Assembly: GCA_035489575.1 (NCBI GenBank) | Contig: DATHJY010000013.1 | Location: forward strand, 283,346-347,345 | Reading direction: 5' to 3' | Length of the DNA: 64,000 nt | Origin: Verrucomicrobiia bacterium | Lineage (GTDB): Bacteria; Patescibacteriota; Saccharimonadia; Saccharimonadales; JAGQNK01 | Part shown: positions 1-64,000 of the stretch, in pieces | Layout: every line of letters begins with the position of its first letter | How positions within the stretch are numbered: the first letter of the stretch is position 1 | Notes under the pieces: generated by a model | Told to the model about the DNA's origin: nothing | Database searches by the model: none | What the model saw: the letters and a program-made list of their open reading frames with translations, nothing else | Made by a program: the position numbers and the translations under genes

Positions 1-3000
1 GAATCCACCCAGATTGCGTTGGTACTGGCGCCCTGGATGTAAATGCCGTAATTACTAGTTGCACCCTTGGTCAGATCACCTATATGCAAACCGTATTGAT
101 TCGTAACCGTTCCAGCGCCAGCCACATTATCAACCTTGAAGCCGTAGCGATTTGACAGTATGGTGTTAGCGTTTACCGTACCAGAGCTTATTGCGCCATA
201 CACATTAGTTGCCGTGAGCGTTCCCGTACCAGATTTGCTGAGGGCAAATCCTGACTGGAGGCCCGTTATGCTTGCAATTGTAGAATTGAAGTTACCAGTG
301 CCATTAACTGCCGGAGTCGATGAAAAGCTTGCGTGTCCACCACTGTCGGTTAAGATAGCGGCTGTCGTATTTATATTGCGTGTACTCCAATCACGGAACA
401 GGAAGTCGGTTCCAAGTACCGATGCATCAACATTTATATTCATAGTCGAGCGAAAATCAAACGCGTAAAAACTACCAGGAGTACTCTTATTGATGGTACT
501 TTCAACCTTAATCGCAGATTCCGCGTAATTGGTTAAGTCACGGGTGCTGGCGATAAGCTCCATCGAACCTAGGCTATCTATAGTTGCAAGATCACTCCCC
601 CCTGAATCTGCGAGCCGCAACAGGGATTTTTTGTAAGTGAAGCTCGATCCACCACTCACATCAGGGTTAAAGTCAGCGGTCACTGTTAAGGATGTATTAC
701 TTGGTATGGTTAGAATCGTTCGAGCTTGGCCATTTGCAATGATAGTATCACCTATGGTGAGTTCGGTCGTGAAAGCGGTACCAGATCCCGTCACAGTAGT
801 TGTAGCACCCGTACTGGTTATCGTACCAGTACCAGTGAGAGCAGTGTTCCGAGCATGAACGATGGCGTCAGTAGTTGCAGTACCGATCCCAACCTGATTC
901 TTAGCAGTATTCACATATAGTGCATCAGTATCCACAGCCAAATTGCCCGCGAAAGTACTCGTGCCCGTTCCCTGCACCGTAAGGTTTCCGGTAAGAGTCG
1001 CGTTTCCACTTGTATCTAAGGTAAGTCGAGTGGTACCAGCAGTCTCGAAACTCAATGTCTGCCCAGCGCCATTCGTGCCAAGCACCGCATTGGCGCCAAA
1101 GTCGTTTCCACCCTGTACAAAGGCAGTAGCTGTTGTAGCAAATGTTGAATTACATGCAGCTAGTTGATTGGCGCTGTTGCGACACACTACACTGTTATTA
1201 TCAGCCAGACCAGGAGCATTAAGGAAGACGCGTCCCAGACTGTCGACCCCGAATAGATCCCCATTACCCACAGTCAGTGCGTAGGTAGGGGTAGCATCAC
1301 CGATTCCAAAATTGCCGTTACTATGGAACCGAGCCATCTCGCTACCATTCAAATCAAAGGCAATGCCACCAAGTGTTGATTCATTAAACGACTTTAGGGT
1401 AAGGAGCCTACTGGCAGCCAGCTGGCCACCATCAGTGCTACTGTTGTCAATATGGCCTACCTTGTAGTTACCGGCTATATTGACAAATGGCGCACTTGCC
1501 GCATCGTAATACAGGTTAATGGCACGGCTGCTGTTCCCATCTTTCACCCGTAGCCCAGCATCTATTCCATCGGCGTTTTGCACTAAGTGCAGCTTGGCAC
1601 CTGGTGCATTTGTACCTATACCTACTCTTCGGTTAGAGGTACCGATAAACAAAACACTTTCACTGCCTACAAAGTCGAGGTTATTAGGAGTAGTAACCTG
1701 ACTAGTGTGAATTGTTAAGGTATCGCCAGAAGCATCGCCAATAGTAGTATTACCCTGGATCGACATGTTTCCGGTTGCCGTGACCGCCCCTCCGTCGGCC
1801 ACCGTAAATACGTTCGTGCCATTGTCTTGCAAGTTAAGAATATTCCCCGTACTGGTTGCGTTATTTACGGTCAGTGCCACACCCGACGATCCACCAGTTA
1901 CGGTAGTCGAACCAGTACTACTAATAGCCAATCGAATATTGCCAGCTCCGCCCGTGACCAAGTTAAGCGCCTGAGCATCGGTCGTACCCAGTACAGCCGT
2001 GGCGCCAAAGGCATTACCGCCCTGAGTAAAGGCCGCACCGTTGCCAGTCGTATTACACACTGCCAACTGTTTCAAGCTATTGCGACACAGGTAAGTTACC
2101 GTATCAGTAGTCCCAAGTGTACCCACCTCCAGAGTGCCATCCAGCCTGGTGGCTCCGTCATCTACAAATAGCGCGTAGGTGTCAGCTCCTTGAATGTACA
2201 CGCCGTAGTCGTTGGTTGCGGCAGAGGTCATATTCTCTACGTATAAACCGTACTGATTAGTAATGCTTGTCCCCGAACCAACAATACTATTAGAGGCCAC
2301 TAGAGCTGCAGCCCTGTCTAATGTAAATGAGCCTGCACCCGTGGCAACCGAACCCACAACGCCAGCTAAGGACTTGTTAGTACCGCCCGCATTTACCGAT
2401 ATAGCACCACTGCGTATACCTGCACACTCGAAAGAGCTCGTGGTGGGGGTACAATTGTCCCCTGGCGCAAAGAGCTCTGCTACAATCAGTCCCTGCTGAG
2501 CACTAGGGGTAGCGAAATCTCCAATGGCAACGTGGCCATTGAAATCTCCATCACCAGCAACCTCGAGCATAACACCCGGGGTGACCGTTCCTATCCCCAC
2601 TCGTCCATTCACCGCGTCAACAAAAAGCGTATTTGCATCAAAGGCCACGTCCCCATCACCTTGTATTTCTATTCTGTTAACATTGTTTGTCTCAAGAAAG
2701 AAACTCGTGTTGTCGTTTGTTCCAACGACAATCGGGCCAGCCTGACCACCGTTTAGAATATCGCCGTCCCCATACCCACAGTTACCACTGTCCAAACATA
2801 CCTCCCCGGAAGCATCGGGCAGTGTAATCTGCGGACTATTCGCCAGGCTGCTAAACTTTAGTGTTCCCCTATTTGCTCCACTTGTCTGTGCAAGCTCACT
2901 AGCCTGGAAGGCATACGGAAGTGCCGTCAATCTGATACGCGGACTCATCTCACCATCCCAGGTAGGAGATCCCGCACCGCCGATATTCATAGTCAACCAG

Positions 3001-3419
3001 TGCTGCTCGTTCCACTTAATAGTAGACGGGAATCCAGTGACACTTCCCAGGTAAACACTCAAGTAGCCACTCTTGACCGTAACTTTGTTGCCACCCGTCC
3101 TGGTCTCTGTCCATAGACAGTTCGGATCGGGCGTACCGCTACCATAAGTACAAGCCCCTTGATCCTTGGGGCTGTTCGCATCAGTTGCGACATTATACAG
3201 TTTGAATTCAATGTTATAAGTTCCGTCTGGAACGATAGCCCCAGAGGAGCCCAGTAGTCGTGCTTGAAAGTTCAAAGTGGACGAGGGAGCGCCTTCAACA
3301 GAACCTTGGCGTTGCACCACGAATGGTACCGCCACGATGAGGGCGATTAGACCCAGTTTTAGGCTGTCCAGGAGTGCCGTCTTTAGACGCCCCTGTCCGT
3401 TTTTGTTTGATTTGAACAT
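1..3419 (-). CDS. Giant membrane-anchored repeat/fibre-like surface protein, N-terminal part only (at least 1139 codons). The ORF runs off the left edge, so it is absent from the ORF track.
   Basis: ATG at 3419 gives MFKSNKNGQGRLKTALLDSLKLGLIALIVAVPFVV, an N-terminal TM anchor. Hand translation in this frame stays open at ~3400-2800, ~2100 (VTYLCRNSLKQLAVCNTTG), ~1190 (NNSVVCRNSANQLAACN) and 100-3 (QYGLHIGDLTKGATSNYGIYIQGASTNAIWVDS). These stretches reproduce motifs of the 2034-aa paralogue at 4393-10497. Confidence 0.8.
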   Translation of the reverse strand, partial: MFKSNKNGQGRLKTALLDSLKLGLIALIVAVPFVVQRQGSVEGAPSSTLNFQARLLGSSGAIVPDGTYNIEFKLYNVATDANSPKDQGACTYGSGTPDPNCLWTETRTGGNKVTVKSGYLSVYLGSVTGFPSTIKWNEQHWLTMNIGGAGSPTWDGEMSPRIRLTALPYAFQASELAQTSGANRGTLKFSSLANSPQITLPDASGEVCLDSGNCGYGDGDILNGGQAGPIVVGTNDNTSFFLETNNVNRIEIQGDGDVAFDANTLFVDAVNGRVGIGTVTPGVMLEVAGDGDFNGHVAIGDFATPSAQQGLIVAELFAPGDNCTPTTSSFECAGIRSGAISVNAGGTNKSLAGVVGSVATGAGSFTLDRAAALVASNSIVGSGTSITNQYGLYVENMTSAATNDYGVYIQGADTYALFVDDGATRLDGTLEVGTLGTTDTVTYLCRNSLKQLAVCNTTGNGAAFTQGGNAFGATAVLGTTDAQALNLVTGGAGNIRLAISSTGSTTVTGGSSGVALTVNNATSTGNILNLQDNGTNVFTVADGGAVTATGNMSIQGNTTIGDASGDTLTIHTSQVTTPNNLDFVGSESVLFIGTSNRRVGIGTNAPGAKLHLVQNADGIDAGLRVKDGNSSRAINLYYDAASAPFVNIAGNYKVGHIDNSSTDGGQLAASRLLTLKSFNESTLGGIAFDLNGSEMARFHSNGNFGIGDATPTYALTVGNGDLFGVDSLGRVFLNAPGLADNNSVVCRNSANQLAACNSTFATTATAFVQGGNDFGANAVLGTNGAGQTLSFETAGTTRLTLDTSGNATLTGNLTVQGTGTSTFAGNLAVDTDALYVNTAKNQVGIGTATTDAIVHARNTALTGTGTITSTGATTTVTGSGTAFTTELTIGDTIIANGQARTILTIPSNTSLTVTADFNPDVSGGSSFTYKKSLLRLADSGGSDLATIDSLGSMELIASTRDLTNYAESAIKVESTINKSTPGSFYAFDFRSTMNINVDASVLGTDFLFRDWSTRNINTTAAILTDSGGHASFSSTPAVNGTGNFNSTIASITGLQSGFALSKSGTGTLTATNVYGAISSGTVNANTILSNRYGFKVDNVAGAGTVTNQYGLHIGDLTKGATSNYGIYIQGASTNAIWVD

Positions 3420-3774
3420 TTGTTTTTGGAGTTTTTTTTGTGTACCACAAACGGTTTGTATTTGTGGTTTGTATCCGGATCCTGTCGCGAGAAAGTTCCC
3501 CTTCCCAGGACCTAGTACAAGTATCCTCCTTTTTACCCCTGTTAGACAAGACGGTAATGAACAAAAAATAAACTCAGCTTTTAAAAAATGTAAGCAGCCT
3601 ATCTGCAACTTTTGTTCAAATAGAATGTTGTAAATAATGTCCCTAAGTCAGAACCAATGTCGTGTATCTGGCTCGCAACATCTTTGATAGCCCAGAATTA
3701 GCCATCTCAGGTGTTGTAAGAATAAATACAATTCTTATTTTGGCTAGTGATGTTGCCTGAGTTATCCACAAGCA

Positions 3775-4380
3775 CTATTGGAACTTGGCACTTGAAAAGA
3801 TGGGCTCAAAGTAATGCTGGCTTAAGCTGTCATAATCCTCTGCCCGTGCTTGAGCCTTCATGTAGGCAACCGTGTCGCCATTCTTGAAGAGTAGTAAAAG
3901 CTGTTGCTTTACTTTGATTTGGGTCGAAGTATATTCAAAAACAACTCGCGTAGCCTGGATTCCGTTAATGGTTGTATCTTGTTGGGAAATTTGATGATAT
4001 TCCGGATACTGCTTAGGAAGTTGCCTATTCACGTTGTCCATAACTGCGTCACGCAAAGACTGCTTAGTTACCGATGTAAGTTTCTTGAGCGAAGCTCCCT
4101 GCTCATACGAGGCACTAACCACAAACTCCTGCTGAGCTTGCAAGGGCTGCGTAAACTCCCACAGTTGTCCCGCCTTTTCGTCATCAGCGCTGTTAGGGAC
4201 TGAATTAAGTGCTGCATCTCGCCGTACGACAAGTCCCACTTTATTATCGACAACCATCTGGTAGGTCATACTTTTAACATCTTTCTTGTCTAACCATCTC
4301 CGAGACAGCAAGGAACCGACTCCGATTGCCATGATCAATGCGCCAATAACCGCTATGCTAAGTTTTACCTTATTCATCAC
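3775..4380 (-). CDS. Hypothetical N-terminally anchored protein (201 aa) between the two giant genes
   Basis: ORF track. The N-terminus MMNKVKLSIAVIGALIMAIGVGSLL is a single TM/signal anchor. It starts 12 nt after the stop of the giant gene, on the same strand. I recognise no family motif. Confidence 0.6.
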   Translation of the reverse strand: MMNKVKLSIAVIGALIMAIGVGSLLSRRWLDKKDVKSMTYQMVVDNKVGLVVRRDAALNSVPNSADDEKAGQLWEFTQPLQAQQEFVVSASYEQGASLKKLTSVTKQSLRDAVMDNVNRQLPKQYPEYHQISQQDTTINGIQATRVVFEYTSTQIKVKQQLLLLFKNGDTVAYMKAQARAEDYDSLSQHYFEPIFSSAKFQ

Positions 4381-4392
4381 TGTCTTATTGTA

Positions 4393-7300
4393 CTATGCGC
4401 ACCCGCCAACACCAGAGTTGTTAGAGCGTGACAACTCAACCCAGCGCAAAATAGCAGCGTCTACATACAGCATACTTAAAGTGTCATACTGGCTCGCAGC
4501 ACAAGCTCCCGCTAGCTCAGTTACCCCAGCAGTATCCGCAAAGTCCACAATATTGGCACTGACGTTCACTACATACACCGCCTGCCCACCCGCAACGGGG
4601 GCGGCCTCATCCATGGTAATGTCGCAGGTATCAGGATCGTTACAGGTAATTTCTACGTATGAGCTATTCGGGTTAAGTGTCAGTGCTGCTGGTGAAGCAT
4701 CACCAGTACTTGCAATAGTTCGCGTATCTACACCTAGGACCAGTCTTTCTTCGATAAATATACCGTTAACCGTAGCTCGCAGCTGTGACTGTCCACCAGC
4801 CGCCAGGCGCAAGTCATCGGCTCCGCCCCGATAGACACCAGTATCAGCATCACTCAGGAAGGACAGGGCTGGTGTGCCAGCAGCTCCGTTAGACAACACC
4901 AACTGATTGTTTGTGTTAAAACGAGCGATTTCTGAACCACCAATGTCAAATGAAATGCCACCGAGACTAGATTCATTGAAGGACTTCAGTGTCAGGAGCC
5001 TACCAGCGTTCAACTGACCGCTTTGTGCCAGAGATGTAATGTGACCCATCTGATAAGTCCCGACGACGTCTATAAATGCCAGGGCGCCAGGGTTATTGTA
5101 GTAGATGTTTACTGCCGAATTACCACCGCTGTCTTTGACTCTGAGCCCTTCATTTATGCCGTCTGCCTTTTGCACTATATGCAGCCTGGCGCCAGGGCTA
5201 GTTGTACCGATTCCTATTTTTCGATCACAGGGGCTACCATTGGTAGTACAGAGGAACAAAAGGCTCTCACTTCGACCAAAGTCTAGATCATTGGGTATGC
5301 TGACCGTGGTGCCATTGATGGTAAGCGTATCAGTGTTAGCGTTGCCAATAGTAGAGTTGCCGTTTACCTGCAAGGTGCCTGTGAGTGTTGTATTCCCCGT
5401 TACGGCTAAGTTGCCCGTTGTGCCGGCATCCGTGACCGTCAGGAGATCATTGCCCGAGGTATCCTCAAACGTCCAAACAGTTGCAGACGATGAGAACTGG
5501 CGAATACCGTTTCCTAAGATAAAGTTAGAGTCAACATTGATAGCATTGAAGAAGTCAGAGTCAGATACATCAATCGCATCAGTAGTAGTATCCGTAGAGG
5601 CAGTTGTAAGGAGTAAGTAATCAGTAACTGAGTTGGCGGTGGTCTCGGCATTATCTATCACGAGCAACGCTTCAGTAGTGGCATTAGCCGCATCGTTGGC
5701 ATTAGACACTACAATTCCCCGCTGTGTGCCCGAGCTCGTTTGGTTCGTTATAGTCAGGTTGAAAACATCAGCCGCGTTAGTGCCCGTTAGGGTGCTGCTG
5801 ACCGCCAGATCCTCTGTGTTGGAGAGTGTCCAGGTATGATCAGCTGTCCAGCCAAAAGAGAAGTCTTGGTTAACACGAACCGCGTCACTGTTTAGTTCTA
5901 GTCCATTACCGGTATTGACGTCTAGCGCATTACTGTTTGCGACCAGCCCGTTACCGGCCAAGGCGCTCTCGACTATATCGAAAGTTATCGTATCAGTACC
6001 AGAGTTACCGGTAACGGTTAAGTTAGTACCGGTAACCGCCAGAGTTAACGTGTCCGTGCCACTTGCGGCCTGAGGGTTGGTGCCAGCCGGTACGCTAATA
6101 GTCTGGAACGAGTTAGTGCCACTACCAGCACAGTTAGCCAGTGTTAGTAAGCAGAACGTATCACTGGCGCTAACAGTCGTAGGAATAGCCAGGGCCGTAT
6201 TAGTAGCCAAGGCGCTGCCAACCGATATAGTAGCCGTTTGTCCGTCACCGTCATGGAGTGTCAGGGTACCCTGCTGAATCGCAGACCCAATAGTAGTAGC
6301 TCCCGTAGCTCCCGCGATAGTAAAGTTGGTACCAATTATATCGTTAGCGCCAAATAAGAGTGCGTTCGTTATATCTATATCAGAGACATCGATAGCGTTA
6401 GTGATTCCACCAGCGGCCGATGTAACGATTATGGCACCACTGACGGCGGTATCAGAGTCGGCATTATCTAGGACAAGCAGACCATCTGTGACGCCACTAC
6501 CTGCCGCATTTTGCAGGAGCGCAAGGTTCTGGGTGCCGCTACTTGTGTTGTTAGTAACGGCCATGTTCAGCACGCTTACACTCGTTGTGCCAGTTATTGT
6601 GCTGCCCACGCTCCAATTCTCGCTATCAGTCAGCACAACATCGACGTCGCTATTAAAGCTCGACTGAGCGTTAAAGACGGCCGCATCCTGCACAACGAAT
6701 TCATCAGCGCCATCAATAATCACGTCACCCCCAGCAGCCGATGCGATTGTGACGCCTCCGGTACCCGTTATGTTGCCAATGTTAGTGAGGTTACCGGAGT
6801 TGTCTACGCGAGTGGTTGAGTTGGTCTGCAACACCCCTCCCGTTGTATTGATCGTGCCCGAGGCGGTTAGGGTCGTTACCCCAGAGATTGCGCCACCGGC
6901 ATTGATACCAACAGCTGTTACCGCACCGCTGCTACTCACCTGGAAAGCGTCAGCGGTACCCACAAACAGTGTGCCAGCAAGGTCAGTATTGCCAGATACA
7001 TTCAAGGCAGCTCCTACGGCTACAGTTGTGCCATTATCCGTAACGCTTGAGTTACCAACCGTACCGGTGCCCGTAAATTTGGTAAGGGTATTGTTGGTAC
7101 CAGTACCAGTGATTCCGCCGCCAGAACCTGCACAGTTTCCGGTATTTAGACAAATGTCTGCGTTGCCCCCAACGTCAGGCAGGGTATATATCCGGTTACC
7201 AGCGAATGCACCGGTGGTGATTGTCGCAGTGTTGCTCGAACCGTCGTTCAGAATGAGCGATCCTACCTGAGAAGTAGTACCCACCGTTGCATCACCACCC

Positions 7301-10300
7301 TGGATGGTGATGTCACCCGTAGTACTCACATTTGTACCATCGTCTGTGAGGGTTGAGTCTCCGATTGTGCTGCCGGTTGATGTAAATTTAGCTACTCTAT
7401 TATTTGTGCCCGAGCCCGTTACACCGCCGCCAGAACCTGCACAATTACCAAGTGTTACCAGACAGAACGTATCTGTTGCAGCAGAACTATTTGGTATTGT
7501 GTACGTGCGATCTGCTGTAGGATCTGCAACGGCTAGGGTGAACTCAAAGGCGTCATCAGTGCTTCCCTCAAACTCAAGGTTACCGTCGAATCGAGATATA
7601 CCGCTGTCTACCCATAGAGCGTACGTATCAGCACCCTGTATCCAAACACCATAATCATTCGTTCCCTTTGTTTGGTTCTCTACCAAGACACCAACGTTTT
7701 CGCCCACAGCCGAGCCACCGCCAAGAACGCCCGCACCGGCAACTACTGCAACCGCTCGATCCAGAGTAAAGCCGGCTGCGGCCGTTGATACTGATGCAAA
7801 CATCCCTGCCACACCGTCGTTTAGCCCAGTAGGGTTGTTCGCGGTAACGAGGATAAGGGAGCCGTAACATCCAAACCCGCCACAGACATACCCGCTATCA
7901 AAAGTTTCATTAATACCAACAACGGCGTTAGGACCGGCAGTACCCGTGCCTACACCCAGATGTCCAGTGATATTAGTGTTGTCCTGGAGCGCAATCGTAC
8001 TACCAGCGTTCAGAATAATCTGGTCTGCACTCGTAAGTGTAATGTCGTTCCCTGCTCCAGTACTAGTTATAGATGCAGTCGAACCCTGGAGTAAGGCAGT
8101 CTGACCTGTAGCGCCAAGTGTCATAACTCCGCCAGGGGTAACAGTGAGCGCGCCTGTACTCGTAAGAAGAGGCGTGGTAACACTTGTGCTGAAAATAGGA
8201 TTATCAACTGTCGCAATCGTGAAGTTTCCGCCAGCGCCGCCATCCGCCAAGGAAATATTAGTACCAGCGATTACGGCACGCTCATTGGTCAGAGTGGGAT
8301 CCAGCGTCGTTACGAGATATGTAGCAGCATTTGGCGCACTTCCGCCAGCGCCAACACAGTTGCCTGTATTCAAGCACACCGTTCCTGTCTGGTTGGGGAA
8401 CAAAATAGTCCTGTCGGCAGTAGGATCTACCACCCCAATGGTCGTTCCAAAAGTATCATTTGTCGCTCCCTCTATCTCAAGTGGAGTACCACCCTCCAAC
8501 CAAACACCATTGTCAAACCGTGATAACCCACCGTCGATCCATATCCCATAGGTGCTTGCTGACTGCACATATATCCCAATGTTGGAACCAGCATTGTTCA
8601 GCGTATCTACATAGACGCCGTAAGAAACGCCTATAGAACCGCCTGCCTCGATGTTAGGCGTCTCTACAAAGAGACCTGTAGCGGCCGTAAGCGAACGACC
8701 CGCATCTACATTCACCGCGCCACGATAGGCGCTTAGCATACTTGGGTTAGTCGCACTACCCATTTCCGCCACTGACATTACACCAGCACAACCGTTGAGA
8801 CAGTCTATACCACTATTAAAGGTATTGGTTACCAAAAGAGTCTTGGACGGATCAGCCGTGGCGTTAGATGCATACTCGGTTGTGCCGTTACCAATAGCTG
8901 CACGAGTATCAATATCTATGCTATTACTGGAATGCATGTAGCCTGTCAGATCCAGCGCATCAAACTGTACATCAGAGGTTGTGGCGATATCCTGGGGCGT
9001 TGAAAGTGTAATAAGGCCCGCACCACTCACAACATTAATCTGGTTAGCTGTTCCCTGAACAGTTATAGCTCCTGCCATAGCATTGAGGGTCGTCACCCCT
9101 CCACCACCAGGACATGCCTGCCAACTGGGGGCACCGACGTTGCTGATCAGACACAGGCCAGCACCACCCGAGACGACAGAGGTGATTGCGCTCGCGCCAT
9201 TGCCAACCAGCACACCATTAGCAGTCAGTGAAGCCGCTCCGGTACCTCCGTTAGTAACAGTTAGTGTACCGGTAACCTCTGTGGCCAAGTTAACCAATCC
9301 AACGCTCAGTAAGCCGCCCGTTGAACGAACCACGCCGCTGCCAAGTCCAGAGACTGTCAAGGTGCCGCCAATTGTGGTGTCGCCACTTGGGGCTACAACA
9401 AGTCTGTCAACACCGCCAGACTGGAGTTGTATCAAGCTTCCACCACCAGTGTCATTGATAAATATAGAGGCATCTGCCGTACTGTCAGTCTGCGCTACGC
9501 CAGGCGCCAAGATGACAGGGGTCGCTCCTCCACCACCACAGTTTCCTTGGGTAGTACAAACTGTTTGGGTTGCCCCACCACCGCCAGGAAGTACAAATGT
9601 CCTGCCACCGTCTACAAGCACCACGTTGTCACCAGCAGCATCAATAGTGATGTCATTGCCAGCACCAGTTTGCCTAATAAAGTTACCCTTAATCTCTCCT
9701 GTGGCGTTGACAGTTAGGCTATTGAACTGCACATTGGCGTTGGCGTCTAGATCCTGAGGGGTAGTTATAGTTATATCACCGCCAGAGGTAGTGACTGCAA
9801 TTCGATTTAGAGAACCCTGTATAGTAATCGCTCCTGTTTGGTCGTTCAGGTTGGTGACGCCTGCGCCCGGAATGACAAGTTGGTTGACCTGAGTCTGAAG
9901 TTGCGTAAACTGAGCCTGACTTGCGCTGCTACAGTTATTCGAATCTAAACAAATCGTGCCTGATGCATTCGGCATAGTAATTATTTGGTTTGCAGTAAGC
10001 TCAGTGCTCCTAAGCGTAGTAAAGAAATTGCCGGACCTAACCTTTATCACACCTCTGGTAATTATATCGCCGTTGACCAAAAGCGACGCTTCTGCCCCCT
10101 GAAGCTCCGAAGGGCTCAACCCGTTGACGGCATCAAACGAAACATCTTGGGTAGGCACCGACGACAAGGCATCGCGCTTTTCTGGACCTCTCCTAAACAC
10201 CATGAATGCAACCGCCACAGTCGCTAATACCACTAGCGCAGTTATGACGAGAGACACCAGTGTGGCCCGGCGACGCGAAAATGGCACTGATCGATTGGTA

Positions 10301-10497
10301 GGAGCCGTAGAGCCTGCATCTAACCCACCACTTACCAGTGGTCTTTCACCCTCTGTATGGACTTCTAGCGATTCAATGGGAAATTCTTGGTGTGACGAAT
10401 AGCTAGACACAGGCACGTTAGCGTCTGCACCCTCAAGAGATTCTGACTCGCCTTTTGGGCGTATCAGCTGAGTTGGAGGAAGTGATTTGTCTTCCAT
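4393..10497 (-). CDS. Giant (2034 aa) membrane-anchored Gly/Thr/Ala-rich repeat protein with tail-fibre-like modules
   Basis: Uninterrupted 6.1-kb ORF. It has an ~80-aa N-terminal tail, then a TM helix (LVSLVITALVVLATVAVAFMVF). Cys-pair motifs recur (ICLDSNNC, VCTTQGNC, VCLNTGNC, FCLVTLGNC, ICLNTGNC, FCLLTLANC). A C-proximal IGIGTTSPGARLHIV motif resembles those in tail-fibre-domain proteins. Confidence 0.9.
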   Translation of the reverse strand: MEDKSLPPTQLIRPKGESESLEGADANVPVSSYSSHQEFPIESLEVHTEGERPLVSGGLDAGSTAPTNRSVPFSRRRATLVSLVITALVVLATVAVAFMVFRRGPEKRDALSSVPTQDVSFDAVNGLSPSELQGAEASLLVNGDIITRGVIKVRSGNFFTTLRSTELTANQIITMPNASGTICLDSNNCSSASQAQFTQLQTQVNQLVIPGAGVTNLNDQTGAITIQGSLNRIAVTTSGGDITITTPQDLDANANVQFNSLTVNATGEIKGNFIRQTGAGNDITIDAAGDNVVLVDGGRTFVLPGGGGATQTVCTTQGNCGGGGATPVILAPGVAQTDSTADASIFINDTGGGSLIQLQSGGVDRLVVAPSGDTTIGGTLTVSGLGSGVVRSTGGLLSVGLVNLATEVTGTLTVTNGGTGAASLTANGVLVGNGASAITSVVSGGAGLCLISNVGAPSWQACPGGGGVTTLNAMAGAITVQGTANQINVVSGAGLITLSTPQDIATTSDVQFDALDLTGYMHSSNSIDIDTRAAIGNGTTEYASNATADPSKTLLVTNTFNSGIDCLNGCAGVMSVAEMGSATNPSMLSAYRGAVNVDAGRSLTAATGLFVETPNIEAGGSIGVSYGVYVDTLNNAGSNIGIYVQSASTYGIWIDGGLSRFDNGVWLEGGTPLEIEGATNDTFGTTIGVVDPTADRTILFPNQTGTVCLNTGNCVGAGGSAPNAATYLVTTLDPTLTNERAVIAGTNISLADGGAGGNFTIATVDNPIFSTSVTTPLLTSTGALTVTPGGVMTLGATGQTALLQGSTASITSTGAGNDITLTSADQIILNAGSTIALQDNTNITGHLGVGTGTAGPNAVVGINETFDSGYVCGGFGCYGSLILVTANNPTGLNDGVAGMFASVSTAAAGFTLDRAVAVVAGAGVLGGGSAVGENVGVLVENQTKGTNDYGVWIQGADTYALWVDSGISRFDGNLEFEGSTDDAFEFTLAVADPTADRTYTIPNSSAATDTFCLVTLGNCAGSGGGVTGSGTNNRVAKFTSTGSTIGDSTLTDDGTNVSTTGDITIQGGDATVGTTSQVGSLILNDGSSNTATITTGAFAGNRIYTLPDVGGNADICLNTGNCAGSGGGITGTGTNNTLTKFTGTGTVGNSSVTDNGTTVAVGAALNVSGNTDLAGTLFVGTADAFQVSSSGAVTAVGINAGGAISGVTTLTASGTINTTGGVLQTNSTTRVDNSGNLTNIGNITGTGGVTIASAAGGDVIIDGADEFVVQDAAVFNAQSSFNSDVDVVLTDSENWSVGSTITGTTSVSVLNMAVTNNTSSGTQNLALLQNAAGSGVTDGLLVLDNADSDTAVSGAIIVTSAAGGITNAIDVSDIDITNALLFGANDIIGTNFTIAGATGATTIGSAIQQGTLTLHDGDGQTATISVGSALATNTALAIPTTVSASDTFCLLTLANCAGSGTNSFQTISVPAGTNPQAASGTDTLTLAVTGTNLTVTGNSGTDTITFDIVESALAGNGLVANSNALDVNTGNGLELNSDAVRVNQDFSFGWTADHTWTLSNTEDLAVSSTLTGTNAADVFNLTITNQTSSGTQRGIVVSNANDAANATTEALLVIDNAETTANSVTDYLLLTTASTDTTTDAIDVSDSDFFNAINVDSNFILGNGIRQFSSSATVWTFEDTSGNDLLTVTDAGTTGNLAVTGNTTLTGTLQVNGNSTIGNANTDTLTINGTTVSIPNDLDFGRSESLLFLCTTNGSPCDRKIGIGTTSPGARLHIVQKADGINEGLRVKDSGGNSAVNIYYNNPGALAFIDVVGTYQMGHITSLAQSGQLNAGRLLTLKSFNESSLGGISFDIGGSEIARFNTNNQLVLSNGAAGTPALSFLSDADTGVYRGGADDLRLAAGGQSQLRATVNGIFIEERLVLGVDTRTIASTGDASPAALTLNPNSSYVEITCNDPDTCDITMDEAAPVAGGQAVYVVNVSANIVDFADTAGVTELAGACAASQYDTLSMLYVDAAILRWVELSRSNNSGVGGCA

Positions 10498-10609
10498 ATT
10501 TGTATTTGAAAATTTTTGTTTGGATTACCCCTGTAATAATACAGGGACTCTTGAATATAAAGAGACTATCCCACCACAACTATAGGTGGCTTAAGCACAA
10601 ATAACAACA

Positions 10610-11443
10610 TTATATCCACAGGATTAGATAAATTGCCGCTAAGCCGACTAGGAGCACGACAACTGCGATCAAAATAACACGCACCATTTCCTTCTGAATT
10701 ATCCTTCGAGCCATTGGATTGCGACCCAGAGCCACCAAGGCGCTCGATACGGCACCGTAGATAATACCCCCTTCGGCCACCAACACAGCCAGGAAGATAA
10801 TAAGCGCGATAAGCACCCGAACCTCACCAATTTCCCTACCGGTAATAGCTCGTCCTAATCTTCGAAGCGAAGAGTCGGTTATACCCGCCTGCTGATTAGA
10901 GGCTGCCTTGTGGTCCAAATTAACCCGTAGCTTAGCAATCTTGACGTCCTTATGCCCGCCACCATCGGTAACAGATTTTGTCTCAGCGCTGCTGGCGTCA
11001 AAGTCCTCCAGTGCAATACCTACTACTACAGCCGGATTAATATCGGCCTTCATCAGAACACCTTTCAGCGGTGAAACTGTTAGTAAATTTCCAGACTTTA
11101 TATCGCCGTTGATATCACTTGCGTAAGCATCAACCTCACCGGTAGTTTCTACGTATACCTGCTGCCCTCCTGAGCCTATCGTCACCAGCTCTTCGTCCGG
11201 ATTAGTTGTAACGCCAATTATTCTAGATTCATTCTCTGATGAAGCACGTTCAACCTTTGGAGCATCAGGCGTACTGTGATCACTCAGACCCGCAGCCATA
11301 CCAAGCTTCAGTTCGGGATCGGTAGTAATGTACCCCTTGGCAATCCCAAAAACCGGCACAGCAACACCGAATATCAGACCAATAAAAATAACCGAGATAA
11401 ATTTCAGGCAGTAGGACTTTATAATCTGGTGGCGTATTTTCAT
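10610..11443 (-). CDS. Hypothetical polytopic membrane protein (~278 aa)
   Basis: ORF track 10610-11503. I prefer the ATG at 11443 (MKIRHQIIKSYCLKFISVIFIGLIFGVAVPVFG) because the upstream 20 codons overlap a promoter-like region. The C-terminal third is hydrophobic (VLIALIIFLAVLVAEGGIIYGAV, VILIAVVVLLVGLAAIYLILWI). Confidence 0.6.
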   Translation of the reverse strand: MKIRHQIIKSYCLKFISVIFIGLIFGVAVPVFGIAKGYITTDPELKLGMAAGLSDHSTPDAPKVERASSENESRIIGVTTNPDEELVTIGSGGQQVYVETTGEVDAYASDINGDIKSGNLLTVSPLKGVLMKADINPAVVVGIALEDFDASSAETKSVTDGGGHKDVKIAKLRVNLDHKAASNQQAGITDSSLRRLGRAITGREIGEVRVLIALIIFLAVLVAEGGIIYGAVSSALVALGRNPMARRIIQKEMVRVILIAVVVLLVGLAAIYLILWI

Positions 11444-11506
11444 AACCGTAAGCAACTTGCTGTAAAGTATGCGATTATTTAGGCCCAAACACAAGAGGTG
11501 CAAACT

Positions 11507-11533
11507 AAAAAAGCCCCCTGACCGGGGGCTTTT
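11507..11533. terminator. Bidirectional intrinsic terminator hairpin downstream of rplU
   Basis: aaaaaaGCCCCCtgaccGGGGGCtttt: a 6-bp GC stem flanked by an A-run and a T-run. Confidence 0.7.
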
Positions 11534-11545
11534 AGGCTATCTTTT

Positions 11546-11854
11546 TTAGGCTATCTTACTAACCTTGATAATCGTGTGGTGCTGTCGATGACCACGCAGT
11601 TTGTGGACACGTTTTTTTGCTTTGTATCGAATAGCTGTCACCTTATCTGCTTTTACGTCAGCATCGACGATATCAGCAGAAACTTTTGCCCCGCTAACCT
11701 CAGGCGTTCCAACAGTGGTTTTATCACCGTCGATCACAAGAAGGGGGACAAATGTAGCAGTTTTGCCTTCTTGTTTGAGTAGTTCAACTTCAAGAGTCTC
11801 ACCTTCTGCGACTAGGTACTGCTTGCCACCTGTCGCAATTACAGCTTTTTTCAT
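11546..11854 (-). CDS. rplU: 50S ribosomal protein L21
   Basis: 102 aa. MKKAVIATGGKQYLVAEGETL...KLRGHRQHHT is typical of bL21. Confidence 0.9.
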   Translation of the reverse strand: MKKAVIATGGKQYLVAEGETLEVELLKQEGKTATFVPLLVIDGDKTTVGTPEVSGAKVSADIVDADVKADKVTAIRYKAKKRVHKLRGHRQHHTIIKVSKIA

Positions 11855-11923
11855 AGTTACTTTCTTCTTAGAAAAATAGTTACCGATGGATCTTAACAGA
11901 TACAGATGGCTTTGTCAAAGGAG

Positions 11924-14812
11924 TTACGCTTGACGTGATAGCCTGATGACCAGCTCACTATCATTTATCTTGTTTGATGCTTCGTAGTCTCCGCTACCTT
12001 CTTTGGTTAGATGATTCGCCAGCGTTTCGGCCTTGATAGTATCGGTATGCTCATGAATAGCTTTCTCAAGTTCTTCGTCTTTCGTAGCCAGCACCAACGC
12101 AATTCTATCGTCCACATTCAGACCTGCTGCCTTACGCGCACTCTGCACATTGCGTACCACCTCGCGCATGAGGCCTTCACGCTTAAGAGTTGGCGTCATC
12201 TGCAAGTCCAATATGACCGTTACGTCATTTGTTTTATTGCACTCAATCTCCTTAACATTCAGTTCTTCCTTAATGATAGCCTCGTAGTCCTCGAGGTTAT
12301 CCATGAAATAGGCTGGCGCACTGCCAAAGGAGACTTTAGCCAAAGGCTGTCTGACTTTTATGCCCTCCTTAGCTCGCACAGAAAGACCAGTATTGATAAC
12401 TTCGCGGGTAAACCGCATGTTATCAACTACAACCTCGTTAACATGCCCTACCTCTGGCCAGTCCGCTAAGTGCACCGATTCACCACCCGTAAGCTTCTGG
12501 TACAACTCTTCGGCAAGGAAAGGTGTGAAAGGAGCCATGACATGCGCCAGCTGCATCAGAACGTAATGGAGGGTTTTGTATGCATCGTTCTTGTCGTCAC
12601 TGTCGCCGCTCTTCCAGAAGCGTCGACGAGAGCGACGAACATACCAGTTAGAGGCGTCTTCGATGAAAGGCAGAATCGGCTTCGTGGCGTTCGGGAGGTC
12701 ATACTTATCCATATGCTGTTCAACTTCATGAATCAGCTGGTGCAGCCGAGATACAATCCATTGATCCAGTGGATTCTTGAGGTCGCTCGCCGGGTCTTGG
12801 CACGTGCCGTCCCACTCCCAGCCATCAACCTCGGCATACATAGTAAAGAAGTCATACATATTCCAAACCATACTCAGTTTGCGTGCCGTATCAGCCACTT
12901 CCTTATCCGTTAGCGCGAAGTCCTCAGCGTTAAGTATTGGCGAGCTAAGTAGTAAAAATCTCAACGAATCCGCACTATATGTATCCATCAGTACGTTGGG
13001 GTCAGTATAGTTTCCAAAGCTCTTACTCATCTTTCGACCATCGTTACCGGCAAGCGTACCCGTGACGATCACATTCTTGAAAGAGTTCTTGCCAAACAAC
13101 CCCACACTCACTGCATGAAGGTAGTAAAACCAGGCCCGAACCTGACCCACATACTCTACGATATAATCTCCGGGGAAATTTTGTTCAAACTTCTCTTGGT
13201 TCTCGAATGGGTAGTGGAACTGCGCAAAGGGCATAGATCCGCTCTCGAACCAACAGTCCAACACCTTATCTATGCGTTTGTATTCAACGCCGTCCAGCCT
13301 GAAGGTCACGTCATCAACCCATGGTCGGTGATAGTCTTCAAGCTCTATCCCTGATAGGTCTTTGAGCTCTTGATAGCTTCCGACCACCTTGATGTGTTCT
13401 TTGCCATCCTTGTCCGTGCCTTTCCAGACCGGCATAGCCGTAGCCCAAAAGCGGTCACGGCTCAGGTTCCAGTCCGGAGCACTCTGAACAGTTTTTGCGA
13501 AGCGTCCGTTCTTGATATGTCCCGGGAACCAATTAATATCCCCATTCTGCTCAAGCATCCCTTCGCGCTGACCATTGATATCCATAAACCAACTTGGGTG
13601 CGCCCGGTACATCAGTCTGTTATGGCAGCGGTGGCAGTGAGGATAGCTATGGGTGACATATTCTATTTTCCACACCATGCCTCGAGCATGGAGTTCTTTA
13701 GCAATTGGCTTGTTCACTTCCCAGATATTTTCACCCTGCCACTCACCATCAACGTACAGGCCGTTATCATCAACGTTATTCACAAAGGGAAATCCCTTCT
13801 CCTTTGCCAGGTGATAATCTTCTTCACCAAACGCGGGTGCCAGGTGAACAATACCCGTGCCCTCTTTGAGTGATACATAGTCTGCATGCCAGACCCGATG
13901 AGCCTTGTCGCCACGATCTTCAAAAAGTGGCTCATAAGACTTGCCAACCAAGTCCTTGCCCTTGAGGGTACGTAGTAACTTATACGACAATACTTGATGT
14001 TTCTCATCTGTTAGGACTTTGCCTAGCAGATCCTTGGCGAGGATCAGTTTCTGACCGTCCACCTCGATTTCGGCGTATAGCTCTTCTTGATTAACGGCAA
14101 CAGCCGTATTGGCCGGCAGAGTCCAAGGGGTAGTTGTCCAGGCTAGCAAGGACGTACCCTCATCTTTCAGTTTGAACTTTACAAAGACCGAAGGATCAGT
14201 CACGTCCTGATAGCTATTGTCCATAGCAACCTCAGCCTTAGAGATAGGCGTAGCATCGCGCGTACAGTAAAGCAGTACCTTTTCTCCTTCATAGATCTTA
14301 CCGGCGTCATACAGCTCCTTAAAAGCCCACCAGACTGATTCCATGTAGTCTTTATCCATGGTTTTGTAGGCACCCCTGAAGTCTACCCAGCGACCAACGC
14401 GATCAATAGTGTCCTCCCAGAGGTTGCCAGTCTGAACCATGTTTGCCCGACAGGTAGTGATGTACTCTTCCAGACTCACCTTTGTACCGATGTCTCGCTT
14501 GTCTTTGATACCAAGTTTTTTCTCAGTAAAGACTTCTGCCGGTAGGCCATGGCAATCCCAACCCCAAACACGCTCCACTCGTTTGCCTTTCATCGTCCAG
14601 TAGCGTGGCACTGCGTCTTTGGCGATAGAGCTCAGGAGCGTTCCATGGTGTGGTTCTCCGGTGATAAAGGGAGGACCATCGTAGAACACATACGAGTTTT
14701 CTTTTGGTCGGTTTTCTACCGACTTCTCAAAGGTCTTATGTTCTTTCCAGTATTTGACGAGATCTTTTTCGTACTCGAGTGGCTTGCGTCTGGTGCCTTG
14801 TTTAAACTTCAT
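11924..14812 (-). CDS. ileS: Isoleucine--tRNA ligase (type 2-like, 962 aa)
   Basis: FYDGPPFITGEPHHGT (HIGH-type motif), GWDCHGLPAE and KMSKSFGNY (KMSKS). The upstream leader displays an AUC specifier. Confidence 0.85.
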   Translation of the reverse strand: MKFKQGTRRKPLEYEKDLVKYWKEHKTFEKSVENRPKENSYVFYDGPPFITGEPHHGTLLSSIAKDAVPRYWTMKGKRVERVWGWDCHGLPAEVFTEKKLGIKDKRDIGTKVSLEEYITTCRANMVQTGNLWEDTIDRVGRWVDFRGAYKTMDKDYMESVWWAFKELYDAGKIYEGEKVLLYCTRDATPISKAEVAMDNSYQDVTDPSVFVKFKLKDEGTSLLAWTTTPWTLPANTAVAVNQEELYAEIEVDGQKLILAKDLLGKVLTDEKHQVLSYKLLRTLKGKDLVGKSYEPLFEDRGDKAHRVWHADYVSLKEGTGIVHLAPAFGEEDYHLAKEKGFPFVNNVDDNGLYVDGEWQGENIWEVNKPIAKELHARGMVWKIEYVTHSYPHCHRCHNRLMYRAHPSWFMDINGQREGMLEQNGDINWFPGHIKNGRFAKTVQSAPDWNLSRDRFWATAMPVWKGTDKDGKEHIKVVGSYQELKDLSGIELEDYHRPWVDDVTFRLDGVEYKRIDKVLDCWFESGSMPFAQFHYPFENQEKFEQNFPGDYIVEYVGQVRAWFYYLHAVSVGLFGKNSFKNVIVTGTLAGNDGRKMSKSFGNYTDPNVLMDTYSADSLRFLLLSSPILNAEDFALTDKEVADTARKLSMVWNMYDFFTMYAEVDGWEWDGTCQDPASDLKNPLDQWIVSRLHQLIHEVEQHMDKYDLPNATKPILPFIEDASNWYVRRSRRRFWKSGDSDDKNDAYKTLHYVLMQLAHVMAPFTPFLAEELYQKLTGGESVHLADWPEVGHVNEVVVDNMRFTREVINTGLSVRAKEGIKVRQPLAKVSFGSAPAYFMDNLEDYEAIIKEELNVKEIECNKTNDVTVILDLQMTPTLKREGLMREVVRNVQSARKAAGLNVDDRIALVLATKDEELEKAIHEHTDTIKAETLANHLTKEGSGDYEASNKINDSELVIRLSRQA

Positions 14813-15056
14813 GATATTTGCTCCTTAGATATAAAAAATCATCTCTCTTGAATATCAGAACCCCTTTAGGGGTGGTACCATCTGATTTCCAAAAGAGATG
14901 ACTCTTTTAGCACTTACTTATCGCTGTTACGGGCTGCCCGACAGGTTCTACTTATTCCGAGCCCATTGAAGGATTTGCTCAAAACTTTCTTCCCGTAGCT
15001 CGTGGTTGATAGCCACTTTTCTAGCTGTGCTAGATCGCCTTTTCCAAATTGTTACA
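14813..15056 (-). promoter_or_regulatory. T-box leader (Ile specifier AUC) of ileS
   Basis: In the RNA sense: AAUCAGA-UGGUACC-ACCCC-uaaa-GGGGU-UCUGAU, a textbook antiterminator with the 7-nt T-box bulge at 14873-14880. A U-run follows. The GUGG-CUAUCAA-CCAC hairpin (15002-15016) shows AUC+A at 15008-15010. The -10 TACAAT is at 15063-15068. Confidence 0.65.
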
Positions 15057-15094
15057 GGGGTAATTGTAGCGCATACAACACCTCTTACGCAAGT

Positions 15095-15358
15095 TTACGA
15101 GTTTGCGTATCCGGCTACTTCATCCATGAGGGGTAGCGAGGGTCCTGGCCACACCTTGGCCAACTCACCGTCGTCCCTTACCGCCAATAGCGACGGATAC
15201 TGAACAATGTCGTATAACCTTGCCATGTCCGATCCATCCCTTGTCTCAAGATCCTTGAGCTCTATTACCTTGCCACGCTGCGACTCAAAGTCATGGGCGT
15301 ACTCTTCCATCTGGCGCGCAAACTCGCCTTTTGAATGGTACAAGATGATCAATTTCAT
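15095..15358 (-). CDS. Small thioredoxin-fold-like protein without a CxxC motif (87 aa)
   Basis: ORF track. MKLIILYHSKGEFARQ... has HSKG where glutaredoxin/NrdH proteins carry CxxC. It lies directly downstream of nrdJ. Confidence 0.5.
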   Translation of the reverse strand: MKLIILYHSKGEFARQMEEYAHDFESQRGKVIELKDLETRDGSDMARLYDIVQYPSLLAVRDDGELAKVWPGPSLPLMDEVAGYANS

Positions 15359-15383
15359 GCCACTAGTCTACCATAAGCAAAAT

Positions 15384-15410
15384 AAAAGAGAGGTGCATCA
15401 CCTCTCTTTT
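15384..15410. terminator. Intrinsic terminator hairpin after nrdJ
   Basis: aaaAGAGAGGTGcatCACCTCTCTttt: a 9-bp stem with A/T runs on both sides. Confidence 0.7.
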
Positions 15411-15429
15411 ATTGTTCCTCGACTAGGGC

Positions 15430-18219
15430 CTAGGAGCAGCCTGTTGTACTGCCGCAACTCGTACAGACATAGCAGCTTCCTGCCTTCTGCGTCTGGTTGC
15501 CACAGTTGTAGCACATGGGCGCAGCGTCATCCTGGTGACCTGTACCGCTGTCAGCCACCGCTTGGCGGGCGGCTTGTATAGGTTGGGGTCGTATGGCCAT
15601 GATTGGCTCCGGCTGGATCTCTACCGCTACTGCCTCATCCGCCCTTGGCGTTCCTACCTCAAGCAAACTTACTTGCTCCTCGGGCATATCGTCCATAGAC
15701 GCCAGTCCCAGTTCAAGCCTATCGTCAAACGACAAGTAGCTCAGGGCTAGGCGCCGGAATATGTAGTCAATGATCGAAGATGCGGTACGAATCTCTGGGT
15801 CATCAGTTATGCCGGCAGGGGCAAAGCTGGTACTCGTAAGTGATCTCACATATGTCTTAAGCGGCACACCATACTGCAGGCCATGACTGACCGATATCGC
15901 AAAGGAATCCATGATACCTAATAGCGTTGAACCGTGCTTTGCAAAGTGTATGAAGACCTCGCCTGGAGTACCATCCTCGTACTCACCAACTGTTACATAG
16001 CCGTGACTGCTTGCAACGGTAAAAGAGAAGGTCTTTGAAGCGCGCACTCTTGGCAGCTCACGACGCACTGCGCCCTTGACTATGATTCGGTCACTGAGCA
16101 CCTCCGCCAAAGATACTGGCTCGTCCTTTTTAGTACCCTCTTTCTTCGCCATAGAGAGTGGTTGCGCAACCTTACAGTTATCGCGGTAGATCGCAACTGC
16201 CTTGAGGCCTAGCCTCCAAGATTCCATGTGCAGCTTCTCAACCTCTTCTACAGTGGCTTCTTCGGGCATGTTAACTGTCTTACTAATTGCGCCAGACAGG
16301 AATGGTTGTACTGCTGACATCATCTTCACGTGGCCCATGTAGTGGATAGGGTTATCACCCATAGAGCAAGCAAACACATCTTTGTGCTCTTCCTTGAGGT
16401 GTGGAGCGCCTATTATTGTTTTCTCTACATCAATATAGCTGATGATATCGTCAACTTCGGACTTGCTGTAGCCGAGTACTTTTAGTGCACGTGGCACTGT
16501 CTGGTTGACGATACTCATCGTGCCGCCACCTACCAGCTTCTTGTGCTTAACAAGACCAAGGTCTGGCTCGATACCAGTTGTATCACAGTCCATCATGAGT
16601 CCAATCGTTCCCGTGGGAGCCAGCACACTTGCTTGCGCATTTCGTACACCGTGGAGCTCACCTAGCTCAACAGCTTCATCCCAGGCGCTGGCGGCAGCAC
16701 TCAGTAGTTCCTCGGAAACCAGGCTGGCGTCAATCTTTGAGACTTCCTCACGATGCATACGGAGCACGTGGAGCATTCCCTCGCGATCTTTATGGAATCC
16801 AGCAAATGGACCGACCCGATTAGCAATCTTTGCGCTCGTGGCATACGCCTGGCCGGTCATAAGGGCCGTTATAGCCGCAGCCTGAGCTCGACCCTCATCA
16901 GAGTCATAGGGCAGGCCTTGAGCCATCAGAAGGGCTCCTAAGTTCGCATAGCCAAGCCCTAGCTCACGATAAGCTCTGGCATTCTTATTGATGCTCTCTG
17001 TTGGATACTCACTGTAACCAACCAATATTTCTTGGGCGGTAAAAATAAGTTCTACCGTATGAATGAAAGACTTGATATCAAAACTTCCGTCGTCATTCAG
17101 ATACCTCAAGAGGTTGATAGATGCCAGGTTACACGCAGAGTTATCCAGGTGCATATATTCACTGCACGGGTTACTGCCATTAATGCGTCCAGCGTTCGGC
17201 GTGGTGTGCCACTTGTTGATAGTCGTGTCGAATTGCATGCCAGGATCGGCACATTCCCAGGCAGATTCAGAGATTTGCCGGAAAAGATCACGAGCCTTTA
17301 CGGTCCTCACTGTCTTGCCGGTAGTCACTGCCTTCAGGTCCCAGTCCTTATCGTTCTCGACTGCTCGCATAAACTCATCAGTGACCCGAACAGAGTTATT
17401 GGCATTTTGGTATTGGACAGAGAATGAGTCTCTACCGTCCAGGTCCATATCGAATCCAGCGTCTCTCAGTACACGAGCTTTACGCTCCTCTATTGCCTTG
17501 GCCCAAATAAACTCCACAATGTCCGGATGATCAGCATTCAAGATAACCATCTTAGCCGCACGACGAGTCTTGCCGCCACTCTTAATAGCACCAGCAGATG
17601 CATCAGCACCCCGCATAAAACTCATGGGGCCAGAGGCAGTACCAGCACTCTTGCCGAGTTCTTCGGCCGACGACCGGATAGAGCTAAGATTGATGCCTGA
17701 TCCCGAGCCACCCTTGAAGATCATTCCCTCTTCTTTGTACCAATTCAGAATGGCGGGCATAGTATCTTCAACGGCCAAGATGAAACAAGCACTTGCCTGC
17801 TGAGCACGCTCAGGTACGCCTATATTGAACCAGACCGGAGAGTTAAAAGCCGCGCGTTGAGTGGCCAAGATATATTTAAGCTCCTCACGGTAGTCTTCTG
17901 CCTCGGCGTCCGACTCAAAGTAACCCTCTTGCATACCCTGCCGAGTCACCGTATCTACTACACGATCGATTAAGTCCTTTAGGGACTTTTCTCGTCCATC
18001 AGTACCCGGAGTACCGGTAAAATATTTTTGGGCAACGATGTTGATAGCGTTCAGGGACCATCCCTCGGGGAAATCAACGTCCTTTTGCTCAAAGACAGGC
18101 TTGCCCGTCATTGGATTCATAATAACCGAATCGCGCTTAACCCATTTGAGCTGATCGTATCCCTTGCTCTTAGGGGGCGTCAATAAGCGCCTCCGACCTA
18201 ATATTGCTATCTGTGCCAT
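15430..18219 (-). CDS. nrdJ: Class II (adenosylcobalamin-dependent) ribonucleotide reductase
   Basis: SNPCSEYMHLDNSACNLASINL active-site region and a C-terminal Cys cluster (CYNCGNQTQKAGSCYVCTSCGSTTGC). I moved the start to the ATG at 18219 (MAQIAILG...) because the 48 upstream codons of the track model look non-coding. Confidence 0.85.
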   Translation of the reverse strand: MAQIAILGRRRLLTPPKSKGYDQLKWVKRDSVIMNPMTGKPVFEQKDVDFPEGWSLNAINIVAQKYFTGTPGTDGREKSLKDLIDRVVDTVTRQGMQEGYFESDAEAEDYREELKYILATQRAAFNSPVWFNIGVPERAQQASACFILAVEDTMPAILNWYKEEGMIFKGGSGSGINLSSIRSSAEELGKSAGTASGPMSFMRGADASAGAIKSGGKTRRAAKMVILNADHPDIVEFIWAKAIEERKARVLRDAGFDMDLDGRDSFSVQYQNANNSVRVTDEFMRAVENDKDWDLKAVTTGKTVRTVKARDLFRQISESAWECADPGMQFDTTINKWHTTPNAGRINGSNPCSEYMHLDNSACNLASINLLRYLNDDGSFDIKSFIHTVELIFTAQEILVGYSEYPTESINKNARAYRELGLGYANLGALLMAQGLPYDSDEGRAQAAAITALMTGQAYATSAKIANRVGPFAGFHKDREGMLHVLRMHREEVSKIDASLVSEELLSAAASAWDEAVELGELHGVRNAQASVLAPTGTIGLMMDCDTTGIEPDLGLVKHKKLVGGGTMSIVNQTVPRALKVLGYSKSEVDDIISYIDVEKTIIGAPHLKEEHKDVFACSMGDNPIHYMGHVKMMSAVQPFLSGAISKTVNMPEEATVEEVEKLHMESWRLGLKAVAIYRDNCKVAQPLSMAKKEGTKKDEPVSLAEVLSDRIIVKGAVRRELPRVRASKTFSFTVASSHGYVTVGEYEDGTPGEVFIHFAKHGSTLLGIMDSFAISVSHGLQYGVPLKTYVRSLTSTSFAPAGITDDPEIRTASSIIDYIFRRLALSYLSFDDRLELGLASMDDMPEEQVSLLEVGTPRADEAVAVEIQPEPIMAIRPQPIQAARQAVADSGTGHQDDAAPMCYNCGNQTQKAGSCYVCTSCGSTTGCS

Positions 18220-18399
18220 ACACCTACCCTCACTTTTACGCGGCCCCAAGAATATGCCGTTCTCTCGGCCACCCATTGTTATATTTTTATTAAGGTTTTT
18301 GTTAGAGTCGTCTCTCGCCTCTACGTTGCTCTCAAACGTCGATTCGATTGATGCTCCCCCCAAAGCCTATGGAGCAGGCTCTAGGGGGAGCCGTCAAGG

Positions 18400-18873
18400 T
18401 TATGCCTTGACAGAACCGACCTTGCGCTCGCGGATTTGCAGAAGTTCTTTCTCAAATCCGGCGATATCTTTGAAGCGACGATATACACTTGCGAACCGCA
18501 CATAGGCTACCTCGTTAAGGGGTGCGAGTCGCTCCATCACCATGTCACCTATTTTTGTACTTGGCATCTCCTGCTCTCCACATGCGTATATATGCTGTTC
18601 GATATCTGCTACCAAACGCTCGAGCTGCAAACTCGTTACAGGAGTTTTCTCGGAAGCCCTATACAACCCAGCAAGTAACTTGTCACGATTAAAGAGTTCA
18701 CGAGTTCCGTTAGTCTTTACTACTATTATCTGAGGACGCTCCAGTCGCTCATAGGTAGTAAATCTATACTGACAGTTTGTGCAAACTCTTCGCCGACGGA
18801 TGGCCTCACCATCTGATACGTCACGAGATTCAATTACCTTTGTCTCCGTTTGCTGGCATTGGCTGCATTTCAT
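18400..18873 (-). CDS. nrdR: Transcriptional repressor NrdR
   Basis: MKCSQCQQTETKVIESRDV...RRRRVCTNCQYRFTTYE is a zinc ribbon followed by an ATP-cone. ATG at 18873; the track model is extended by 43 codons. Confidence 0.9.
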   Translation of the reverse strand: MKCSQCQQTETKVIESRDVSDGEAIRRRRVCTNCQYRFTTYERLERPQIIVVKTNGTRELFNRDKLLAGLYRASEKTPVTSLQLERLVADIEQHIYACGEQEMPSTKIGDMVMERLAPLNEVAYVRFASVYRRFKDIAGFEKELLQIRERKVGSVKA

Positions 18874-19021
18874 ATATTTGCATACCTCCTTGCTTACTCT
18901 ACAACCGTGGAGATCCAGAGACAGCCAGCTCATGCTTGCTTTTAAAACAATGTATTTGTTTTGGCCCTCAATCATCCGAACGTTCATAGATGTGTAAAAC
19001 ATTTATTCATCTGAACGTACG

Positions 19022-19092
19022 ACCACTGTATATTTCATCCTATATATAGTGTCTATACTGTATAGATTAACTCTACCTATAGCGTTTTGCAA
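19022..19092 (-). promoter_or_regulatory. nrdR-nrdJ promoter with NrdR-box-like operators
   Basis: In the RNA sense: TTGCAA (19087-19092), 17 nt, TAATCT (19064-19069). ACACTATATATAGGAT (19037-19052) matches the NrdR-box consensus acaCwAtATaTwGtgt at 14/16 positions. Also present are a partial box at 19023-19038 and a perfect palindrome TCTATAC-T-GTATAGA at 19052-19066. Confidence 0.55.
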
Positions 19093-19112
19093 GCAAAAAT
19101 TTGGTGTATTAT

Positions 19113-20438
19113 TTACGCTTTTTTATCACTGTTAACAGGGGTGGAATCTTCATCCTGGCCCTCTTGTCGACGCTTCTTCAATCTGCGCAAGAAAGAGGGC
19201 TTCTCTAGCTCCTCTTCTTCATTCGAACCCACAAAGGCCTGAGACTTCGATGACGCATCTTGTGCAGCTACCTCGTTGGTTTCAACTTCTTTTGTATCCT
19301 GATCAAGTGTCCAGATATTAGGCATAGGTTTTTCATTCTGGAAAGCTTCCTCCGCCTTGGAGGGCTCGTCCAGGTCCATATCAATATCTTTGATGACAGT
19401 ATCATCTGACCTGGGCGGGTCAACAGACGTTGTCATACCGCTAGAAGAAGATGGATCAGATGAAGCGGAGCGATTTGTAAAGTAGGCGGCATCAAAGCCC
19501 GTAGCCACAACAGTGATAATAAGCTCATTCTCTAGCTCGGGATTTATGGTGGCACCAAAAATGATATTGGCGTCCGGATCGGCAGCTGTAGTTATAGTCT
19601 CTGCAGCTGTGTTAATTTCATGCATGGACATGTCCATGCCACCAATAACGTTGAACAAAATACCACGGGCACCATCAATTGACACCTCCAGTAGCGGCGA
19701 TTCAACAGCCTGCTGGGCAGCCTTGATGGCTCGATCTTCGCCACTTGCACGACCTATACCCATAAGGGCAGAGCCAGCATTCTTCATGACCGCTTTTACA
19801 TCGGCAAAGTCTAGGTTGATCAGCCCATGAACCGTAATAAGATCAGATATACCCTGCACACCCTGGCGAAGTACATCATCTGCTACCTTAAAAGCTTCGA
19901 GCAAGGGAGTCTGACGATCAATCGTCTGTAACAGACGATCATTAGGTATGACGATAAGGGTGTCTACGGCATCTTTCAGATTAGTTATGGCAGATTCTGC
20001 GTTACGTCGACGTTTGTCACCTTCGAAGGCAAAGGGTTTTGTTGCAAAACCAACAACGAGAGAGCCCGCTTCCTTGGCAACCTTGGCAACCACGTGCCCC
20101 GCACCACTGCCAGTTCCGCCCCCGGCACCAATGGTTATAAACACCATGTCAGCACCTTCAACGGCTTTTCTGATCTCTTCAATAGATTCTTCGGCAGCCT
20201 TTTGGCCCGTTGCTGGGTCGGCACCACCGCCCAAACCCCGAGTTGTCTCACTACCGATGTTAATTTTTTTCTGTGCCAGAGAGTGGTGCAAGGCCTGTGC
20301 GTCAGTGTTAATTACAATGAATTCAACACCATCAACGCCGGACTCTATCATCCGATTTATGGCTGCGCCACCGGCACCGCCCACACCTATTACTTTAATG
20401 CGTGCGAAAGTCTCTATAGCTGGTGCAACTTGTGGCAT
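19113..20438 (-). CDS. ftsZ: Cell division protein FtsZ
   Basis: Tubulin signature [15 protein letters not shown]. 441 aa with an acidic/disordered C-terminal tail. Confidence 0.95.
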
Positions 20439-20516
20439 CTAAGGATATCCTCTCTGTCGTTATAGCAAGGAGTATATCATATGAGACCAAACCCTTGCAG
20501 ACCCCTAGGCGAGGTT

Positions 20517-21755
20517 CTACTTCCTGGACCTCATTCGTTTTAGAAGCCCGTCAATGAGCCCAAAGGCACTCGTGTTGGGCTGGCTGGCAGCGGACTTGTC
20601 TTGGTCGGGAACAAGCAGCATATCAAGCAACATGAGCCCCACGGCGGACGCATACATAGGGTCCTGCACGATATCAACCAAGCCGCCCAGGGGCTGGAGC
20701 TCTCCAACTCGGGCAGCCAGCTGAAGCTTCTCTTTTGCAAAATCAGCAATACCAGGAAGCTTCGCTGTGCCGCCGACCAGTACGATTCCACCAGGGAGCT
20801 TACGGGAGCGCTGAATCTTCTTGAGTTCTTTGTCTACAAACTCAAATAACTCTTCCACGCGCGCTTCGGTAATCATTCGAACATCATCAATCTCAAACGT
20901 GTGTGACTTCTCGTTATGACGAACGGTCAAAGTCCCTTTCTTTTGGCTGGCTTCTAAGGTGGCGTGATTAATCTTTACCAGCTCAGCGACATCTAGATCG
21001 GTTCTAAGCCCGATTGCGAGGTCGTTGGTTATGTGTAGGCCTCCAATGGGAAGAACGGCGACATGCTGTACCTCTCCGTCTTCTATGACAACAATATTTG
21101 TTGTCCCGGCACCCATGTCGATAAGCAAGGTCCCGGACTCCTTCTGTTGTCTAGCCAGAACAGCCTCCGCGGCCGCAAGACTCGAGACCGTATGATTTGT
21201 AGCAGCAATTCGTGCCTTGTCTAGAACGATATCCAAGCTTTTCATACTGGGAGTCGACGCCGTTACGATATGCGTGTCTACCTCAAGCCTCACCCCTTGC
21301 ATGCCCACCGGGTCTTTGATATTGTCTTGCCCATCAAGCCGATAATTTTTGGCAAATACCTGGATAATCTCTCTGTTAGCCGGAAGTTGAACAATGGTGG
21401 CTGCCTCTTCCACCCGAAAACGATCCTCAGGGGTAATCTCGCGGTTAGCCGCGCTGATAGCAATCACTCCCCTAGAATTCATACCCGTCACGTGCGATCC
21501 ATTTACATTGACTGTTGCGCGCTCAATACGCACTCCAGATAATCTTTCCGCCTCGGTAACCGCCTGCACCACCGATTCAATAACATCATCAATATGTACA
21601 ACTACACCCTTACGCATGCCAATATTAGCAGCGCTACCATGCCCGATTATGGAAGGGTGGCCGGGGTCATTAGGATCAACCATGCCAATAACGCAGCGAA
21701 CAGAGCTCGTGCCAATATCGAGCCCAAAAAAGTGGCTTGGCGAAGATTCGCGCAT
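20517..21755 (-). CDS. ftsA: Cell division protein FtsA
   Basis: Actin-like ATPase motifs FFGLDIGTSSVRCVIG and LIDMGAGTTNIVV. It lies immediately upstream of ftsZ. Confidence 0.9.
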   Translation of the reverse strand: MRESSPSHFFGLDIGTSSVRCVIGMVDPNDPGHPSIIGHGSAANIGMRKGVVVHIDDVIESVVQAVTEAERLSGVRIERATVNVNGSHVTGMNSRGVIAISAANREITPEDRFRVEEAATIVQLPANREIIQVFAKNYRLDGQDNIKDPVGMQGVRLEVDTHIVTASTPSMKSLDIVLDKARIAATNHTVSSLAAAEAVLARQQKESGTLLIDMGAGTTNIVVIEDGEVQHVAVLPIGGLHITNDLAIGLRTDLDVAELVKINHATLEASQKKGTLTVRHNEKSHTFEIDDVRMITEARVEELFEFVDKELKKIQRSRKLPGGIVLVGGTAKLPGIADFAKEKLQLAARVGELQPLGGLVDIVQDPMYASAVGLMLLDMLLVPDQDKSAASQPNTSAFGLIDGLLKRMRSRK

Positions 21756-21809
21756 GTTGGCAGTATAGCGCTTATCGTTACACCTTACAAATGAAACGGC
21801 ACTCGGGAT

Positions 21810-22562
21810 CTAGAGTTTCGTTAAAATCTCTGAGCCCGTGTCGGTAATAAGTACCGTATGTTCAAAGTGGGCTGCAAATGAACGGTCATTGGTCCTTACA
21901 GTCCAGCCATCGATATCAATAAAAACCCGGAAGTCACCAAGGGTAGCCATGGGCTCTATGGCTATAGTCATACCTTTTTTCAGGACGGGTCCCGTCCCTT
22001 CTTTACCGTAGTTGGGAATGTTTGGCTCCTCATGCAGCTCATGTCCAACCCCGTGGCCCACCATATCCCGAACTATACCGTAATCAGCCTGCTTAAGCAC
22101 TTGCTCTATGGCATTCGACAAGTCTCCGACACGCGTACCATCTTTCAGAATAGAGATACCAGCATACAATGCAGCTTCGGTATCACGGACCAGTCTCAAC
22201 CTGTTAGCCGGGCCAACGCCTGCGACAACAGATACAGCACCGTCAGTAATCATACCCTCGTAGGTCACACCAAAGTCCATACTCACAATATCACCGTCAG
22301 TAATTTTCCTTTTGGCGGTGGGGATACCATGCACCACCTCGTCGTTCACCGAGACACACAGCACATCAGGGAAGCCATACATTCCTAAGAAGGTTGGCGT
22401 ACCACCCGTACCACGCAGTTCGCTCTTAGCAATCTCTGCCAAATCCTTAGTAGTCATACCCGGCTGAATCGCCTGCTTGAGAGTGGCGAGCACTGTCGCC
22501 AGAAGTCGACCACTTTCACGCATAGCCTTGATCTCTTGAGTTGTTTTTACTTTTGTTTGCAT
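21810..22562 (-). CDS. map: Type I methionine aminopeptidase
   Basis: 250 aa. Motifs VVHGIP, DIVSMDFG, GHGVGHELHEEP and TIAIEP. Confidence 0.9.
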   Translation of the reverse strand: MQTKVKTTQEIKAMRESGRLLATVLATLKQAIQPGMTTKDLAEIAKSELRGTGGTPTFLGMYGFPDVLCVSVNDEVVHGIPTAKRKITDGDIVSMDFGVTYEGMITDGAVSVVAGVGPANRLRLVRDTEAALYAGISILKDGTRVGDLSNAIEQVLKQADYGIVRDMVGHGVGHELHEEPNIPNYGKEGTGPVLKKGMTIAIEPMATLGDFRVFIDIDGWTVRTNDRSFAAHFEHTVLITDTGSEILTKL

Positions 22563-22566
22563 GACA

Positions 22567-23106
22567 CTAGTTGACTGATGATATATCTTTCTTGATCTGG
22601 CCGTGGATAGCTTCTATGTCACCAGCACCATCTACATCAAAAATTGGCACCCGAGCTTCTCTAAAATGATCGAGAATTGGCCTCGTCACCTCCTCATATT
22701 CACGAAAACGTTCGAGGATAGCCTCTTTATGATCATCTTGTCTACCACGCTTCAGGAGTCGATCAAGTACTGTTTGCTGATCTACAGTAAGATGGATAAC
22801 CGCAGTAACATCAAGCTGCCCATGCTTGTGCTGATTAAGGAGCCAGTCCGCCTGGGAAACCGTCCGAGGGAAACCGTCTAGAATAAACTCCTCATGTACA
22901 TCAATCATCGCAAATATTTTTTGGACAAGTTTTATAATCTCCCTATCAGATAACAGCCTTCCCGCTAGCATATCCTTGCGTCGCTCGCCAGACACCAGCA
23001 TACGGAGGAACTCACCAGTAGATAGCCAGGGCAGGGCAAGCTCGTCTGCTAACATCCTCCCCTGGACGCTCTTACCAGAACCAGCAACACCCATAAAAAT
23101 AATCAT
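22567..23106 (-). CDS. adk: Adenylate kinase (short, lid-less form)
   Basis: P-loop GVAGSGKS, ILDGFPRT and GRQDD. It shows the conserved adk-map adjacency. Confidence 0.75.
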   Translation of the reverse strand: MIIFMGVAGSGKSVQGRMLADELALPWLSTGEFLRMLVSGERRKDMLAGRLLSDREIIKLVQKIFAMIDVHEEFILDGFPRTVSQADWLLNQHKHGQLDVTAVIHLTVDQQTVLDRLLKRGRQDDHKEAILERFREYEEVTRPILDHFREARVPIFDVDGAGDIEAIHGQIKKDISSVN

Positions 23107-23558
23107 CCTGAAATCCTCTGTTTTACCGCAGCAGCGATGCGCCCACCGTCCGCATCTCCCTTGCTTAGTTCTTTTACCCTTCCGATAATTCGCCCCATGT
23201 CTTGAGAAGTTGCAGCTCCAACGTCATCGATAGCCCTGTCTACGAGCTTCCCTATTTCTTCGTCCGATAGCTGGGCGGGCAAATAGTTCTCTATGACCAC
23301 CAGCTCATGCCGCTCGGCCACAGCCTTCTCTTGATTACCGCCACGATCAAACAATTCGGCACTTTCCTGGCGTTTCTTTGCCTCTTTGCGTAACACGCCT
23401 ACAATCTCTTGGTCTGCCAACCCCTGTTCCCTCTTGCCCTCCGCAACCTCGACATACAGAATAGCGCTCTTGAGACCCCTCAGGGTTGTTGCAAGCGTCT
23501 TGTCGCCACCAAGCATGGCAGCTTTCAAATCTGAATCGATCCGTTCCTTCAAACTCAT
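23103..23558 (-). CDS. GatB/YqeY domain protein
   Basis: MSLKERIDSDLKAAMLGGDK..LRGLKSAI...VIENYLPAQLSDEEI is typical of the YqeY family. It overlaps adk by 4 nt (ATGA). Confidence 0.8.
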   Translation of the reverse strand: MSLKERIDSDLKAAMLGGDKTLATTLRGLKSAILYVEVAEGKREQGLADQEIVGVLRKEAKKRQESAELFDRGGNQEKAVAERHELVVIENYLPAQLSDEEIGKLVDRAIDDVGAATSQDMGRIIGRVKELSKGDADGGRIAAAVKQRISG

Positions 23559-23591
23559 AATTCATCCCTAGTGTACCAAAGAGCTCATCCT

Positions 23592-23626
23592 AAAAGCAAA
23601 ATGCTGCCAGATTCCTCGGGCAGCAT
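23592..23626 (-). terminator. Intrinsic terminator after rpsU
   Basis: In the RNA sense: ATGCTGCCCgaggaatctGGCAGCATtttgctttt. Confidence 0.6.
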
Positions 23627-23643
23627 CTGCTATTGAGACGACG

Positions 23644-23859
23644 TTATTTTTGGCCGAGCTTAATCTTCTTTAGCTTCTGAGACTTACGCTCACGACGTAA
23701 AATAGCCTTCTCGCGGCGTTCGCGCTTACTCATTGGTTTTTCAAAGTATTGTGCCTGTTTTGCCTTTGTGACAACTCCAGCCTGCTGAACTTTGCGAGTA
23801 AATCGACGCAGAACGTTCTCAATGGATTCTTTCGAATCTTTGCGTGTAACTTGTATCAT
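23644..23859 (-). CDS. rpsU: 30S ribosomal protein S21
   Basis: 71 aa, basic. ...LRRFTRKVQQAGV...KRERREKA is typical of bS21. Confidence 0.9.
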   Translation of the reverse strand: MIQVTRKDSKESIENVLRRFTRKVQQAGVVTKAKQAQYFEKPMSKRERREKAILRRERKSQKLKKIKLGQK

Positions 23860-23904
23860 GGGCCTAATTGTACTTTAACAGGGATAGATATGCAAGATTG
23901 AAAG

Positions 23905-24198
23905 CTAAGAACCGGGCTGCTGCTTCTTTTGATTCATGCGTTGTGACTTCAACACTATGCTTTGTAGTTCTTTGAAGATCGCAAAGTGTTTATTGGTGTG
24001 ATATATTTTGGTGTTTCCCTGTCGTTCAGAAATAAGAAACCCTATCTTCTCTAGCCTTTTTAGCTCACGCTGAATATTCCCAGCATCTTCTTTGATAAGC
24101 TTTGCAAGCCCACGAACATGGGTTTTAAAATCGGGATATTTGGCGTAAACCACTATGATTTTCCGCCGTACTCGTGAAGTTATAAATACATCTAACAT
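23905..24198 (-). CDS. Small winged-helix (ArsR-like) transcriptional regulator
   Basis: 97 aa. RGLAKLIKEDAGNIQRELKRLEKIGFL is an HTH/wing pattern. The N-terminus resembles that of the 59148-59801 protein. Confidence 0.6.
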   Translation of the reverse strand: MLDVFITSRVRRKIIVVYAKYPDFKTHVRGLAKLIKEDAGNIQRELKRLEKIGFLISERQGNTKIYHTNKHFAIFKELQSIVLKSQRMNQKKQQPGS

Positions 24199-24291
24199 AA
24201 GCTCTATTGTTATTAGGACAACGTAACTGAAGTATACGCGACAACTGATGGTCTTTCAACATATTTTTCCAATAAAACTTATAATGTGGTC

Positions 24292-26235
24292 ATGAGATAT
24301 TACGAGGTCTGGGTTGCAAGCCAGAGGTACCACGGGGAGAGTTCCCTCACTTACTCCCATGAAGCTGCGTTCGCAAAAGGCACCCTAGTAACTGTCGAGC
24401 TACAAAGACAGGTGGTGGTTGCTGTAGTACTCTCAGAAGTTAAGAAGCCCAGTTTCAAAACAAAACCTATCAGAGATACACTAAATGAAGAGCCCATCCC
24501 ATCAGAGATCATTGAACTCATGCAGTGGGTACATAGCTACTACCCGGCACCCCTGGGCCAAATAACTTCTCTGGCACTTCCTGGCACGCTTACCACAAAG
24601 AGCAGGGCAAAAACCGCAAAGACAGTAGCCAAGTTTCCAGAGCCTCTCACTCCCCCTGCCCTCACCACCGAACAGGCTCAAGCAATCCGTGACATCAATC
24701 AGCCTAACCTTCGAACCGCTCTCCTGCATGGTAACACCGGTAGCGGCAAAACACGTGTCTATATAGAACTCATCGACCAGCAGCTAAAGCGCGACAAGAG
24801 TGTCTTGCTTCTAACCCCCGAGATTAGCCTTACCCCCCAACTGGCGCAGAGTGTACATCGGTACTTCCCAGGATCGGTTGTGGTACTGCACTCAGAGATG
24901 ACCGTCGCCCAGAGACGCAATGCCTGGCTCTCTATCCTGACTTCTACTAAGCCACTTGTAGTAATTGGACCCCGATCGATTCTTTTTTGCCCACTCAAAT
25001 CTATAGGACTGATTGTGCTGGATGAATTTCATGAAACCGCCTACAAACAAGAGCAAGCTCCACACTACTTGGCTACACGTGTTGCGGCACGGCTAGCAAG
25101 CTTACACGGAGCACAGCTTATTTTTGGCAGCGCCACCCCCCTTCTGGCAGACTACTACTTCTTTAAACAAAAGAAATTATCAATCATCAGAATGGTTCAG
25201 CCTGCACTTTTTGATAGCGAACAAAAAACAGATGTTGTAATTATTGACTTAAAAAAGCGTGAGCAATTTAATCGTTCTCCATGGATTTCTAACACTCTCA
25301 TTGAGGGAATTTCACATACAATCCAGAAGGAGGAGCAATCATTAGTCTTCCTGAATAGACGTGGGTCGGCCCGGCTTATCTTGTGCCAGAACTGTGGTTG
25401 GGAGGCGGTTTGCCCACGCTGTGATCTGCCACTGACATACCATGCAGACATGCACTCAGCACTCTGTCACACTTGCGGATTCCGACAGAATCCGCCCTCG
25501 TCATGCCCTGAGTGTAGTAGTACTGACATCAATTTCAAATCTATTGGCACCAAAGCACTCGTCACCGAACTAGCTCGCCTATTCCCGCAAGCTCGCATAC
25601 AGCGATTCGATAGTGACCTACCTAAAATCGACCGAATGGAGCATCATTACGAAAATATAGTAGCCGGCAACGTGGACATCTTGGTGGGAACCCAAATGCT
25701 CGGCAAAGGTCTAGACCTACCAAAACTAGGCCTCCTTGGCATTATTCAGGCTGATACCAGTCTGAGCTTCCCGGACTATACCGCCCAGGAGCGAACATAT
25801 CAGCTGCTATCGCAGGCGCTCGGAAGACTTACGAGAGGCCACCGAAGCGGACTAGCCGTTATACAGACCCACCATACCGACAACCCCATATTGCGAGCTG
25901 CGATAGAGCAAGATTACGCCAGCTTTTACGATTGCGAGATCAAGGAAAGGCAGACATATAACTTCCCTCCCTTTTGCTTCTTATTGAAGATCACGTGTAG
26001 TAGAGCGAGCCTCTCCGCAGCGCGACAAAGCTGCGAGTCGATTGGCCATGGCTTGCGCAAAAGCTTCAGGGACGTCCAAGTCATTGGCCCGGCGCCTTCA
26101 TTTCTAGAGAAAACCAATAATCGCTATAACTGGCAGCTTGTGGTGAAGTCTAAAAAAAGGACAACCTTGATTGATATTATCCGCACGCTTCCACAAAACT
26201 GTTCCTACGACATCGACCCCACGAATCTTCTCTGA
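24292..26235 (+). CDS. priA: Primosomal protein N' (PriA helicase)
   Basis: Walker A GNTGSGKT, a DEFHE box, and the Cys cluster CQNCGW..CPRC..CHTCG..CPEC. The start is either the ATG at 24292 or the GTG at 24286. Confidence 0.9.
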   Translation: MRYYEVWVASQRYHGESSLTYSHEAAFAKGTLVTVELQRQVVVAVVLSEVKKPSFKTKPIRDTLNEEPIPSEIIELMQWVHSYYPAPLGQITSLALPGTLTTKSRAKTAKTVAKFPEPLTPPALTTEQAQAIRDINQPNLRTALLHGNTGSGKTRVYIELIDQQLKRDKSVLLLTPEISLTPQLAQSVHRYFPGSVVVLHSEMTVAQRRNAWLSILTSTKPLVVIGPRSILFCPLKSIGLIVLDEFHETAYKQEQAPHYLATRVAARLASLHGAQLIFGSATPLLADYYFFKQKKLSIIRMVQPALFDSEQKTDVVIIDLKKREQFNRSPWISNTLIEGISHTIQKEEQSLVFLNRRGSARLILCQNCGWEAVCPRCDLPLTYHADMHSALCHTCGFRQNPPSSCPECSSTDINFKSIGTKALVTELARLFPQARIQRFDSDLPKIDRMEHHYENIVAGNVDILVGTQMLGKGLDLPKLGLLGIIQADTSLSFPDYTAQERTYQLLSQALGRLTRGHRSGLAVIQTHHTDNPILRAAIEQDYASFYDCEIKERQTYNFPPFCFLLKITCSRASLSAARQSCESIGHGLRKSFRDVQVIGPAPSFLEKTNNRYNWQLVVKSKKRTTLIDIIRTLPQNCSYDIDPTNLL

Positions 26236-26248
26236 TACTATTAGTCAA

Positions 26249-26827
26249 ATGGGAAAAACTCAACGGGATATTATTACGCTTGCACACGATCACCTGAGAC
26301 AGCGCTCTCAGAAGGTGGGCATTATTACCAGCGATATCAAGCAACTTGTCAAAGACATGGAAGACGCCACGCTAGACTGGGAGGATAGCCGTAAACACGA
26401 GGTTGGTGTCGCGCTTGCAGCCATTCAGATCGATCTACCCCTCCGGGTAGTCGTAGTCCGCAATAACTTTGACGACAAGTCAGATCGCACCTTCCAGGCG
26501 TTTATAAACCCAAAGATCACCAAGTTTGAGGGCAAGGTAGAGGAAGATTTCGAAGGCTGCTTGAGCGTTAAAGATATCTATGGCAAAGTACCCCGCTATC
26601 AAAAAGTCCGGATTAGCGCCTTAGACCTCAACGGCAAGCAGATCAGAGTAGTCGCCGAAGGATTCTTGGCCAGGGTGTTCCAGCACGAGATTGATCATAC
26701 AAACGGAATCGTTTTCATTGATCACATTAAAGATAAACCAGAGGCATTCTTTAGACTGACCGAAGAAGGCCATCTGGATGCACTCGATTATGAAAAAGAT
26801 GTCAAAAACAATAGTATTCTTTGGTAA
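26249..26827 (+). CDS. def: Peptide deformylase
   Basis: FEGCLSV and QHEIDHTNG motifs. ATG at 26249 (MGKTQRD...), just after the priA stop. The track model begins 26 codons earlier, inside priA. Confidence 0.9.
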   Translation: MGKTQRDIITLAHDHLRQRSQKVGIITSDIKQLVKDMEDATLDWEDSRKHEVGVALAAIQIDLPLRVVVVRNNFDDKSDRTFQAFINPKITKFEGKVEEDFEGCLSVKDIYGKVPRYQKVRISALDLNGKQIRVVAEGFLARVFQHEIDHTNGIVFIDHIKDKPEAFFRLTEEGHLDALDYEKDVKNNSILW

Positions 26828-27725
26828 TGAACGCATTGCCACAGGCGTAACAACGCACGTGCCAACCCTACGTGGCCTTATCGAAGCCGGCTACGAGGTC
26901 AAGGCGGTGGTCTCTAACTTTGAGCAAGGTCAATCCAGAAAGTCCCGCCATCTTGAAATAGAGGAGGTCTGCAGGGAGCACAACATACCCCTTATACTCT
27001 CTGAAAAGCCGATGGACATCCTGGAGCGCCTTCAAGATTACAATGCTGCAGCGGGTGTATTGATTGCCTACGGCAAGATAGTGCCCCAGAAGCTAATAGA
27101 TATATTTCCCCGTGGCATCATCAACATACACCCGTCTCTCCTGCCCTTACACCGGGGGCCGACTCCTCTTGAAAGCGTCATACTGGATGGCAGCGCCAAA
27201 ACAGGTGTCTCTGTCATGAAGCTCGTAAGGGCAATGGACGCTGGGCCGATTTACGCCCAGTCAGAGGTAGAGCTCGTAGGAAACGAAACCAAGCAAGAAC
27301 TCGCGGATACATTGCTATCCGTAGGCCTATCGATGCTCCTCGAGGTGCTACCCGGCATACTTGACGGGAGCATAATTGCCCTACCCCAAGACGAAGAGAG
27401 CGCAACATACGACAGTTTGATATCAAAAGACCACGGCGCTATCGACTGGAACAAGCCGGCAGCAAACCTAGAGCGAGAGATTCGCGCATACGCTGAGTGG
27501 CCACGTAGCCGCACCACATTAGCGAACAAAGACGTCATAGTCACCAAAGCTCATGCGACTGCGAGCAGTCTACCCCAAAGCCAGCCCGCTGACATTGCTA
27601 CTGTTGACGGAGATATTGCAATAGCCACCTCTGATGGCATACTGCATATTGAACGGCTACAACCAGCCGGCAAATCTGAAATGACTGCCCAGGCCTTTCT
27701 AGCTGGCCACAAACACTTATTATAG
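26799..27725 (+). CDS. fmt: Methionyl-tRNA formyltransferase
   Basis: IVFFGNE..., INIHPSLLPLHRGPTP. Possible starts are 26778, 26790 and 26799 (I chose MSKTIVFFG). It overlaps the end of def. Confidence 0.85.
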   Translation: MSKTIVFFGNERIATGVTTHVPTLRGLIEAGYEVKAVVSNFEQGQSRKSRHLEIEEVCREHNIPLILSEKPMDILERLQDYNAAAGVLIAYGKIVPQKLIDIFPRGIINIHPSLLPLHRGPTPLESVILDGSAKTGVSVMKLVRAMDAGPIYAQSEVELVGNETKQELADTLLSVGLSMLLEVLPGILDGSIIALPQDEESATYDSLISKDHGAIDWNKPAANLEREIRAYAEWPRSRTTLANKDVIVTKAHATASSLPQSQPADIATVDGDIAIATSDGILHIERLQPAGKSEMTAQAFLAGHKHLL

Positions 27726-27729
27726 TGAG

Positions 27730-28086
27730 CTAAGCTGCGGCGGGTGGCTGCTGGGGTGGAAGTTGTTGCTGAGCCTGAACACTCGCTGCAACAATCTGAG
27801 GCGCCGCTTGCCTGATCTCTTCCTTAAGTGCGGCAAGTTCATCTGCAACTACTTGTTTATAGTTTGGAAAGTTCGATTCAAGCCACTTCAGCGCGCCAGC
27901 TTCGTCATTTTTATCTATGAAGCCCTCAAACTCATCCAGCTGTTCGTTGGTCATCCTCTCGGCTAGCTTCATACCAACTCGCATTTCCAGAGTTTCATAG
28001 ATATGCGCAAGCATTCGATTCTTTTCTTCTGCAGGCAAATCTCCCAGACCAAGTTCTTTCAGCAGGTTATCGTCTAGCTTAAACAT
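27730..28086 (-). CDS. Hypothetical protein (118 aa) with a Gln/Pro-rich tail
   Basis: ORF track only. MFKLDDNLLKELGLGDLPAEEKNRML... I recognise no catalytic motif. Confidence 0.55.
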   Translation of the reverse strand: MFKLDDNLLKELGLGDLPAEEKNRMLAHIYETLEMRVGMKLAERMTNEQLDEFEGFIDKNDEAGALKWLESNFPNYKQVVADELAALKEEIRQAAPQIVAASVQAQQQLPPQQPPAAA

Positions 28087-28121
28087 TGCGGTTCCTTTCT
28101 GTAGGTAATAATTGTATCAAC

Positions 28122-28643
28122 TTATGCAATGAGTAGCACCAAGGCTGCACATACTAACACTATAATACCGGCTACAAAGCCCCTTACGATAGACTTTCTG
28201 TATAGTGAGGGAGTCGAAACATAGCTGCTACCCTGGGAAGGAGCAGGCATCGAGCCGCTTAGAGTTAACGGCGGAGCGGCTTGGGGAGGCGTGAAACCCT
28301 GCAAGCCCGGCTGTCTCAAGGGTGCGCCTGCGGCGATATCACCAACTTGTGATGCATAACCTTGAGCCACCTCATCCTGCCTCACCTCCTGACGCCTTTC
28401 TTGACGTAATGCCTCTGGCTCACCCCTGTCTGCAGCACTTAGTATCCTGTACCCTACCACTTCCGGCTGCTTCTTTACACCTTCCGTTACAAGCTCGTTC
28501 ACAGAGACATTCTTTTCTAGATTTATCTCAGACTCAGGCTGGGCTCCAGAGTAGTAGTCAGCAACATCCGAAAAATCTTCAGAAGCCTCGGGTATGACAG
28601 GAGGCAAGCTTACTTCAGACGGCATGTAGCGATCATCTTCCAT
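28122..28643 (-). CDS. Hypothetical tail-anchored membrane protein (173 aa)
   Basis: Acidic, Pro-rich body ending in a single C-terminal TM helix, IVRGFVAGIIVLVCAALVLLIA. Confidence 0.5.
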   Translation of the reverse strand: MEDDRYMPSEVSLPPVIPEASEDFSDVADYYSGAQPESEINLEKNVSVNELVTEGVKKQPEVVGYRILSAADRGEPEALRQERRQEVRQDEVAQGYASQVGDIAAGAPLRQPGLQGFTPPQAAPPLTLSGSMPAPSQGSSYVSTPSLYRKSIVRGFVAGIIVLVCAALVLLIA

Positions 28644-28666
28644 GGCAATTTTTTCTTATATCATAT

Positions 28667-30421
28667 CTACAACGAACGAACAATTGTCTCTCTGGTGAAG
28701 GCTTCGATATGATCACCTTCTTGAAGATCCAAGCGTGCAGAAGTTTTAAGGCTTACTCCGCACATCTCACTCTCAAAGACTTCATTAGTGTCCTGTGGAC
28801 CGCGCTTAAGATTGGTTATCTCAACCTCAGCTAACACTTCACCGTCCCTCAGGACCTTGGCCAAGGAGGGAGAGACAAGCTTACCCTTGGTAACCTCGCC
28901 ACCGCAGATAATATCTGTCTTAGTGGATTTAAATATCCCACGCACCACCAACCGTCCAAGATCAGTTTCAACAATCTCAGGGGCAAGAAGCTCACCAAGC
29001 TCTCGCTTAACATCGTCGATCAATTCATAAATGACACTGTACAATCTAATCTGTATCCGGTCACGACTAGCAAGTTGCTTTATGCTAGTTGGCAGCGAGA
29101 TGCTGAAGCCGTAGATGATAGCTCCACTTGTTTGTGCCAAATGGAGATCAGTGTCGTTAATATTACCTACTCCGGAACCCACAACTCGCACGGCAACCTC
29201 TTCGGTGTCGAGTGCCTTTAGGCTATCAAGCACAGAGGTAAGCGAACCTTGCACATCAGCTTTTACAACAATGTTTAGTTCTGTAACTTTGTTGGTTCTG
29301 TTTATTATCCGAATAAGTTCTGTGCTGTTGATGTGGCCATTGTTGCCATCTTTTCTCTGAGAAGCTGAGAGCTGGGAGGCCTGACGAGCAGCTTTTTCAT
29401 CTTTTACAGCAACAAACTCATCGGCAAATTGGGGAAGAGTTTTGAATCCCGTAATGATGACTGGAGTAGAGGGGCCCGCCTCTTTAAGGGCCTTCCCATC
29501 CGCAGACTCAAGATTCCTTACCCGAGCATAACTGGAACCAGCTACGACAAAGTCTCCAGGACGTAGTCTGCCCGCCTCTACCAGTGCGATAGCAACTGGA
29601 CCGCGCCCCTGCTCCATATGAGCCTCTATAACCAAACCGGCCGCTGGAACATCAGCGTCAGCCTTGAGCTCCTCAACGTCAGCGACCAACAAAACCATGT
29701 CGAGTAGATCGCTGATACCTGTCTTCTCTTTGGCCGAAACCTCTACTATAACCGTATCGCCGCCCCACTCTTCGACAAGCAGCTCCTGCTCGGCAAGCTG
29801 CTGCTTGATGCGATTGGTATCTGCACCCTCTTTGTCGATCTTGTTAATGGCCACGATCATCTTTACTCCAGCCTTGCGCGCAAAGCGGATGGCTTCAAGT
29901 GTCTGGGGCTTTATGCCGTCATCGGCGGCCACCACCAAAATAACCAAGTCAGTGAGCTGCGCACCGTGCTCTCTCAGGGCAGCAAAGGCTTCGTGGCCAG
30001 GAGTGTCTAGAAAAGTTATTGAACGTTTATTGTGCTCGATTTGGTAGGCAGATATGTGCTGAGTAATACCCCCAGCTTCGCCTTTTACAACTTGCGCGCC
30101 CCTTATGGCGTCCAGCAAACTTGTTTTGCCATGGTCCACGTGCCCCATTACAGCAACTACTGGTGGCCTGGATGCAGCCTTGTCGCTTGCCACCCGCTTT
30201 TCTCTGGGAGAAGCCTCTTTGGGGGCCTTCTTGACCAATTCGATGTCTAGGCTCAATTCGCCTACGATAATTTGAGCAGTATCAAAGTCAATCCGTTCAT
30301 TAACGGTTGCCATAACACCATTCCTCATCAACTCGGTGATAAGTTTTGTAACCGGCAGCATCAGCTTCTCAGCTAGGTCGCCGACGGTGATATGATCTTC
30401 GATCTCGATTGTAGTCGCCAT
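28667..30421 (-). CDS. infB: Translation initiation factor IF-2 (short form)
   Basis: GHVDHGKTSLLD, DTPGH and NKID G-domain motifs. The ATG at 30421 is preceded by GAGGAG at 7 nt. The track model starts at a TTG 7 codons upstream. Confidence 0.9.
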   Translation of the reverse strand: MATTIEIEDHITVGDLAEKLMLPVTKLITELMRNGVMATVNERIDFDTAQIIVGELSLDIELVKKAPKEASPREKRVASDKAASRPPVVAVMGHVDHGKTSLLDAIRGAQVVKGEAGGITQHISAYQIEHNKRSITFLDTPGHEAFAALREHGAQLTDLVILVVAADDGIKPQTLEAIRFARKAGVKMIVAINKIDKEGADTNRIKQQLAEQELLVEEWGGDTVIVEVSAKEKTGISDLLDMVLLVADVEELKADADVPAAGLVIEAHMEQGRGPVAIALVEAGRLRPGDFVVAGSSYARVRNLESADGKALKEAGPSTPVIITGFKTLPQFADEFVAVKDEKAARQASQLSASQRKDGNNGHINSTELIRIINRTNKVTELNIVVKADVQGSLTSVLDSLKALDTEEVAVRVVGSGVGNINDTDLHLAQTSGAIIYGFSISLPTSIKQLASRDRIQIRLYSVIYELIDDVKRELGELLAPEIVETDLGRLVVRGIFKSTKTDIICGGEVTKGKLVSPSLAKVLRDGEVLAEVEITNLKRGPQDTNEVFESEMCGVSLKTSARLDLQEGDHIEAFTRETIVRSL

Positions 30422-30465
30422 ACCTAGCTCCTCTCTAGCCAATTACGGCCGGTTACTTTACATAC

Positions 30466-31539
30466 CTATTTAGCTTCTTTGAGGCTCAAAGCAATCTTGC
30501 GACCTTCGGTGTCGATATCGAGCACCTTGAACTTCTTCTTTTCGTTAAGCTGAAAGATCTTTTCAGGATCTACACCTTCATCGTCACTCATCTCAGAAAC
30601 ATGCACCAAGGCCTCCACTGCCGGGCTCAGTTGTACGAATGCACCGAAGGGAGTAATCCGAGTAACTTTGCCTTCTACAATTTCGCCCTTTTTGAACACT
30701 TTAACTTCATGCAACCAGGGGTCTTCACTCATCTGCTTGAGGCTCAGTGACAGGCGATCTTTGTCGATAGCAATGATCTTTGCTTCAACCGTCTGACCAG
30801 TCTTGATGTAGTCACGAGGATCCTCAACCCGTTCCCAAGATATCTCGGAAATATGGATGAGGCCTTCTATGCCATCAACGTTTACAAATGCACCGAAGTC
30901 GATGACTCCAGTCACAACTCCCTCAACGACGTCACCAACCTTCAACTTTTCAAAGCGAGCTTGCATATCGTCTTTGACCGCCTCTTTCTCAGAGAAGATC
31001 AGTTTATTGTCTTTACGGCTTAGGTCTAAGATACGCACCCGAAGCACCTGATTCACCAGCTGGTTCAGTTTTTGCAGAATCTCATCCTTATCAGCACCAG
31101 ATACTCGAGGATAGTGCCCTGCTGCAAGCTGGGATACGGGCAAAAAGCCGCGAATGCCTTCCAGTTCGATAAGTAAACCACCTCTGTTAGCATCGTAGGG
31201 GGTAATCTCGATGATTTCTTGTCCATCGAAGACGCGCTGTAACTCGTCCCATCCTCGATCTTTGGCTGCCCGACGCATACTCAAGAGAGCAAAGCCCTCG
31301 TCAAGCTCTGGGTCTACAACACTCGTAACAACGGTCTGACCCTGTTCGAGTTGTTGTCCATGACCAATCTCGCGACGCATAACAACGCCGACGCCATTGG
31401 CCCCCAGGTCTACCCACACTTCGTGTTTGTGTACCGAGGTTACGACACCTTCGATAACATCACCTGCTTTTAGCTGCTTGATATCTTCGGACGCTAGCAA
31501 CTCGTCCATAGTAATGCTAGATTTTGACATGTTTTCCAT
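30466..31539 (-). CDS. rpsA: 30S ribosomal protein S1 (four S1 domains)
   Basis: Repeated S1 motifs (G.V..V....V.VD.G..G, GF.P.S). AAGGAGG lies upstream of the ATG at 31539. Confidence 0.8.
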   Translation of the reverse strand: MENMSKSSITMDELLASEDIKQLKAGDVIEGVVTSVHKHEVWVDLGANGVGVVMRREIGHGQQLEQGQTVVTSVVDPELDEGFALLSMRRAAKDRGWDELQRVFDGQEIIEITPYDANRGGLLIELEGIRGFLPVSQLAAGHYPRVSGADKDEILQKLNQLVNQVLRVRILDLSRKDNKLIFSEKEAVKDDMQARFEKLKVGDVVEGVVTGVIDFGAFVNVDGIEGLIHISEISWERVEDPRDYIKTGQTVEAKIIAIDKDRLSLSLKQMSEDPWLHEVKVFKKGEIVEGKVTRITPFGAFVQLSPAVEALVHVSEMSDDEGVDPEKIFQLNEKKKFKVLDIDTEGRKIALSLKEAK

Positions 31540-31677
31540 GCCTCCTTAAAAATGTATTTCCGCCGAGCACTTAGACAGAGCCTCAAAAGTAGCTCCGTTA
31601 AGACACATAGTGGTTACAGACCATTATATCTGTTATTCCCTATTAGGTCAAAAGGTGCATATGCTACACTAATCGTA

Positions 31678-32499
31678 ATGTACGGAGCTGTCGACATAGG
31701 GGGTACCAAAACGCTTATAGCCGTCTTCACTGAAGACGGATCTATCGTTGAGCAAGTCAAATTTCCCACCCCTAAAGATTACGCCTTATTCTCAAGCGAG
31801 TTGACAGCAAATGTTGAAAAATTATCAACAAAAGATTTCCAAAGAGCTGCAGTAGCGATACCAGGGACACCCGACCGACAAAACGGCATCGGGATAGTTT
31901 TTGGTAACCTCGACTGGACAAACATACCAATAGAGCAAGACGCTGAAAAAGCCTTCCATTGTCCAGTACAGATCGAGAACGATGCTAAGCTAGCCGCCCT
32001 ATCTGAGGCAATACTGCTCAGAGACAAATTCCGGAAAGTTCTGTATGTAACGGTCAGCACCGGTATAGGTGGAGGGCTCGTTATAGACGGCTCTATCGAC
32101 CCAAATTTTGAAGATATAGAACCTGGAAAGATGATCCTGGAGCATAACGGCCGGTTTGAGCAATGGGAAGATTTTGCCTCCGGGAGAGCAATAGTAGAAA
32201 AGTTCGGTAAACGTGCAGACGAGATTACCGACCCCAAGGCATGGTATATGATTGCACGAAACGTTGCCGTTGGACTTAACACACTGATTGCCAGCCTTGA
32301 CCCAGAAGTTATCGTCATAGGTGGAGGAGTTGGTAGCAACCTAGAGAAATTTCAGGATCGACTCATAGAAGAACTCAGGATTTACGAGAACCCAATGACC
32401 CCCGTTCCGCCGATAGTAAAAGCAGCTCGAGCCGAGGAGGCCGTCATATACGGCTGCTACGAGCTTGTGAAAGCCCAACATGCAACAGTTGCTAGCTGA
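31678..32499 (+). CDS. ROK-family sugar kinase (glucokinase-like)
   Basis: MYGAVDIGGTKTLIAV..., ENDAKLAALSE, GIGGG. ATG at 31678; the 42 upstream codons of the track model are unlikely to be coding. Confidence 0.75.
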   Translation: MYGAVDIGGTKTLIAVFTEDGSIVEQVKFPTPKDYALFSSELTANVEKLSTKDFQRAAVAIPGTPDRQNGIGIVFGNLDWTNIPIEQDAEKAFHCPVQIENDAKLAALSEAILLRDKFRKVLYVTVSTGIGGGLVIDGSIDPNFEDIEPGKMILEHNGRFEQWEDFASGRAIVEKFGKRADEITDPKAWYMIARNVAVGLNTLIASLDPEVIVIGGGVGSNLEKFQDRLIEELRIYENPMTPVPPIVKAARAEEAVIYGCYELVKAQHATVAS

Positions 32500-32983
32500 G
32501 CTACAAAATCGCCTACCACGGGTCTTATTTGAGGCAGGAGATGCCTTCTATTGGTCCCCCCAACACTCAAAAGTCGTATACAACCAAAGCCTTCCCCAGG
32601 ACAGCCAGCCTAGCTGGTCATTGCTTCATGAAGCCGCCCACGCCATGCTTGATCACCAGTCCTACGCCTATGACCTTGAGTTAGTCTTACTCGAGGTTGA
32701 AGCTTGGAACAAGGCGAAGCAGCTCGGTGAAGAACTTGGCATAACAATTCAGGACGACCACGTTCAAGATTGCCTGGACACTTATCGAGACTGGCTTCAC
32801 CAGCGAAGTACCTGCCCCCGATGTGGGACCGTTAGCCTGCAGATGGCCTCTTCTCAGTACCAGTGTCACAACTGTTTAGCCGAATGGAGCGTAAGCGCCT
32901 CGCGCTTCTGCCGCCCTTATCGCCTCAGTGGCAAACAAATCAAAAAGTCGCCCAAGGCTATACCTCAAGCGACTTTTCAATAG
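32480..32983 (+). CDS. Hypothetical HExxH metallopeptidase-like protein with a C-terminal zinc ribbon
   Basis: LLHEAAHAML contains an HExxH motif; CPRCG...CHNC forms a 4-Cys ribbon. It overlaps the ROK gene by 20 nt. Confidence 0.5.
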   Translation: MQQLLAELQNRLPRVLFEAGDAFYWSPQHSKVVYNQSLPQDSQPSWSLLHEAAHAMLDHQSYAYDLELVLLEVEAWNKAKQLGEELGITIQDDHVQDCLDTYRDWLHQRSTCPRCGTVSLQMASSQYQCHNCLAEWSVSASRFCRPYRLSGKQIKKSPKAIPQATFQ

Positions 32984-32991
32984 ATCAGAAA

Positions 32992-33204
32992 CTAGGCAGT
33001 TTCTTTAACTTCGGCCTTTTTGCTGCGACGGCTAATACGGCCGCCCTTAGCGCCAGCGATGCGAGCTAACTCACGGTTGGCAAAAAAACCACCGGTCTTG
33101 CCCTTTTTACCGCCCATTGCACCAATTCGTGCATAAAAGTCAGCGCCGTGCTTCTTTACATTGGTTTCAGCGGCGCGCTTGCCGCCCTTTGCAGTACCTG
33201 CCAT
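32992..33204 (-). CDS. KGG-repeat general stress protein (YciG/GsiB-like)
   Basis: 70 aa. GGKKGKTGGF and GAKGGRISRR are KGG-type repeats. AAGGAG lies upstream. Confidence 0.7.
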   Translation of the reverse strand: MAGTAKGGKRAAETNVKKHGADFYARIGAMGGKKGKTGGFFANRELARIAGAKGGRISRRSKKAEVKETA

Positions 33205-33354
33205 ATATAAACTCCTTTGATTCTTGGTGAGGCTTCCTCGAGTGAGCTAAAAAGAGTCCGGCCATGACATGGCCGAACCCTCTTATCCCTATCGAATGAG
33301 CTTATGATAACACCACCCAGTGCTTATGTCAATAAATATAATTCAAGTTACAAG

Positions 33355-33385
33355 AAAAAGACCATCCTATTCGGATGGTCTTTTT
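33355..33385. terminator. Bidirectional terminator closing the rRNA operon
   Basis: aaaaaGACCATCCtattcGGATGGTCttttt, immediately 3' of the 5S rRNA. Confidence 0.75.
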
Positions 33386-33390
33386 ATAAT

Positions 33391-33504
33391 TCGGCACCGT
33401 GCTATTTTCCCAGGGGTGAACCCCAAGTATTGTAACCGCTGCGAGGCTTAACTTCTGTGTTCGGCATGGGAACAGGTGTCTCCCTCGCGCCATGGGCACC
33501 GAGT
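33391..33504 (-). rRNA. rrf: 5S rRNA
   Basis: The reverse complement reads CUCGGUGCCCAUGGCGCGAGGGAGACACCUGUUCCCAUGCCGAACACAGAAGUUAAGCC...CCUGGGAAAAUAGCACGGUGCCGA. Helix I pairs the two ends. Confidence 0.9.
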
Positions 33505-33973
33505 CCAAATATATCACTCATGATAAGCCATGAATGTAAGATATATCACAGATGATATATTGTAACGATGTCCATGCAGTTGGGCACGGATAGATTATTA
33601 AAGGCAAACAGTGGTGAGTGGTCTCACCAATAACTAGTCAATGTACTTCCCTATGATCATTTCTGATAAAATTATCAGATTTGATCATAGGTCGTAAAAA
33701 GTCAATGGGACTATTAGTACGCTTCGGCTCAATACGTTACCGCACTTTCACCTTGCGCCTATCAAACTGATCGTCTTTCAGTGTCCTCATAGGGAAATCT
33801 TATCTTGGGATCAGTTTCGCGCTTAATATGCTTTCAGCGCTTATCTGCTCCGCACATAGCTACCCAACCATGCCATTGGTATGACAATTGGTACACCAGC
33901 GGTGCGTTCACCCCGGTCCTCTCGTACTAGGGGCAAATTCCCTCAAATTTCCTATCGTCCACAGCGGATATAA

Positions 33974-34007
<34 letters not shown>

Positions 34008-34125
34008 ACGTACCTCTTTAACCGGCGAACAGCCGGACCCTTGGAAGGTGCTCCCCCTCCAGGATGAGATGAGCCGACATCGAGGTGCCAAACAGCGCCG
34101 TCTATGTGAACTATTGGGCGCTATA

Positions 34126-34157
<32 letters not shown>

Positions 34158-34517
34158 GTGCGTCGTCGATCCCACTTTCATATAACCGAAGTTAAATACG
34201 ACGGGTCACTAGCTCCTACTTTCGTATCTGTTTGGCCTGTATGCCTCACAGTCAAGCTGGCTTATGCGCTTGCACTATCACTTCGATTTCCATCCGAAGT
34301 TAGCCAACCTTTGAACGCCTCCGCTACTCTTTAGGAGGCAACCGCCCCAGTTAAACTACCCATCAGACACTGTCCCCAAACCGGATAACGGTTGAGGTAA
34401 GAACACAAATACAATAAGGGTGGTATTTCACCGGTGACTCCACCAAAGCTAGCGCCTTGGTTTCAAAGTCTCCCACCTATGCTACACATATTGCACCTAT
34501 GCCCAATGTCAAACTGT

Positions 34518-34549
<32 letters not shown>

Positions 34550-34844
34550 GCGGACAGACGGCATCTTTACCGTCAATGCACTTTCACCGAGCTCTTCGTT
34601 GAGACAGTGCCCACATCATTACTCCATTCGTGCGGGTCAGAACTTACCTGACAAGGAATTTCGCTACCTTAGGACGGTTATAGTTACCGCCGCCGTTCAC
34701 TGGGGCTTCAGTTCGCACCGTGAAGCGCTCCCCTTAACCTTCCAGCACCGGGCAGGAGTCAGCCCCTATACATCCACTTTCGTGTTAGCAGAGACCTGTG
34801 TTTTTGGTAAACAGTTGCGTGGGCTCCTTAGCTGCGGCCTAGAT

Positions 34845-34995
34845 ATGCCGCAGTGGTTCCAATTGCACTAAAGTACTGTACTCCGAAGAGTACATACCCT
34901 AGTATGATGTCACTTATCTCAATCTTGAGTCGTATCGTAAAAGCCACCGAAGTGGCTATTGTTACTCTATGTTCATCTTAGAAACACTGCGGCAT
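34845..34995 (-). other. 23S rRNA expansion (~150 nt) in the variable helix-63 region
   Basis: It is closed by the perfect 11-bp inverted repeat ATGCCGCAGTG / CACTGCGGCAT. Inside are two UUCG-capped hairpins (CCACuucgGUGG and GUACUCuucgGAGUAC). E. coli has ~75 nt between the flanking conserved blocks; this gene has ~200. Confidence 0.6.
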
Positions 34996-35493
34996 ACCCA
35001 GGCAGACCTTATCCCGAAGTTACGGTCGCTGTATTGCCGAGTTCCTTAACGAAGAATCACTCGTACGCCTTGGTCTTCTCGACCTGAGCACCTGTGTCGG
35101 TTTGCGGTACGGATAGCCATACACATAAGTTATCAAGCTTTTCTAGTCACCACTCTCGCAAGAATCAGCCAATAAAGGCCTCTCATTCGCAGTTGTTACG
35201 CTGCTTAGACGGATATAACCATGAATCCGCTCCTACTAACATGATGCGCACTGATAACAATGTATGACTAGTACGGGAATATTAACCCGTTGTCCATCGC
35301 CTACGCTACGCGCCTCGGCTTAGGACCGACTAACCCTGGGACGATTACCGTGGCCCAGGAAACCTTGCTCTTTCGGCGGGCAGGATTCTCACCTGCCTTG
35401 TGGTTACTCATTCCAGCATTCTCACTTCATACCGCTCCACCGGACCTCACAGTCCGACTTCGATGCAATATGAACGCTCCTCTACCGCTCATG

Positions 35494-35628
35494 CATAGCA
35501 TAAGCAGATCCATGCTTCTGATTTCCGCCATCAGAAAGTCTTTTAGCTCCCTGTCCCTTGGTCAAAATTTCTTTTGGCCGGTGGACCGTTGAGCTCTTAA
35601 GACTGTCGTTGAATCTGCTTATGCTATA
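35494..35628 (-). other. IVS-like insertion (~135 nt) at the tip of 23S helix 45
   Basis: It lies between the conserved blocks CACCGAAG and GGUAGAGGAGCGUUC. It is closed by a perfect 15-bp stem, ATAGCATAAGCAGAT / ATCTGCTTATGCTAT. E. coli has ~28 nt at this position. Confidence 0.65.
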
Positions 35629-36502
35629 CACAAGCCCATATCTTCGGTGCTATGCTTGAGCCCCGTTACATTTTCCGCGCAAGATCTCTTGACGAGTGAG
35701 CTGTTACGCACTCTTTAAATGAATGGCTGCTTCTAAGCCAACATCCTCGTTGTTTAAGAAATCTCACCTCGTTTCCCACTTAGCATAGACTTGGGGACCT
35801 TAGATGATGGTCTGGGCTGTTTCCCTTTCGAGCGCCGAGCTTAGCCCCGACGTTCTAACTGCTGTAGTTCCACTGATAGTATTCGTAGTTTATCAAGGGT
35901 GGGTACCCTTGCGGGCCCCAGTCCGAAACAGAGCTCTACCCCTATCAGCTACCGTACAACGCTAGCCCTAAAGCTATTTCGAGGAGAACCAGCTATCTCC
36001 AAGTTCGATTGGCATTTCACCGCTAACCACAGGTCATCCGGGGGTTTTGCAACACCCTACGGTTCGGTCCTCCACGCAGTTTTACCTGCGCTTCAACCTG
36101 CCCATGGTTAGGTCACTTGGTTTCGGGTCTACTAAACAGTACTATGGTCGGCCTATTCAGCCTCGCTTTCACTACGCGTCCGCCAGATGGCTTACGCTTG
36201 CACTGCTTAAGTAACTCGCTGGATCGTTCTACAAAAAGCACGCCGTCACCCCGAAGGGCTCCGACTCCTTGTACGCACACAAATTCAGGTTCTATTTCAC
36301 TCCCCTTCCGGGGTTCTTTTAACCTTTCCCTCACGGTACTTGTTCTCTATCGATCATAAGATATATTTAGCCTTGGGACGTGGTCGTCCCAGCTTCAGTC
36401 AAGGTTTCACGTGTCCCGACCTACTCGACAAAACAAATATAAGGTTAGCGAAACTTGGCATACCAGGCTTTCACTGTCTATGGCCAGTCTTTCCAGACTA
36501 TT

Positions 36503-36675
36503 CTGCTCGCATCGCTAATTTCTTACCTTATGCAGGTTGGTGATAGCACCTGCTTCCAAAACGGAATTCTAGACTAGGTCTAGTGCTCCGTCTTGGTTGT
36601 TTGTAATGTCACAACCCCTTTTAGATATTCGTCTATCAACTTATCCGTCTGAATTAACAGACAGAAACCTAAAAA
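36503..36675 (-). other. 23S rRNA domain I insertion (~140 nt extra)
   Basis: It lies between GCGAGCGAA..GCCCAAAC and AGUCUGGAAAGACUGGCC. E. coli has ~30 nt there; this gene has ~175. Local hairpins include GGTTGT..ACAACC and CTAGAC..GTCTAG. Confidence 0.5.
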
Positions 36676-37605
36676 GTTTGGGCTCTTGCGGATTCGCTCG
36701 CCACTACTACCGCAATCGTTGTTTACTTTCTATTCCTCGAGGTACTAAGATGTTTCAGTTCCCCCGGTTCCCTTCAACAAGCCTATATATTCAGCTTGAG
36801 ATGACTAGGCATGACCCCAGCCGGATTTCTCCATTCGGACATCTTCGGTTCATAGCTTAGTAAGCAGCTCCCCGAAGCTTTTCGCAGCTTCTCACGTCCT
36901 TCATCGGTATCTTATGTCAAGGCATCCCTTGTGTGCGCTTGAGTAACTTTTTACGATTTCATCCGTTGGGCAAAGCCCAATGAATGATTAGTGCCTGCGG
37001 GACAAAGTCCTGCAGACTCTAAAAGTACAATTGACTAGTTATTGGTATTACCAATAACCTAGTGCAGTTTTACTGCACTAGTATGAAATGTGATAACTGC
37101 TTATGCAGCTTTAAACATTTCATGCCGTTTGCCTTTAATCTCAAAATTTGAATCTAATTGTTAAGATACGACTCAAGACGGCCCACAAAACTATCTTGTT
37201 TCTTAGCACTGTAACTTGAGTTTACGCTAAAAGCTTGGCGGTTTATTACGAGTGCCTCGTGCCTAAACTCAAGCAGCCCAAGCATTTTAGCACTAATAAC
37301 AGAGGCGGTCAACCCTCTGGTGCTGTAAAAGAAGCTACAGTTTATACTCTGTTCTCATCAGTTGTGACGATCTAGGGCTTAACCGACACCGTAGCGAATA
37401 GTAGCTAAAAGGCCCACCTCTATCATTAGCACCCCGTATTGCTAGAGTATGACCCTAGCCGTCAATACAATCCCACTAGACATAGCTTATAGATGCCCTA
37501 CCAATGGCAGGTCATAATAGATACAGTTAAACTATCTCTATGCGTCAAAAACTGTGTATGGTCTTTTGCAAAGAAAAGAGGCGTCTAGTAGACGCCTCTT
37601 TTCTT

Positions 37606-37682
37606 TGGTGGAGCAACGGGGACTCGAACCCCGGACCCCCTGCTTGCAAAGCAGGTGCTCTAGCCAACTGAGCTATTGCCCC
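37606..37682 (-). tRNA. tRNA-Ala (UGC), CCA encoded
   Basis: The reverse complement is GGGGCAATAGCTCAGTTGGCTAGAGCACCTGCTTTGCAAGCAGGGGGTCCGGGGTTCGAGTCCCCGTTGCTCCACCA. The cloverleaf folds by hand and the G3:U70 identity pair is present. Confidence 0.95.
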
Positions 37683-37692
37683 GAATTTTTAA

Positions 37693-37769
37693 TGGTGGGG
37701 CTGAGAGGACTCGAACCTCTGACCTCGTCATTATCAGTGACGCGCTCTAACCAGCTGAGCTACAGCCCC
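37693..37769 (-). tRNA. tRNA-Ile (GAU), CCA encoded
   Basis: The reverse complement is GGGGCTGTAGCTCAGCTGGTTAGAGCGCGTCACTGATAATGACGAGGTCAGAGGTTCGAGTCCTCTCAGCCCCACCA. The discriminator base is A73. Confidence 0.95.
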
Positions 37770-38040
37770 AAAATACCAGCGTATTGTACCTGAAACTCCC
37801 CTGTTAAACAATACCGACCCGACCAAACAAAAAGAACGCCTCTCGCAATTGGCGTCCTTTTTTTGTTTGGAAGTTAAAAACTTCTGTAGTGCTATCAACG
37901 TCAAGTTCGGTTTTCGCTACTGTATCTTGTCCACCGAAGTGGATATTTAAGCTGTCAGTAACGACACAGCTTAACAAGATCGACCTAGCTCACATGGGAT
38001 AAATCCGCATGCTGCTAGTAAATCTCCCTAGAAAGGAGGT

Positions 38041-39530
<1,490 letters not shown>

Positions 39531-39706
39531 AGAATCTATCCTAAAGTTCAGTCAGAAAACTAACTTACTGTTTAAACATAGTTCAAACGCGATGACTTAT
39601 ACCGAAATATAAGCACCACTTGAACTGACGTTGATTTGCACTACATAAGTTTTTAACGATCAATCGTCGGTAGAGACACCCATAGACACCTCAAAAGACT
39701 CCGCGT

Positions 39707-39736
39707 ATCTTAACCTCTTGAGTACTCTTGTGTCAA
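39707..39736 (-). promoter_or_regulatory. Candidate rRNA operon promoter
   Basis: In the RNA sense: TTGACA (39731-39736), 18 nt, TAAGAT (39707-39712), about 180 nt upstream of 16S. Long complementary 5' and 3' flanks (AAAAACTTATGTAGTGCAAATCAACGTCAG... and ...CTTGACGTTGATAGCACTACAGAAGTTTTT) form a processing stem. Confidence 0.45.
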
Positions 39737-39780
39737 GTATTTTCACCACTGACACACTATTTACAACGATAGTGTGCAAT

Positions 39781-42345
39781 TTACGCCGTTACGGACGGGG
39801 TTTCGAGTTCCTCGTCATCGTCTATGACAGTCTTATCTACAAGTGCCAGTGAGACAACATGGTCACCATCGTTCAGTCGCATGATACGGACGCCCTGCGT
39901 TGCGCGGCCTAGTTCGGGAATATTCTTGAGCCCAAGGCGAATCGTCTGCCCCTGTTTAGAGATCAGGATAACTTCCTGTGAATCATCGATAAGCGTCTTC
40001 ACCCCTACAAGACTTCCTGTCTTGGTATTAACCACCGCCGAGCGAATACCTACCCCGCCTCGAGCGTGAGGCGTAAACTGAGATATCTTTGTCCGCTTGC
40101 CGTAGCCATGCTGGCTGATCACGAATATGTTGGAGGCTTTTTCTACAACGTCCATACCAATGACTTGATCGCCTGCTCGCAAACGTATACCACGTACCCC
40201 ACGTGAGACACGTCCCATGGGTCGTGCGTCCTTCTCATGGAAGCGAATAGCTTGTCCCTGTTGAGTCGAGATAACCACCTCGTTATCACCGTTGGTCATA
40301 CGGATCCACTTGAGCTCGTCACCCTCGTCGAGGTTGATGGCTATCAGGCCGCTCTGTCGGACATTTTGGTACTGATCAAATGGTGTTTTCTTGACAACCC
40401 CCCTGACGGTACACATGAGGAGATTACCACCGTTGCTTTGTTTGCTGACATTAATGACCGAGCTAACTGTCTCTTCGGGTTGAAGCTGCAAGAGATTCAC
40501 AAGTGCGATCCCCTTGGCATTCAAGCCAACAGCTGGTACTTCATAGGTCTTGATCCTGAAGACACGACCCTTGTTTGTAAAGAAGAGCAGAAAGTCATGT
40601 GTACTAGCATTGACGACGTGCTCGATAACGTCCTCTTCCCTGGTTACCATACCGCGGCGACCCTTACCTCCACGACCTTGCTTTTTATATTCGGCAATTG
40701 AGCTACGTTTGACGTAATTCGCAGAAGTGAGAGTGACCACCACTTGTTCGTCAGGGACAAGATCTTCGTCGCTCATCTTGCCCAGTTCGCCCGGGATGAC
40801 CCTGGTGCGACGCTCGTCACCATATTGCTTCTTAACCTCAAGTAGCTCATCCCTGATGATCTTGAGGATCTTCTTTTCGTCGGCCAGAATGGCCTCTAGG
40901 CTTATGATGAGCTTCATTAGCTCGGCAAGTTCGTCTTCTATGGCCTGGCGTTGCAACCCCGTAAGGGTGCGCAGCTGCATGGCTAGGATGGCCTTGGCCT
41001 GGATCTCTGAGAGCTTGAACTTGGTTATGAGGTTAGCCTGAGCTTCTTCTGAAGTCTGGCTGGCACGAATGACCCTAATAACTTCATCGATATGATCAAG
41101 TGCTATCTTCAGTCCTTCCAGGACATGTGCGCGATCCTTAGCTTTTCTGAGCTCGAACTCTGTGCGACGACGCACGACAATCTGGCGATGCTTGATATGC
41201 TCCTGCAGGATGTCCTGCAGGCCCAGTACACGTGGCTGGATACCGTCGATAAGTGCCATCATGTTGAAGTGGAAGGTCGACTGCAGTGGTGTCAGCTTAT
41301 AGAGCTGGTTCAGGAGTTTCTTGGGGTAGGCGTCTTTCTTGAGGTCGATGACAATACGCACCGCACCGCGAGCTGTTTCGTCCCGCAAATCGCTAACTCC
41401 AGTAATTCTCTTGGTGTTAACCAGTTCGGCAATCTTTAGAACTAAGTTTTCTTTGTTGAGCGCGTAAGGGATCTCGGTGATAACAATCTGATTGCGACCC
41501 TTTTTACCTTCAGCAATCTCGGCAACTCCCCGCGTAACCACACCGCCACGGCCAGTGGCATAGGCTGTGCGGATCGATTCTTTGCCGTAAATGACACCAC
41601 CGGTTGGGAAGTCAGGACCTTTGACGTGCTCTAGCAGGTCATCCAGGCTCGCCTCCGGATTATCGATGAGCGTAATCTCAGCGTCTACCAGCTCAGAGAG
41701 GTTGTGTGGTGGGATGTTGGTCGCCATACCAACGGCAATACCGAGCTGTCCATTTAGCAGTAGGTTTGGCAGTTTAGCCGGCAGTACAGTTGGTTCAGTC
41801 CGAGTATTGTCGTAGTTCTCGCGGAAGTCGACAGTTTCTTTATCTATATCTGCCAGCGTTTCATCGGCCAGACGGGCCATCTTGGCCTCTGTATAACGCA
41901 TAGCAGCTGGTGGATCACCGTCCATGCTACCGAAGTTACCCTGCCCGTTAATAAGCACGTATCGCATAGCCCAGGGCTGAGCCATACGGACCATTGCATC
42001 GTAGATAGAGGAGTCACCGTGAGGGTGGTAGCGTCCCATTACTTCTCCGACGACATTGGCACTCTTACGGTGCCGCGCCGTGCTACGCAACCCAGACTCG
42101 TTCATGTTATAGAGAATGCGTCGGTGTACCGGCTTCAGCCCGTCACGTACGTCTGGTAGGGCGCGGTCAATAATTACGCTCATGGAATAGCGCAAGTAGC
42201 TATCTTCCATGATGTTTTCAACAGAGCGAAGCTCTACCTGTCGTGAATGATGTAGTCCTTCTATAATCTCCACCCCGGCAGTTTGCGGCTGGGAGTTATC
42301 TACTGATGTATCGTCGTTGGTTGGTGTATTTGTCTCATCGTCCAT
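39781..42345 (-). CDS. gyrA: DNA gyrase subunit A
   Basis: 854 aa. [41 protein letters not shown]. Confidence 0.95.
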
Positions 42346-42349
42346 AACT

Positions 42350-44323
<1,974 letters not shown>

Positions 44324-44468
44324 TCAACCCTCTTTTAACACCTTATTTTGCGTTATTTCTAGTATACCCGATTTATCCACTGGCGACAACTGTACGCCCC
44401 TTGTATGAACACATAGATTTATGGTTCAATTAATATAAGTATTTTTATAAAAATTCGGAAAATCAAAA

Positions 44469-45803
44469 ATGTTCAAAAAACTTCTTAGCAACCTACCTTT
44501 CAACCCTAGTCTTATTGGCCAGGTATCTTTCTATGCCAAGAGGATGCATCGCGAGGCCGCTCTGCGCCGCATGGGCGTTGGTATGATGGTTCTTGCTATC
44601 TTGGTACAAGTATTTGCCGTGGTATCACCCCCCGAACCAACCTTGGCTGAGTCCAATAACGATATTGTTAAGGGTGGTTTTACGACACGTGACGAGGCGG
44701 TTAACCACTGCCGGAGCAATACTAAAGATTTTGCCAATATCCTAGTTCACTATGGAGTCACCTGCGAAGCCCTCGGGAGAGGCGTCACTAAAACTATCTC
44801 CACGACAGACAAACGGCTCGACTCCCTAGGAAGAGTTGCTCAGGGGCCAACTATAGCGCGCACCGGAAAGCCGACCGAGGAGTATCCGATCACAATCAAT
44901 GGCACCGAATACTACATGAAAAATCTATGGGCATGGGACTCTGGTTCGTCTTCGAGCTATAAGGTTTTGGAAGTAAAAAACGCTCAAAACCAGACGATTA
45001 TGATCATGTTCAGCTGCGGCAATATTGTAACCATCGACAAGTACACACCTCCTCCCCCACCCGAAAAACCAAAGCCAGAGAAACCAAAGGATGTTTGTAC
45101 TAACATTCCTGGTGTCCAAACAACCAAGGAAGAATGCGATACATGCCCGAATGTGCCGGGCACACAGAGCAATAAGAGCGAGTGCTATCCTTGCCCCAAG
45201 GCCAAGGCCACAAACACCACGACTGCCTGCCTAGAACTCAGTAAATCTGCCTCCAATCAAACGCAAAAGATCCAGAATGCTGATAATACAGTCGCCCTAG
45301 CAGATGATGTAATCGTCTACACATTGCGGGTTCAAAATACTGGCACCCAGGCGGTCAAAGGCTTTGTGATAGAAGAAGACCTTTCCGACACGCTTGAATA
45401 CGCCACCGCAACAGACCTATCTGGGGGGCAGCTTGACGCTCAGGGGGTGGTAAGTTGGCCCAAGCAAGACATCGCTGCCGGGACGATCGTAGAGAAGCAC
45501 ATTACGGTAAGGGTTAAGAATCCTATTCCTCAGACACCTGCTTCGGCCTCGGACCCTGGTTCGTTCAACCTTGTTATGACCAATGTATATTACGGAACGG
45601 CCGTAAACATCAAGCTTCCTGCTAGTAGCAGCAAGTCTGTAGAAATGGCCGTAACCAGTATGCCAAATACCGGACCCGGCACTACTCTGGCTATCGGGTT
45701 TATTGTGTTAACGTTTATGGGCTACTTTTTAGCTCGAAGCACATTGCTAGCCAAAGAAGTGGACCTAGTGCGCGCCGACTATACGTCAGTGGAAGGATCG
45801 TAA
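44469..45803 (+). CDS. Surface protein with an N-terminal TM/signal, a Pro-rich linker, Cys-repeat motifs and an LPXTG-like (MPNTG) C-terminal anchor
   Basis: 444 aa. PPPPPEKPKPEKPK; tandem VCTNIPGVQTTKEEC / TCPNVPGTQSNKSEC; the C-terminus SMPNTGPGTTLAIGFIVLTFMGYFLAR is followed by a 21-aa tail. Confidence 0.65.
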   Translation: MFKKLLSNLPFNPSLIGQVSFYAKRMHREAALRRMGVGMMVLAILVQVFAVVSPPEPTLAESNNDIVKGGFTTRDEAVNHCRSNTKDFANILVHYGVTCEALGRGVTKTISTTDKRLDSLGRVAQGPTIARTGKPTEEYPITINGTEYYMKNLWAWDSGSSSSYKVLEVKNAQNQTIMIMFSCGNIVTIDKYTPPPPPEKPKPEKPKDVCTNIPGVQTTKEECDTCPNVPGTQSNKSECYPCPKAKATNTTTACLELSKSASNQTQKIQNADNTVALADDVIVYTLRVQNTGTQAVKGFVIEEDLSDTLEYATATDLSGGQLDAQGVVSWPKQDIAAGTIVEKHITVRVKNPIPQTPASASDPGSFNLVMTNVYYGTAVNIKLPASSSKSVEMAVTSMPNTGPGTTLAIGFIVLTFMGYFLARSTLLAKEVDLVRADYTSVEGS

Positions 45804-45805
45804 AT

Positions 45806-46357
45806 ATGTCAGAAACCCCTCAAAATCACTCTATAGAAAAGAAAAGAATCGAAGCCGTGGAAGCTGCGCCCGCTCCCGAAAAGCACCGTTCAAAAGAGGC
45901 CTCCACCGGCGTTTCCGTCGAGCATGATCACAATATCGATAAAATCCAGGCCAGCATTCACAAAGAGGCTGTTAGCGGCAAAGATGTCGCCATCGAGCAC
46001 CATCGCTCCGAGTCACAACCGGCGCTGGGATTGCAACGTGAGCTAAAAGCAACAGCCTACCAAAAGACACTCCATAAAGTACAAGCCAGACTAAATCCCA
46101 CCCAGCGGTCCTTTAGCAAAGTAATCCACCAGCCGCTTGTCGAGTCCGTCAGTGAAGCGAGTGCTAAGACCGTTGCCCGTCCCTCTGGCATACTCGGTGG
46201 TGGACTTGTAGCACTTATAGGAAGCGGCGGACTCCTTTATATGGCAAAGCACTACGGATTTAAGTACAACTACTTTGTCTTCATTGCTCTCTTTTTGGCA
46301 GGATTCTTGGTTGGATCAGCTATCGAGCTGTCCGTTCGAGCCGTTAAGCGCCGGTAA
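45806..46357 (+). CDS. Hypothetical membrane protein (183 aa, two C-terminal TM helices)
   Basis: ORF track. It starts 2 nt after the previous stop. The C-terminus is GILGGGLVALIGSGGLLYMA ... YFVFIALFLAGFLVGSAIEL. Confidence 0.55.
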   Translation: MSETPQNHSIEKKRIEAVEAAPAPEKHRSKEASTGVSVEHDHNIDKIQASIHKEAVSGKDVAIEHHRSESQPALGLQRELKATAYQKTLHKVQARLNPTQRSFSKVIHQPLVESVSEASAKTVARPSGILGGGLVALIGSGGLLYMAKHYGFKYNYFVFIALFLAGFLVGSAIELSVRAVKRR

Positions 46358-46370
46358 CATACTGGCTACC

Positions 46371-49300
46371 CTATTTGTCTGGTACACCGCGGACGTGTAG
46401 TGTACCCTCTGTATCTATATAAATAGTATCGTCGTTATTACTATCCTTCTTGGGGTTCAGCTGAGCAGCTGCGAGCTGAGCCACATCCTCATCATCGTCC
46501 GCATCCTGGATCTGGGGTTGATCGGTCTGAGGCGGCGCGGGTGCATCAAGCGCATCGCGAGATAGCGTACCAGGTGTTTGGCCACCGGTAGAATTGTTTT
46601 TTGGCTGTGGTTCAACAGGAGCCGGAGGAATAGACGTACCCTTATTCACGGGCGGGAAACCTGGCTCTGGCGGACCCTTGGAAATTTGATGGGCTGTGTT
46701 GGCTTTTTTAGGTGGCTCCATGGGCCTTTCGATGGCCGTAGGCGACACTGGAGCGACTTGTGGCACCCGTGGCTTAACCGGAGCTTGTGGCAGCTGCTGT
46801 GGTGGTGCGAGATGGGACGCTGGTGGTGCTGGAGTGTTTGACCCAACGGGTGCGGGGCTCGTGCGGCGTTTCGCAAGCCAATCGTCCAGGAACGAGCCGG
46901 AACCCGGAGCTGCAGCAGGACGAGGTGGCGCTGGACGGCCACCAGCAGCGCGTGCCGGTAAGCCACCAGCCGGAGGAGGCCCAAGAGGGCCAGGCTGACC
47001 AAATGCCGGTCGAGGCGATTCTTTAGTTGCAAGGCGGGCAAATATATCTGAGGCCACAGCCGATCTTGGTCGTCCGAACTTTGCTGCCGATAGCTGCTTA
47101 AGTGCAAGTGCAAGCTGCGGGTTGGCGTTACCAAGCGGCGGTAGAGTTGCCATGCTAAAGGGTTGTGTTGGCACACCGTTAATGAGCGTCCGGACAACAG
47201 TATTGGCATTGGGCACCCGCAGCAAGTCTTCGCCATCAAAAAATGGCTGGAAGTATCGAGTCAGGGAATCAACGTCGTTCTGCCCCACCCTAAAGGCTAC
47301 AATGCTACCCATGTTGCCAAATACGGCATCACGAATTTCTTCCGAGAGCTGAGTCGTGAACTGGTTGGCAACAATAAGGTTTAGGTGATACTTTCGGGCT
47401 TCGGACATGATGGTGGCAAAAGAATCTGTTGAGAAGTTTTGGAACTCATCAACATAGAGACAAAAGTCCTTTCGTTCGCTCTCTGGGACGTTAGCCCTGC
47501 TCATTGCCGCAGCTTGGAATTTCATAACAAAGATCATACCGAGCAGCTTAGAGTTCAGATCGCCTGTTTTACCCTTGCTCAAGTTAACGAGCAGGATTTT
47601 CTTGTTGTCCATAATTTCACGCAAATTAAACGAGCTCTTACTCTGACCGATAATGTTGCGCATCATCTCGTTAGCCATGAACGCACCGAACTTGCTCACG
47701 AACCAACCCAAGACTTCACTCTTGTGATAATCACTCGTTTGAGCCATTTCTTTATTCCAGAAATCTAGAACAATTTGATCTTTTACGTGCTTCAGTAAAT
47801 CTTTGGCATATTTATTGTCAGTAAACACCTTTGGTATATCAATGAAAGTACCACCGTCAGGATTTGCCATGACCGTCTTGGCGGCCATTCTAAACCAGTG
47901 CTCGTATCGGGGGCCGATAATACCCTGGCGCTGAGGGTCGTACAGCTTATAAAGCATATTAATTGCCTCTTGAATGAGAAAGTCCTGCTGATCAACTGAG
48001 TCAAACTCGAAAAGGTTGAGCCCCATAGGATAATCCATATCTGCTGGGCTAAAGTAGACGACGTCTTCTGTTCGTTCACGCGGCACCATTGATAATAGTT
48101 TTTCGGCAGTATCACCATGCGGGTCAACAAAGGCAAACCCTTCGCCACTCAGCATGTCCTGCAAGGCTAAGTTCTCCAGAAAGGTAGACTTACCAGTACC
48201 CGTCTGACCGACGACATACATATGACGCTGACGATCTTGCAGAGCTATTCTGATTGGCTTTTTTGCCCCTCTGAAAATATTGTAGCCCAGTAATAAACCC
48301 TCGTCAGATACATTACGGGGGCCATCAACTTGTTTTGACGACTGCCGTTCTAGCTGTGACGTTGGGGTGCTACGTTGATCCGGGAAGTGAAACAATGTTG
48401 CGAGCTCTACAGAGTTAAGGATGCTCTGGTTGGAATCCTGTGGGAAAAACCGCATGATATAGGCTGTCGCGAACTGTTCGATGTCTCTAGCGGGTGTGAA
48501 CTTAAAGCCATTCTTGCCAGGAGCGTCGAAAAGCGAGAAGGTGGCAATGATATTCCCAAGGATAGCCTGCGAGCGCTGGGATATATTAGAAGACGCTATG
48601 ACTCGTATTAGTACCTCATAACCCGGATAGCGTGTCTTGTCATCTATAGAGTCAAGAACGGCCTGCTCAAGACTAGACAGCTCTGGCTTGTCGGGTCCCC
48701 CTTTGTCCTTGTCTTCTGGCGGTTTCGTAAAGGCTACTGCCAGCTGCTTCATCCAAAAAGCAACGTTATTAATAAACCCGCTCTTACTATCTTTGCCCTT
48801 CCGTTTTTTGCCAGCCATGGCGGAGGCCGTCTTTCCCCACTCAGGGTTTGCGGGTCGCATCAAGAATTGGATACCGACTCCATCGTCTTTCTCTAGTGTG
48901 GATAAGGCGTTTAGCAGCGAAACCATGGCATCACGCTTGATGTCCTGGTAGGTTGCAATGGGATACGCGTAGTTTTCTTTCAGCGTAAACTCACCACCTG
49001 TTGTCCCACTGATCTTTCCGACTGGACTAAATATATTGTGCTCAGACGCCTCTTCCAGCCGAGCGGCAGGATAGGCACTGATAACTGCCTGTGTCACCAA
49101 ATCGACAAGCGCCACCGGAACGGCTGCATAAAAATGCACGAAGCCCTTGCTACCGACTATCTCAAAAGTAAAGTGTCGTTGGCCATAAAATTTACTTTTA
49201 AAGCCCTTCTGAAGTGAACTAGCGATGATGTTATAAAGGATCTGAGCTTTTGATATATTTTCATCGGCTATATCGCGTATGTCCCTACTGCCTAGATCGA

Positions 49301-49466
49301 TATCGTCACTTTGTGGTGGCAGGTGGATATAAAGCGGTACCATTTTAAGGCCACGCTCAAAATTTTTCTGTTCCCTAAATATTTTGCGAACCTGCATAAA
49401 TACGATGGGAGCAGTTAAAGACCCTACGGCCAGAAAGATTATAAATATTGTCAGTAGGGCGCCCAT
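46371..49466 (-). CDS. Membrane-anchored P-loop ATPase of the VirD4/TraD/TraG coupling-protein / HerA-FtsK type, with a ~270-aa Pro/Ala-rich C-terminal tail
   Basis: N-terminal TM helix (MGALLTIFIIFLAVGSLTAPIVF). Walker A is MYVVGQTGTGKST. FVDPHGD follows, and Walker B is LYVDEFQNF. The low-complexity tail (PPPAGGLPARAAGGRPAPPRPAAAPG...) is encoded at 46371-~47200. Confidence 0.7.
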   Translation of the reverse strand: MGALLTIFIIFLAVGSLTAPIVFMQVRKIFREQKNFERGLKMVPLYIHLPPQSDDIDLGSRDIRDIADENISKAQILYNIIASSLQKGFKSKFYGQRHFTFEIVGSKGFVHFYAAVPVALVDLVTQAVISAYPAARLEEASEHNIFSPVGKISGTTGGEFTLKENYAYPIATYQDIKRDAMVSLLNALSTLEKDDGVGIQFLMRPANPEWGKTASAMAGKKRKGKDSKSGFINNVAFWMKQLAVAFTKPPEDKDKGGPDKPELSSLEQAVLDSIDDKTRYPGYEVLIRVIASSNISQRSQAILGNIIATFSLFDAPGKNGFKFTPARDIEQFATAYIMRFFPQDSNQSILNSVELATLFHFPDQRSTPTSQLERQSSKQVDGPRNVSDEGLLLGYNIFRGAKKPIRIALQDRQRHMYVVGQTGTGKSTFLENLALQDMLSGEGFAFVDPHGDTAEKLLSMVPRERTEDVVYFSPADMDYPMGLNLFEFDSVDQQDFLIQEAINMLYKLYDPQRQGIIGPRYEHWFRMAAKTVMANPDGGTFIDIPKVFTDNKYAKDLLKHVKDQIVLDFWNKEMAQTSDYHKSEVLGWFVSKFGAFMANEMMRNIIGQSKSSFNLREIMDNKKILLVNLSKGKTGDLNSKLLGMIFVMKFQAAAMSRANVPESERKDFCLYVDEFQNFSTDSFATIMSEARKYHLNLIVANQFTTQLSEEIRDAVFGNMGSIVAFRVGQNDVDSLTRYFQPFFDGEDLLRVPNANTVVRTLINGVPTQPFSMATLPPLGNANPQLALALKQLSAAKFGRPRSAVASDIFARLATKESPRPAFGQPGPLGPPPAGGLPARAAGGRPAPPRPAAAPGSGSFLDDWLAKRRTSPAPVGSNTPAPPASHLAPPQQLPQAPVKPRVPQVAPVSPTAIERPMEPPKKANTAHQISKGPPEPGFPPVNKGTSIPPAPVEPQPKNNSTGGQTPGTLSRDALDAPAPPQTDQPQIQDADDDEDVAQLAAAQLNPKKDSNNDDTIYIDTEGTLHVRGVPDK

Positions 49467-49469
49467 GAT

Positions 49470-49901
49470 TTATTCGTCACTCAACTTCAAGTCTTTGTTA
49501 TAGCGCTTCTTTAAATAGTCAGACTTTAGTTTATTAAGCTCTTTGGTCTGAGTGTACGGATCCTGGCTAGTATGCGCTACGATCTGCTTTGCCTTCTCTA
49601 CCCACTCTTTCTCAATCAAGTCTGTGTCATCGGCCATCATTGGCACAGTGGCAGCTGGAGAGGTAATTCCTGTGGGTAAGATGCCACCCTGACCTTGTGG
49701 TGGTGCCATGGCCGCAATGGGAGCCGGATCGGGGCTTGCGGAAGGGTCTGGGGCGCCTTGCGCTTTTTCAACCGCAGCCGCCACCGCAGTCTCATGCACT
49801 GAGTCGTGTGGCGTGGTGCGCTCTTGAGCGTCCTTCTGCTCTTGGGTCGGCAGAGGCATCATTAAATCAGCTGGATCTTGTTCTTGGGAATCGGGCTTCA
49901 T
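49470..49901 (-). CDS. Hypothetical protein (143 aa): Pro/Ala-rich N-terminal half, conserved-looking helical C-terminus
   Basis: ORF track. It ends 3 nt before the ATPase start. The C-terminus is DLIEKEWVEKAKQIVAHTSQDPYTQTKELNKLKSDYLKKRYNKD. Confidence 0.55.
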   Translation of the reverse strand: MKPDSQEQDPADLMMPLPTQEQKDAQERTTPHDSVHETAVAAAVEKAQGAPDPSASPDPAPIAAMAPPQGQGGILPTGITSPAATVPMMADDTDLIEKEWVEKAKQIVAHTSQDPYTQTKELNKLKSDYLKKRYNKDLKLSDE

Positions 49902-49949
49902 AACTACGCGTAGTATAACAAAACACGACCCTTACAAACAGATGAGAAT

Positions 49950-50282
49950 CTATAAATCTATCTTACGCACATAGAAGGTTACGCTAGCTAGAAGCGCAAG
50001 CAATATTAAAAGGTCCTTGATAGATAGCTGATGCAGAGACTGCAGAATGATTAGCAAGACTATAAGTCCGCTCACTATAAGTGAAAGGTACTTTTTTTTC
50101 GGAGCGCTCACTGGGGCCGGCTGAAAGCCCACACTGGCGAATTGATATACCGTAACAGCCAACAAAATAAATGGAATAACCAGTAATACAAGCGGTAACC
50201 TGTACGGATCTGTCGAGAACATAAAAGTGAGCAACAAGATCGGTGTTGCACATAGATATATAATTTTTTTACCCTGTTTCAT
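49950..50282 (-). CDS. Small 4-TM membrane protein (110 aa), first gene of the ATPase operon
   Basis: Four hydrophobic segments (IIYLCATPILLLTFMF, LPLVLLVIPFILLAVTVYQFA, YLSLIVSGLIVLLIILQSL, LLILLALLASVTFYV). I recognise no family motif. Confidence 0.55.
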   Translation of the reverse strand: MKQGKKIIYLCATPILLLTFMFSTDPYRLPLVLLVIPFILLAVTVYQFASVGFQPAPVSAPKKKYLSLIVSGLIVLLIILQSLHQLSIKDLLILLALLASVTFYVRKIDL

Positions 50283-50523
50283 GCGCTCTCATTTCGCTTA
50301 TGTCCGACATGGGCAAAAAACACCGCCAACTTAAAAGCAGTGCTCTTATTCTTGGAGCCGGGACGGTAAATCCGCTCTTTATTGTAGAATATTTAGCGCT
50401 TACCGTCCTTGGCTTTGACTGACCGCTCTCATTACGAGAGCGATATCGGTTTTACCCGTAGATGTAAGTTTTTGTTTTTCAATCTTACGCTAACAATATA
50501 CTACTTTGATTCATAAATGTCAA
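50283..50523 (-). promoter_or_regulatory. Sigma-70-type promoter plus a ~205-nt structured 5' leader of the 4-TM/ATPase operon
   Basis: In the RNA sense: TTGACA (50518-50523), 17 nt, TATATT (50495-50500). The leader contains the hairpins CGCTCTC/GAGAGCG (50424-50442) and GGACGGTAA/TTACCGTCC (50361-50408). Confidence 0.55.
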
Positions 50524-51147
50524 TACCCAGCAGTTGTTTTATTTACTATACATATACTGTTAACAGGAGTTGAGATACTCAGAAGTTTTACAAAAATACT
50601 GTTGTTAAAAAGTTATCATTTTGAATGTAGCTAGTACTTGAAGCCTTACAAAAACTCGTGCAGATTCGAATATGAACCGTGTGGCTAGCGATTTCTAGCC
50701 AGCCAGCCTTGATCTTGACGGCCCAGTAGTGGATGGTTGCACATCGCAGCCCACACTAATCGTCCCAAACAAAACATTTTCCGACGTAGCAAACAGCCTC
50801 AGCCAGTGCAAAAAGACCAGGAAACCTAGCTAGCAATGAGATTTAAGGTGCAAGCCATACGTCGCTCTAACCAAGACTTCTTCGGGTTCAAGAGATTTGA
50901 GCCAATATGACTATAGCCGCCTACACGACCAAGGCCTGGTGTCAGTGTACATGGGAGGTGGCGGTGTTGCGCGTGACGAGCCCTCCTCTGCTACCCAGCA
51001 AGAAAGCTTACTATGGCATCTCCGTGCGACATATCTTTTCGGTTCGCAGCCAGGCTTTTTGAGTGAGTGTGAGGCTTTGTCGCCCTGCCCGCCTGGCAAG
51101 TTATGCACAGGCAGAAAAATATAGTAGGAAAATTAGCATGAGAACTA

Positions 51148-51176
51148 TTGACAGTGCCTTTGTGGCCGGCTAATAT
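51148..51176 (+). promoter_or_regulatory. Near-consensus sigma-70 promoter
   Basis: TTGACA (51148-51153), a 17-nt spacer, then TAATAT (51171-51176). Confidence 0.6.
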
Positions 51177-51182
51177 ATGCGT

Positions 51183-51349
51183 AGCACTTGAATAAAAAAA
51201 GTGCTCAAAAACAAAAACGAATCTGAAACAACGGCTTCTCGCAAGCCGTTGTTCCATAAAGACAACGGGTTCATTCATAAAAAATCCTGACAAAATAAAC
51301 GACAAAAACTTATCAGTAAACGATCTCCCGGCGGGAGATCGTTTTCATT
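51183..51349 (+). ncRNA. Candidate ~167-nt small RNA or terminator-controlled leader of the comM-like gene (unclassified)
   Basis: It is bounded by the promoter at 51148-51176 and a strong terminator, AAACGATCTCCCggcGGGAGATCGTTTT (51318-51345). It contains an 11-bp hairpin AACAACGGCTTctcgcAAGCCGTTGTT, with an alternative partner ACAACGGG downstream. Confidence 0.35.
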
Positions 51350-51381
51350 CTGGAGAGTTTTTTGGCACAATAGTCAACGTC

Positions 51382-52902
51382 ATGGGGGCAACAGTTAAAA
51401 GCATCTTAGATGCTGGCAATCAGGCGGTTTTGATAGACGTGGAATGTCACGTCTCTAATGGCCTGCCCACTATTCTGATTGTTGGATTTGCAAATAAAGC
51501 AGTCGACGAGTCAAAGGAAAGAATCCGGGGCGCATTCTCTAGCGCCAAGCTAGAACTACCCCGCAAGCGCATTATCATAAACCTCGCCCCGGCCGATGTG
51601 CCCAAGAACAGCACAAGTTTTGACCTTCCTATGGTCGCGTCTATATTGTTAGCAAGCGGACAAGTCGCCCAGCCGATACCGCACACAACGGCACTCATTG
51701 GAGAGCTAGGACTAGATGGAAACATCCGTGCAGTACGTGGCATCATCGGCAAACTGTTGGGTGGCCGTCAGAAAGGACTCAAGACCTTTTATATCCCTCG
51801 AGATAACTTGCAGCAGGCCATGCTAGTACCTGGGCTCGAGCTTGTGCCGGTCGCAACAGTCAGAGAACTTTACTTAGACTTGACGGATACAGTTTCCCTA
51901 AAACGTGTTCAATCTGGAGCAAAGATTCTGGCCACCGATAAAACCAATGTGCACTCTATTGATTTTGGTGATGTTGTCGGCCAAGCGCGAGCCAAGCGAG
52001 CACTGGAGATTGCAGCAGCAGGTGGGCACAATATATTCATGAATGGCGCACCCGGATCTGGTAAAAGCATGTTAGCCAAGGCACTGCCAACAATATTGCC
52101 AGACATGACAACCGAGGAGATGCTCGAGACTACTCACGTTCATAGCTTAACGAGCAAGGAGTACGAACAAATCATTACACAGCGCCCCTTTCGGTCGCCC
52201 CACCATAGCTCAAGTATGATTTCCATTATGGGTGGCGGGCAAAACCCTCGACCAGGCGAAATAAGCCTAGCTCATAACGGTGTATTATTTTTTGATGAAT
52301 TCCCAGAGTTCAATCGTGCCGTCCTGGAGGGACTGCGGCAACCACTAGAAGATCGAAAAGTGTCCATTGCGCGCGCAAGAGATACCGTTGAATTCCCTGC
52401 CCACTTCGTTCTTGTAGCTACGAGTAACCCATGTCCATGTGGCTATTACGGGTCTTCTAAGACCTGCATATGCCCACCCTATCAGATAGCTAAGTATCGC
52501 CAAAAGGTGTCGGGCCCAATCATAGACAGAATAGATTTGTACATCGATGTGGACGAGGTTAAGCACGAGCAACTTCTACGTGACAGCAGTCAAGAATCAA
52601 GCAGCTCCATCCAGAAACGAGTCGCCAAGGCACGGAAGCGGCAGCTAGATAGATACAGATCCGTGTCTAAACAAAATGCGACCCTAACCAACCGAGACAT
52701 AAAAGGTTTTCTTACCATACAGCCAGAAGCAGAAGAGCTCCTTAACCGAGCAGCCCAAAAGCTGGATATTTCTGCCAGAAGTTACATGAAAATCCTCAAG
52801 GTCGCGCAGACAATAGCAGACCTGTCGGCACAATCCAGCATACAGCCAGAGCACGTCAGTGAAGCTCTGCAGTATAGGCGACCGAGCAATCAAACTTTTT
52901 GA
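51382..52902 (+). CDS. comM: YifB/ComM-family Mg-chelatase-like AAA+ ATPase
   Basis: 506 aa. N-terminal Lon-like domain, GAPGSGKSMLAK, GVLFFDEFPEF, and the SNPCPCGYYG zinc motif. Confidence 0.85.
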   Translation: MGATVKSILDAGNQAVLIDVECHVSNGLPTILIVGFANKAVDESKERIRGAFSSAKLELPRKRIIINLAPADVPKNSTSFDLPMVASILLASGQVAQPIPHTTALIGELGLDGNIRAVRGIIGKLLGGRQKGLKTFYIPRDNLQQAMLVPGLELVPVATVRELYLDLTDTVSLKRVQSGAKILATDKTNVHSIDFGDVVGQARAKRALEIAAAGGHNIFMNGAPGSGKSMLAKALPTILPDMTTEEMLETTHVHSLTSKEYEQIITQRPFRSPHHSSSMISIMGGGQNPRPGEISLAHNGVLFFDEFPEFNRAVLEGLRQPLEDRKVSIARARDTVEFPAHFVLVATSNPCPCGYYGSSKTCICPPYQIAKYRQKVSGPIIDRIDLYIDVDEVKHEQLLRDSSQESSSSIQKRVAKARKRQLDRYRSVSKQNATLTNRDIKGFLTIQPEAEELLNRAAQKLDISARSYMKILKVAQTIADLSAQSSIQPEHVSEALQYRRPSNQTF

Positions 52903-52919
52903 CTTTTTGCAAAAGCTTA

Positions 52920-52948
52920 TTGACCCCTGTTTCTGTATCTGTTAAAAT
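52920..52948 (+). promoter_or_regulatory. Promoter of the infC-rpmI-rplT operon
   Basis: TTGACC (52920-52925), 17 nt, TAAAAT (52943-52948). Confidence 0.6.
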
Positions 52949-52987
52949 CTAGAGTAATCAGCGAATGTTAGAAAAGGAGAAAGTTCC

Positions 52988-53518
52988 ATCGACAAATTTA
53001 CCCGCCTGAATGAGGCAATTCGGGCAGCGAGTTTACGCGTAATTGATGAAGATGGGCAGCAGCTCGGAATTTTGTCGCGGAGTGAAGCCTTGAAGGCCGC
53101 CGAGCAACAAGGACTTGATCTGGTGGAAATATCTCCGGGTGCTAACCCGCCGGTAGCTAAGATCGTTGACTGGGGTAAATACAACTACCAAAAAACCAAA
53201 CAGGCCCAAAAGAGCAAACGAAACGCTAAGGCGCTCGAGATCAAGCAAATGCGTTTTGGGCTGAAGATAAGTGACCACGACCTAGGAGTGAAACTGCGTA
53301 AAGTTACGGACTTTCTGGACACTGGACACAAGGTGAAGATTACGGTATTCTATCGCGGCCGAGAGTTAGCCCACAAAGAGTTGGGATTTAAGCTTGCCGA
53401 GAAAGTTATCGAAAAGTTTGGCGAGACAGTTGTAGTGGAACAGAAACCCCAACTAGCCGGCAAACAGCTTAATTTTGTTATAAGGAGCAACAGTAATGCC
53501 AAAACTAAAGACGCATAG
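52988..53518 (+). CDS. infC: Translation initiation factor IF-3, probably starting at a non-canonical ATC codon
   Basis: The frame is open from 52958. AAGGAG at 52974-52979 is followed 8 nt later by ATC at 52988. The product (M)DKFTRLNEAIRAASLRVIDEDGQQLGILSRSEAL restores the conserved IF-3 N-terminus that the track model (TTG at 53072) truncates. Confidence 0.75.
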   Translation: MDKFTRLNEAIRAASLRVIDEDGQQLGILSRSEALKAAEQQGLDLVEISPGANPPVAKIVDWGKYNYQKTKQAQKSKRNAKALEIKQMRFGLKISDHDLGVKLRKVTDFLDTGHKVKITVFYRGRELAHKELGFKLAEKVIEKFGETVVVEQKPQLAGKQLNFVIRSNSNAKTKDA

Positions 53519-53693
53519 TGGCACCAAGGACCGCGTACGCATAACCAAGAACGGCAAGGCGCTACACGGTCACGCTACGAGCAACCACTTCTTGCAAAAG
53601 AAGAGCGCTGCCCGTAAACGCCGCTTTGCAGTACCCACACTCGTAAGTGGTAAAGCAGTAAAGAGTATTAAGCGAAAGCTAGGAGCTAAATAG
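53496..53693 (+). CDS. rpmI: 50S ribosomal protein L35
   Basis: MPKLKTHSGTKDRVRITKNGK is typical of bL35. Confidence 0.9.
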   Translation: MPKLKTHSGTKDRVRITKNGKALHGHATSNHFLQKKSAARKRRFAVPTLVSGKAVKSIKRKLGAK

Positions 53694-54038
53694 ATGCGTG
53701 TTAAACGAGGAGTAGCCTCACACAAGCGTCACCAGAAGATCCGCAAGGCTACAAAGGGCATGACCCGGGCTAATCGTTCTTCTGTGAAGCGCGGCAAACA
53801 AGCCGTCACCAAGTCCTTGCAGTATGCATACCGAGACCGACGAAATCGCAAACGTACTTTTCGTGAGCTATGGAACACACGTATTAATGCTGCAGCCCGC
53901 CTAAACGGCACAACCTACAGTCGCCTTATCTCAGGCCTCAAGAAAGCCAACATACAGCTAGACCGCAAAGTCCTAGCCGAGCTGGCCGTAAACGAGCCTG
54001 CGGCCTTTACGACGATAGTGAAGACTGCTCAGAAATAA
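53694..54038 (+). CDS. rplT: 50S ribosomal protein L20
   Basis: [18 protein letters not shown]...[22 protein letters not shown] is typical of bL20. Confidence 0.95.
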
Positions 54039-54093
54039 AGCCAGGTAGTGTGTCACTGGGATTGGCAGGCCTACCCAACCAACTGACAGACTT

Positions 54094-54124
54094 AAAAAAG
54101 ACACTCCGCTGGAGTGTCTTTTTT
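54094..54124. terminator. Bidirectional terminator shared by rplT (+) and rnpB (-)
   Basis: aaaaaaGACACTCCgctGGAGTGTCtttttt. Confidence 0.8.
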
Positions 54125-54126
54125 AA

Positions 54127-54557
54127 GACCAGATTATCCGTAAGCCGGGTTCTGTTCTAGCTAATCATCTATCTAGTTCCGCGGTTGCCCACGGAATCAA
54201 GCGGGTGTAGCAATGAACTCTGGCGGGACACCAGTCCCGTTTAGCGGGACGAGAGTCCATTTCCTTGCAGCAGACAGGGTTTACCTCTTCCCAGCGTCAC
54301 CGCGGGGAACTGTGGGCTCTTACCCCACTCGTTTCACCCTTACCACCGAAGTGGCAGTTTCGTTTCTGTGGCACTTTCCCTAGGGTTGCCCCCGGTTGCG
54401 GTTAGCAACTGTCTCTCCCTACGCTGCCCGGACTTTCCTCTTACCTACCTTTTGATCAGCGATAGTCGGTGGGTGAAAGCTTTCATTGCTAATGACACTC
54501 TTTGCCACCTTCTTCACTTGCCAAAAGGTAGGCAAGCGATTAGCCGATAATCTGGCC
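54127..54557 (-). ncRNA. rnpB: RNase P RNA (bacterial type A)
   Basis: The reverse complement contains GAGGAAAGTCCGGGCAGCG (P4 5' strand) and ACAGAACCCGGCTTACGGATAATCTGG (P4 3' strand plus P1). The 5' CCAGATTATCGG pairs with the 3' CGGATAATCTGG. Confidence 0.9.
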
Positions 54558-54584
54558 AGAAATATTATACCATAAACGGCATGG

Positions 54585-55277
54585 CTACCGCTGTTTTTTC
54601 GCCTCGGCGTCGAGTGTTTCGTTCACTTCTGCATCGGCGAGTTTATTGAGCTCGCGCGGCACGTGTGTGTAAGTGATTTTTTTGAAAGTCTTTGCCTGTT
54701 CTTTTATGGCTTCATGGATAGGCCAAAGATCCCTATTTCTTACCTTAAAGATGCCCTTCATCTGATTAACAACCAACAGGCTATCCATAAATACATCCAC
54801 CTCAAGAGCACCGAGCTTTTGAGCAGCCTCTAGGCCAAACTTGAGTGCTTGGTATTCGGCCTGATTATTCGTAGTAATACCAAGATATACGCCACTCTTG
54901 ATGATGATGTTGTCTTCTTGATCAAGAAGCACATACCCAGAAGCAGATGCCCCAGGATTGCCTCGAGAGCCACCATCGGCATACATCTTTATGTCCCTGA
55001 ACTTACCTACCGACACTTGAGGTATTTCTACAATGCGTTGTTTTCCGGTATAAAGCTCATCGATAAAAGTCGCGAAAGAGCGATCCTTATCTGTGACGGC
55101 GTTCCCCGCATCGTGGGTGCTCAACCATATCTGTACCTTGTTCCACTCATTGTGCCAGCGCGGATGGTGCTGACGCTCCTCGGCCTCGTGCGCAACCGCC
55201 TGCATGAAGGTAAAAGCTTGCGCAAAGTCCTTAAAGGCAAACTCTCGATAGAGTTCATTGTTCTGTTCTTGCCACAT
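54585..55277 (-). CDS. Fusion protein: pterin-4a-carbinolamine dehydratase (PCD/DCoH)-like domain plus RNase HI domain
   Basis: The N-terminal ~75 aa carry the PCD signature EERQHHPRWHNEWNKVQIWLSTHD. The C-terminal ~150 aa carry RNase H motifs YADGGSRGNPG, NNQAEYQAL, DSLLVV and HVPRELNKLAD. Confidence 0.75.
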   Translation of the reverse strand: MWQEQNNELYREFAFKDFAQAFTFMQAVAHEAEERQHHPRWHNEWNKVQIWLSTHDAGNAVTDKDRSFATFIDELYTGKQRIVEIPQVSVGKFRDIKMYADGGSRGNPGASASGYVLLDQEDNIIIKSGVYLGITTNNQAEYQALKFGLEAAQKLGALEVDVFMDSLLVVNQMKGIFKVRNRDLWPIHEAIKEQAKTFKKITYTHVPRELNKLADAEVNETLDAEAKKQR

Positions 55278-55436
55278 GTAGCCAGCCTAATACAAAAGTC
55301 GTCTTTTAGCCAGATGGATCGGTGAGTCAGAAAGTTTCAGGCCAAGTGGGACATATCCATAGATACGTTGAACGAGGCTGGGAGTTTCTGGCCACCAAGG
55401 CACAGGCTAGGAGCTATTTTGTATTAGGCTGGCTAC
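55278..55436. repeat. 159-bp element bounded by perfect 20-bp terminal inverted repeats
   Basis: GTAGCCAGCCTAATACAAAA (55278-55297) and TTTTGTATTAGGCTGGCTAC (55417-55436) are exact reverse complements. The left arm abuts the start codon of the PCD-RNase H gene. Confidence 0.8.
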
Positions 55437-55478
55437 AAAGTACTTCATTCTAACAGATTAGCTGATACAATTGCACGC

Positions 55479-56504
55479 ATGCGAGTTTCTGATTATACCT
55501 ACGTGCTGCCAGAGGAGCGTATTGCTCTGTTCCCCCCAGAAGAGCGAGGTGCAAGCCACTTGTTGGTATTGGACAGTCAGTCTGGGAAGATTGAGCACAA
55601 GGGCTATCAAGACCTGTTGGAGTACCTTGAGCCCGGCGATGTGGTGGTACTAAATAATACAAAAGTCATAAGGGCACGACTAATGGCGACAACAAGCAGT
55701 GGCCAAACAAGAGAGCTCCTTTTGCTTGAGGATCACCACAATACAGTCCGGACAAAGCGCAAGGTTCTTTACCGCGGCAAGCTGCGAGAGACAGAAACAC
55801 TCACAGTTGGGCCGACGACTGTGCACGTAGACTCAATTCTGGGGGACGGCATTGCCGAGATAAGTAGCCAGCAAGATCTACTTGAGCTAGCCACCCACAC
55901 GGGAAGTGTCCCCCTGCCGCCATACATGCATCGCGACGCGACGCCAGAAGACACCGAGCGTTATCAGACAGTATTTGCAGAGTCCCCAGGTTCAGTTGCA
56001 GCGCCCACTGCATCGTTTAATTTTACCCGGGAGCTCGAGGCAAGGATCCGTGCAAAGAATGTCTCCATTGCCTACCTCACATTGCACGTAGGGCTGGGCA
56101 CTTTCCTGCCCATTAGATCCGACAATATCCAAGAGCACACCATGCATAGTGAGTATTTTGAGATTCCAAAAAACACAGCAGAAATAATCAAAAATACCCT
56201 ATATAACAGAGGGAAAATTGTAGCGATTGGCACAACAGTAGCGCGCACTTTGGAATATGCAGCTCCTTCCCTCCTTGGCTCTCCGGCGACTGATGTTTCG
56301 GGTGAAGCAGACATATTTATCTACCCTGGGTACACTTTTAAAGTTGTTACCACGCTGCTGACAAACTTCCATGCACCCAAGTCGACTGTGCTTATGCTGG
56401 CAGCCGCCAAGGCTGGATGGCAGAATCTAGAACGCGCCTATCACGAGGCACTGGACGAAGATTATATGTTTCTGAGCTATGGTGACTCCATGCTAATCTT
56501 ATAA
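55479..56504 (+). CDS. queA: S-adenosylmethionine:tRNA ribosyltransferase-isomerase
   Basis: MRVSDYTYVLPEERIALFP...SRLL-type N-terminus, VAAPTASFNFT, GTTVARTLE. Confidence 0.9.
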   Translation: MRVSDYTYVLPEERIALFPPEERGASHLLVLDSQSGKIEHKGYQDLLEYLEPGDVVVLNNTKVIRARLMATTSSGQTRELLLLEDHHNTVRTKRKVLYRGKLRETETLTVGPTTVHVDSILGDGIAEISSQQDLLELATHTGSVPLPPYMHRDATPEDTERYQTVFAESPGSVAAPTASFNFTRELEARIRAKNVSIAYLTLHVGLGTFLPIRSDNIQEHTMHSEYFEIPKNTAEIIKNTLYNRGKIVAIGTTVARTLEYAAPSLLGSPATDVSGEADIFIYPGYTFKVVTTLLTNFHAPKSTVLMLAAAKAGWQNLERAYHEALDEDYMFLSYGDSMLIL

Positions 56505-56507
56505 ACG

Positions 56508-56819
56508 ATGAAACAGCACTCGCTACACACCCTGAGGAAACTTAAACTCATAGCCATTATTGTCACTGCCTGCACTCTTCTTTTGGCGGTCGTTCTTAGT
56601 CTTAGCAGCCTTTTGCCTACGTATGAGCTTGCCGGGAAAGCGCTAGATGAGCCTCAGAACACACAATCCATCAAAAAGCTTGAAGGATATCAGAGAAGAG
56701 CACATACAGGACAGGCCCTCATGTATCTGTCGATACCCTTCGGGGCAGTTGCACTTGCTCTCTATTTTGCTGAGCAAAAGTCACAGAATCATACGAAATC
56801 TAGCGCCCCTCGACCCTAG
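56508..56819 (+). CDS. Hypothetical 2-TM membrane protein (103 aa)
   Basis: ORF track only. Hydrophobic segments LIAIIVTACTLLLAVVLSLSSLL and ALMYLSIPFGAVALALYFA. Confidence 0.5.
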   Translation: MKQHSLHTLRKLKLIAIIVTACTLLLAVVLSLSSLLPTYELAGKALDEPQNTQSIKKLEGYQRRAHTGQALMYLSIPFGAVALALYFAEQKSQNHTKSSAPRP

Positions 56820-57054
56820 ACTAAGTCGATTGAAATATCGAAGGTGTCGGGTGGCTTTTTTCAGCCATCACTCTGTGCGCCCCTTCTCTAGTACATCTTG
56901 CGGAAGCCTGTTAAGGATAGCCGAGTTGTCCAGATAGTCTTTTTCGTACAGGGATAGGCCGTCAGTTTACGTAGTCGACCATCTTTTTTTACTTTTCTCT
57001 ATACTAGAGAGACATAAGCTTTCAAAAGTGTCAAAATATATCTCAAGTACTCTA

Positions 57055-57084
57055 GAAATAAAAAAATCCATGCATGATGGATCT
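57055..57084 (-). terminator. Intrinsic terminator after tRNA-Pro
   Basis: In the RNA sense: ATCCATcatgcATGGATttttttattt. Confidence 0.6.
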
Positions 57085-57089
57085 TTAAT

Positions 57090-57166
57090 TGGTCGGGGTG
57101 ACAGGACTTGAACCTGCGACCTCACGGCCCCCAGCCGTACGCGCTAGCCAACTGCGCCACACCCCG
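57090..57166 (-). tRNA. tRNA-Pro (GGG), CCA encoded
   Basis: The reverse complement is CGGGGTGTGGCGCAGTTGGCTAGCGCGTACGGCTGGGGGCCGTGAGGTCGCAGGTTCAAGTCCTGTCACCCCGACCA. It folds by hand into a cloverleaf with anticodon loop CUGGGGG. Confidence 0.9.
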
Positions 57167-57210
57167 ACATACAAAACTTTTCACTTATGATAGCACCTCA
57201 AGGCCGTGAG

Positions 57211-57345
57211 GACCTCACGGTCGACGCTGGCGACCCCGAAACTTCATCTTTGAAAACAAGTTTTCAAGAGAAGGTTTCCTTGCAGACTGCCACGGGCAAT
57301 CTTCACCCCAGCCGTACGCGCTAGCCAACTGCGCCACCCCGACAT
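57211..57345 (-). pseudogene. Decayed second tRNA-Pro copy: 5' half, an 85-nt insertion, then the anticodon-stem 3' strand, with no T-arm or acceptor 3' strand
   Basis: 57306-57337 is identical to 57129-57160 (32 nt), and the upstream flank is shared apart from a 2-nt deletion at tRNA positions 8-9. GACCTCACGG (57211-57220) repeats 57118-57127. Confidence 0.6.
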
Positions 57346-57530
57346 TAAATTCGCAAATTGTCCTTAGCGAATTTGGAAACAAGAAAGCTGAGCTCGCCGA
57401 CATGACAACCTGGAATTAAAACCCAGGTGGGTGCTCGCACGGTATAACCACGGCCATACACGAATATTGAACTCCCGAATGATAAGTATTCAGATTATCA
57501 TTTAGCCAGCGATTACCCAGCTAAGACACA

Positions 57531-58181
57531 TTATACCTGAATACCTGCGCCAAGGAGAAGCCTTAATAAGTCACTACTTATATTGGCAACCAATGGCCCT
57601 AGGATAGGAGCCAGTAAAACAAGGAATATGATAAGAGCCGTGAAGCCCATCGATTCTATTTGATACATGATCTTTTGCAACGGCTCAGGTGCAACTGCGT
57701 ATAAAGCTCGCGAGCCGTCTAACGGCGGGAATGGAATAAGGTTAAAGACAAAGAATGCGATGTTAATCTGGACAAATAACAGAATGAAACTGGCGACCCC
57801 CTCTGATAACGACAAAGATCTCCATACGCCAGCACCTGCTAATGCGAGTAACAGGTTAGTAAACGGACCAGCCAGCCCAATAAGTGCCGCCCCAAATTCT
57901 TCGTATTTTACGCGCATGGGATTAAACGGTACCGGTTTTGCAGCAAAAATGGGTGGCAAACCAAGCATGATTAGTCCCACCGGTAACAATAAGGTCATGT
58001 AGATATCTATATGCCTGAAGGGGTTGAGGGTTAGCCGGCCAAGGTCTTTTGCCGTAGGATCGCCCAGCCAGTGGGCCGTAAAGGCGTGCATCGCCTCATG
58101 AAAGCCCATGGAAAATAGGATGACTATAATAATGCTGAGTATGTCGCTGACCGCAAATTGCATGAGCTTATAGTATACCAT
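57531..58181 (-). CDS. Site-2 protease family (peptidase M50-like) membrane metalloprotease
   Basis: 216 aa, polytopic. HEAMHAF is an HExxH motif within a TM helix, and the ...PPLDGSRAL motif is present. The start may instead be Met7 (58163), because the rpmB -35 element overlaps 58181. Confidence 0.75.
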   Translation of the reverse strand: MVYYKLMQFAVSDILSIIIVILFSMGFHEAMHAFTAHWLGDPTAKDLGRLTLNPFRHIDIYMTLLLPVGLIMLGLPPIFAAKPVPFNPMRVKYEEFGAALIGLAGPFTNLLLALAGAGVWRSLSLSEGVASFILLFVQINIAFFVFNLIPFPPLDGSRALYAVAPEPLQKIMYQIESMGFTALIIFLVLLAPILGPLVANISSDLLRLLLGAGIQV

Positions 58182-58209
58182 TGACCTACAGGGGGAAAAC
58201 AGATATAAT
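58181..58209 (+). promoter_or_regulatory. rpmB promoter
   Basis: TTGACC (58181-58186), 17 nt, TATAAT (58204-58209). Confidence 0.7.
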
Positions 58210-58235
58210 CACACCTTGAATCAAAGGAAATCACG

Positions 58236-58454
58236 ATGCAAGTATGTGAACTAACCGGCAAGGGCAAGCAGTTTGGCAACAACATTAGCTTTTCCCAGCG
58301 CCACACCAAGAAAGTCTGGAAGCCCAATCTACAGAACAAGACTGTTATTGTTGATGGCAAAAAGGTTACCATGAAGCTGAGCACTCAAGCTATCCGTACC
58401 CTTAAGAAAAAAGGCTTGATCCCAGACGCAAAAGCAAAGGCACCACAAAAATAA
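58236..58454 (+). CDS. rpmB: 50S ribosomal protein L28
   Basis: MQVCELTGKGKQFGNNISFSQRHTKKVWKPNLQ is typical of bL28. Confidence 0.9.
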   Translation: MQVCELTGKGKQFGNNISFSQRHTKKVWKPNLQNKTVIVDGKKVTMKLSTQAIRTLKKKGLIPDAKAKAPQK

Positions 58455-58472
58455 ACTTCTACCTGCTAAAGT

Positions 58473-58501
58473 AAAAGCTCCCAACTGTTGGGAGCTTTTT
58501 A
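58473..58501. terminator. Bidirectional terminator between rpmB and the MBL-fold gene
   Basis: aaaAGCTCCCAActgTTGGGAGCTttttt. Confidence 0.75.
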
Positions 58502-58520
58502 GTTGGTTTGTGATGTGGGG

Positions 58521-59144
58521 TTATCTCTCTAGTATAACGAGCTGCATCACGTCACTCACTTCGCCAGCTTTTAGCTTGAGCTTGGGCACGGCTTCTTTGG
58601 GTTCCATAGCCAAAGCCTTGAGGGCTTCTGAAAGAGGTTGCTGCGGAACCGGGAAATTGAAACCTGGCTCGTCATAGTGAGTGGGAATAACAATCTTGGG
58701 CTCTATCTTCTTGATAATCTTGAGCGCACCTATGCCATCTAGGGTGTATCCGTTGCCGCCCACCGGGATAAGCAAGACATCTACCATCCCCAGCGACTCT
58801 AGCTGTGCCTCGCTGAGCTCAGGATATATATGCCCTACCACGGCAACCTTAATATCTCCGGCCGTAACTCTAAATATGGTGGCATTGTGTTGGTTGGGCT
58901 CGTCAATGTGCGCCTGAGCGGCTATGCCTTGGATTGATATATCAGACACCTCGTATTCACCCGGTTGATCAATGACTACCTTTGCTTCGGCCGAAGGGGT
59001 ACCGTGTGCCTGGGTGAAAAGTGCTATGTCACCACTTTTAGTAACTGACTTTTGGCCAAGGTCGGCCAGATTGTCATCGATTACAATCGCCGCTTTCTTG
59101 GAGCTTATACGAATACAGTTGCCACCAAAATATTGAAATTCCAT
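58521..59144 (-). CDS. MBL-fold metallo-hydrolase (UlaG-like)
   Basis: 207 aa. MEFQYFGGNCIRISS...AIVIDD...VLLIPVGGNGYTLD...IPTHYD pattern. Assigned by family-level resemblance only. Confidence 0.6.
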   Translation of the reverse strand: MEFQYFGGNCIRISSKKAAIVIDDNLADLGQKSVTKSGDIALFTQAHGTPSAEAKVVIDQPGEYEVSDISIQGIAAQAHIDEPNQHNATIFRVTAGDIKVAVVGHIYPELSEAQLESLGMVDVLLIPVGGNGYTLDGIGALKIIKKIEPKIVIPTHYDEPGFNFPVPQQPLSEALKALAMEPKEAVPKLKLKAGEVSDVMQLVILER

Positions 59145-59147
59145 TGA

Positions 59148-59801
59148 TTATTTCTCCTCTGTCTCTGTTGATTTTGACTTCTTCTCGGGGGATTCGGCTG
59201 GCGGGGTAACGACATTGTGCTTATCTACCAAAACCTGCTTTTTTGACGTGATAACCATGCTCAGGAAGCGGTCATTTATCCTTTGACGATACCGGAACTC
59301 CTGGGGACTCATATGAGTATAACGGAGTTCTTTACCCTCTTGACTCTCCAGGTCCGCCACAAACTTTGCCAACTGCGTCTGATTGATGTCCCCAACAAAT
59401 AAAATATCTATGCCACTGGCCTCGTCCCGAGTGAACTGGCCGGTATAGAGAATAAGGTCGACATTGCCCAGTGCCTTAAAGTCCTGACTCTTAGCGCTCG
59501 CGGGCGTGTCCTTCTTGGTTGTTTTTTTGGTGGTCATAACCCCATCCCCAAAGATTGCCGCTAAGGGTTCGTAGTATTCGTATGTCTGGTTTACCTCGTA
59601 ATATAATCTGGTACTGTTGCTAGTGTTGTCTGAAGAGATAATACCGATACTCAAAAGGTTGGCCAACTCGCGGCGGACCGAGTTGATTTGTTCGTCTATC
59701 TTGCGAGTGATTTCCCGAACATAGAAAGATCGGTTGGGATTACTATAAAAAAGCTGAAGCAGCTTTACCCTCGTTTTTGATCCAAACAATTGCTCAACCA
59801 T
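59148..59801 (-). CDS. Winged-helix transcriptional regulator-like protein (217 aa)
   Basis: The N-terminus LFGSKTRVKLLQLFYSNPNRSFYVREITRKIDEQINSVRRELANLLSIGII is an ArsR-like wHTH. The C-terminal domain is unassigned. Confidence 0.6.
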   Translation of the reverse strand: MVEQLFGSKTRVKLLQLFYSNPNRSFYVREITRKIDEQINSVRRELANLLSIGIISSDNTSNSTRLYYEVNQTYEYYEPLAAIFGDGVMTTKKTTKKDTPASAKSQDFKALGNVDLILYTGQFTRDEASGIDILFVGDINQTQLAKFVADLESQEGKELRYTHMSPQEFRYRQRINDRFLSMVITSKKQVLVDKHNVVTPPAESPEKKSKSTETEEK

Positions 59802-59930
59802 GAAGCCTCCCTGAGAGGGGAATATCCCCTCTCAGCGCGCCGGGAAGCGAATAAATCGCTTCTTCGGGCTGCTCTCCCCTAAGACAATAATGCATTCTCA
59901 TTACTGGTATTGTATCAGAAAAATACCCTG

Positions 59931-60815
59931 CTATAAGGGTATTTTGCTCAAAAACGTTGTGACGAAATCAACAGCCTCCTTGGTGTCAGAGACCCAATGA
60001 ATACTATTATTTCGCCGAAACCAAGTGCGCTGTCGTTTGGCTAAATGCAGATCATTCTGGACGAACAAAGCCTTTGCCTGTTCGAGGCTTATTGTTCCGT
60101 CCACATAACCACGAAATGCTTTATAGCCTGGCGCCTGCAGACCAGGCGCACCCCACCCATATGTACTGCTAATGTACTCCAGCTCGTCTACGAATCCAGC
60201 TCGCACCATTGCCTCTACCCTGTCTTGGATACGCTTTGTCAGTACTGCAGGGTCGACCTGCAGACCTATAACCAGCGTATTGGCCCGCAGTGGACTTTTG
60301 GAGTCCGAAGCCCCACCTGTCTCGAGGGCTCGTATAAGATGGCGGGGGTTCTGGGGATTATTGGGCAAGTCTATCCCCGCTTGGCGTAGACGATCCTGAA
60401 GCTCCTCGACCGATAACTGCGAGAGCTCTTGCCGAATAACTGGGTCGGCCGGCTGCCGGAACTGAAAATCAAATATGACCGCATCTATATATAAGCCCGT
60501 ACCACCCACCATGATTGATACTTTGCCCCTGTCCGCAATGTCATTGATAGCATCTAGGGCTCGCTGTTTGAACTGGGCTGCGTTAAACGATTGGTCCGGA
60601 GAAACGATATCAAGTAAATGATGCTTGATATCTGACTGCTCTTGCGGGGATGGCTTGGCCGTCCCGATATCCATACTCTTATAGACCGTCCGTGAGTCAG
60701 CGCAAATAACCTCGCCGTTGAACCGCCGCGCGAGCTCCAGGGCAAGTGCAGTCTTGCCACTGGCGGTCTCGCCGACCACTACAACAAGCGGCCTTGTTCC
60801 TGCCCGGGCATCCAT
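59931..60815 (-). CDS. miaA: tRNA dimethylallyltransferase
   Basis: P-loop VVVVGETASGKT, plus DSRTVYKSMDIGTAKP and GGTGLYI. It overlaps the upstream gene by 37 nt. Confidence 0.9.
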   Translation of the reverse strand: MDARAGTRPLVVVVGETASGKTALALELARRFNGEVICADSRTVYKSMDIGTAKPSPQEQSDIKHHLLDIVSPDQSFNAAQFKQRALDAINDIADRGKVSIMVGGTGLYIDAVIFDFQFRQPADPVIRQELSQLSVEELQDRLRQAGIDLPNNPQNPRHLIRALETGGASDSKSPLRANTLVIGLQVDPAVLTKRIQDRVEAMVRAGFVDELEYISSTYGWGAPGLQAPGYKAFRGYVDGTISLEQAKALFVQNDLHLAKRQRTWFRRNNSIHWVSDTKEAVDFVTTFLSKIPL

Positions 60816-61111
60816 AACAACTCTTGTACGTTTATTTGAAAGTCTTCATTTACTTGTACGCCCTCGGCCTCTAGGACCTGTTTGTGGCCTTCCCTGCCTC
60901 CTGGATATCCCAAAGCTAAGCCACCTGATCTGTTAACGACACGCTGCCACGGCAGATTGGGATCGCCGAAATGGGCGATACCACCGACGATTCGGGCAGC
61001 TCGAGCGTTGCCACAGAGGGCTGCTATCTGACCATAGGTCATCACCCTGCCCCGAGGTATCTGAGCTACCACTTCTTCTACAAGTTGGCGAAATTGCCCG
61101 TCTGCTTCCAT
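60779..61111 (-). CDS. MGMT-family alkyltransferase-like (ATL) DNA-binding protein without the catalytic Cys
   Basis: IPRGRVMTYGQIA...PWQRVV. Trp occupies the position of the PCHRV cysteine. Confidence 0.7.
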   Translation of the reverse strand: MEADGQFRQLVEEVVAQIPRGRVMTYGQIAALCGNARAARIVGGIAHFGDPNLPWQRVVNRSGGLALGYPGGREGHKQVLEAEGVQVNEDFQINVQELLWMPGQEQGRLL

Positions 61112-61113
61112 GG

Positions 61114-62958
61114 CTATAGTGAAGTCTTGTTTACTCGAGACTTAGCTTCGTTGGCAACTGTCTTGAGGAATTCCTCGATACCGAGAGCTTGGTGCGGTTT
61201 CTGCACTTCCATGTCTGATCGAACCCGAGGGATCACCTGGCCGGTGTCTATCTCTTTTTCACCAACAACAATAGTGTATGGAACCTTCATAAGCTCGGCA
61301 TTACGAATTTTTTTACCTACAGACTCATTGTCATTGTCCAAGTGTATTCGCAGCCCATAGTCCCGTGCCTGCTGCTTCACCTTCTCGGCAAAAGCCACTG
61401 TAGCATCTTCTTGGTTCACGGTTATCAACCGTACCTGTTCAGGGGCCAACCATACAGGAAATTTGCCAGCCGTATGCTCTATGTACACAGAGAAAAAGCG
61501 GTCGAAGCTACCCATGATTGCACAGTGAATCATGATGGGCTGTTGCTTTTCACCCTTCTCGTTGATATAAGTCAGCTCAAAGCGGTCGGGCTGCACAAAA
61601 TCAAACTGTACTGTGGCAACCTGCAAGACTCGCCCTATGGCGTCTTGTGCCATGAAATCGAGCTTGGGACCGTAGAACGCCGCCTCTCCTTCTTCGGCAT
61701 AGTAGTCGAGATTATTTCGTGCAGCAATCTCTGTCAGCTTTTTCTGACCAAAGTCCCAGAGTTCTTGGGAACCAAGATATGACTCGCTATCGTCCCTAAA
61801 TGAGAGCCGAAGTTTGAGCGACATATCTACAGCAGCGTAGAATTCTTGTACCTTTTCTATAAGCTGGTCAAAGATTTCGTCTACTTGATCAGGTCGGCAA
61901 TAGGTATGGCTATCATCTTGGGTCAATGACCTAACTCGAGACAGCCCATGTAATTCCCCCGTCTTCTCATCACGGTAGTTAGTGGTTGTCTCCATAAGCT
62001 TAACGGGAAGGTCCCGATAACTCCGGGAGCGGGCAGCATATATCTGGGTGTGGTGGGGGCAGTTCATAGGTTTCATGACAAGCTCGTCCGACGTTTCTTG
62101 GCTTTTGACTAAGAATAATTCATCGCCAAATTTTGCCCAGTGTCCCGACTTTTCGTAAAGCTCTTTTTTGGTAATGTGTGGTGACCAAACCCGCTCAAAC
62201 CCCAACTGCTCTCGTACTTCTTCAGAAAAACCGATAAGACCATTACGAATGGTCGTGCCCCGAGGGGTATAGAGGGGCAGTCCGCTCCCGACCAGATCGG
62301 AGAAGATAAACAGGTCCAGCTCCTGTCCGAGTTTGCGGTGGTCGCGCTTTTTGGCCTCTTCGAGCATGTCCAGGTGCTTTCGAAGATCCTTCTCTGTTGC
62401 GAAGGCTACGCCATAGAGGCGCTGCATCTGTGGATTTTTCTCGTTGCCACGCCAGTAAGCACCCGCTACACGCATAAGCTTGAACGCGCCCACCTTGCTC
62501 GTTGATTCGACGTGAGGACCCCGACATAAGTCAGTAAAGTCCCCATTCTTATAAAAGGACACTTTGTCCAGTGCCGCGTCCCCTTCCGCAAGGGTTCCGA
62601 GCTCTTCGGCATTGAGATCTTTGGCTACGGTTGTGCCGGCTCGTTTGAGGTCATTCAACAGCTCTTCTTTATATGGCTGGTTGCTCTCCTTGGCCCAAGA
62701 GATGGCATCATCTATGGGCTTCTCGAAACGTTCAAAAGGCTGATTCTCGGAGATGATCTTGCGCATTTCTGTCTCAATGCGCTCGAAATCTTCCTCTGAT
62801 ACCTTGGTATCGCCGAGGTCTATATCGTAATAAAAGCCGCTCTCTACTGCGGGACCCACTCCGAACTTTGCCGTAGGCCACAGGTGTTGGACTGCAGTAG
62901 CGGTGATATGCGCCAGACTGTGTCTTATTGCATATAGTTGGTCGTTTTGTTGGCTCAT
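61114..62958 (-). CDS. thrS: Threonine--tRNA ligase (no N-terminal TGS domain)
   Basis: 614 aa. It starts at the editing-domain motif IRHSLAHITATAVQHLWP and has class II core motifs (FRDE-like region, GSFDRF). The upstream leader displays an ACC specifier. Confidence 0.9.
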   Translation of the reverse strand: MSQQNDQLYAIRHSLAHITATAVQHLWPTAKFGVGPAVESGFYYDIDLGDTKVSEEDFERIETEMRKIISENQPFERFEKPIDDAISWAKESNQPYKEELLNDLKRAGTTVAKDLNAEELGTLAEGDAALDKVSFYKNGDFTDLCRGPHVESTSKVGAFKLMRVAGAYWRGNEKNPQMQRLYGVAFATEKDLRKHLDMLEEAKKRDHRKLGQELDLFIFSDLVGSGLPLYTPRGTTIRNGLIGFSEEVREQLGFERVWSPHITKKELYEKSGHWAKFGDELFLVKSQETSDELVMKPMNCPHHTQIYAARSRSYRDLPVKLMETTTNYRDEKTGELHGLSRVRSLTQDDSHTYCRPDQVDEIFDQLIEKVQEFYAAVDMSLKLRLSFRDDSESYLGSQELWDFGQKKLTEIAARNNLDYYAEEGEAAFYGPKLDFMAQDAIGRVLQVATVQFDFVQPDRFELTYINEKGEKQQPIMIHCAIMGSFDRFFSVYIEHTAGKFPVWLAPEQVRLITVNQEDATVAFAEKVKQQARDYGLRIHLDNDNESVGKKIRNAELMKVPYTIVVGEKEIDTGQVIPRVRSDMEVQKPHQALGIEEFLKTVANEAKSRVNKTSL

Positions 62959-63151
62959 AGCCGCTCCTTGGTTTAGAGAAATAAAAAGCGCGCCTAGAGA
63001 TTAAAACTCTCTGATAGCGCGTCTCGGTCCCAGATTACGGGAGGTTCCACCTCGACTTTTGCTCTTGCGACATTGGTTATCGTACCTCTGTTGCCACTCC
63101 TACGAAGCTCGGTGGTTGGTGAGGCCACTTCAACACTTAAGCCTTATTATA
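62959..63151 (-). promoter_or_regulatory. T-box leader (Thr specifier ACC) of thrS, with promoter and terminator
   Basis: In the RNA sense: GUCGAGG-UGGAACC-UCCC-guaaucu-GGGA-CCGAGAC is the antiterminator (bulge at 63043-63051). An overlapping terminator GACGCGC..AGAGA..UCUCU..GGCGCGC + UUUUU lies at 62983-63025. The GUGG-CCUCACCAA-CCAC hairpin shows ACC+A at 63118-63120. The -10 TATAAT is at 63146-63151. Confidence 0.7.
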
Positions 63152-63413
63152 CACCCCTGTTATAAAAAGAAAAAGTGATTGAACGCTCTCGCAACTGCAT
63201 TCAATCACTTTCTTTTCTGGTCAAAACCTCTCGGCAAAACTTCGCCTACAAAGATCATACCATACTGGTATGATCCGGCTAGCCTTTTTATGCTGTTTTT
63301 CTTACATCTCCACATGGGGATAACTCAACCGAGCCGATATCATATTTGATATACAAAATAAGCCCTCCTCGTACAAAATGCCAACCAGAACCTATGTATG
63401 CTACAATTATATT

Positions 63414-64000
63414 ATGTATTCTAGGTGGTTCCATTTAAAAGAAGAGGCGGTAGCCTTACGAGAAACTGGCATGTCCATCACTGTTATAGAGCGCAGATTA
63501 GGTATCCCTCGCTCCACGCTATCCGGATGGTTCAAGAATATACAGCTCACCGAAGATCAGCGACTTAGCCTGATGAAAAGTAAGCAAGATGGCTGGGCAA
63601 AGGCTCGCATAAAAGCAGTTGAATCACACAAAGCCCAAAAAACGCTCCGATTACTTGAAGCCAAAAGACAGGCAGAAAAAACTTTAGCCCATATCGATAT
63701 AACTGATGGAGCAATCCTGGATCTAGCATTTGCCATGCTCTATTTGGGTGAAGGCAGCAAAAATGGCACAACTTCCATTGCCAGCTCTGACCCAAGAATA
63801 CTTAGGTTTGTTTTGGCAGTACTAAGAAAAAACTACGGTGTCAATTCGGGTATGGTTAAGTGCGAGCTTCACTTACGCGCCGACCAAGGCGCTGAGGAGT
63901 TAAAACAATACTGGTCGTCAGTGCTAAATGTTCCCCTGAGTAATTTTAGAAAAGCCTACTTTGATCAACGCTCAGCCGGCAGACCAACGTACGACAGGTA
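63414..64000 (+). CDS. Partial CDS: N-terminal HTH plus a LAGLIDADG-like motif (runs off the right edge, so absent from the ORF track)
   Basis: Hand translation from the ATG at 63414: MYSRWFHLKEEAVALRETGMSITVIERRLGIPRSTLSGWFKN (HTH) ... ILDLAFAMLYLGEGSKNGTTSIASSDPRILRFVLAVLRKNYG ... The frame stays open to 64000. An in-frame ATG at 63378 is an alternative start. Confidence 0.6.
   Translation, partial: MYSRWFHLKEEAVALRETGMSITVIERRLGIPRSTLSGWFKNIQLTEDQRLSLMKSKQDGWAKARIKAVESHKAQKTLRLLEAKRQAEKTLAHIDITDGAILDLAFAMLYLGEGSKNGTTSIASSDPRILRFVLAVLRKNYGVNSGMVKCELHLRADQGAEELKQYWSSVLNVPLSNFRKAYFDQRSAGRPTYDR

Follow-up and report, generated by a model that had tools for sequence, protein, structure and literature searches.

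We found a complete T-box riboswitch in the ileS leader of a member of the Saccharibacteria (CPR), at positions 14833 to 15039 on the minus strand of the window, by which we mean the whole 64,000-nucleotide stretch of DNA that was analyzed. The element is predicted to sense uncharged tRNA-Ile(GAU) and probably controls ileS by transcription attenuation, with a terminator that competes with Stem III; we put the probability of this reading at roughly 70%. T-boxes are textbook regulators of Gram-positive bacteria, and the CPR, Saccharibacteria included, have minimal genomes with few known regulators. The literature searched held no report of a T-box in Saccharibacteria, Patescibacteria, the CPR, or TM7, which is no proof of their absence there. 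The class II search of TBDB was confined to Actinobacteria, so a family in Saccharibacteria was invisible to it by design.

The regulated gene occupies positions 11924 to 14812 (all features described here lie on the minus strand of the window unless we say otherwise) and was recognized as isoleucyl-tRNA synthetase from its Pfam matches (tRNA-synt_1, 9.9e-113; Anticodon_1; DUF5915). By reading the sequence, we placed the Shine-Dalgarno sequence, AAGGAG, at 14826 to 14821 and the start codon at 14812 to 14810. [quoted passage not shown] Both the promoter and the start site are uncertain. The putative promoter region (15048 to 15092), placed by sequence reading and orthologue comparison, holds two candidates, one being TTGCGT (15092 to 15087) followed after an 18-nt spacer by TACAAT (15068 to 15063) and the other a −10-like TAACAAT (15054 to 15048) that aligns with a TACAAUUUGG motif in orthologous leaders; a consensus promoter scan found no promoter. 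The presumed ligand, tRNA-Ile(GAU), is encoded at 37693 to 37769. The GAU anticodon of this tRNA can pair with AUC. Its 3′ end, ...CAGCCCC-A-CCA, provides A73 and an encoded CCA, the A73-CCA being complementary to UGGU.

Anatomy and conservation of the ileS leader

The Rfam T-box model, RF00230, matched positions 14853 to 14991 at a score of 42 bits (E = 5.3e-8 when the region was scanned and 6.7e-6 over the whole window), in an alignment that spans Stem II, Stem IIA, Stem III, and the T-box sequence. The match is visible only in E-value mode, below the curated cutoff; at the gathering score of 93 there was no match in the window, and none of 20 orthologous leaders reached the cutoff. Covariance models of our own detected the element ahead of ileS in about 74 of the 80 genomes of Saccharimonadia, with covariation in every helix. 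The IleRS proteins of the genomes compared are only 69 to 77% identical, and across these genomes the AUC loop, UGGNACC, the GA of helix A1, the S-turn, the F-box, and RAG were near-invariant. A preliminary description made from the letters of the window had called this leader a T-box, and that identification is borne out by the covarying helices and by a clear RF00230 match, albeit one below threshold. All of the sequence features that it quoted were present on the minus strand where it had put them. The folding energy of the window leader was better than that of 200 of 200 shuffles (z = −3.4). We regard the ileS leader as a genuine T-box riboswitch, with tRNA sensing as its predicted function.

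Stem I (15002 to 15016) is ultrashort, a 4-bp helix, GUGG/CCAC, that carries the 7-nt terminal loop CUAUCAA, in which the specifier AUC (15010 to 15008) is followed by the conserved purine A15007. In orthologue alignments, 99.7 to 100% of cells were paired, with both-side changes in all four pairs, and AUC occupied loop positions 3 to 5 in each of the 74 orthologous ileS leader hairpins. Aligned to RF00230, the leader lacks 79 of the model's 88 Stem I positions, and it has no long Stem I with an AG bulge or with the distal interdigitated T-loops by which canonical T-boxes touch the tRNA elbow. The earlier reading of GUGG-CUAUCAA-CCAC as an ultrashort Stem I displaying AUC in a terminal loop holds, but the 4-bp hairpin is not bare: beneath it is a GA/K-turn-like junction, which a short covarying helix, Pa, closes. 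The 5′ strand of Pa, GGC (15037 to 15039), pairs with GCU (14997 to 14999) to close the junction bearing hairpin H0 and Stem I. The three pairs of Pa formed in 26 to 28 of 32 sequences, through compensatory combinations such as UGC/GCA, AGC/GCU, UAC/GUA, and AAC/GUU, and they can also be recognized by eye. H0 itself (UCUAGC-ACA-GCUAGA, 15020 to 15034) is an insert in the 5′ side of this junction, where Stem I begins. A hairpin of variable sequence is found at the H0 position in about half of the orthologues, and those lacking it have a plain UCC-GUUNGA...GA-GGA K-turn-like loop, so H0 is not essential. The GA/GA motif together with helix Pa suggests that Stem I is carried on a K-turn.

Stem II (14941 to 14996) comprises a basal helix, ACGGG/CCUGU, an S-turn in which AAGAA (14991 to 14987) stands opposite AAGUAGAA (14953 to 14946), and a variable distal helix. 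The S-turn was matched as GAA/AGUA in the Rfam alignment and also read as a GAA/AGUAGA motif. The basal helix was 93% paired, with compensatory changes in five of five pairs, and the distal helix was 75 to 77% paired. The following segment (14921 to 14940) holds Stem IIA, CGG/CCG (14940 to 14930), which was 94 to 99.6% paired in orthologue alignments, the F-box-like sequence CCCGUAA (14933 to 14927), and GCG (14924 to 14922), the IIB partner of the IIA loop. The Stem IIB pseudoknot was 63% paired among orthologues, with CAGC/GCUG, ACAG/CUGU, CCGG/CCGG, and CGC/GCG as variants; it is weak in the window leader, where only two pairs form.

Directly 5′ of Stem III lies the purine string AAGUG (RAG, or RRRxG; 14911 to 14915), which the alignments show as a conserved AAG(N)GC. 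RAG/RRRxG purines contact tRNA A76 and the antiterminator (PMC7583486, PMC11297988), with RAG touching the terminal adenosine of the tRNA (PMC11297988). Stem III, CUAAAAGAG-UCAU-CUCUUUUGG (14889 to 14910), was placed from the Rfam alignment and from covariation; it is conserved and covaries in about 60 loci, with 82 to 100% pairing in the alignments, and is lacking in 12 loci, which we call group b. An AA linker (14887 to 14888), part of a near-invariant GGAA in the alignment, joins Stem III to helix A1. The T-box antiterminator-type element (14854 to 14886) then consists of helix A1, AUCAGA/UCUGAU, the 7-nt bulge UGGUACC (14880 to 14874), and helix A2, ACCCC-UAAA-GGGGU, and the string noted at the outset, AAUCAGA-UGGUACC-ACCCC-UAAA-GGGGU-UCUGAU, runs from 14887 to 14854. 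Helix A1 was 98.9% paired, with four covarying pairs, and helix A2 was 99.3% paired, also with covariation. The bulge was UGGUACC in 62 of 73 ileS loci, and UGGA, UGGC, or UGGG variants accounted for nine more. In the window leader N is U, complementary to A73 of the window's own tRNA-Ile(GAU), and this match, too, had been correctly recognized, since that tRNA ends in A-CCA. The closing pair of A2 is a G.U steric sensor in T-boxes that have been studied; it is A-U in the window leader and G.U in only 29 of the 73 loci.

The terminator and the expression platform

Covariation, duplex energy, and MFE structures together located the terminator at 14833 to 14853, where its 3′ strand, AUUCAAGAGAGAUGA (14853 to 14839), runs into a U6 tract (14838 to 14833). 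The outer stem, CAUCUCUUUUGG/UUCAAGAGAGAUG, followed by UUUUUU, is present as the preliminary description had it, although an A/A mismatch between this stem and A1 means that the two do not stack seamlessly. The lower terminator helix, whose 5′ strand is made up of the Stem III loop and the 3′ half of that stem, was 73 to 84% paired among orthologues, with compensatory changes in 12 of 13 pairs. For a window transcript ending before the terminator strand, the MFE structure was Stem III plus A1/bulge/A2 (−21.5 kcal/mol); for the full window leader it was the extended terminator hairpin (−37.9 kcal/mol), with the bulge still unpaired. The same two folds were obtained for 52 loci of group a, with mean energies of −22.0 and −34.7 kcal/mol, and the bulge was unpaired in 96% of the full-length MFE structures of this group. 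In group b, the direct partner of the terminator strand, GGGGCUU, is the RAG box, AAGUCCC. A stable hairpin stood directly before a run of 4 to 7 U residues in 61 of the 63 leaders analyzed, mostly 10 to 60 nt 5′ of the start codon.

The expression platform is noncanonical, in that the T-box helix survives inside the terminator and both conformers covary. The placing of the bulge within the terminator, a point raised as odd when the leader was first described, is upheld by the extended-hairpin MFE structure and by the covarying terminator extension. The upstream AAAGAG/CUCUUU (AAAAGAG/CUCUUUU) hairpin then suggested as the true switch is indeed the competitor; it is not an extra element, however, but Stem III itself, flanked by the RAG/RRRxG and AA purines. 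These features point to a terminator that competes with Stem III and not with the T-box helix, a wiring that appears not to have been described before. The one terminator predicted by scanning lies on the plus strand, where it corresponds to the specifier hairpin in reverse complement; we rejected it since there is no gene there to terminate. The scan recognizes terminators of the consensus type and is blind to those with a bulged stem.

From the anatomy of the leader, its conservation, the covariation of both conformers, and the matching of codon and discriminator, all of which were observed, we infer how tRNA binding, the locking of Stem III, and readthrough could be linked. The anticodon of tRNA-Ile would pair with AUC in the terminal loop of the ultrashort, K-turn-based Stem I, and Stem II with its S-turn and the IIA/B pseudoknot would support decoding, as in actinobacterial ileS T-boxes. 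[quoted passage not shown] The strand preceding U6, which matches the Stem III loop and the 3′ half of that stem in complement, could lengthen A1 at its base to give a long terminator hairpin. When no uncharged tRNA is bound, the pre-U strand would displace Stem III, the hairpin would reach the U-tract, and RNA polymerase would terminate. With uncharged tRNA-Ile bound, Stem III would be locked, the invading strand would be unable to pair, and polymerase would read through into ileS. In the subgroup without Stem III, the pre-U strand may pair with the RAG box instead.

Alternative mechanisms

All transcriptional T-boxes studied so far switch canonically (PMC7583486), the 3′ strands of A1 and A2 leaving the antiterminator to form a terminator with downstream sequence, and in the thrS T-boxes of related genomes the terminators do overlap the 3′ strand of A1. 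If the ileS leader worked in this way, its long hairpin would be a folding artifact, which we consider very improbable. We looked for the A2 and A1 3′ strands as partners of the pre-U strand, that is, for a canonical terminator, and found none; the mean duplex energy was only −4.2 kcal/mol, compared with −13.4 kcal/mol for the pre-U strand and its own Stem III region (permuted partners, −7.6 kcal/mol; z = −15.7). The 20 nt between the U-tract and the ATG contain no segment complementary to the A1 or A2 3′ strands, and the pairing of Stem III with the terminator covaries. No more credible is the idea that the leader is what is left of a decayed T-box, or simply an attenuator or terminator that acts constitutively and senses no tRNA. 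The subthreshold Rfam score, the loss of the distal Stem I platform, and the nonconserved G.U pair of A2 would all fit decay, but against it stand the near-invariant AUC (74 of 74), UGGNACC, A1 GA, S-turn, F-box, and RAG sequences at 69 to 77% IleRS identity, the compensatory changes in every helix, and the parallel thrS element bearing Thr codons. Translational control, in which tRNA binding would make the Shine-Dalgarno sequence accessible, with no terminator role for the U-rich hairpin, has more to recommend it, since the ultrashort class has been described as translational (bioRxiv 10.1101/2023.02.28.530422; PMC7583486) and the architecture of the 5′ domain is identical to that of the actinobacterial class. 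It is nevertheless quite unlikely here. We rejected sequestration because the Shine-Dalgarno sequence lies unpaired downstream of the hairpin and U-tract, outside every conserved helix; the hairpin and its 4- to 7-U run are nearly universal among the leaders; and in some loci a gene is interposed between the T-box and ileS, an arrangement that fits control of transcription and not of ileS translation initiation.

The remaining alternative we judge unlikely. In it, the tRNA would act on a preformed long hairpin, its binding to the bulge blocking closure of the lower helix sterically or topologically as the RAG and AA purines are pulled into the minor groove, and Stem III would not be an essential competitor. 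This agrees with the group b loci, which have no Stem III and pair their terminator strand with the RAG box, and with the display of the UGGUACC bulge in both conformers. It accords poorly with the conservation and covariation of Stem III in about 60 loci and with the finding that, in studied T-boxes, an antiterminator without Stem III does not bind tRNA (PMC7583486). The two models overlap strongly, and this one may be the form that competition between terminator and Stem III takes in group b; the 12 loci lacking Stem III indicate that such competition is not the whole story. A further objection bears on the preferred attenuation mechanism itself. Transcriptional T-boxes are said to need a long Stem I for fast capture of tRNA (PMC7583486), which argues against an ultrashort Stem I working cotranscriptionally. 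The attenuation model also has against it an Rfam score of less than half the curated cutoff, the A2 closing pair that is seldom G.U, the weak IIB pseudoknot of the window leader, the nine bulge variants, and the negative promoter scan. Whether the family amounts to an undescribed class of T-box, in which an ultrashort Stem I, hitherto linked to slow translational ileS switches in Actinobacteria, drives a cotranscriptional decision between a terminator and a Stem III/RAG latch, the T-box helix is folded in both states, and the design extends to thrS, seems to us evenly balanced.

Known T-boxes and the thrS leaders

Ultrashort-Stem-I (US, "class II") ileS T-boxes have reportedly been described by Sherwood et al. 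in 2015 in Actinobacteria (M. tuberculosis, M. smegmatis, and N. farcinica; PDB 6UFM and relatives). Judged by architecture and literature descriptions and not by sequence, the Saccharibacteria leader shares with them the regulated gene, an AUC-bearing terminal loop on a very short K-turn Stem I, the lack of a distal tRNA-elbow platform with reliance on the Stem II S-turn and the IIA/B pseudoknot, and a discriminator built of RAG, Stem III, AA, and A1/UGGN bulge/A2. It differs from them in its host, in the hairpin inserted in the K-turn junction (seen in the window leader and in roughly half of its relatives), and in its output, which is an intrinsic terminator (hairpin plus U6) and not a Shine-Dalgarno sequestrator, the Shine-Dalgarno sequence being outside the switch. 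With canonical transcriptional T-boxes (RF00230; B. subtilis tyrS and glyQS type) it has in common predicted tRNA-dependent attenuation upstream of an aminoacyl-tRNA synthetase gene, a specifier codon followed by a purine, the 7-nt UGGNACC bulge, Stem II, IIA/B, Stem III, and a U-tract terminator. Unlike them, it lacks the long Stem I with its AG bulge and interdigitated T-loops, and its 42 bits fall far short of the gathering score of 93. In the canonical type the terminator takes its 5′ strand from the 3′ strands of A1 and A2, which makes terminator and antiterminator mutually exclusive. Here those strands go unused, the terminator is an extension of A1 that takes up Stem III or the RAG box, and the T-box helix is retained in the OFF state.

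These leaders widen the range of T-boxes to a conserved family in the Saccharibacteria (CPR) that is invisible at the curated Rfam threshold, and on sequence evidence we infer that the family consists of ultrashort-Stem-I T-boxes acting through transcription. It would contradict two generalizations, that the ultrashort Stem I is tied to translational control and to ileS alone and that transcriptional T-boxes require a long Stem I. Evolution appears to have made part of the discriminator, Stem III/RAG, the target of the terminator. If the proposed mechanism is correct, transcriptional T-boxes can do without the tRNA-elbow platform, and latching of Stem III and its purines suffices as the switching step. 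In practice, our two covariance models and alignments allow such leaders to be annotated in CPR genomes.

The window also holds thrS (61114 to 62958), with a leader at about 62959 to 63135 and a specifier hairpin, AAGUGGCCUCACCAACCAC (63112 to 63130), upstream of the gene. A loop motif near thrS, TTGCGAGA, occurs five times where two occurrences would be expected, which is not convincing as a repeated element. Like the ileS leaders of the same genomes, thrS leaders have an ultrashort Stem I, a codon in its terminal loop, a UGGNACC bulge, and a terminator output; unlike them, they have a 9-nt loop, A as the bulge N, and a shorter decoding domain. The thrS terminator overlaps the 3′ strand of A1 and is thus nearer the canonical type, which the ileS terminator is not. 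The preliminary claim that the two leaders differ systematically only in the codon was an overstatement, given the 9-nt and not 7-nt thrS loop, the more canonical terminator, and the failure of the ileS covariance models to recognize the thrS leader (no match with the 5′ model; 12.5 bits, E about 2, with the 3′ model), which indicates that the leaders are not close homologues beyond their shared design. The codon nonetheless tracks the synthetase, as had been proposed: all 40 thrS leaders of relatives carry ACC, ACU, or ACG as specifier, just as every one of the 74 ileS leaders carries AUC.

The ileS leader and its locus

The ileS T-box leader lies on the minus strand (14833-15039) in a 282-nt gap between two ORFs of the same strand, an 87-aa ORF (15095-15358) on its upstream border and the 962-aa ORF of ileS (11924-14812) downstream. 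The 962-aa product has a class I synthetase core, an anticodon-binding domain and a C-terminal DUF5915, the domain set of an isoleucyl-tRNA synthetase. The nearest ileS loci in public genomes (69-77% protein identity) all come from Saccharibacteria/Saccharimonadia MAGs, which settles the lineage of the window. All leader strings quoted in the preliminary description were found on the minus strand, and its overall interpretation is supported, with refinements. The tRNA-Ile(GAU) gene of the window (37693-37769) ends in CAGCCCC-A-CCA and therefore has an encoded CCA and, as had been stated, A73. A consensus promoter scan did not confirm a promoter for the leader.

Upstream of a 2034-aa ORF (4393-10497, minus strand) that had no Pfam match at E values up to 1e-5 are ileS, an L21 gene and a 297-aa ORF, also without a match. 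The 23S rRNA gene (33693-36953, minus strand) is 3261 nt long against a 2925-position model and carries several insertions of ~40 to 75 nt in domain I, and the 16S gene (38032-39530, minus strand) has one of ~31 nt close to position 80. CPR bacteria typically have insertions in their rRNA genes.

A scan with the Rfam T-box model, RF00230, had been suggested as a check. The ileS leader gave no T-box report at the curated threshold, but with E-value reporting the model matched 14853-14991 on the minus strand at 42 bits (E values: region, 5.3e-8; whole window, 6.7e-6). Stem I is almost wholly deleted in this alignment, 88 model positions being reduced to 9, and the alignment covers the Stem II S-turn (GAA / AGUAG), the IIA hairpin with CCGUAA, AAGUG and Stem III (CUAAAAG...CUUUUGG), and AAAUCAGAUGGUACCACCCC...GGGGUUCUGAU. 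The gathering score was reached by none of 20 orthologous leaders, and the Saccharibacteria ileS leader family is therefore not a recognized member by the profile's own rule. Even so, the 3' two-thirds of the leader are clearly homologous to RF00230 T-boxes.

Conservation and covariation among ileS leaders

We compared 80 ileS loci from species-representative genomes. About 64 have both an exact UGGNACC, placed 60 to 180 nt before the start codon, and an AUC hairpin that has a 4-bp stem and a 7-nt loop. We made two covariance models from MAFFT alignments, one of the decoding domain (R2) and one of the discriminator and terminator (R1). Besides the window itself, R2 matched 74 loci (5' domain) and R1 matched 72 (3' domain), so that the proposed search for conservation in orthologous leaders did recover the element. 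Most of the loci without a match are truncated contigs. The specifier loop has the consensus YYAUCAN, with AUC in 74 of 74 complete hairpins. As for the bulge, 62 leaders have UGGUACC; it reads UGGAACC in 4, UGGCACC in 4 and UGGGACC in 1 (these nine being the ileS loci L012, L014, L021, L028, L041, L045, L046, L050 and L054), and UGGUAAC in 2 (L053 and L066).

At ~10 orthologous loci, the T-box lies 400 to 1300 nt upstream of ileS. We checked two of them (L054:824-1432 and L003:1149-1499), and each has an extra ORF between leader and ileS, one of 202 aa, which we take to resemble 3-methyladenine DNA glycosylase I, and the other of 116 aa; at such loci, a small operon may thus be under the control of the T-box. 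In two leaders (L021:1165-1485 and L079:1094-1477), 270 to 330 nt separate the specifier hairpin from the bulge, and a second, weaker match to the 5'-domain model has no AUC loop; these features suggest that the decoding domain is partly duplicated or that a large segment is inserted.

Every helix showed compensatory change in the MAFFT alignments, which are not structure-fitted. Cells were paired in 100% of cases for Stem I (4 of 4 pairs compensatory), 93.7% for basal Stem II (5/5), 75% for distal Stem II (5/5), 94% for Stem IIA (1/3), 63% for the Stem IIB pseudoknot (4/4), 82-98% for Stem III (8/9), 98.9% for helix A1 (4/6) and 99.4% for helix A2 (3/4). Whole-structure scores for cell pairing and covariation exceeded those of 500 of 500 shuffles and collapsed once partner columns were slid by 1 to 3 positions. 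Model-fitted alignments of 73 to 77 sequences gave the same picture.

In studied T-boxes, the A2 closing pair is a conserved G.U that acts as a steric sensor of the aminoacyl group. Here the pair (columns 101/143 of alignment A4) is G.U in 29, G-C in 20, U-A in 14 and A-U in 10 of 73 leaders; in the window it is A-U (A14873-U14860). Since this pair varies freely, aminoacylation sensing in ileS leaders may differ in detail from that of studied T-boxes.

On either side of the 4-bp specifier hairpin, relatives have GA...GA and the window has AA...GA; in many relatives the hairpin stands on a short UCC/GGA helix with a 4-nt bulge. This arrangement is K-turn-like, from which we infer a K-turn. Both the window and roughly half of the relatives carry, on the 5' side of the Stem I junction, an inserted hairpin whose sequence varies (H0; 15034-15020 in the window, minus strand). 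The junction is closed by helix Pa, GGC (15039-15037) with GCU (14999-14997) on the minus strand, for which the covariants UGC/GCA, AGC/GCU, UAC/GUA and AAC/GUU occur. Its three pairs are paired in 81-88% of cells, the exceptions falling mostly on four visibly misaligned rows. We consider both Pa and H0 to be supported.

A predicted terminator directed at Stem III

The minimum free energy fold of the full ileS leader is a single long hairpin followed by U6. Its lower helix pairs UCAUCUCUUUUGG with UUCAAGAGAGAUGA, and above it come an A/A mismatch, helix A1, the unpaired UGGUACC bulge and helix A2. The T-box bulge thus sits inside the terminator hairpin, as the preliminary description had it. 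The outer stem below A1 is also present and covaries (12 of its 13 pairs vary in both strands, and 73-84% of cells are paired), but it does not stack directly on A1 because the mismatch intervenes.

In the lower helix, the 5' strand consists of the Stem III loop and 3' half. Among 63 leaders, the strand running from A1 to the U-tract pairs with its own Stem III region at a mean of -13.4 kcal/mol and with permuted partners at -7.6 kcal/mol (z = -15.7). The canonical terminator partner, the 3' strands of A2 and A1, is not complementary in these leaders (-4.2 kcal/mol). A transcript ending before the terminator strand folds into Stem III and A1/bulge/A2 at -21.5 kcal/mol in the window (mean of -22.0 for 52 loci with Stem III), and the full leader forms the extended hairpin at -37.9 kcal/mol (mean of -34.7). 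The bulge is unpaired in 96% of full-length folds. In 61 of 63 leaders, a run of 4 to 7 U's comes directly after the hairpin, and the Shine-Dalgarno sequence is downstream of this run, outside every conserved helix. Twelve leaders (group b) have AAGUCCC-AA-A1 in place of Stem III, and their terminator strand GGGGCUU pairs with AAGUCCC, the position of the RAG/RRRxG purines. As group b shows, competition by a Stem III hairpin is not indispensable.

[quoted passage not shown] We therefore propose that uncharged tRNA-Ile, in complex with A1/A2, holds Stem III, RAG and AA locked onto this complex, so that the terminator strand could not invade. If no tRNA docked, being absent or charged, this strand would displace Stem III or, in group b, capture the RAG box, and the hairpin would extend to the U-tract and stop transcription. 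The T-box helix would be common to both states. The proposed mechanism agrees with all of the sequence evidence.

The decoding domain resembles published descriptions of the ultrashort (US) class of actinobacterial ileS T-boxes, and the discriminator core is standard for studied T-boxes. According to a 2023 preprint on the ileS T-box of M. smegmatis (bioRxiv 10.1101/2023.02.28.530422), ultrashort T-boxes are by definition translational, and every member of the class regulates ileS. In contrast, the predicted output of the window leader is transcriptional, with Stem III or RAG as the target of the terminator. The expression platform departs from known T-boxes. The TBDB class II model was run only on Actinobacteria and on class I matches with a truncated Stem I (PMC7778990). 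A full-text literature search found nothing relevant on T-boxes or riboswitches in Saccharibacteria, Patescibacteria, the candidate phyla radiation or TM7, and we conclude that, within the literature searched, the ileS leader is an undescribed variant.

The thrS leader and a neighboring element

The thrS T-box leader (62959-63135, minus strand, upstream of thrS at 61114-62958) had been described as having a hairpin homologous to that of the ileS leader, with the codon as the only systematic change. It does have an ultrashort specifier hairpin (63130-63112, minus strand) that presents ACC then A in the loop CCUCACCAA, but the leader is not a near copy: the loop is 9 nt long, the ileS covariance models gave 12.5 bits or no match, and the thrS terminator, unlike that of ileS, abuts or overlaps the A1 3' strand. 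The window thrS leader gave no Rfam T-box match, even at E values up to 10. Its bulge is GGUGGAACC (63051-63043, minus strand). For comparison, we took 80 thrS loci (L081 to L160) of relatives in metagenomes; 56 of them, like the window, have GGUGGNACC. The specifier hairpin could be located in 40 leaders, and its 9-nt loop carries ACC in 34, ACU in 5 and ACG in 1, all threonine codons and each followed by A. The bulge of these leaders is UGGAACC, and the window thrS leader is a member of the set. The loop triplet thus tracks the synthetase, with AUC in 74 of 74 ileS leaders and a threonine codon in 40 of 40 thrS leaders. This leader would regulate thrS, whereas the ultrashort class is described as ileS-only.

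A conserved RNA-like element of ~90 nt, for which there was no Rfam match, lies upstream of thrS in the window (63170-63255, minus strand) and in eight thrS loci of relatives (L082:563-659, L084:373-466, L085:378-482, L090:473-567, L093:381-471, L099:384-478, L123:550-635 and L131:214-315). Its 5' block, AGGYGAAGUUUUGNCGAGANUGUUUU, is near-invariant; after a middle part that varies comes a terminator hairpin that covaries, UUGAAUG-nnUGCGAGAn-CAUUCAA, and then a U-tract. The UUGAAUG...CAUUCAA hairpin is found in some loci within the terminator loop of the thrS T-box, and in others the ~90-nt element replaces the T-box.

Follow-up and report, generated by a model that had tools for sequence, protein, structure and literature searches.

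A conserved, core-chromosome operon of Saccharibacteria, ultra-small parasitic bacteria of the CPR, encodes an ATPase, a small partner protein and a small membrane protein. Two of the genes form its conserved core: that for the partner, which is small and soluble, and that for the ATPase, which is anchored in the membrane by a single pass. The latter belongs to the class of DNA/protein-pumping type IV coupling proteins (T4CPs), with an unusual extra domain. It has three parts: a module predicted to resemble the VirB4 N-domain (DUF8128), a nucleotide-binding domain of the VirD4/TrwB class that carries an all-alpha insert, and a long disordered tail, predicted to be cytoplasmic, that ends in a conserved short peptide. 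Our best reading, which we hold tentatively, is that the ATPase acts as a T4SS-associated substrate-receptor motor.

Operon layout and genomic position

Three ORFs were confirmed on the minus strand of the window (the whole 64,000-nucleotide stretch of DNA that was analysed), encoding a 110-aa protein with four TM segments (4-TM protein, 49950..50282), a 143-aa partner protein (49470..49901) and the 1031-aa ATPase (46371..49466). The sequence-only reading had described two small genes tightly packed before the ATPase gene, in agreement with the 3 bases that separate the partner stop codon from the ATPase ATG. The flanking genes, described there as surface adhesin-like and comM-like, encode a DUF11 surface protein and comM/YifB. 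The site lies in housekeeping synteny (gyrBA, comM, rRNA operon). The operon is divergent with comM, and the leaders of both carry one rare 12-mer.

As had been claimed, the window holds no T4SS, relaxase or pilin genes beside the operon: none of these Pfam families was found in any other scanned ORF of at least 80 aa. In the distant loci inspected, no T4SS genes were present within 10 kb on either side. The closest named families to the ATPase are the conjugative coupling proteins TraD, VirD4 and CD1115, as would be expected if the operon were left over from a conjugative or integrative mobile element. Such an origin is exceedingly improbable and is effectively refuted by the conserved synteny, since the position between comM and gyrB is constant in Saccharibacteria, even where protein identity falls to about 50%. 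Further, no relaxase, integrase or repeats are present, the composition is uniform, the ATPase has kept an intact catalytic site, and its ortholog is essential. The same synteny supports the earlier description of the operon as chromosomal rather than mobile.

The ATPase family comprises 21,161 representatives at 50% identity, and is found in all Patescibacteria classes. It has a Pfam entry (DUF8128), and its NCBI product name is type IV coupling protein, so that the label of orphan given to it earlier was wrong. The label of uncharacterised was apt, the machine being without experimental characterisation.

Domain structure of the ATPase

The assignment of the ATPase (VirD4/TrwB-class T4CP with a DUF8128 N-domain) is based on the ORF, Pfam and PDB matches. 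The Pfam family T4SS-DNA_transf matched with 35 bits (cut-off 20.1 bits), supporting its earlier description as a P-loop translocase of the VirD4/TraD class. The best PDB sequence matches were TrwB and DotL, and VirB4 was absent from these matches, both with the single sequence and with a profile. Weak NCBIfam matches were to the archaeal DNA-import ATPases CedD and CedB.

The RecA-like nucleotide-binding domain (residues 391-789, 47100..48296, minus strand) is supported by its invariant catalytic residues and by Foldseek. It contains Walker A (GQTGTGKS, 48183-48209) and Walker B (DEFQNF, 47433-47459) motifs, in which G420, G423 and K426, and D673 and E674, respectively, are invariant among 22 relatives, down to 31% identity. 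The AF2 model of the ATPase (mean pLDDT 85) matched TrwB in Foldseek with a target-normalised TM of 0.60-0.70 and an rmsd of 4.5-7 Å. In the secondary structure of the model, seven helices follow one another between the two Walker regions, forming the all-alpha insert (residues ~490-606, 47649-47999, minus strand).

At the N-terminus, a TM helix (about residues 4-26, 49389..49457, minus strand) is followed by the Lys/Arg-rich stretch RKIFREQKNFERGLK, and the AF2 model shows a long helix over residues 2-40. The hydrophobic helix is kept in homologs (e.g. locus L001). The NCBI gene call begins at M24, and the N-terminal helix is lost from it. The predicted topology, judged from these sequence features, is N-out, C-in.

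The DUF8128 domain (residues 41-388, 48303..49346, minus strand) has an alpha/beta fold. No sequence-level Pfam match was found for this region, and the precomputed entry PF26449 (DUF8128) is assigned to more than 5,000 homologs of the ATPase. An AF2 model of this ~350-aa domain alone (pLDDT 83, pTM 0.82) was used for a Foldseek search of the PDB, in which the top 14 matches were all VirB4/TrwK chains (E 1.4e-6 to 7.6e-4, TMq 0.35-0.47), and those beyond them were unrelated folds. DUF8128 is thus predicted from modelling to resemble the VirB4 N-domain, with moderate TM-scores and no sequence support.

The C-terminal tail (residues ~796-1031, 46374..47081, minus strand) is of low complexity, rich in Pro, Ala, Gly and Ser. 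The Pro/Ala/Gly composition noted in the sequence-only reading was borne out, and the length, given there as ~270 residues, is slightly shorter at ~235 (20% Pro, 14% Ala, 8% Gly). In a survey of homologs, tails measured 146-323+ aa in Saccharibacteria versus 13-34 aa in other CPR classes, and the long Pro/Ala-rich form was confined to Saccharibacteria. Most sampled Saccharibacteria homologs carry the motif DTI[YF]ID.[DE]G[TN]L at the C-terminus, and the rest of their tails cannot be aligned. In the ATPase studied here, this recurrent motif is DDTIYIDTEGTLHV (46392..46433, minus strand), a candidate docking peptide at the end of the disordered tail; the version in L001 is DTIQIDQDGTLRLR.

The tail is predicted to be cytoplasmic, because the protein has only one TM helix, with a Lys/Arg-rich stretch after it, and the ATPase is necessarily cytoplasmic. 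This topology contradicts the earlier proposal that the operon is an orphan minimal translocation module, with the Pro-rich tail spanning the cell wall to a host cell. The tight packing of the three genes and the lack of T4SS genes in the window are consistent with that proposal, which we nevertheless consider very unlikely: in addition to the topology, no surveyed member from outside Saccharibacteria has the tail, the family is huge and already annotated, and Saccharibacteria encode an essential VirB4/VirB6/PrgI T4SS cluster elsewhere on the chromosome. The last finding makes it doubtful, at the level of the lineage, that the module is minimal. The other role suggested for the tail, that of a docking arm, survives and is strengthened by the terminal motif.

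The partner and 4-TM proteins

The partner protein has a Pro-rich N-terminal half, which is probably disordered, and a conserved helical C-terminal region of ~55 aa (DLIEKEWVxKAKxIVxxTxxDPYxQ...ADYLKKRY), confirming the two-part structure described earlier. Residues W24, P39, Y53 and R57 are invariant. No Pfam match was found for the partner. Its gene lies directly upstream of the ATPase gene in 35/35 detectable Saccharibacteria loci, with gaps mostly of -4 to +25 nt, and in 22/22 metagenome loci.

The 4-TM gene is the first after the leader RNA. Its 110-aa product has four hydrophobic segments, with no consistent Pfam family, and an iterated HMM detected the gene in 40 Saccharibacteria loci. 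It is usually upstream of the partner-ATPase pair, and the linkage is only loose; in three loci (L036, L040 and L041), pheS-pheT lie between it and the pair.

Essentiality of the syntenic Southlakia genes

We infer from gene-for-gene synteny and gene lengths, not from sequence, that the Southlakia ortholog of the ATPase is SEML1_0142. By synteny, the partner and the 4-TM protein correspond to SEML1_0141 and SEML1_0140. In the published Tn-seq data (Wang et al. 2023, PMC10633639, Table S1), SEML1_0142 was called ES/ES/ES (114 input insertions, 11 retained), SEML1_0141 GD/ES/ES (9 insertions in the input, 0 retained) and SEML1_0140 NE/GD/GD. The calls for the two small upstream genes could be due to polar effects on the ATPase. 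A paralog, SEML1_0293, is dispensable, as is comM (PMC10633639). The possibility that the ATPase is a chromosome-segregation pump was rejected, because Southlakia has a separate, genuine and essential FtsK (SEML1_0096; PMC10633639).

Two genes on the plus strand are convergent with the operon. The nearer (45806..46357, SEML1_0143 position) encodes a 183-aa protein with two C-terminal TM segments, and is adjacent in 26 loci. The other (44469..45803, SEML1_0144 position) encodes a surface protein with DUF11 repeats (Pfam DUF11, 37 bits) and an LPXTG-like end (MPNTGPG plus a TM segment), and adjoins the operon in about 28 loci. Their functional link to the operon is uncertain. The ATPase could work in the manner of VirB4, assembling a surface structure from these two proteins, given the VirB4-like predicted fold of its N-domain and the presence of both genes beside it in 26-29 Saccharibacteria loci, even when flipped (in L040 and L041 the 183-aa gene is on the ATPase strand). 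We regard this as unlikely. By sequence, the motor belongs to the T4CP type rather than the VirB4 type, and in other CPR classes with the ATPase neither gene is found in its flanks. Proteins with a sortase-type LPXTG-like end are exported by Sec, and the DUF11 protein would take this route rather than pass through the ATPase. Further, SEML1_0143 and SEML1_0144 were called NE, in contrast to the essential ATPase (PMC10633639).

Relationship to T4SS

Southlakia encodes an essential T4SS cluster elsewhere on its chromosome (SEML1_0006-0019, with VirB4/VirB6/PrgI), in which the authors note no recognisable coupling or relaxase proteins (PMC10633639). This essential cluster without a recognised coupling protein was counted in favour of the ATPase being a T4SS-associated motor. 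Counted against it were the lack of physical or genetic linkage of the ATPase to T4SS genes, and the wider occurrence of its family compared with VirB4 (2,918 vs 2,417 of 3,035 CPR genomes).

A serious rival, possible rather than probable, is that the partner and ATPase, with the 4-TM protein as a possible membrane partner, form an autonomous exapted translocase serving a core Patescibacteria process independent of T4SS. The process might be envelope biogenesis, or the uptake of host material, in which the translocase would move DNA/RNA or protein through the membrane or along it. A 2025 survey found 5,713 T4CP homologs of this kind in 2,918 CPR genomes, only 148 of them near virB4, and its authors raise exaptation. 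The family is present in 96% of the 3,035 genomes, versus 80% for VirB4, although MAG incompleteness may account for much of this gap. SEML1_0142 was already called essential at the first time point; for most T4SS genes the call was GD to begin with and ES later (PMC10633639). This hints at a partly different role.

The housekeeping synteny also favours autonomy, as do the weak CedD and CedB matches and the divergent arrangement with comM, a transformation-associated helicase whose leader shares the rare 12-mer, but comM is dispensable in Southlakia. A channel-forming partner is not evident, the 4-TM protein being only 110 aa, NE/GD/GD in Southlakia and separated in some lineages. Moreover, the motor belongs among the T4CPs, and those that have been characterised act together with a T4SS channel.

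Under the preferred reading, as a T4SS-associated receptor, the ATPase would form a hexameric motor, powered by ATP, on the inner side of the membrane, acting as substrate receptor and energiser for a monoderm-type T4SS encoded elsewhere on the chromosome. The VirB4-like N-domain and TM helix may dock the motor onto the membrane complex, by analogy with VirB4, whose N-domain docks with VirB3 and VirB8. The partner and the terminal motif of the tail may recruit cargo or adaptors, as do the C-terminal tails of TraD and DotL.

Promoter and leader RNA

The sequence-only reading had assigned the operon its own strong promoter and a long structured leader, and both were recovered, on the minus strand. 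A sigma-70-type promoter-like site (TTGACA, 17 nt, TATATT; 50495..50523) has 11/12 matches and is the best in the region 46000-51500; its TTGAC box is kept in related loci. The leader has a 5' hairpin (GUAAG...CUUAC, 50464..50488), identified by sequence comparison and MFE folding, with the loop motif AAAAACAAAAAC. The leader 12-mer occurs only twice in the window. The structured core (50347..50454), defined by a covariance model and RNAalifold, comprises a helix (CGCUCUC/GAGAGCG), an invariant junction GGUCAGUC and a long bulged helix GGACGGUAAGCGCU / AGCGGAUUUACCGUCC.

The leader is a genuine, previously undescribed RNA of ~110 nt with strong covariation. Its folding gave an MFE z of -5.0, and the core matched the covariance model with 113.6 bits. 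RNAalifold predicted 19 pairs, 9 with compensatory changes; 95% of cells were paired, versus 31-52% in slid controls, and 0/500 shuffles reached the observed score. No Rfam family matched at E≤1. Among 36 independent metagenome loci with the leader RNA, it was followed by the 4-TM gene (31/31), the partner gene (22/22) and the ATPase gene (17/17).

Between the core and the 4-TM start codon, MFE folding shows a terminator-like hairpin with a U-run (50310..50347), a candidate expression platform. Its stem sequence varies with pairing kept in L001, L007, L010, L014, L006 and L013, and it is missing in some loci (L004, L016). Transcription from the strong promoter would pass through the leader and then, in many genomes, the terminator hairpin. 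The leader may act as a riboswitch-like or protein-binding attenuator, gating the 4-TM gene and thereby also the genes for the partner and the ATPase.

Operon and chromosomal setting

Three ORFs were confirmed on the minus strand, where the sequence-only reading had placed them: a gene for a 4-TM protein (49950-50282, 110 aa), a small gene referred to here as the partner (49470-49901, 143 aa) and the ATPase gene (46371-49466, 1031 aa). Only 3 bases separate the partner stop codon from the ATPase ATG, again as first read.

As core chromosome of an organism of the Saccharibacteria type, the window contains an rRNA operon, RNase P, tRNAs and the housekeeping genes ftsZ/ftsA, nrdJ/nrdR, ileS, infB, priA, gyrB/gyrA, comM, infC-rpmI-rplT, thrS and miaA, and its base composition is even throughout. 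None of the other ORFs scanned in the 64-kb window matched a type IV secretion system (T4SS), relaxase or pilin family, upholding the earlier statement that the window holds no T4SS gene. The inspected flanks of related ATPase loci were likewise free of T4SS and relaxase genes. The ATPase locus therefore lacks the genetic association with T4SS or relaxase genes that is one criterion for a type IV coupling protein (T4CP); a T4SS is present elsewhere on Saccharibacteria chromosomes. A mobile-element remnant, which a conjugation-type motor might bring to mind, is unlikely in this setting.

Two features lie elsewhere in the window. The 23S rRNA match (33693-36953, minus strand) spans 3,261 nt against a model of 2,925 positions, and the approximately 340 extra bases could be an insertion or an intron-like element, such as is known in rRNAs of the Candidate Phyla Radiation (CPR). 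The ORF-poor left end of the window was considered as non-coding DNA, and this was rejected because a giant minus-strand ORF passes the window edge. Two such ORFs lie there in tandem, one at 1-~3650 (at least 1,215 aa, running off the left edge) and one at 4393-10497 (2,034 aa, without a Pfam match). Both probably encode giant surface proteins.

The ATPase belongs to a large Patescibacteria family

The ATPase matched the Pfam family T4SS-DNA_transf (PF02534) with 35 bits (cut-off 20.1) over residues 412-710, corresponding to profile positions 43-347 of 468. The other families proposed from the first reading stayed under their cut-offs: TraG-D_C (20.7, cut-off 22), TrwB_AAD_bind (15, cut-off 20.5), DUF87 of HerA (22.2, cut-off 23.2) and FtsK_SpoIIIE (16.5, cut-off 24). 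Membership of the HerA or FtsK-SpoIIIE families is thus not indicated by the curated Pfam cut-offs. In NCBIfam, archaeal Ced ATPases and conjugative TraD/VirD4-like families were matched far under their cut-offs, and so were the TraD and VirD4 equivalogs. The nearest solved structures by sequence were TrwB and DotL, whether the search used the single sequence or a 22-member profile, and the PDB profile search with the ATPase returned no VirB4 chains at E ≤ 0.01. Walker A residues G420, G423 and K426 and Walker B residues D673 and E674 were invariant in 22 diverse members.

The N-terminal half carries a domain of its own, DUF8128 (PF26449). More than 5,000 close matches have a precomputed PF26449 match on this half, as do the public protein identical to the window ATPase (P0001) and nearly all homologs. 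An exhaustive search gave 21,161 representatives at 50% identity, and full-length relatives containing both DUF8128 and the motor reach down to approximately 33% identity. In a collection with one genome per species, relatives were found in Saccharibacteria, Woesebacteria, Daviesbacteria, Levybacteria, Curtissbacteria, Berkelbacteria, Magasanikbacteria, Shapirobacteria, Roizmanbacteria and Paceibacterota. A few carried other taxon labels; those checked (loci L010 and L016) show Saccharibacteria synteny and are therefore regarded as mis-binned. The size and spread of the family, together with its existing annotation (DUF8128, and an NCBI product name on P0001), refute the earlier description of the gene as an orphan.

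The public call P0001 (1008 aa) begins at Met24 and so drops the TM helix (49397-49466) that is retained in homologs. The MAG carrying it is labelled Verrucomicrobiae; its gene content and all relatives are those of Saccharibacteria. A Berkelbacteria contig (L054) contains two DUF8128-ATPase paralogs on the same strand, at 9923-12490 and 15624-18551, approximately 3 kb apart.

Predicted structure and comparison with VirD4 and VirB4

A model of the ATPase built from a diverse alignment had a mean pLDDT of 85. It contains a long N-terminal helix with a hydrophobic stretch at approximately residues 4-26, an alpha/beta domain (residues 42-385) and a RecA-like domain (residues 391-789). In the predicted structure, an insertion of seven consecutive helices (approximately 490-606) separates the Walker A region from the Walker B region, at the position of the all-alpha domain of TrwB. 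Foldseek placed the modelled C-terminal half on TrwB with target-normalised TM scores of 0.60-0.70 and an rmsd of approximately 4.5-7 Å, followed by Cagbeta, HerA and VirB4. Of the properties expected of a T4CP, the family profile score, the Walker A and B motifs, the N-terminal TM anchor and, in the model, the all-alpha insert and TrwB-like fold were all found.

Modelled alone, the DUF8128 domain gave a pLDDT of 83 and a pTM of 0.82. In the PDB, Foldseek ranked 14 VirB4/TrwK chains from the R388 system first (E 1.4e-6 to 7.6e-4), and the next matches were unrelated ferredoxin-like folds with E > 3e-3. Superposition of the predicted domain on VirB4 was moderate (TMq 0.35-0.47, rmsd approximately 10 Å). 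A link at the level of sequence was rejected: a Pfam scan of ten diverse N-domains yielded nothing above noise at E ≤ 10, and no match to the VirB4 profiles (CagE_TrbE_VirB). Because of the moderate superposition and the lack of sequence-level support, we describe DUF8128 as having, in the model, a VirB4-N-domain-like fold, homology to VirB4 not being proven. As modelled, the ATPase looks like a VirD4-class motor with a VirB4-type N-domain behind a membrane anchor.

The ATPase shares with the VirD4 family (TrwB of R388, TraD of F, DotL/IcmO, Cagbeta) a P-loop motor with Walker A and B, an N-terminal membrane anchor and a C-terminal extension that could dock partners. It differs from canonical T4CPs in having one TM helix (residues 4-26) rather than the usual two, a predicted VirB4-N-domain-like module of approximately 350 aa between anchor and motor, a family-specific small protein as its pair, and a core-chromosome context without adjoining relaxase or T4SS genes. 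With VirB4 (TrwK of R388; PDB 7O43, 8RTD) it shares the order of N-domain and RecA-like C-domain, and the full-length predicted structure aligns to VirB4 over approximately 860 columns. It differs from VirB4 in the modelled T4CP-type all-alpha insert in the motor, and the lineage encodes a separate canonical VirB4 (SEML1_0008 in Ca. Southlakia epibionticum). Some VirB4 proteins are fused N-terminally to the membrane protein VirB3, and by analogy the TM helix of the ATPase may recall such VirB3-VirB4 fusions.

Membrane topology and the C-terminal tail

The single hydrophobic helix of the ATPase (residues 4-26) is followed directly by RKIFREQKNFERGLK. Because the ATPase must be cytoplasmic, the whole protein after the TM helix is placed in the cytoplasm, tail included. 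The Pro-rich tail had first been taken as long enough to span the cell wall; with a single TM helix this is ruled out for the tail itself, and a wall-spanning role is correspondingly unlikely as an account of the operon. What the sequence-only reading observed stands, and of its interpretation the translocase class survives, without the orphan status or the wall-spanning tail.

The tail is approximately 235 aa long and consists of 20% Pro and 14% Ala. Long tails are particular to Saccharibacteria (146-323+ aa); the tails of other CPR classes measure 13-34 aa. The Saccharibacteria tails cannot be aligned with one another apart from the motif DTI[YF]ID.[DE]G[TN]L, which closes most of them. C-terminal tails or extensions of TraD and DotL dock partners, and a conserved short peptide on a long flexible tether would, by analogy, fit a docking function.

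The partner, the 4-TM gene and the flanking genes

The partner was found directly upstream of the ATPase gene in 35 of 35 Saccharibacteria loci with a recognizable partner, with gaps mostly of -4 to +25 nt. Its conserved part is the C-terminal stretch of approximately 55 residues. It matched no Pfam family, and a profile search of the PDB gave no relative of substance, the only match covering 36 residues of a helical segment in the YoeB toxin (E = 4e-4), with a corresponding match to TIGR02116 under threshold. Since the catalytic part of YoeB is absent, a relationship to YoeB was rejected as chance helix-Asp-Pro similarity.

In other CPR classes a small, tightly coupled ORF also precedes the ATPase gene, and it belongs to different families (an RWLAEW type and an EQEAKIKTDKI type). 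Comparison of the three upstream partner families with hhalign gave probabilities below 1% and no detectable homology. A common origin of these small partners across CPR classes was rejected, their likeness being in position only.

The 4-TM gene was present in 40 loci, approximately 450-600 nt upstream of the ATPase gene. In three loci of one Saccharibacteria sublineage (L036, L040 and L041; locus positions approximately 3800-9700), pheS, pheT and a gene for a 477-aa membrane protein come directly after the 4-TM gene and lie between it and the partner-ATPase pair. The 4-TM protein belongs to no known family: in scans of ten members the matches were membrane-protein noise, scattered and without consistency, on which ground DUF2178, a ProtNLM guess for the Southlakia protein, was rejected.

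On the other side of the ATPase gene, a convergent gene for a 183-aa membrane protein and a gene for a DUF11/LPXTG-like surface protein adjoin it in 26-29 Saccharibacteria loci. In L040 and L041, of the same sublineage as L036, these two genes are found downstream of the ATPase gene and share its strand. This proximity is what could suggest an assembly ATPase for the DUF11 adhesin. Both genes are absent around the ATPase gene in other CPR classes, and such a role is unlikely.

A structured leader RNA precedes the operon

A near-consensus promoter-like site (TTGACA, 17 nt, TATATT) lies at 50523-50495 on the minus strand, and is followed by a conserved RNA. Searches with nhmmer and a covariance model found this leader exactly once in each locus, in every case shortly before the 4-TM gene; in more distant Saccharibacteria the matches were weaker and in the same position.

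RNAalifold on a MAFFT alignment of 15 loci gave 19 base pairs, 9 of them with compensatory two-sided changes, and across alignments 9-12 of the 19 were compensatory. In total, 95% of the cells were paired, versus 31-52% when the pairing partners were slid by one to three columns, and the observed covariation score was reached by none of 500 shuffles. Model-fitted alignments of 21 and 36 sequences gave the same picture. The fold of the window leader has z = -5.0, with a hairpin and U-run just before the 4-TM start codon. In several relatives this terminator-like hairpin differs in sequence yet remains paired, and a few relatives lack it.

No leader match was found in the window at the gathering scores of the 4,227 families of Rfam 15. 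At E ≤ 1, only two chance-level matches appeared in 49800-51500, neither of them on the leader. ARAGORN and Rfam were also negative for tmRNA, tRNA, SRP and 6S RNA, which were rejected as its identity. A pattern scan of metagenomes gave 80 loci, from which the covariance model kept 36 and removed 44 chance matches. Among these 36, wherever the downstream sequence suffices, the leader is followed by the 4-TM gene (31/31), the partner (22/22) and the ATPase gene (17/17).

The leader resembles riboswitches and attenuator leaders in its 5′ position between promoter and first ORF, in a compact fold of several helices whose stems covary and whose junction and bulge nucleotides are invariant, and in the terminator hairpin that follows it in many genomes. 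It differs from them in matching no Rfam family even at the relaxed threshold, and because some loci lack the terminator, the mode of control may vary. A conserved, structured and covarying 5′ leader upstream of a consistent gene set, as expected of a riboswitch class, is present here. Judged from sequence comparison, the leader is a real, previously uncatalogued candidate for a cis-regulatory RNA, whose binder could be a small molecule or a protein.

The sequence before the 4-TM start codon (AAUGAGAGCGC-AUG, 50283-50300) repeats the 3′ strand of the first leader helix (AAUGAGAGCGG, 50430-50444), both on the minus strand. The repeat could pair alternatively with the 5′ strand of the helix, masking the ribosome-binding region. 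Since it is not conserved in the related locus L001, it may be a coincidence.

The counterpart in Ca. Southlakia epibionticum

The region SEML1_0138-0148 of Ca. Southlakia epibionticum ML1 corresponds to the window gene for gene (Table S1, PMC10633639). The order and orientation of comM, 4-TM, partner, ATPase, 183-aa type, DUF11, gyrB, gyrA and then 16S are the same; in Southlakia, gyrA is followed by a PAP2 gene and the 16S rRNA. From the 4-TM to the DUF11 gene, lengths are 354, 420, 3060, 582 and 1608 nt in Southlakia versus 333, 432, 3096, 552 and 1335 nt in the window, and the P-loop domain covers residues 381-800 of SEML1_0142 versus 391-789 of the window ATPase. SEML1_0142 is assigned as the ortholog of the window ATPase from synteny and gene lengths.

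Published Tn-seq calls are available for these genes at P0, P1 and P2, where essential (ES) means required in co-culture with the host (PMC10633639, Table S1). The ATPase counterpart SEML1_0142 (3060 nt) was called ES, ES, ES, with 114 insertions in the input and 11, 11 and 9 retained. The partner counterpart SEML1_0141 (420 nt) was called GD, ES, ES (9 insertions in the input, 0 retained), and the 4-TM counterpart SEML1_0140 (354 nt) non-essential (NE), GD, GD. The calls of these small upstream genes may reflect polar effects on the ATPase gene. The counterparts of comM (SEML1_0138, YifB/ComM), the 183-aa gene (SEML1_0143, 582 nt) and the DUF11 gene (SEML1_0144) were all NE, NE, NE, and gyrB and gyrA (SEML1_0145, 0146) were essential. 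The main text is silent on SEML1_0140-0142 (PMC10633639). FtsK is encoded separately by the essential gene SEML1_0096 (PMC10633639), so a role of the ATPase as an FtsK substitute was rejected.

The T4SS cluster of this organism, SEML1_0006-0019, was reported as essential and "lacking recognizable coupling and relaxase proteins" (Wang et al. 2023, PMC10633639). Table S2 of that study lists two T4CP-like genes, SEML1_0142 and SEML1_0293, the latter called NE/NE/NE. Like the window ATPase, SEML1_0293 has an N-terminal region of approximately 360-400 aa followed by a T4CP motor, and two loci labelled as Saccharibacteria (L068 and L082, approximately 40% identity) also cover the DUF8128 region. Unlike the window ATPase, SEML1_0293 matches TrwB_AAD_bind and TraG-D_C strongly, and L082 has no small partner upstream. 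In a 2025 survey, the T4CP homolog of Southlakia is stated to be non-essential and perhaps exapted (Quinonero-Coronel et al. 2025, PMC12102498). With calls of NE/NE/NE for SEML1_0293 versus ES/ES/ES for SEML1_0142, this description fits the former and not the window ortholog, and SEML1_0293 is probably the "non-essential t4cp" of that study.

Possible roles of the partner-ATPase pair

The ATPase is a conserved, membrane-anchored enzyme of the T4CP class, catalytically intact by its motifs, with a DUF8128 N-domain. Its small partner is obligatory, its operon lies behind a structured leader, and the syntenic ATPase-partner pair is essential in the cultured relative Southlakia. The preferred reading is that the ATPase would act as a hexameric substrate-receptor motor for the T4SS encoded elsewhere, docking through its VirB4-like N-domain and TM helix, with cargo recruited through the partner and the tail peptide. 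We infer this role tentatively, as a serious possibility that falls a little short of even confidence.

The main rival is an autonomous, exapted translocase. Of the 3,035 Patescibacteria genomes surveyed, 2,918 contained VirD4-like T4CP homologs, 5,713 in all, and 2,417 contained VirB4 (PMC12102498). The family is thus more universal than VirB4, and it does not cluster with T4SS genes, only 148 of the 5,713 homologs lying near virB4 (PMC12102498). The essential call of the ATPase also comes earlier than those of most T4SS genes, and the operon is divergently paired with comM. We regard the exapted translocase as credible, and as somewhat less likely than the T4SS motor.

A bolder version of the T4SS motor reading is improbable: that the pair is the missing essential coupling and energising unit of the Patescibacteria T4SS, that the ATPase is a hybrid with a VirB4-type N-domain on a VirD4-type motor and so an intermediate of the split between VirB4 and VirD4, and that the leader is a new riboswitch class sensing a host-derived or starvation metabolite.

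A large part of bacterial diversity belongs to the Patescibacteria, whose way of life is to tap host cells. Their T4SS is thought to extract resources from host bacteria, and is essential and described as lacking a coupling protein; for the scattered T4CP homologs, the 2025 survey proposed that they are dispensable and perhaps exapted. Saccharibacteria contain two paralog classes, of which, in published Tn-seq data, the window class is scored essential together with its tiny partner and the other is dispensable, which changes which gene to test as the T4SS motor. The predicted VirB4-like N-domain on a VirD4-type motor suggests docking of the motor to a membrane complex and would bear on the divergence of VirB4 and VirD4. 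The leader is a concrete, widespread candidate for a new class of cis-regulatory RNA in a phylum whose regulation is hardly understood at all, and its ligand, once found, could reveal the signal controlling an essential envelope machine.

The ATPase family is known and annotated, and so is not categorically new. In the literature searched, no description was found of the combination of a predicted VirB4-like N-domain with a VirD4-type motor, of the obligatory partner and the tail motif, of the split between essential and dispensable paralogs, or of the leader RNA.

Further features of the region between comM and the operon

A second conserved non-coding island lies at 51165-51265, between the operon promoter and comM, in at least 15 Saccharibacteria loci. 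Its first hairpin (GGAACAACGGCUU / AGCCGUUGUU) has an invariant loop, UGCGAG(A/G)A, on a covarying stem; a T/A-rich run and a second small hairpin come next. From its position between a plus-strand promoter-like site (51148-51176) and the comM start codon, the island may be a comM 5′ leader, either strand being possible.

Within the 64 kb, the 12-mer AAAAACAAAAAC has exactly two copies, which lie together in this intergenic region (50468-50479, minus strand; 51207-51218, plus strand). Each copy is shortly downstream of a promoter-like site, on opposite strands, and is conserved in relatives; two or more matches occurred in 15 of 100 shuffles. The pair may be a shared operator or RNA-binding site joining comM and the ATPase operon.

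Between these elements, approximately 580 nt (50560-51140) contain no ORF and are poorly conserved when compared with a relative at 66% protein identity, which is unusual for a reduced genome. The non-coding DNA upstream of the operon amounts to 1.1 kb in the window versus an apparent 2.85 kb at the same position in Southlakia, where only a 150-nt hypothetical gene is annotated.

Follow-up and report, generated by a model that had tools for sequence, protein, structure and literature searches.

Gene order and conserved blocks at the locus

The DNA analyzed here is a stretch of 64,000 nt (the window) from a member of the Saccharibacteria (Saccharimonadales). It contains a 1100 nt-long intergenic region that separates p110, read leftward on the minus strand, from comM/yifB, read rightward on the plus strand. 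Beyond p110 on the left follow a 143-aa ORF (p143) and then a 1031-aa VirD4/TraD-like ATPase (p1031). The order p1031-p143-p110-block A-slot-block B-ComM is kept among relatives, where A and B denote two conserved non-coding blocks and the slot is the DNA between them. The set of relatives comprised 160 loci, 80 from genomes and 80 from metagenomes, and the nearest ones have 66-69% ComM identity, with maxima of 69% among the genome loci and 68% among the metagenome contigs. All genome loci (80/80), which were retrieved via the neighboring ComM/YifB, belong to MAGs of the same group.

An earlier, sequence-only reading had singled out positions 50524-51147 as unexplained DNA between two outward-facing promoters and had proposed a large unclassified structured ncRNA or a decayed gene remnant. 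From left to right, the following features are annotated or predicted in the region:

49950-50282, minus strand: p110, a 110-aa membrane-protein ORF, start codon at 50282
50347-50303, minus strand: terminator-like hairpin and U-run after block A, predicted by folding, ~20 nt ahead of the start codon of p110
50488-50351, minus strand: predicted block A RNA, ~140 nt, multi-hairpin (covariance model R2, covariation, single-sequence z of -6.0)
50523..50495, minus strand: promoter of the left unit, TTGACA-17-TATATT, a match to the consensus at 11 of 12 positions, with TTGAC unchanged throughout 46 aligned relatives
50524-50562, minus strand: conserved DNA upstream of the left promoter, with a GTTGTTTTATT box at 50533-50543 (alignments of relatives; nhmmer envelope of block A extending to ~50562)
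~50563-51099, no strand assigned: the unexplained core, ~540 bp, not conserved, not structured and not recognizably coding
50682-50701, no strand assigned: top hairpin of the core, TGGCTAG-cgattt-CTAGCCA (z of -2.5, equalled by 3 of 200 shuffles, picked post hoc from ~540 nt)
~50840-51124, plus strand: 94 codons free of stops, the longest such run in the core, including a 75-aa ORF at 50897-51124; not a credible gene
51100-51147, plus strand: conserved DNA upstream of the right promoter, with GTTATGCACAGGC at 51102-51114 (alignment; nhmmer block B from ~51098)
51148..51176, plus strand: comM/yifB promoter, TTGACA-17-TAATAT, conserved in 58 aligned relatives
51182-51257, plus strand: block B RNA, a predicted two-hairpin leader with GCACUU...AAGUGC, the linker CUCAAAAACAAAAAC and AACAACGGCUU-CUCGC-AAGCCGUUGUU (z of -6.7)
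51318-51350, plus strand: second strong hairpin with a U-rich tail in the comM leader (z of -4.7), before the start codon at 51382
51382-52902, plus strand: comM/yifB (TIGR00368, 543 bits)

Identical DNA at this locus is present in three independent public assemblies; the JGI and ENA copies cover the entire intergenic region at 100% identity, and the Logan copy stops 148 nt in, before the core. The contig occurs in samples JGI 3300020034, ENA ERZ27268082 and SRR7026570. Because independent assemblies agree here, the core is not an assembly artefact, and, for the same reason, the public copies offer no variation to analyze.

When the intergenic region was compared by nhmmer with 80 and later with all 160 loci, two conserved non-coding blocks were found in nearly all of them, A at ~50312-50562 and B at ~51098-51362, with nothing conserved between the two. 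The two outward divergent promoters held up, both in their consensus matches and in the hexamers, which are kept in the 46 (left) and 58 (right) aligned relatives. The limits of the unexplained DNA had to be drawn more narrowly: the claim stands for the core and fails for the outer ~25-45 nt on each side. Homology ends at ~50550 and ~51100 in a four-way alignment with the nearest relatives, which assigns both margins of the flagged interval to the conserved DNA upstream of the promoters. Judged by these alignments, 50524-50562 is predicted to belong to the left-hand unit rather than to the core. The TATATT that the earlier reading had proposed as a minus-strand -10 element lies inside the conserved segment 51100-51147.

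Block A is arranged on the minus strand as promoter, RNA, terminator-like hairpin and p110. The predicted RNA consists of a GUAAG...CUUAC hairpin around AAAACAAAAA, a CGCUC/GAGCG helix with the invariant GUCAGUC after it, and a long GGACGGUAA/UUACCGUCC helix around GCGCU/GAGCG. An equivalent of the terminator-like hairpin and its T-run is present in most aligned relatives. Among 30 sequences, 97.5% of the cells of the 26 pairs are paired, and 11 pairs show compensatory changes. The observed percentage of paired cells, the number of double-change cells and the covariation score were each reached by none of 500 shuffles and the count of covarying pairs by one of 500, and slid controls collapsed. 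With model R2, the window has a single copy (133 bits), and 75 of the 80 genome loci have one copy each, the other five being without the upstream flank. At one locus (L087), an inversion includes both block A and p110, which ties the block A RNA to the p110 gene. Block A would be either a leader of p110 or an sRNA tied to p110; its covariation is as expected for a predicted cis-regulatory leader, and it may also be a free-standing sRNA.

Block B corresponds to the first 76 nt of the predicted comM transcript. Its second hairpin has a 13-bp stem with 10 covarying pairs and an invariant CUCGC loop; for the block, 11 pairs show compensatory changes, and the G-U wobbles are compatible with the plus strand only. 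Model R1 gave one strong match in the window (100 bits), and nhmmer detected block B in 139 of the 160 loci, always on the ComM strand and directly upstream of ComM. Both leaders have a AAAAACAAAAAC motif in common, ~25 nt downstream of the predicted start. Neither block matched Rfam 15 in the window or in 15 relatives, the latter yielding only RNase P and tRNA, and in the literature on riboswitches or structured RNAs of Saccharibacteria and Patescibacteria we found no description of them. By sequence comparison, A and B are predicted RNA elements that covary, are near-universal in the order and are absent from Rfam. They precede a small membrane-protein gene by a VirD4-like ATPase (A) and comM/yifB (B) and are candidate regulators connected with DNA uptake or transfer in these epibionts.

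Content of the slot in relatives

The distance from A to B varies near-continuously from ~50 to ~1050 nt among the relatives and is ~570 nt in the window; one outlier (L118) has a slot of ~3.4 kb with a 1032-aa ORF. An all-against-all comparison of the slots left 59 singletons, and the slot of the window had no partner. The core by itself (50563-51098) gave no nhmmer match and no significant blastn or tblastx match in the 160 loci. In several relatives, the slot carries intact genes, which are mutually unrelated and come from at least five Pfam families:

alpha/beta hydrolase: L036, L048
DHH-family protein: L066, L079
C39-like peptidases: L038, L052, L055, L040
GNAT acetyltransferase: L104, L109, L144
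DprA/SLOG-like protein: L090
1032-aa protein: L118

These cargo proteins had no match in the core of the window and no recognizable remnants in other slots. The comparison of these loci identifies the position as a predicted variable and tolerant cargo slot between two divergent promoters, both in what surrounds it and in what it contains, and thus defines such a slot in the Saccharibacteria, whose genomes are tiny and otherwise streamlined.

With respect to base composition, the GC step described by the sequence-only reading is real: positions 50524-50640 are AT-rich (GC of 0.28-0.37, measured over 50450-50650), and GC reaches 0.45-0.60 in 50650-51100. The core has a GC content of 0.51, compared with 0.495 in the coding DNA of the window. 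Slot GC minus ComM GC is -0.01 here, whereas it ranges from -0.02 to -0.08 in gene-bearing slots and mostly from -0.09 to -0.20 in ORF-free ones. This value, near coding level and the second-highest of 80 slots, is the sole non-random trait that we noted in the core and sits uneasily with mere filling of the slot. The usual mutation pressure is AT-biased, and old junk DNA is expected to become AT-enriched. The core is not AT-enriched as old junk would be, which suggests that the DNA is young and recently arrived or that it is under some constraint.

Such a constraint could be imagined if the core carried binding sites or set the spacing or insulation for both divergent promoters in this lineage, given its place directly between two promoters with conserved boxes immediately upstream and its coding-level GC. 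The relatives, however, function with spacers of ~50-1050 nt of unrelated sequence, so that no particular sequence or length is required, and the core contains no repeated motifs besides short chance pairs. We regard a role as regulatory DNA as very unlikely.

We also looked for signs of mobility and for further copies of the core. No terminal inverted repeats or target-site duplications bracket 50563-51099, where we observed just chance-level repeats of 10-15 nt, and there was no sign of an integrase, a tRNA or tmRNA attachment site, direct-repeat scars or other mobile-element hallmarks. A second copy was not found within the 64-kb window, blastn gave no match in the PLSDB plasmids or the INPHARED phages, and exact 23-28-mers of the core were absent from IMG/VR. 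An IS element, a MITE or another mobile insertion was rejected on these grounds, namely the lack of terminal repeats and of further copies in the window, the loci, the plasmids, the phages and IMG/VR. A second idea saw 50623-50704 as a decayed copy of the promoter and leader of block B. It reached a local alignment score of 31, compared with 24.2+/-3.6 for shuffles, of which 11 of 200 scored as high, and was rejected because both R1 with filters off and the nhmmer profile (E<=100) miss the core.

Folding and coding tests of the core

The paired strings by which the core had been described as heavily self-complementary all occur where they had been placed, except that GCCAGGC starts at 51049 and not at 51048. 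The description itself did not survive comparison with dinucleotide shuffles, because the folding energy is at shuffle level, both for the core as a whole and in sliding windows. For 50640-51130, the MFE z was +0.21 (plus strand) and +0.27 (minus strand), and 120-nt windows slid over the entire intergenic region gave z from -1.5 to +2.1 for either strand of the core. The flanks, covered by this same scan, scored -3.3 to -6.0 on the left and -2.6 to -4.8 on the right; blocks A and B thus acted as internal positive controls and indicate that the method detects structure where it is present. The top hairpin at 50682-50701 is consistent with chance.

Searches for known RNA families agreed with this result. 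Rfam 15 at gathering thresholds gave no match in 50283-51381. At E<=10, the core itself was matched solely by the model of a human lncRNA, over 31 nt and by chance (13.9 bits, gathering threshold 40), and the remaining weak matches fell on the block B hairpins, mostly with microRNA models. No tmRNA was found in the window, for which ARAGORN reports three tRNAs, and the custom covariance models of blocks A and B and the block B family profile had no match in the core. The RNase P RNA that the earlier reading had placed at 54127-54557 is present; on the minus strand, Rfam gives its extent as 54125-54470. The proposal of a large unclassified structured ncRNA is not supported, given the lack of an Rfam match, the shuffle-level fold and the lack of conservation in the 160 loci; the core is unconserved there despite its conserved flanks, an outcome that the sequence-only reading had itself named as speaking against an ncRNA.

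A weakly structured or antisense ncRNA that is functional in this lineage could still run through the core, with a candidate start at TACTATATT (~51112-51120, minus strand) and an end at 50830..50816. The coding-level GC, which speaks against old neutral DNA, the minus-strand -10-like TATATT and a weak terminator-like site at 50830-50816 on the minus strand are in line with it. On the other hand, there is no structure signal and no conservation in any relative examined, the numbers of promoter-like (3, compared with 2.1+/-1.4) and terminator-like sites (3, compared with 1.1+/-1.1) are within shuffle expectation, and the proposed -10 element falls into the DNA that is conserved upstream of the comM promoter. 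We consider such a transcript quite unlikely.

The other candidate, a decayed gene remnant, fits the context, as relatives carry intact genes at this position and the GC is at coding level, but it gained no positive support of its own. Translated, the core gave no tblastx match to related loci or to the rest of the window. Its six frames, with stops masked, had no credible homologue in Pfam, in NCBIfam, in the PDB or in homology searches. The sole Pfam match was sub-threshold, to Peptidase_A24 (PF01478; E of 0.023, 15.6 bits compared with a cut-off of 26.5 bits), and involved residues 72-140 of a minus-strand frame, corresponding to 50986..50780, with four in-frame stops within. The catalytic motif of the Peptidase_A24 family is GxGD. 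The stretch aligned to the catalytic site reads LG*SDVW, where a stop replaces the glycine, and neither the window nor the related loci offered, for comparison, an ORF that carries GxGD[VIALF]K. The match being below the cut-off, interrupted by stops and not reproduced by NCBIfam, the PDB or homology search, a Peptidase_A24 remnant was rejected.

The 94-codon stop-free stretch had no homologue in a word-indexed search. An exhaustive HMMER scan with it, which covered 1.84 billion representatives, gave matches to only six long tandem-repeat proteins. Each of these aligned over and over with its own short part of the query; these matches are an artefact of summing repeats. A word-indexed search with the six-frame concatenate found no match among the 8000 candidates at which it was capped, which is a weak negative. 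Frame openness was not exceptional either: the minimum number of stops per 142-codon window was two (plus frame 2), a value reached by 31% of 1000 dinucleotide shuffles, and 24% of 1000 shuffles reached an open run of 94 codons. Codon usage was scored as log-odds trained on 31 genes of the window and was used instead of a third-order Markov coding profile, which did not separate even the real p110. No open segment of at least 40 codons scored above the 8th percentile of true gene segments, all of them lay within the distribution of open non-coding frames, and the 94-codon stretch scored at the 1.6th percentile of true genes.

We weighed these results for a relic of a specific protein gene, be it Peptidase_A24 on the minus strand or, more generally, a foreign or orphan gene read in plus frame 2 (50642-51124, with three in-frame stops). 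Its favorable points are the Pfam score, the low number of stops in plus frame 2 and the cargo genes in the slots of relatives. They are opposed by an A24 score that stayed below the cut-off out of six queries, with four stops, without reproduction and without an intact GxGD, by a frame openness with a p of 0.31, by non-coding-like codon usage, by an HMMER scan that yielded only repeat-protein artefacts and by cargo proteins of relatives none of which matches the core. A relic of this specific kind is unlikely.

Overlapping ORFs of 51-104 aa do exist in the interval, and the verdict of the earlier reading that none of them is credible was borne out. A real orphan small-protein gene would have to be the 75-aa ORF (plus strand), a 65-aa ORF at 50911-51108 (minus strand) or a 95-aa ORF at 50991-51278 (minus strand), the last of which is called by public pipelines. 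These ORFs, however, have no homologues and codon-usage scores between the 0.5th and 2nd percentile of true genes; they overlap each other on both strands, and their lengths are expected by chance. The 95-aa ORF crosses the conserved leader of block B and its promoter in antisense direction, and its public call is probably spurious. Such a gene is highly improbable.

Origin of the core and comparison with known systems

We consider it probable that the core is filler particular to this lineage, left behind by an inserted fragment or a lost cargo gene, and that it lacks a sequence-specific function. What we observed are conserved flanks, a slot that varies among relatives and a core devoid of structure, conservation and coding signal; insertion or decay as the origin, together with the lack of function, is the most likely explanation. 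The searches turned up neither a donor nor an ancestral gene for the core, whose origin is therefore a proposal.

According to the proposed scheme, the left unit would consist of its promoter, the block A RNA and p110-p143-VirD4-like ATPase, and the right unit of its promoter, the block B leader and ComM/YifB. The DNA between the two promoters interrupts neither unit, so that this position would be free to gain and lose DNA. Depending on the lineage, the slot is near-empty, holds AT-rich non-coding filling or holds an unrelated accessory gene. The ~540 bp of the core resemble, in statistical terms, a random sequence of their own composition, and their role would probably be nothing beyond separating two promoters.

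A different outcome, possible but clearly less probable than filler, is that the slot is a dedicated recurrent landing site and the core a recent insertion, or that the core is a young, weakly structured, species-specific regulatory RNA. Natural transformation might be the route to such a landing site, given the flanking genes for VirD4-like DNA translocation and ComM.

Taken as a feature, the flagged core is ordinary, and the interest of the locus lies in its two conserved neighbors and in the variable slot that they bound. The case also illustrates that chance can fully account for a GC-rich stretch with many hand-picked palindromes, as becomes evident on comparison with shuffles and relatives.

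Compared with large structured bacterial ncRNAs such as tmRNA, 6S, SRP, OLE, ROOL, GOLLD and raiA, the core is alike only in its size (~500 nt) and its intergenic position; it differs from them in having no covariance-model match, no tmRNA, no thermodynamic signal and no conservation. With bacterial pseudogenes it shares non-coding DNA, coding-level GC and a place where relatives carry genes, but it differs in lacking translated similarity, excess frame openness and coding-like codon usage. Blocks A and B differ from described cis-regulatory leader RNAs and riboswitch-like elements in having no match to an Rfam family, and resemble them in the succession of promoter, conserved covarying structure, a terminator-like hairpin (in A) and gene, and in that block A moves with its gene in L087. 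The slot as a whole is reminiscent of integration hotspots and flexible-genome slots, in which flanks and gene order are likewise conserved around a middle that varies in length and in unrelated accessory genes. The Saccharimonadales slot differs from these in being small (<=1.1 kb in most loci) and free of mobile-element hallmarks, and here it is flanked by two predicted leader RNAs and their promoters, not by protein genes alone.

Two conserved leaders flanking a variable slot

The flagged, non-conserved core lies in a slot between two divergent units, each of which begins with a conserved leader.

50303-50523, minus strand: block A, comprising its own promoter, a structured RNA and a terminator-like hairpin (conservation, covariation)
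51148-51350, plus strand: block B, conserved promoter and two-hairpin leader (conservation in relatives)
51318-51350, plus strand: second strong hairpin in the comM leader, with a U-rich tail, just ahead of the start codon
50991-51278, minus strand: 95-aa ORF (public gene calls on contigs identical to the window)

Block A is located directly upstream of p110, a gene for a 110-aa membrane protein, and is present in one copy per locus in 75 of the 80 Saccharimonadales genome loci, with strong conservation and clear covariation. In one related locus (L087), block A and p110 are inverted together. The element, which is unannotated and matches no Rfam family, may act as a riboswitch-like leader or as an sRNA. 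Block B, likewise absent from Rfam, is always followed directly by comM/yifB, and its identity among relatives exceeds 90%, whereas ComM in those same relatives is only ~56% identical. The 95-aa ORF runs antisense to the conserved comM promoter and leader, crossing both, and its codon usage is that of non-coding sequence; it is probably a spurious gene call.

Sequence motifs of the divergent units

Both leaders carry AAAAACAAAAAC, ~25 nt past the predicted transcription start in each case, and at the DNA level the two copies, separated by 727 nt, constitute a perfect inverted repeat of 12 nt. The motif could represent a shared protein-binding or translation-related signal. A conserved box was also observed upstream of each -35 hexamer.

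50468-50479 and 51207-51218: AAAAACAAAAAC, in the block A and block B leaders, respectively
50533-50543: conserved box GTTGTTTTATT, upstream of the -35 hexamer of the block A unit
51102-51114: conserved box GTTATGCACAGGC, upstream of the -35 hexamer of the comM unit

In relatives, GTTGTTTTATT falls within a loose inverted repeat, TTGT...ACAA, and both boxes are possible operator sites.

Contents of the slot in relatives

Between block A and block B, related loci harbor unrelated accessory genes that differ by lineage (L036, L048, L066, L079, L038, L052, L055, L040, L104, L109, L144, L090 and L118), encoding an alpha/beta hydrolase, DHH, C39-like peptidase, GNAT and DprA/SLOG-like proteins and a 1032-aa protein. 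Of the other slots above 250 nt, most consist of AT-rich DNA without an ORF; a few (L070, L018, L026, L073 and L157) are GC-normal and ORF-less, resembling the slot of the window.

Other features of the window

46371-49466, minus strand: 1031-aa VirD4/TraD-like ATPase (T4SS-DNA_transf, TraG-D_C)
33693-36953, minus strand: 23S rRNA match, 3261 nt versus a 2925-position model

The VirD4/TraD-like ATPase is 65-83% identical among relatives, a conservation far above that of ComM, and no other conjugation genes were obvious near it. Positions 469-3276 (~2.8 kb, GC-normal) contain only short plus-strand ORFs in a row, of 51-114 aa, which could be a small-gene cluster or a fragmented gene. Relative to the model, the 23S rRNA gene has one or more insertions totalling ~340 nt, which agrees with reports of insertions in the rRNA of CPR bacteria.

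Follow-up and report, generated by a model that had tools for sequence, protein, structure and literature searches.

A probable tRNA-Thr-sensing T-box attenuator of reduced architecture in a thrS leader of Saccharibacteria

Our analysis of the 193 nt upstream of a thrS gene (positions 62959-63151, minus strand, of the window, that is, of the whole 64,000-nt stretch of DNA analysed) suggested that this leader very probably constitutes a tRNA-Thr-sensing T-box transcription attenuator, judged by its sequence and by that of its relatives. T-boxes are the model in which to study how an RNA can recognise a tRNA and at the same time tell whether it is charged. Structural models list as their essentials an elbow-binding Stem I platform for co-transcriptional T-boxes, a Stem II S-turn wherever Stem I is short, and Stem III as the part that senses the tRNA 3′ end. 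The leader under study combines a short Stem I with an intrinsic terminator and has neither a separate Stem II hairpin nor Stem III. A preliminary description of this DNA had already proposed a T-box, and all the sequence elements that it quoted were located on the minus strand 5′ of thrS. Its terms "textbook" and "canonical" do not hold, given the missing match to the Rfam model RF00230, a tandem G·A within helix A1 of the antiterminator, a U-A pair that closes helix A2 and a terminator overlap of 5 nt; it also missed a pseudoknot of the Stem IIA/B type and did not notice that a separate Stem II hairpin and Stem III are lacking.

The thrS gene (open reading frame 61114-62958, minus strand; TIGR00418, 617.6 bits) lies directly 3′ of the leader, and the best matches of its product, threonyl-tRNA synthetase (ThrRS), were all found in MAGs of Saccharibacteria (TM7, Patescibacteria/CPR). 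The window also contains ileS (11924-14812, minus strand; TIGR00392, 808 bits). Past the non-thrS end of the window, the genes called on the contig encode large surface-type proteins. At the upstream edge of the leader, we identified a plausible −10-like box, TATAAT, whose TAnAnT pattern is equally spaced in relatives; a simple sigma-70 scan made no call here on account of a weak −35 region. A transcript begun approximately 7 nt past this box would open at the basal helix of Stem I. At the other end, the U-run of the terminator is separated from the SD sequence by 13 nt and from the thrS start codon by approximately 25 nt, the latter being the distance that had earlier been assigned to the SD sequence. 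The coordinates of all features are given in Table 1.

Table 1. Features of the thrS leader in window coordinates
Feature	Position	Strand	Basis or remark
Putative −10-like box TATAAT	63146-63151	−	Sequence; TAnAnT equally spaced in relatives
Stem I basal helix (K-turn C helix), 5′ strand AAGU	63135-63138	−	Pairs with GCUU 63108-63105
K-turn, 5′ side: 3-nt bulge GUU, G-A of the tandem G·A, A opposite C63111	63129-63134	−	G and A invariant
Specifier hairpin GUGG-CCUCACCAA-CCAC	63112-63128	−	4-bp stem and 9-nt apical loop
K-turn, 3′ side (C, G-A), and basal helix 3′ strand GCUU	63105-63111	−	A invariant; flanking G's nearly so
S1 (Stem IIA equivalent), 5′ strand (U)CGUA	63101-63105	−	RNAalifold; aligned to Stem IIA in L009
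S2 (Stem IIB equivalent), 5′ strand GGCAAC	63090-63095	−	Pairs with GUCGC 63071-63067
S1, 3′ strand UACGA, and A-rich F-box-like tail UAAC	63076-63084	−	ACG nearly invariant; covaries with CGU
S2, 3′ strand GUCGC	63067-63071	−	Covariation with GGCAAC
Purine string AAGAGCAAAA	63057-63066	−	Position of Stem III in 26/59 leaders; no hairpin in the window
Antiterminator: A1, 7-nt bulge and A2	63021-63056	−	Covariation; −9.7 kcal/mol
Intrinsic terminator GAG-A-CGCGCU...AGAGA-GUUUUAA-UCUCU...GGCGCG-CUU and U-run	62983-63025	−	MFE −16.8/−17.3 kcal/mol
SD AAGGAG (62969-62964) and thrS ATG (62958-62956)	62956-62969	−	Sequence; neither sequestered

We sampled one genome per species among Saccharibacteria assemblies and obtained 80 thrS loci, which together with the window gave 81 leaders, and the same element was present in 59 of them (window counted). 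The specifier triplet reads ACC in 58 of these 59 leaders and ACG, likewise a Thr codon, in the remaining one; the T-box bulge is UGGAACC in 57/59 and UGGAACA in 2/59, i.e., invariant save for its last base. We trained a covariance model on 25 relatives and excluded the window; this model matched the leader end to end at 63020-63135(−) with 109.8 bits and an E value of 4.9 × 10−22, and had no second match anywhere in the 64 kb. Covariation backs every helix of the leader. The element is thus far above chance expectation, and the earlier identification of a T-box whose specifier is ACC and whose bulge contains UGGA stands.

The generic model gave no such signal. At its gathering threshold of 93 bits, RF00230 found no T-box in the whole window, a search of the thrS leader (651 bases) returned no match even at E ≤ 10, and eight Stem III-bearing relatives yielded none at E ≤ 0.1. 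The preliminary description had proposed this search and had named rejection by the covariance model as a reason to abandon the T-box; RF00230 did reject the leader, and we therefore tested the element by comparison with its relatives. One of them, the Stem III-bearing L009, produced a weak full-length alignment to RF00230 (18.7 bits, E value of 0.03 on 311 nt) that assigned each module of the leader to an RF00230 counterpart. RF00230 misses the window leader because approximately 100 of the 219 model positions are absent from it; for this reason, and since L009 aligns weakly over the full length, its rejection is no valid refutation.

Stem I consists entirely of a K-turn (GA motif) at its base, a 4-bp stem and a 9-nt loop. 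The loop presents the specifier ACC at 63120-63118, followed by a purine, A63117, just as the preliminary description had read this hairpin, and it conforms to the pattern NNYM-ACC-RN across leaders. The stem is paired in 98.5% of cells, with compensatory changes in 4/4 pairs (0/500 shuffles). As there is nothing above the 9-nt loop, the specifier occupies an apical position. The window leader lacks the long Stem I whose AG bulge and distal loop form the tRNA-elbow platform, and 76 positions of RF00230 shrink to 9 nt at Stem I of L009. The 5′ end of L009 mapped to the canonical K-turn of RF00230, and a basal helix was therefore predicted 3 nt 5′ of the invariant G-A. The corresponding AAGU/GCUU helix is paired in 95.4% of cells, with 4/4 pairs compensatory (49 leaders; 0/500 shuffles), and occurs in the variants GAGC/GCUC, GAAC/GUUC, GAAU/AUUC, CUGC/GCAG and GUGU/GCAC. 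The G and A on the 5′ side of the K-turn are unchanged in 49-50 leaders, and the geometry fits the K-turn of RF00230. A Stem I base formed by GUUG and CAAC had been suggested previously; these letters are present but form no conserved helix, with 61% of cells paired and all four pairs seen in 3/18 leaders, and CAAC is instead part of a pseudoknot helix.

This pseudoknot emerged from RNAalifold, run on an unfitted MAFFT alignment, in which a conserved CGU after GAGCUY pairs with a conserved ACG downstream. All three pairs of the resulting helix S1 are compensatory (3/3; 0/500 shuffles), and elsewhere the same positions pair via unrelated sequences (ACGUCC/GGACGU, CUUGC/GCAAG, GAUACC/GGUAUU, UUACAUC/GAUGUAA and CUUUU/AAAAG). 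A second helix, S2, straddles S1 and thereby creates an H-type pseudoknot; taken jointly, the two helices are paired in 90% of cells and show compensatory changes at all eight of their pairs (0/500 shuffles). It should be noted that the pseudoknot was judged by positional covariation, per-sequence shuffle tests being uninformative for a helix of 4-6 bp. Since RF00230 places S1 and its UAA tail on Stem IIA and the F-box, respectively, the pseudoknot represents the Stem IIA/B element, at approximately 39 nt compared with 21 nt in the canonical form, and it superseded our reading of the middle region as one long nested "Stem II" hairpin. No separate Stem II hairpin lies in the stretch from Stem I to the pseudoknot, and Stem II is deleted from the RF00230 alignment of L009. 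The purine-rich flanks of S2, AGGAGU and AAGAG(Y), could form S-turn-like noncanonical pairs, which lie outside the reach of covariation.

Stem III, which in T-boxes is flanked by RRRxG ... AA just before A1 (PMC7583486), is absent from the window leader, where only 10 nt (AAGAGCAAAA) separate S2 from A1. The thrS leaders fall into two groups in this respect. In 26/59, a stable hairpin flanked by G...GAA occupies this position and fits RRRxG-Stem III-AA, while the other 33 have no foldable insert there but 3-15 unstructured, purine-rich nucleotides. The conserved RAGNG...AA flanks are kept in the window leader despite the missing Stem III.

The antiterminator is composed of helix A1 (GUCGAGG, 63056-63050, with CCGAGAC, 63027-63021, and a tandem G·A mid-helix), the T-box bulge UGGAACC (63049-63043) and helix A2 (UCCC(G), 63042-63038, with (U)GGGA, 63032-63028), which carries the loop UAAUC and is closed by a U-A pair. 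A1 and A2 are paired in 97.3% of cells, and seven of their nine pairs show compensatory changes (0/500 shuffles); for the three basal pairs of A1, the register had been chosen by pairing. A1 adopts three geometries among the leaders, and the window type is the one with the mid-helix tandem G·A. The G·U wobble that closes A2 beside the bulge is absent in the window leader. Across the family, and with relatedness uncontrolled, it is found in 15/26 leaders with Stem III versus 1/33 leaders without it, the latter group closing A2 by U-A in 19 cases and by G-C in 13.

Downstream, the GC-rich terminator hairpin spans 63025-62986 and runs into a U5 stretch (62987-62983). It shares 5 nt, GAGAC, with the 3′ strand of A1, with one bulged A; the earlier statement that antiterminator and terminator overlap was thus correct as to the sharing but concerns only these 5 nt of the A1 3′ strand. 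A terminator, hairpin and U-run, is present in 53/59 leaders, and in 38 of the 53 it overlaps the A1 3′ strand by 5 nt. In these overlapping MFE structures, the terminator starts at base 3 of the A1 3′ strand, and GAGAC pairs with the last bases of the stem and the first U's. Without the A1 3′ strand, the window terminator is reduced to −13.3/−13.5 kcal/mol and its stem stops 2 nt short of the U-run; A1 can coexist with such a truncated terminator (5 + 5 bp, ending 2 nt from the U-run). Withholding the A1 3′ strand therefore costs about 3.3-4 kcal/mol in the window leader, compared with a family median of 7.0, which places the window leader at the weak end of the family range for A1/terminator competition. 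As the overlap is limited to the basal pairs of the terminator, the switch would act at the base of the terminator and not on the whole hairpin.

The evidence against an attenuator consists of this weak competition, the silence of RF00230, the missing "required" parts and the fact that the discriminator of tRNA-Thr(GGU) was taken from another isoacceptor (see below). The first three of these points would also suit a decayed T-box, i.e., a Stem III-less subclass that no longer responds to tRNA and acts as a constitutive partial terminator or simply as a leader; indeed, none of Stem III, a Stem II hairpin and the G·U sensor pair is present. We nevertheless consider such decay unlikely, because the 33 Stem III-less leaders, whose ThrRS identity reaches down to approximately 57-60%, retain ACC, UGGAACC, the G-A's of the K-turn, the pseudoknot and the overlap between A1 and the terminator while showing compensatory changes all along, and the single leader in which ACC has become ACG still displays a Thr codon. 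The bases that would contact tRNA are thus kept, which argues for purifying selection and would not be expected of a relic.

An attenuator acting on transcription also has to be weighed against control of translation, as in the short-Stem-I T-boxes of Actinobacteria. An apical specifier in a short Stem I has so far been typical of translational T-boxes (PMC7583486), and a few relatives (L046/47 and L061) lack the terminator, while in L069/70 a hairpin, AUAAUAAC...GUUAUUAU, takes its place and covers both the SD sequence and the AUG. In the window leader, however, the SD sequence (62969-62964) lies 13 nt past the U-run and is unpaired with the leader, and a GC-rich hairpin with U5 follows immediately after A1, as a terminator does in 53/59 leaders. 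Translational control of the window thrS gene is therefore a still less probable explanation than decay.

The specificity of the element was assessed by comparing thrS with ileS leaders and both with tRNA genes. From 80 ileS loci taken from metagenomes, 77 leaders were usable, and approximately 50 of these share the T-box design, combining a K-turn and a 4-bp stem with an apical loop of 7 nt, CUAUCAA, that presents AUC. Their bulge is UGGUACC in 48 leaders and UGGC in 2, with UGGA in one further copy. The window ileS leader, also on the minus strand, carries AAGUGG-CUAUCAA-CCAC-GAGCUACG, which bears out the earlier remark that the AAGUGG...CCAC block recurs there with AUC in the loop. RF00230 gave this leader 42 bits against its threshold of 93 and deleted Stem I in the alignment. 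Homology of the two leaders had likewise been proposed. The window ileS leader is a T-box built on the same plan, but the thrS model aligned to it only in fragments; the two leaders have T-box modules and a short 5′ block in common, and homology over the full length is not demonstrable.

Both the loop triplet and the variable base of the bulge switch with the gene, from ACC and UGGA in thrS to AUC and UGGU in ileS. The tRNA-Ile(GAU) gene of the window ends in CAGCCCC-A-CCA, and its A73 fits the UGGU of ileS. On the contig of L081, which encodes an identical ThrRS and hence comes from the same organism or a near-identical strain, tRNA-Thr(CGU) ends in CUUCGGC-U-CCA, and its U73 fits the UGGA of thrS; the tRNA-Thr(CGU) of six relatives likewise ends in U73-CCA. 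The tRNA-Thr(GGU) gene was not found in the window, the 80 thrS loci, the 80 ileS loci or the 10 kb past the thrS end of the window, and we therefore infer its discriminator from the CGU isoacceptor. The U73 that the preliminary description had predicted for tRNA-Thr thus holds for the CGU isoacceptor of L081 and six relatives, the GGU isoacceptor not having been recovered.

The same comparison bears on the idea that the leader is an operator bound by ThrRS itself, with autoregulation through tRNA mimicry as in Escherichia coli thrS. A structured hairpin that precedes thrS and whose loop relates to the decoding of Thr would be in keeping with it. Yet the loop contains the codon ACC and nothing anticodon-like such as GGU or CGU, a parallel AUC design precedes ileS, and the conserved UGGA complements the 3′ end of tRNA, for which a synthetase operator has no need; moreover, a terminator is present in place of an SD-adjacent operator, the hairpin lying approximately 150 nt 5′ of the SD sequence. 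A ThrRS operator is accordingly hardly credible, the least probable of the explanations so far. A leader-peptide attenuator was rejected, since the sole short open reading frame (AUG 63074) contains no codon for Thr and starts at an AUG that relatives do not conserve.

We thus return to the tRNA-sensing attenuator. The leader possesses covarying helices, a specifier codon that matches its gene, a bulge that matches the discriminator of tRNA-Thr(CGU) and a terminator that overlaps the antiterminator; by analogy with the established T-box mechanism (PMC7583486), it would bind tRNA, discriminate between its charged and uncharged forms and permit read-through in response to the latter. In the proposed sequence of events, transcription would start just 5′ of 63138, and Stem I would fold into the K-turn, the 4-bp stem and the 9-nt apical loop, whose ACC would pair with the tRNA-Thr anticodon, GGU. 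From Stem I, the IIA/B-type pseudoknot and the purine string would lead on to the antiterminator, where the UGGA of the bulge would pair with the free 3′ U73-C-C-A of uncharged tRNA-Thr and keep A1 closed. With A1 closed, the terminator would be deprived of GAGAC and lose its basal pairs next to the U-run, and RNA polymerase would therefore read into thrS. With charged tRNA-Thr, A1 would not be stabilised, the full terminator would form and transcription would stop 25 nt before the start codon.

The leader shares most of its modules with the transcriptional T-boxes of Firmicutes (RF00230; e.g., Bacillus subtilis tyrS and thrS, and glyQS): the location in the leader of an aminoacyl-tRNA synthetase gene, the K-turn at the base of Stem I, a specifier codon followed by a purine, the IIA/B pseudoknot with an F-box-like ACG(A)UAAC, a purine string before A1, a 7-nt UGGNACC bulge whose N is matched to the tRNA discriminator, and an A1/A2 antiterminator that competes with an intrinsic terminator. 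It differs from them by the apparent lack of the Stem II S-turn hairpin, by the lack of Stem III, by the U-A pair closing A2, by a score below any reportable by RF00230 and by the extent of the overlap, as its terminator takes up 5 nt of the A1 3′ strand, whereas the canonical one takes up the 3′ strands of both A1 and A2, approximately 12 nt (PMC7583486). With the ileS T-boxes of Actinobacteria (Mycobacterium tuberculosis, Nocardia farcinica), whose short or "ultrashort" Stem I is represented by PDB entries 6UFG and 6UFM as cited in PMC7583486, it has in common a short Stem I without the elbow platform, a specifier in the apical loop, the retained K-turn and the IIA/B pseudoknot. These T-boxes, however, are translational (SD sequestration), specific to ileS and dependent on the Stem II S-turn, and they contain Stem III, in contrast to the window leader with its intrinsic terminator, its thrS gene and neither a separate Stem II hairpin nor Stem III. 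The glyQS T-boxes likewise naturally lack a Stem II hairpin; they retain the long Stem I with its elbow contact as well as Stem III and have no IIA/B pseudoknot, and the window leader is their reverse, having kept the pseudoknot and lost the long Stem I and Stem III.

This combination departs from what has been described. Short Stem I elements that display the specifier in their apical loop are known from the translational, Stem II-dependent ileS T-boxes of Actinobacteria, whereas a long Stem I is generally necessary in transcriptional T-boxes, and Stem III has been called indispensable (PMC7583486); the distal platform of Stem I, the Stem II S-turn, Stem III and the G·U at the base of A2 are described as required or universal (PMC7583486, PMC11404447). 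In the thrS family of Saccharibacteria, the codon-anticodon and UGGN-NCCA contacts, the K-turn and the pseudoknot are under clear selection, while the family appears to have dropped the platform and the S-turn and, in its Stem III-less members, Stem III as well, with the terminator still present. We give roughly even chances to the broader proposal that Saccharibacteria harbor an uncatalogued lineage of minimal terminating T-boxes, in which the subclass of the window (33/59 thrS leaders) senses aminoacylation with neither Stem III nor the G·U pair and S2, flanked by AGGAG...AA, replaces the platform beside A1. If this were true, a natural T-box with a core of approximately 117 nt would speak against both the presence of Stem III in all T-boxes, together with its indispensability, and the need of transcriptional T-boxes for a long Stem I. 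The main interest of the Stem III-less, short-Stem-I, terminator-coupled design lies in what it implies for the minimal T-box: if functional, it would define a smaller T-box core, offer a compact scaffold for engineering and extend amino-acid-responsive riboregulation to the reduced genomes of the CPR.

A full-text literature search, of incomplete coverage, found no published T-box in Saccharibacteria, TM7, Patescibacteria or CPR, and novelty is unproven. The class I entries of TBDB derive from RF00230 hits, and its short-Stem-I model was run on Actinobacteria only (PMC7778990), so that TBDB would be expected to lack the leaders of Saccharibacteria. Rfam-based surveys, and with them TBDB, which draws on Rfam, thus under-count T-boxes beyond Firmicutes and Actinobacteria. 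Within the approximately 1.76 Mb of Saccharibacteria DNA covered here, no T-boxes for other amino acids were found besides those of thrS and ileS, and one locus, L023, contains an additional copy of the element farther upstream, beyond the 59 counted above.

The ileS T-box leader differs from its thrS counterpart in the topology of the terminator. In the window leader, Stem III, the hairpin preceding antiterminator helix A1, pairs through its loop and 3′ half, UCAUCUCUUUUG, with the strand directly 5′ of the U-run, CAAGAGAGAUGA. Consequently, the whole antiterminator is enclosed by the terminator, and the terminator competes with Stem III rather than with A1 or the second antiterminator helix, A2. 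Every ileS leader in which a terminator could be detected (40 of 40) had the enclosing arrangement, compared with 3 of 46 thrS leaders, and the pairing between terminator and Stem III showed covariation, for example, AUCACCU/GGGUGAU and GUCGUUACUUUUGG/CAAAAGCAACGAC. To our knowledge, a terminator that competes with Stem III and encloses the antiterminator is not described in the T-box literature consulted. The coordinates of this leader and of the other features are listed in the table below.

Features of the window and their coordinates
Feature	Position	Strand	Remarks
ileS T-box leader	14835-15030	minus	compared across ileS loci L083-L162
23S rRNA gene	33693-36953	minus	3261 nt versus a 2925-position model
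UUGCGAGA(G) terminator loops	63193, 51243, 37847	minus	also at many loci
A2 helix strands, thrS leader	63038-63042 / 63028-63032	minus	compared with thrS loci L001-L080
A(C/A)(A/U)GGGGUG motif	63152-63160, and relatives		directly upstream of the −10-like box of the thrS leader; conserved
sRNA-like element	~63160-63345	minus, same as thrS	directly upstream of the thrS promoter; conserved in relatives
Promoter-like site near the sRNA-like element	63384-63355		

Among the thrS leaders, the presence of Stem III was associated with the identity of the pair closing A2. A G.U pair, which constitutes a published steric sensor, closed A2 in 15 of 26 leaders with Stem III versus 1 of 33 without it (leaders counted singly, kinship ignored), and the remaining leaders devoid of Stem III carried U-A or G-C at this place. 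These counts suggest a joint change of the G.U pair and Stem III, both of which belong to the sensing module.

Several leaders deviated from the common specifier, bulge, or expression platform. The ACG specifier replaced ACC in a single thrS leader (locus L056), where the loop register was unchanged; this triplet would read tRNA-Thr(CGU), an isoacceptor observed with U73. Three ileS-type leaders with the AUC specifier carried a bulge other than UGGU, namely, UGGC in L110 and L112 and UGGA in L102, and therefore either the match between bulge and discriminator, although strong, has exceptions, or these genomes have a different tRNA-Ile. A terminator was missing from a few T-box leaders of thrS (L069, L070, L046, L047, and L061). 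In L069 and L070, a hairpin directly 3′ of A1, AUAAUAAC...GUUAUUAU, holds the SD within it and has the AUG base-paired, which suggests that translational control was adopted within the thrS T-box family.

The intrinsic-terminator hairpins of the Saccharibacteria genomes compared frequently contained the loop motif UUGCGAGA(G). Such a hairpin followed by a U-run occurred 23 times in 1.76 Mb, and many of these cases were terminators of thrS T-boxes in relatives. Overall, the heptamer UUGCGAGA was not over-represented (181 observed versus ~214 expected).

The sRNA-like element upstream of thrS reads ACAGCAUAAAAAGGCUAGCC ... GGCGAAGUUUUGCCGAGAGGUUUUGACC, followed by a strong hairpin and a U-run (63217-63166) within the element. 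A search of Rfam gave no match for it. Similar sequences lie upstream of thrS at five other Saccharibacteria loci (L004, L006, L010, L014, and L027). The A(C/A)(A/U)GGGGUG motif, preceded by TTGCAA in some relatives, may represent a lineage-specific promoter feature.

Large insertions in 23S rRNA are common in CPR bacteria, and the window gene carries such insertions close to the 5′ end (around 36640-36520; ~38 and 75 nt). The 3′ CCA was gene-encoded in all tRNA genes read, those for tRNA-Ile, tRNA-Thr, and tRNA-Val (window 37693-37769; 4449-4524 of L081, a contig encoding an identical ThrRS; and other loci).
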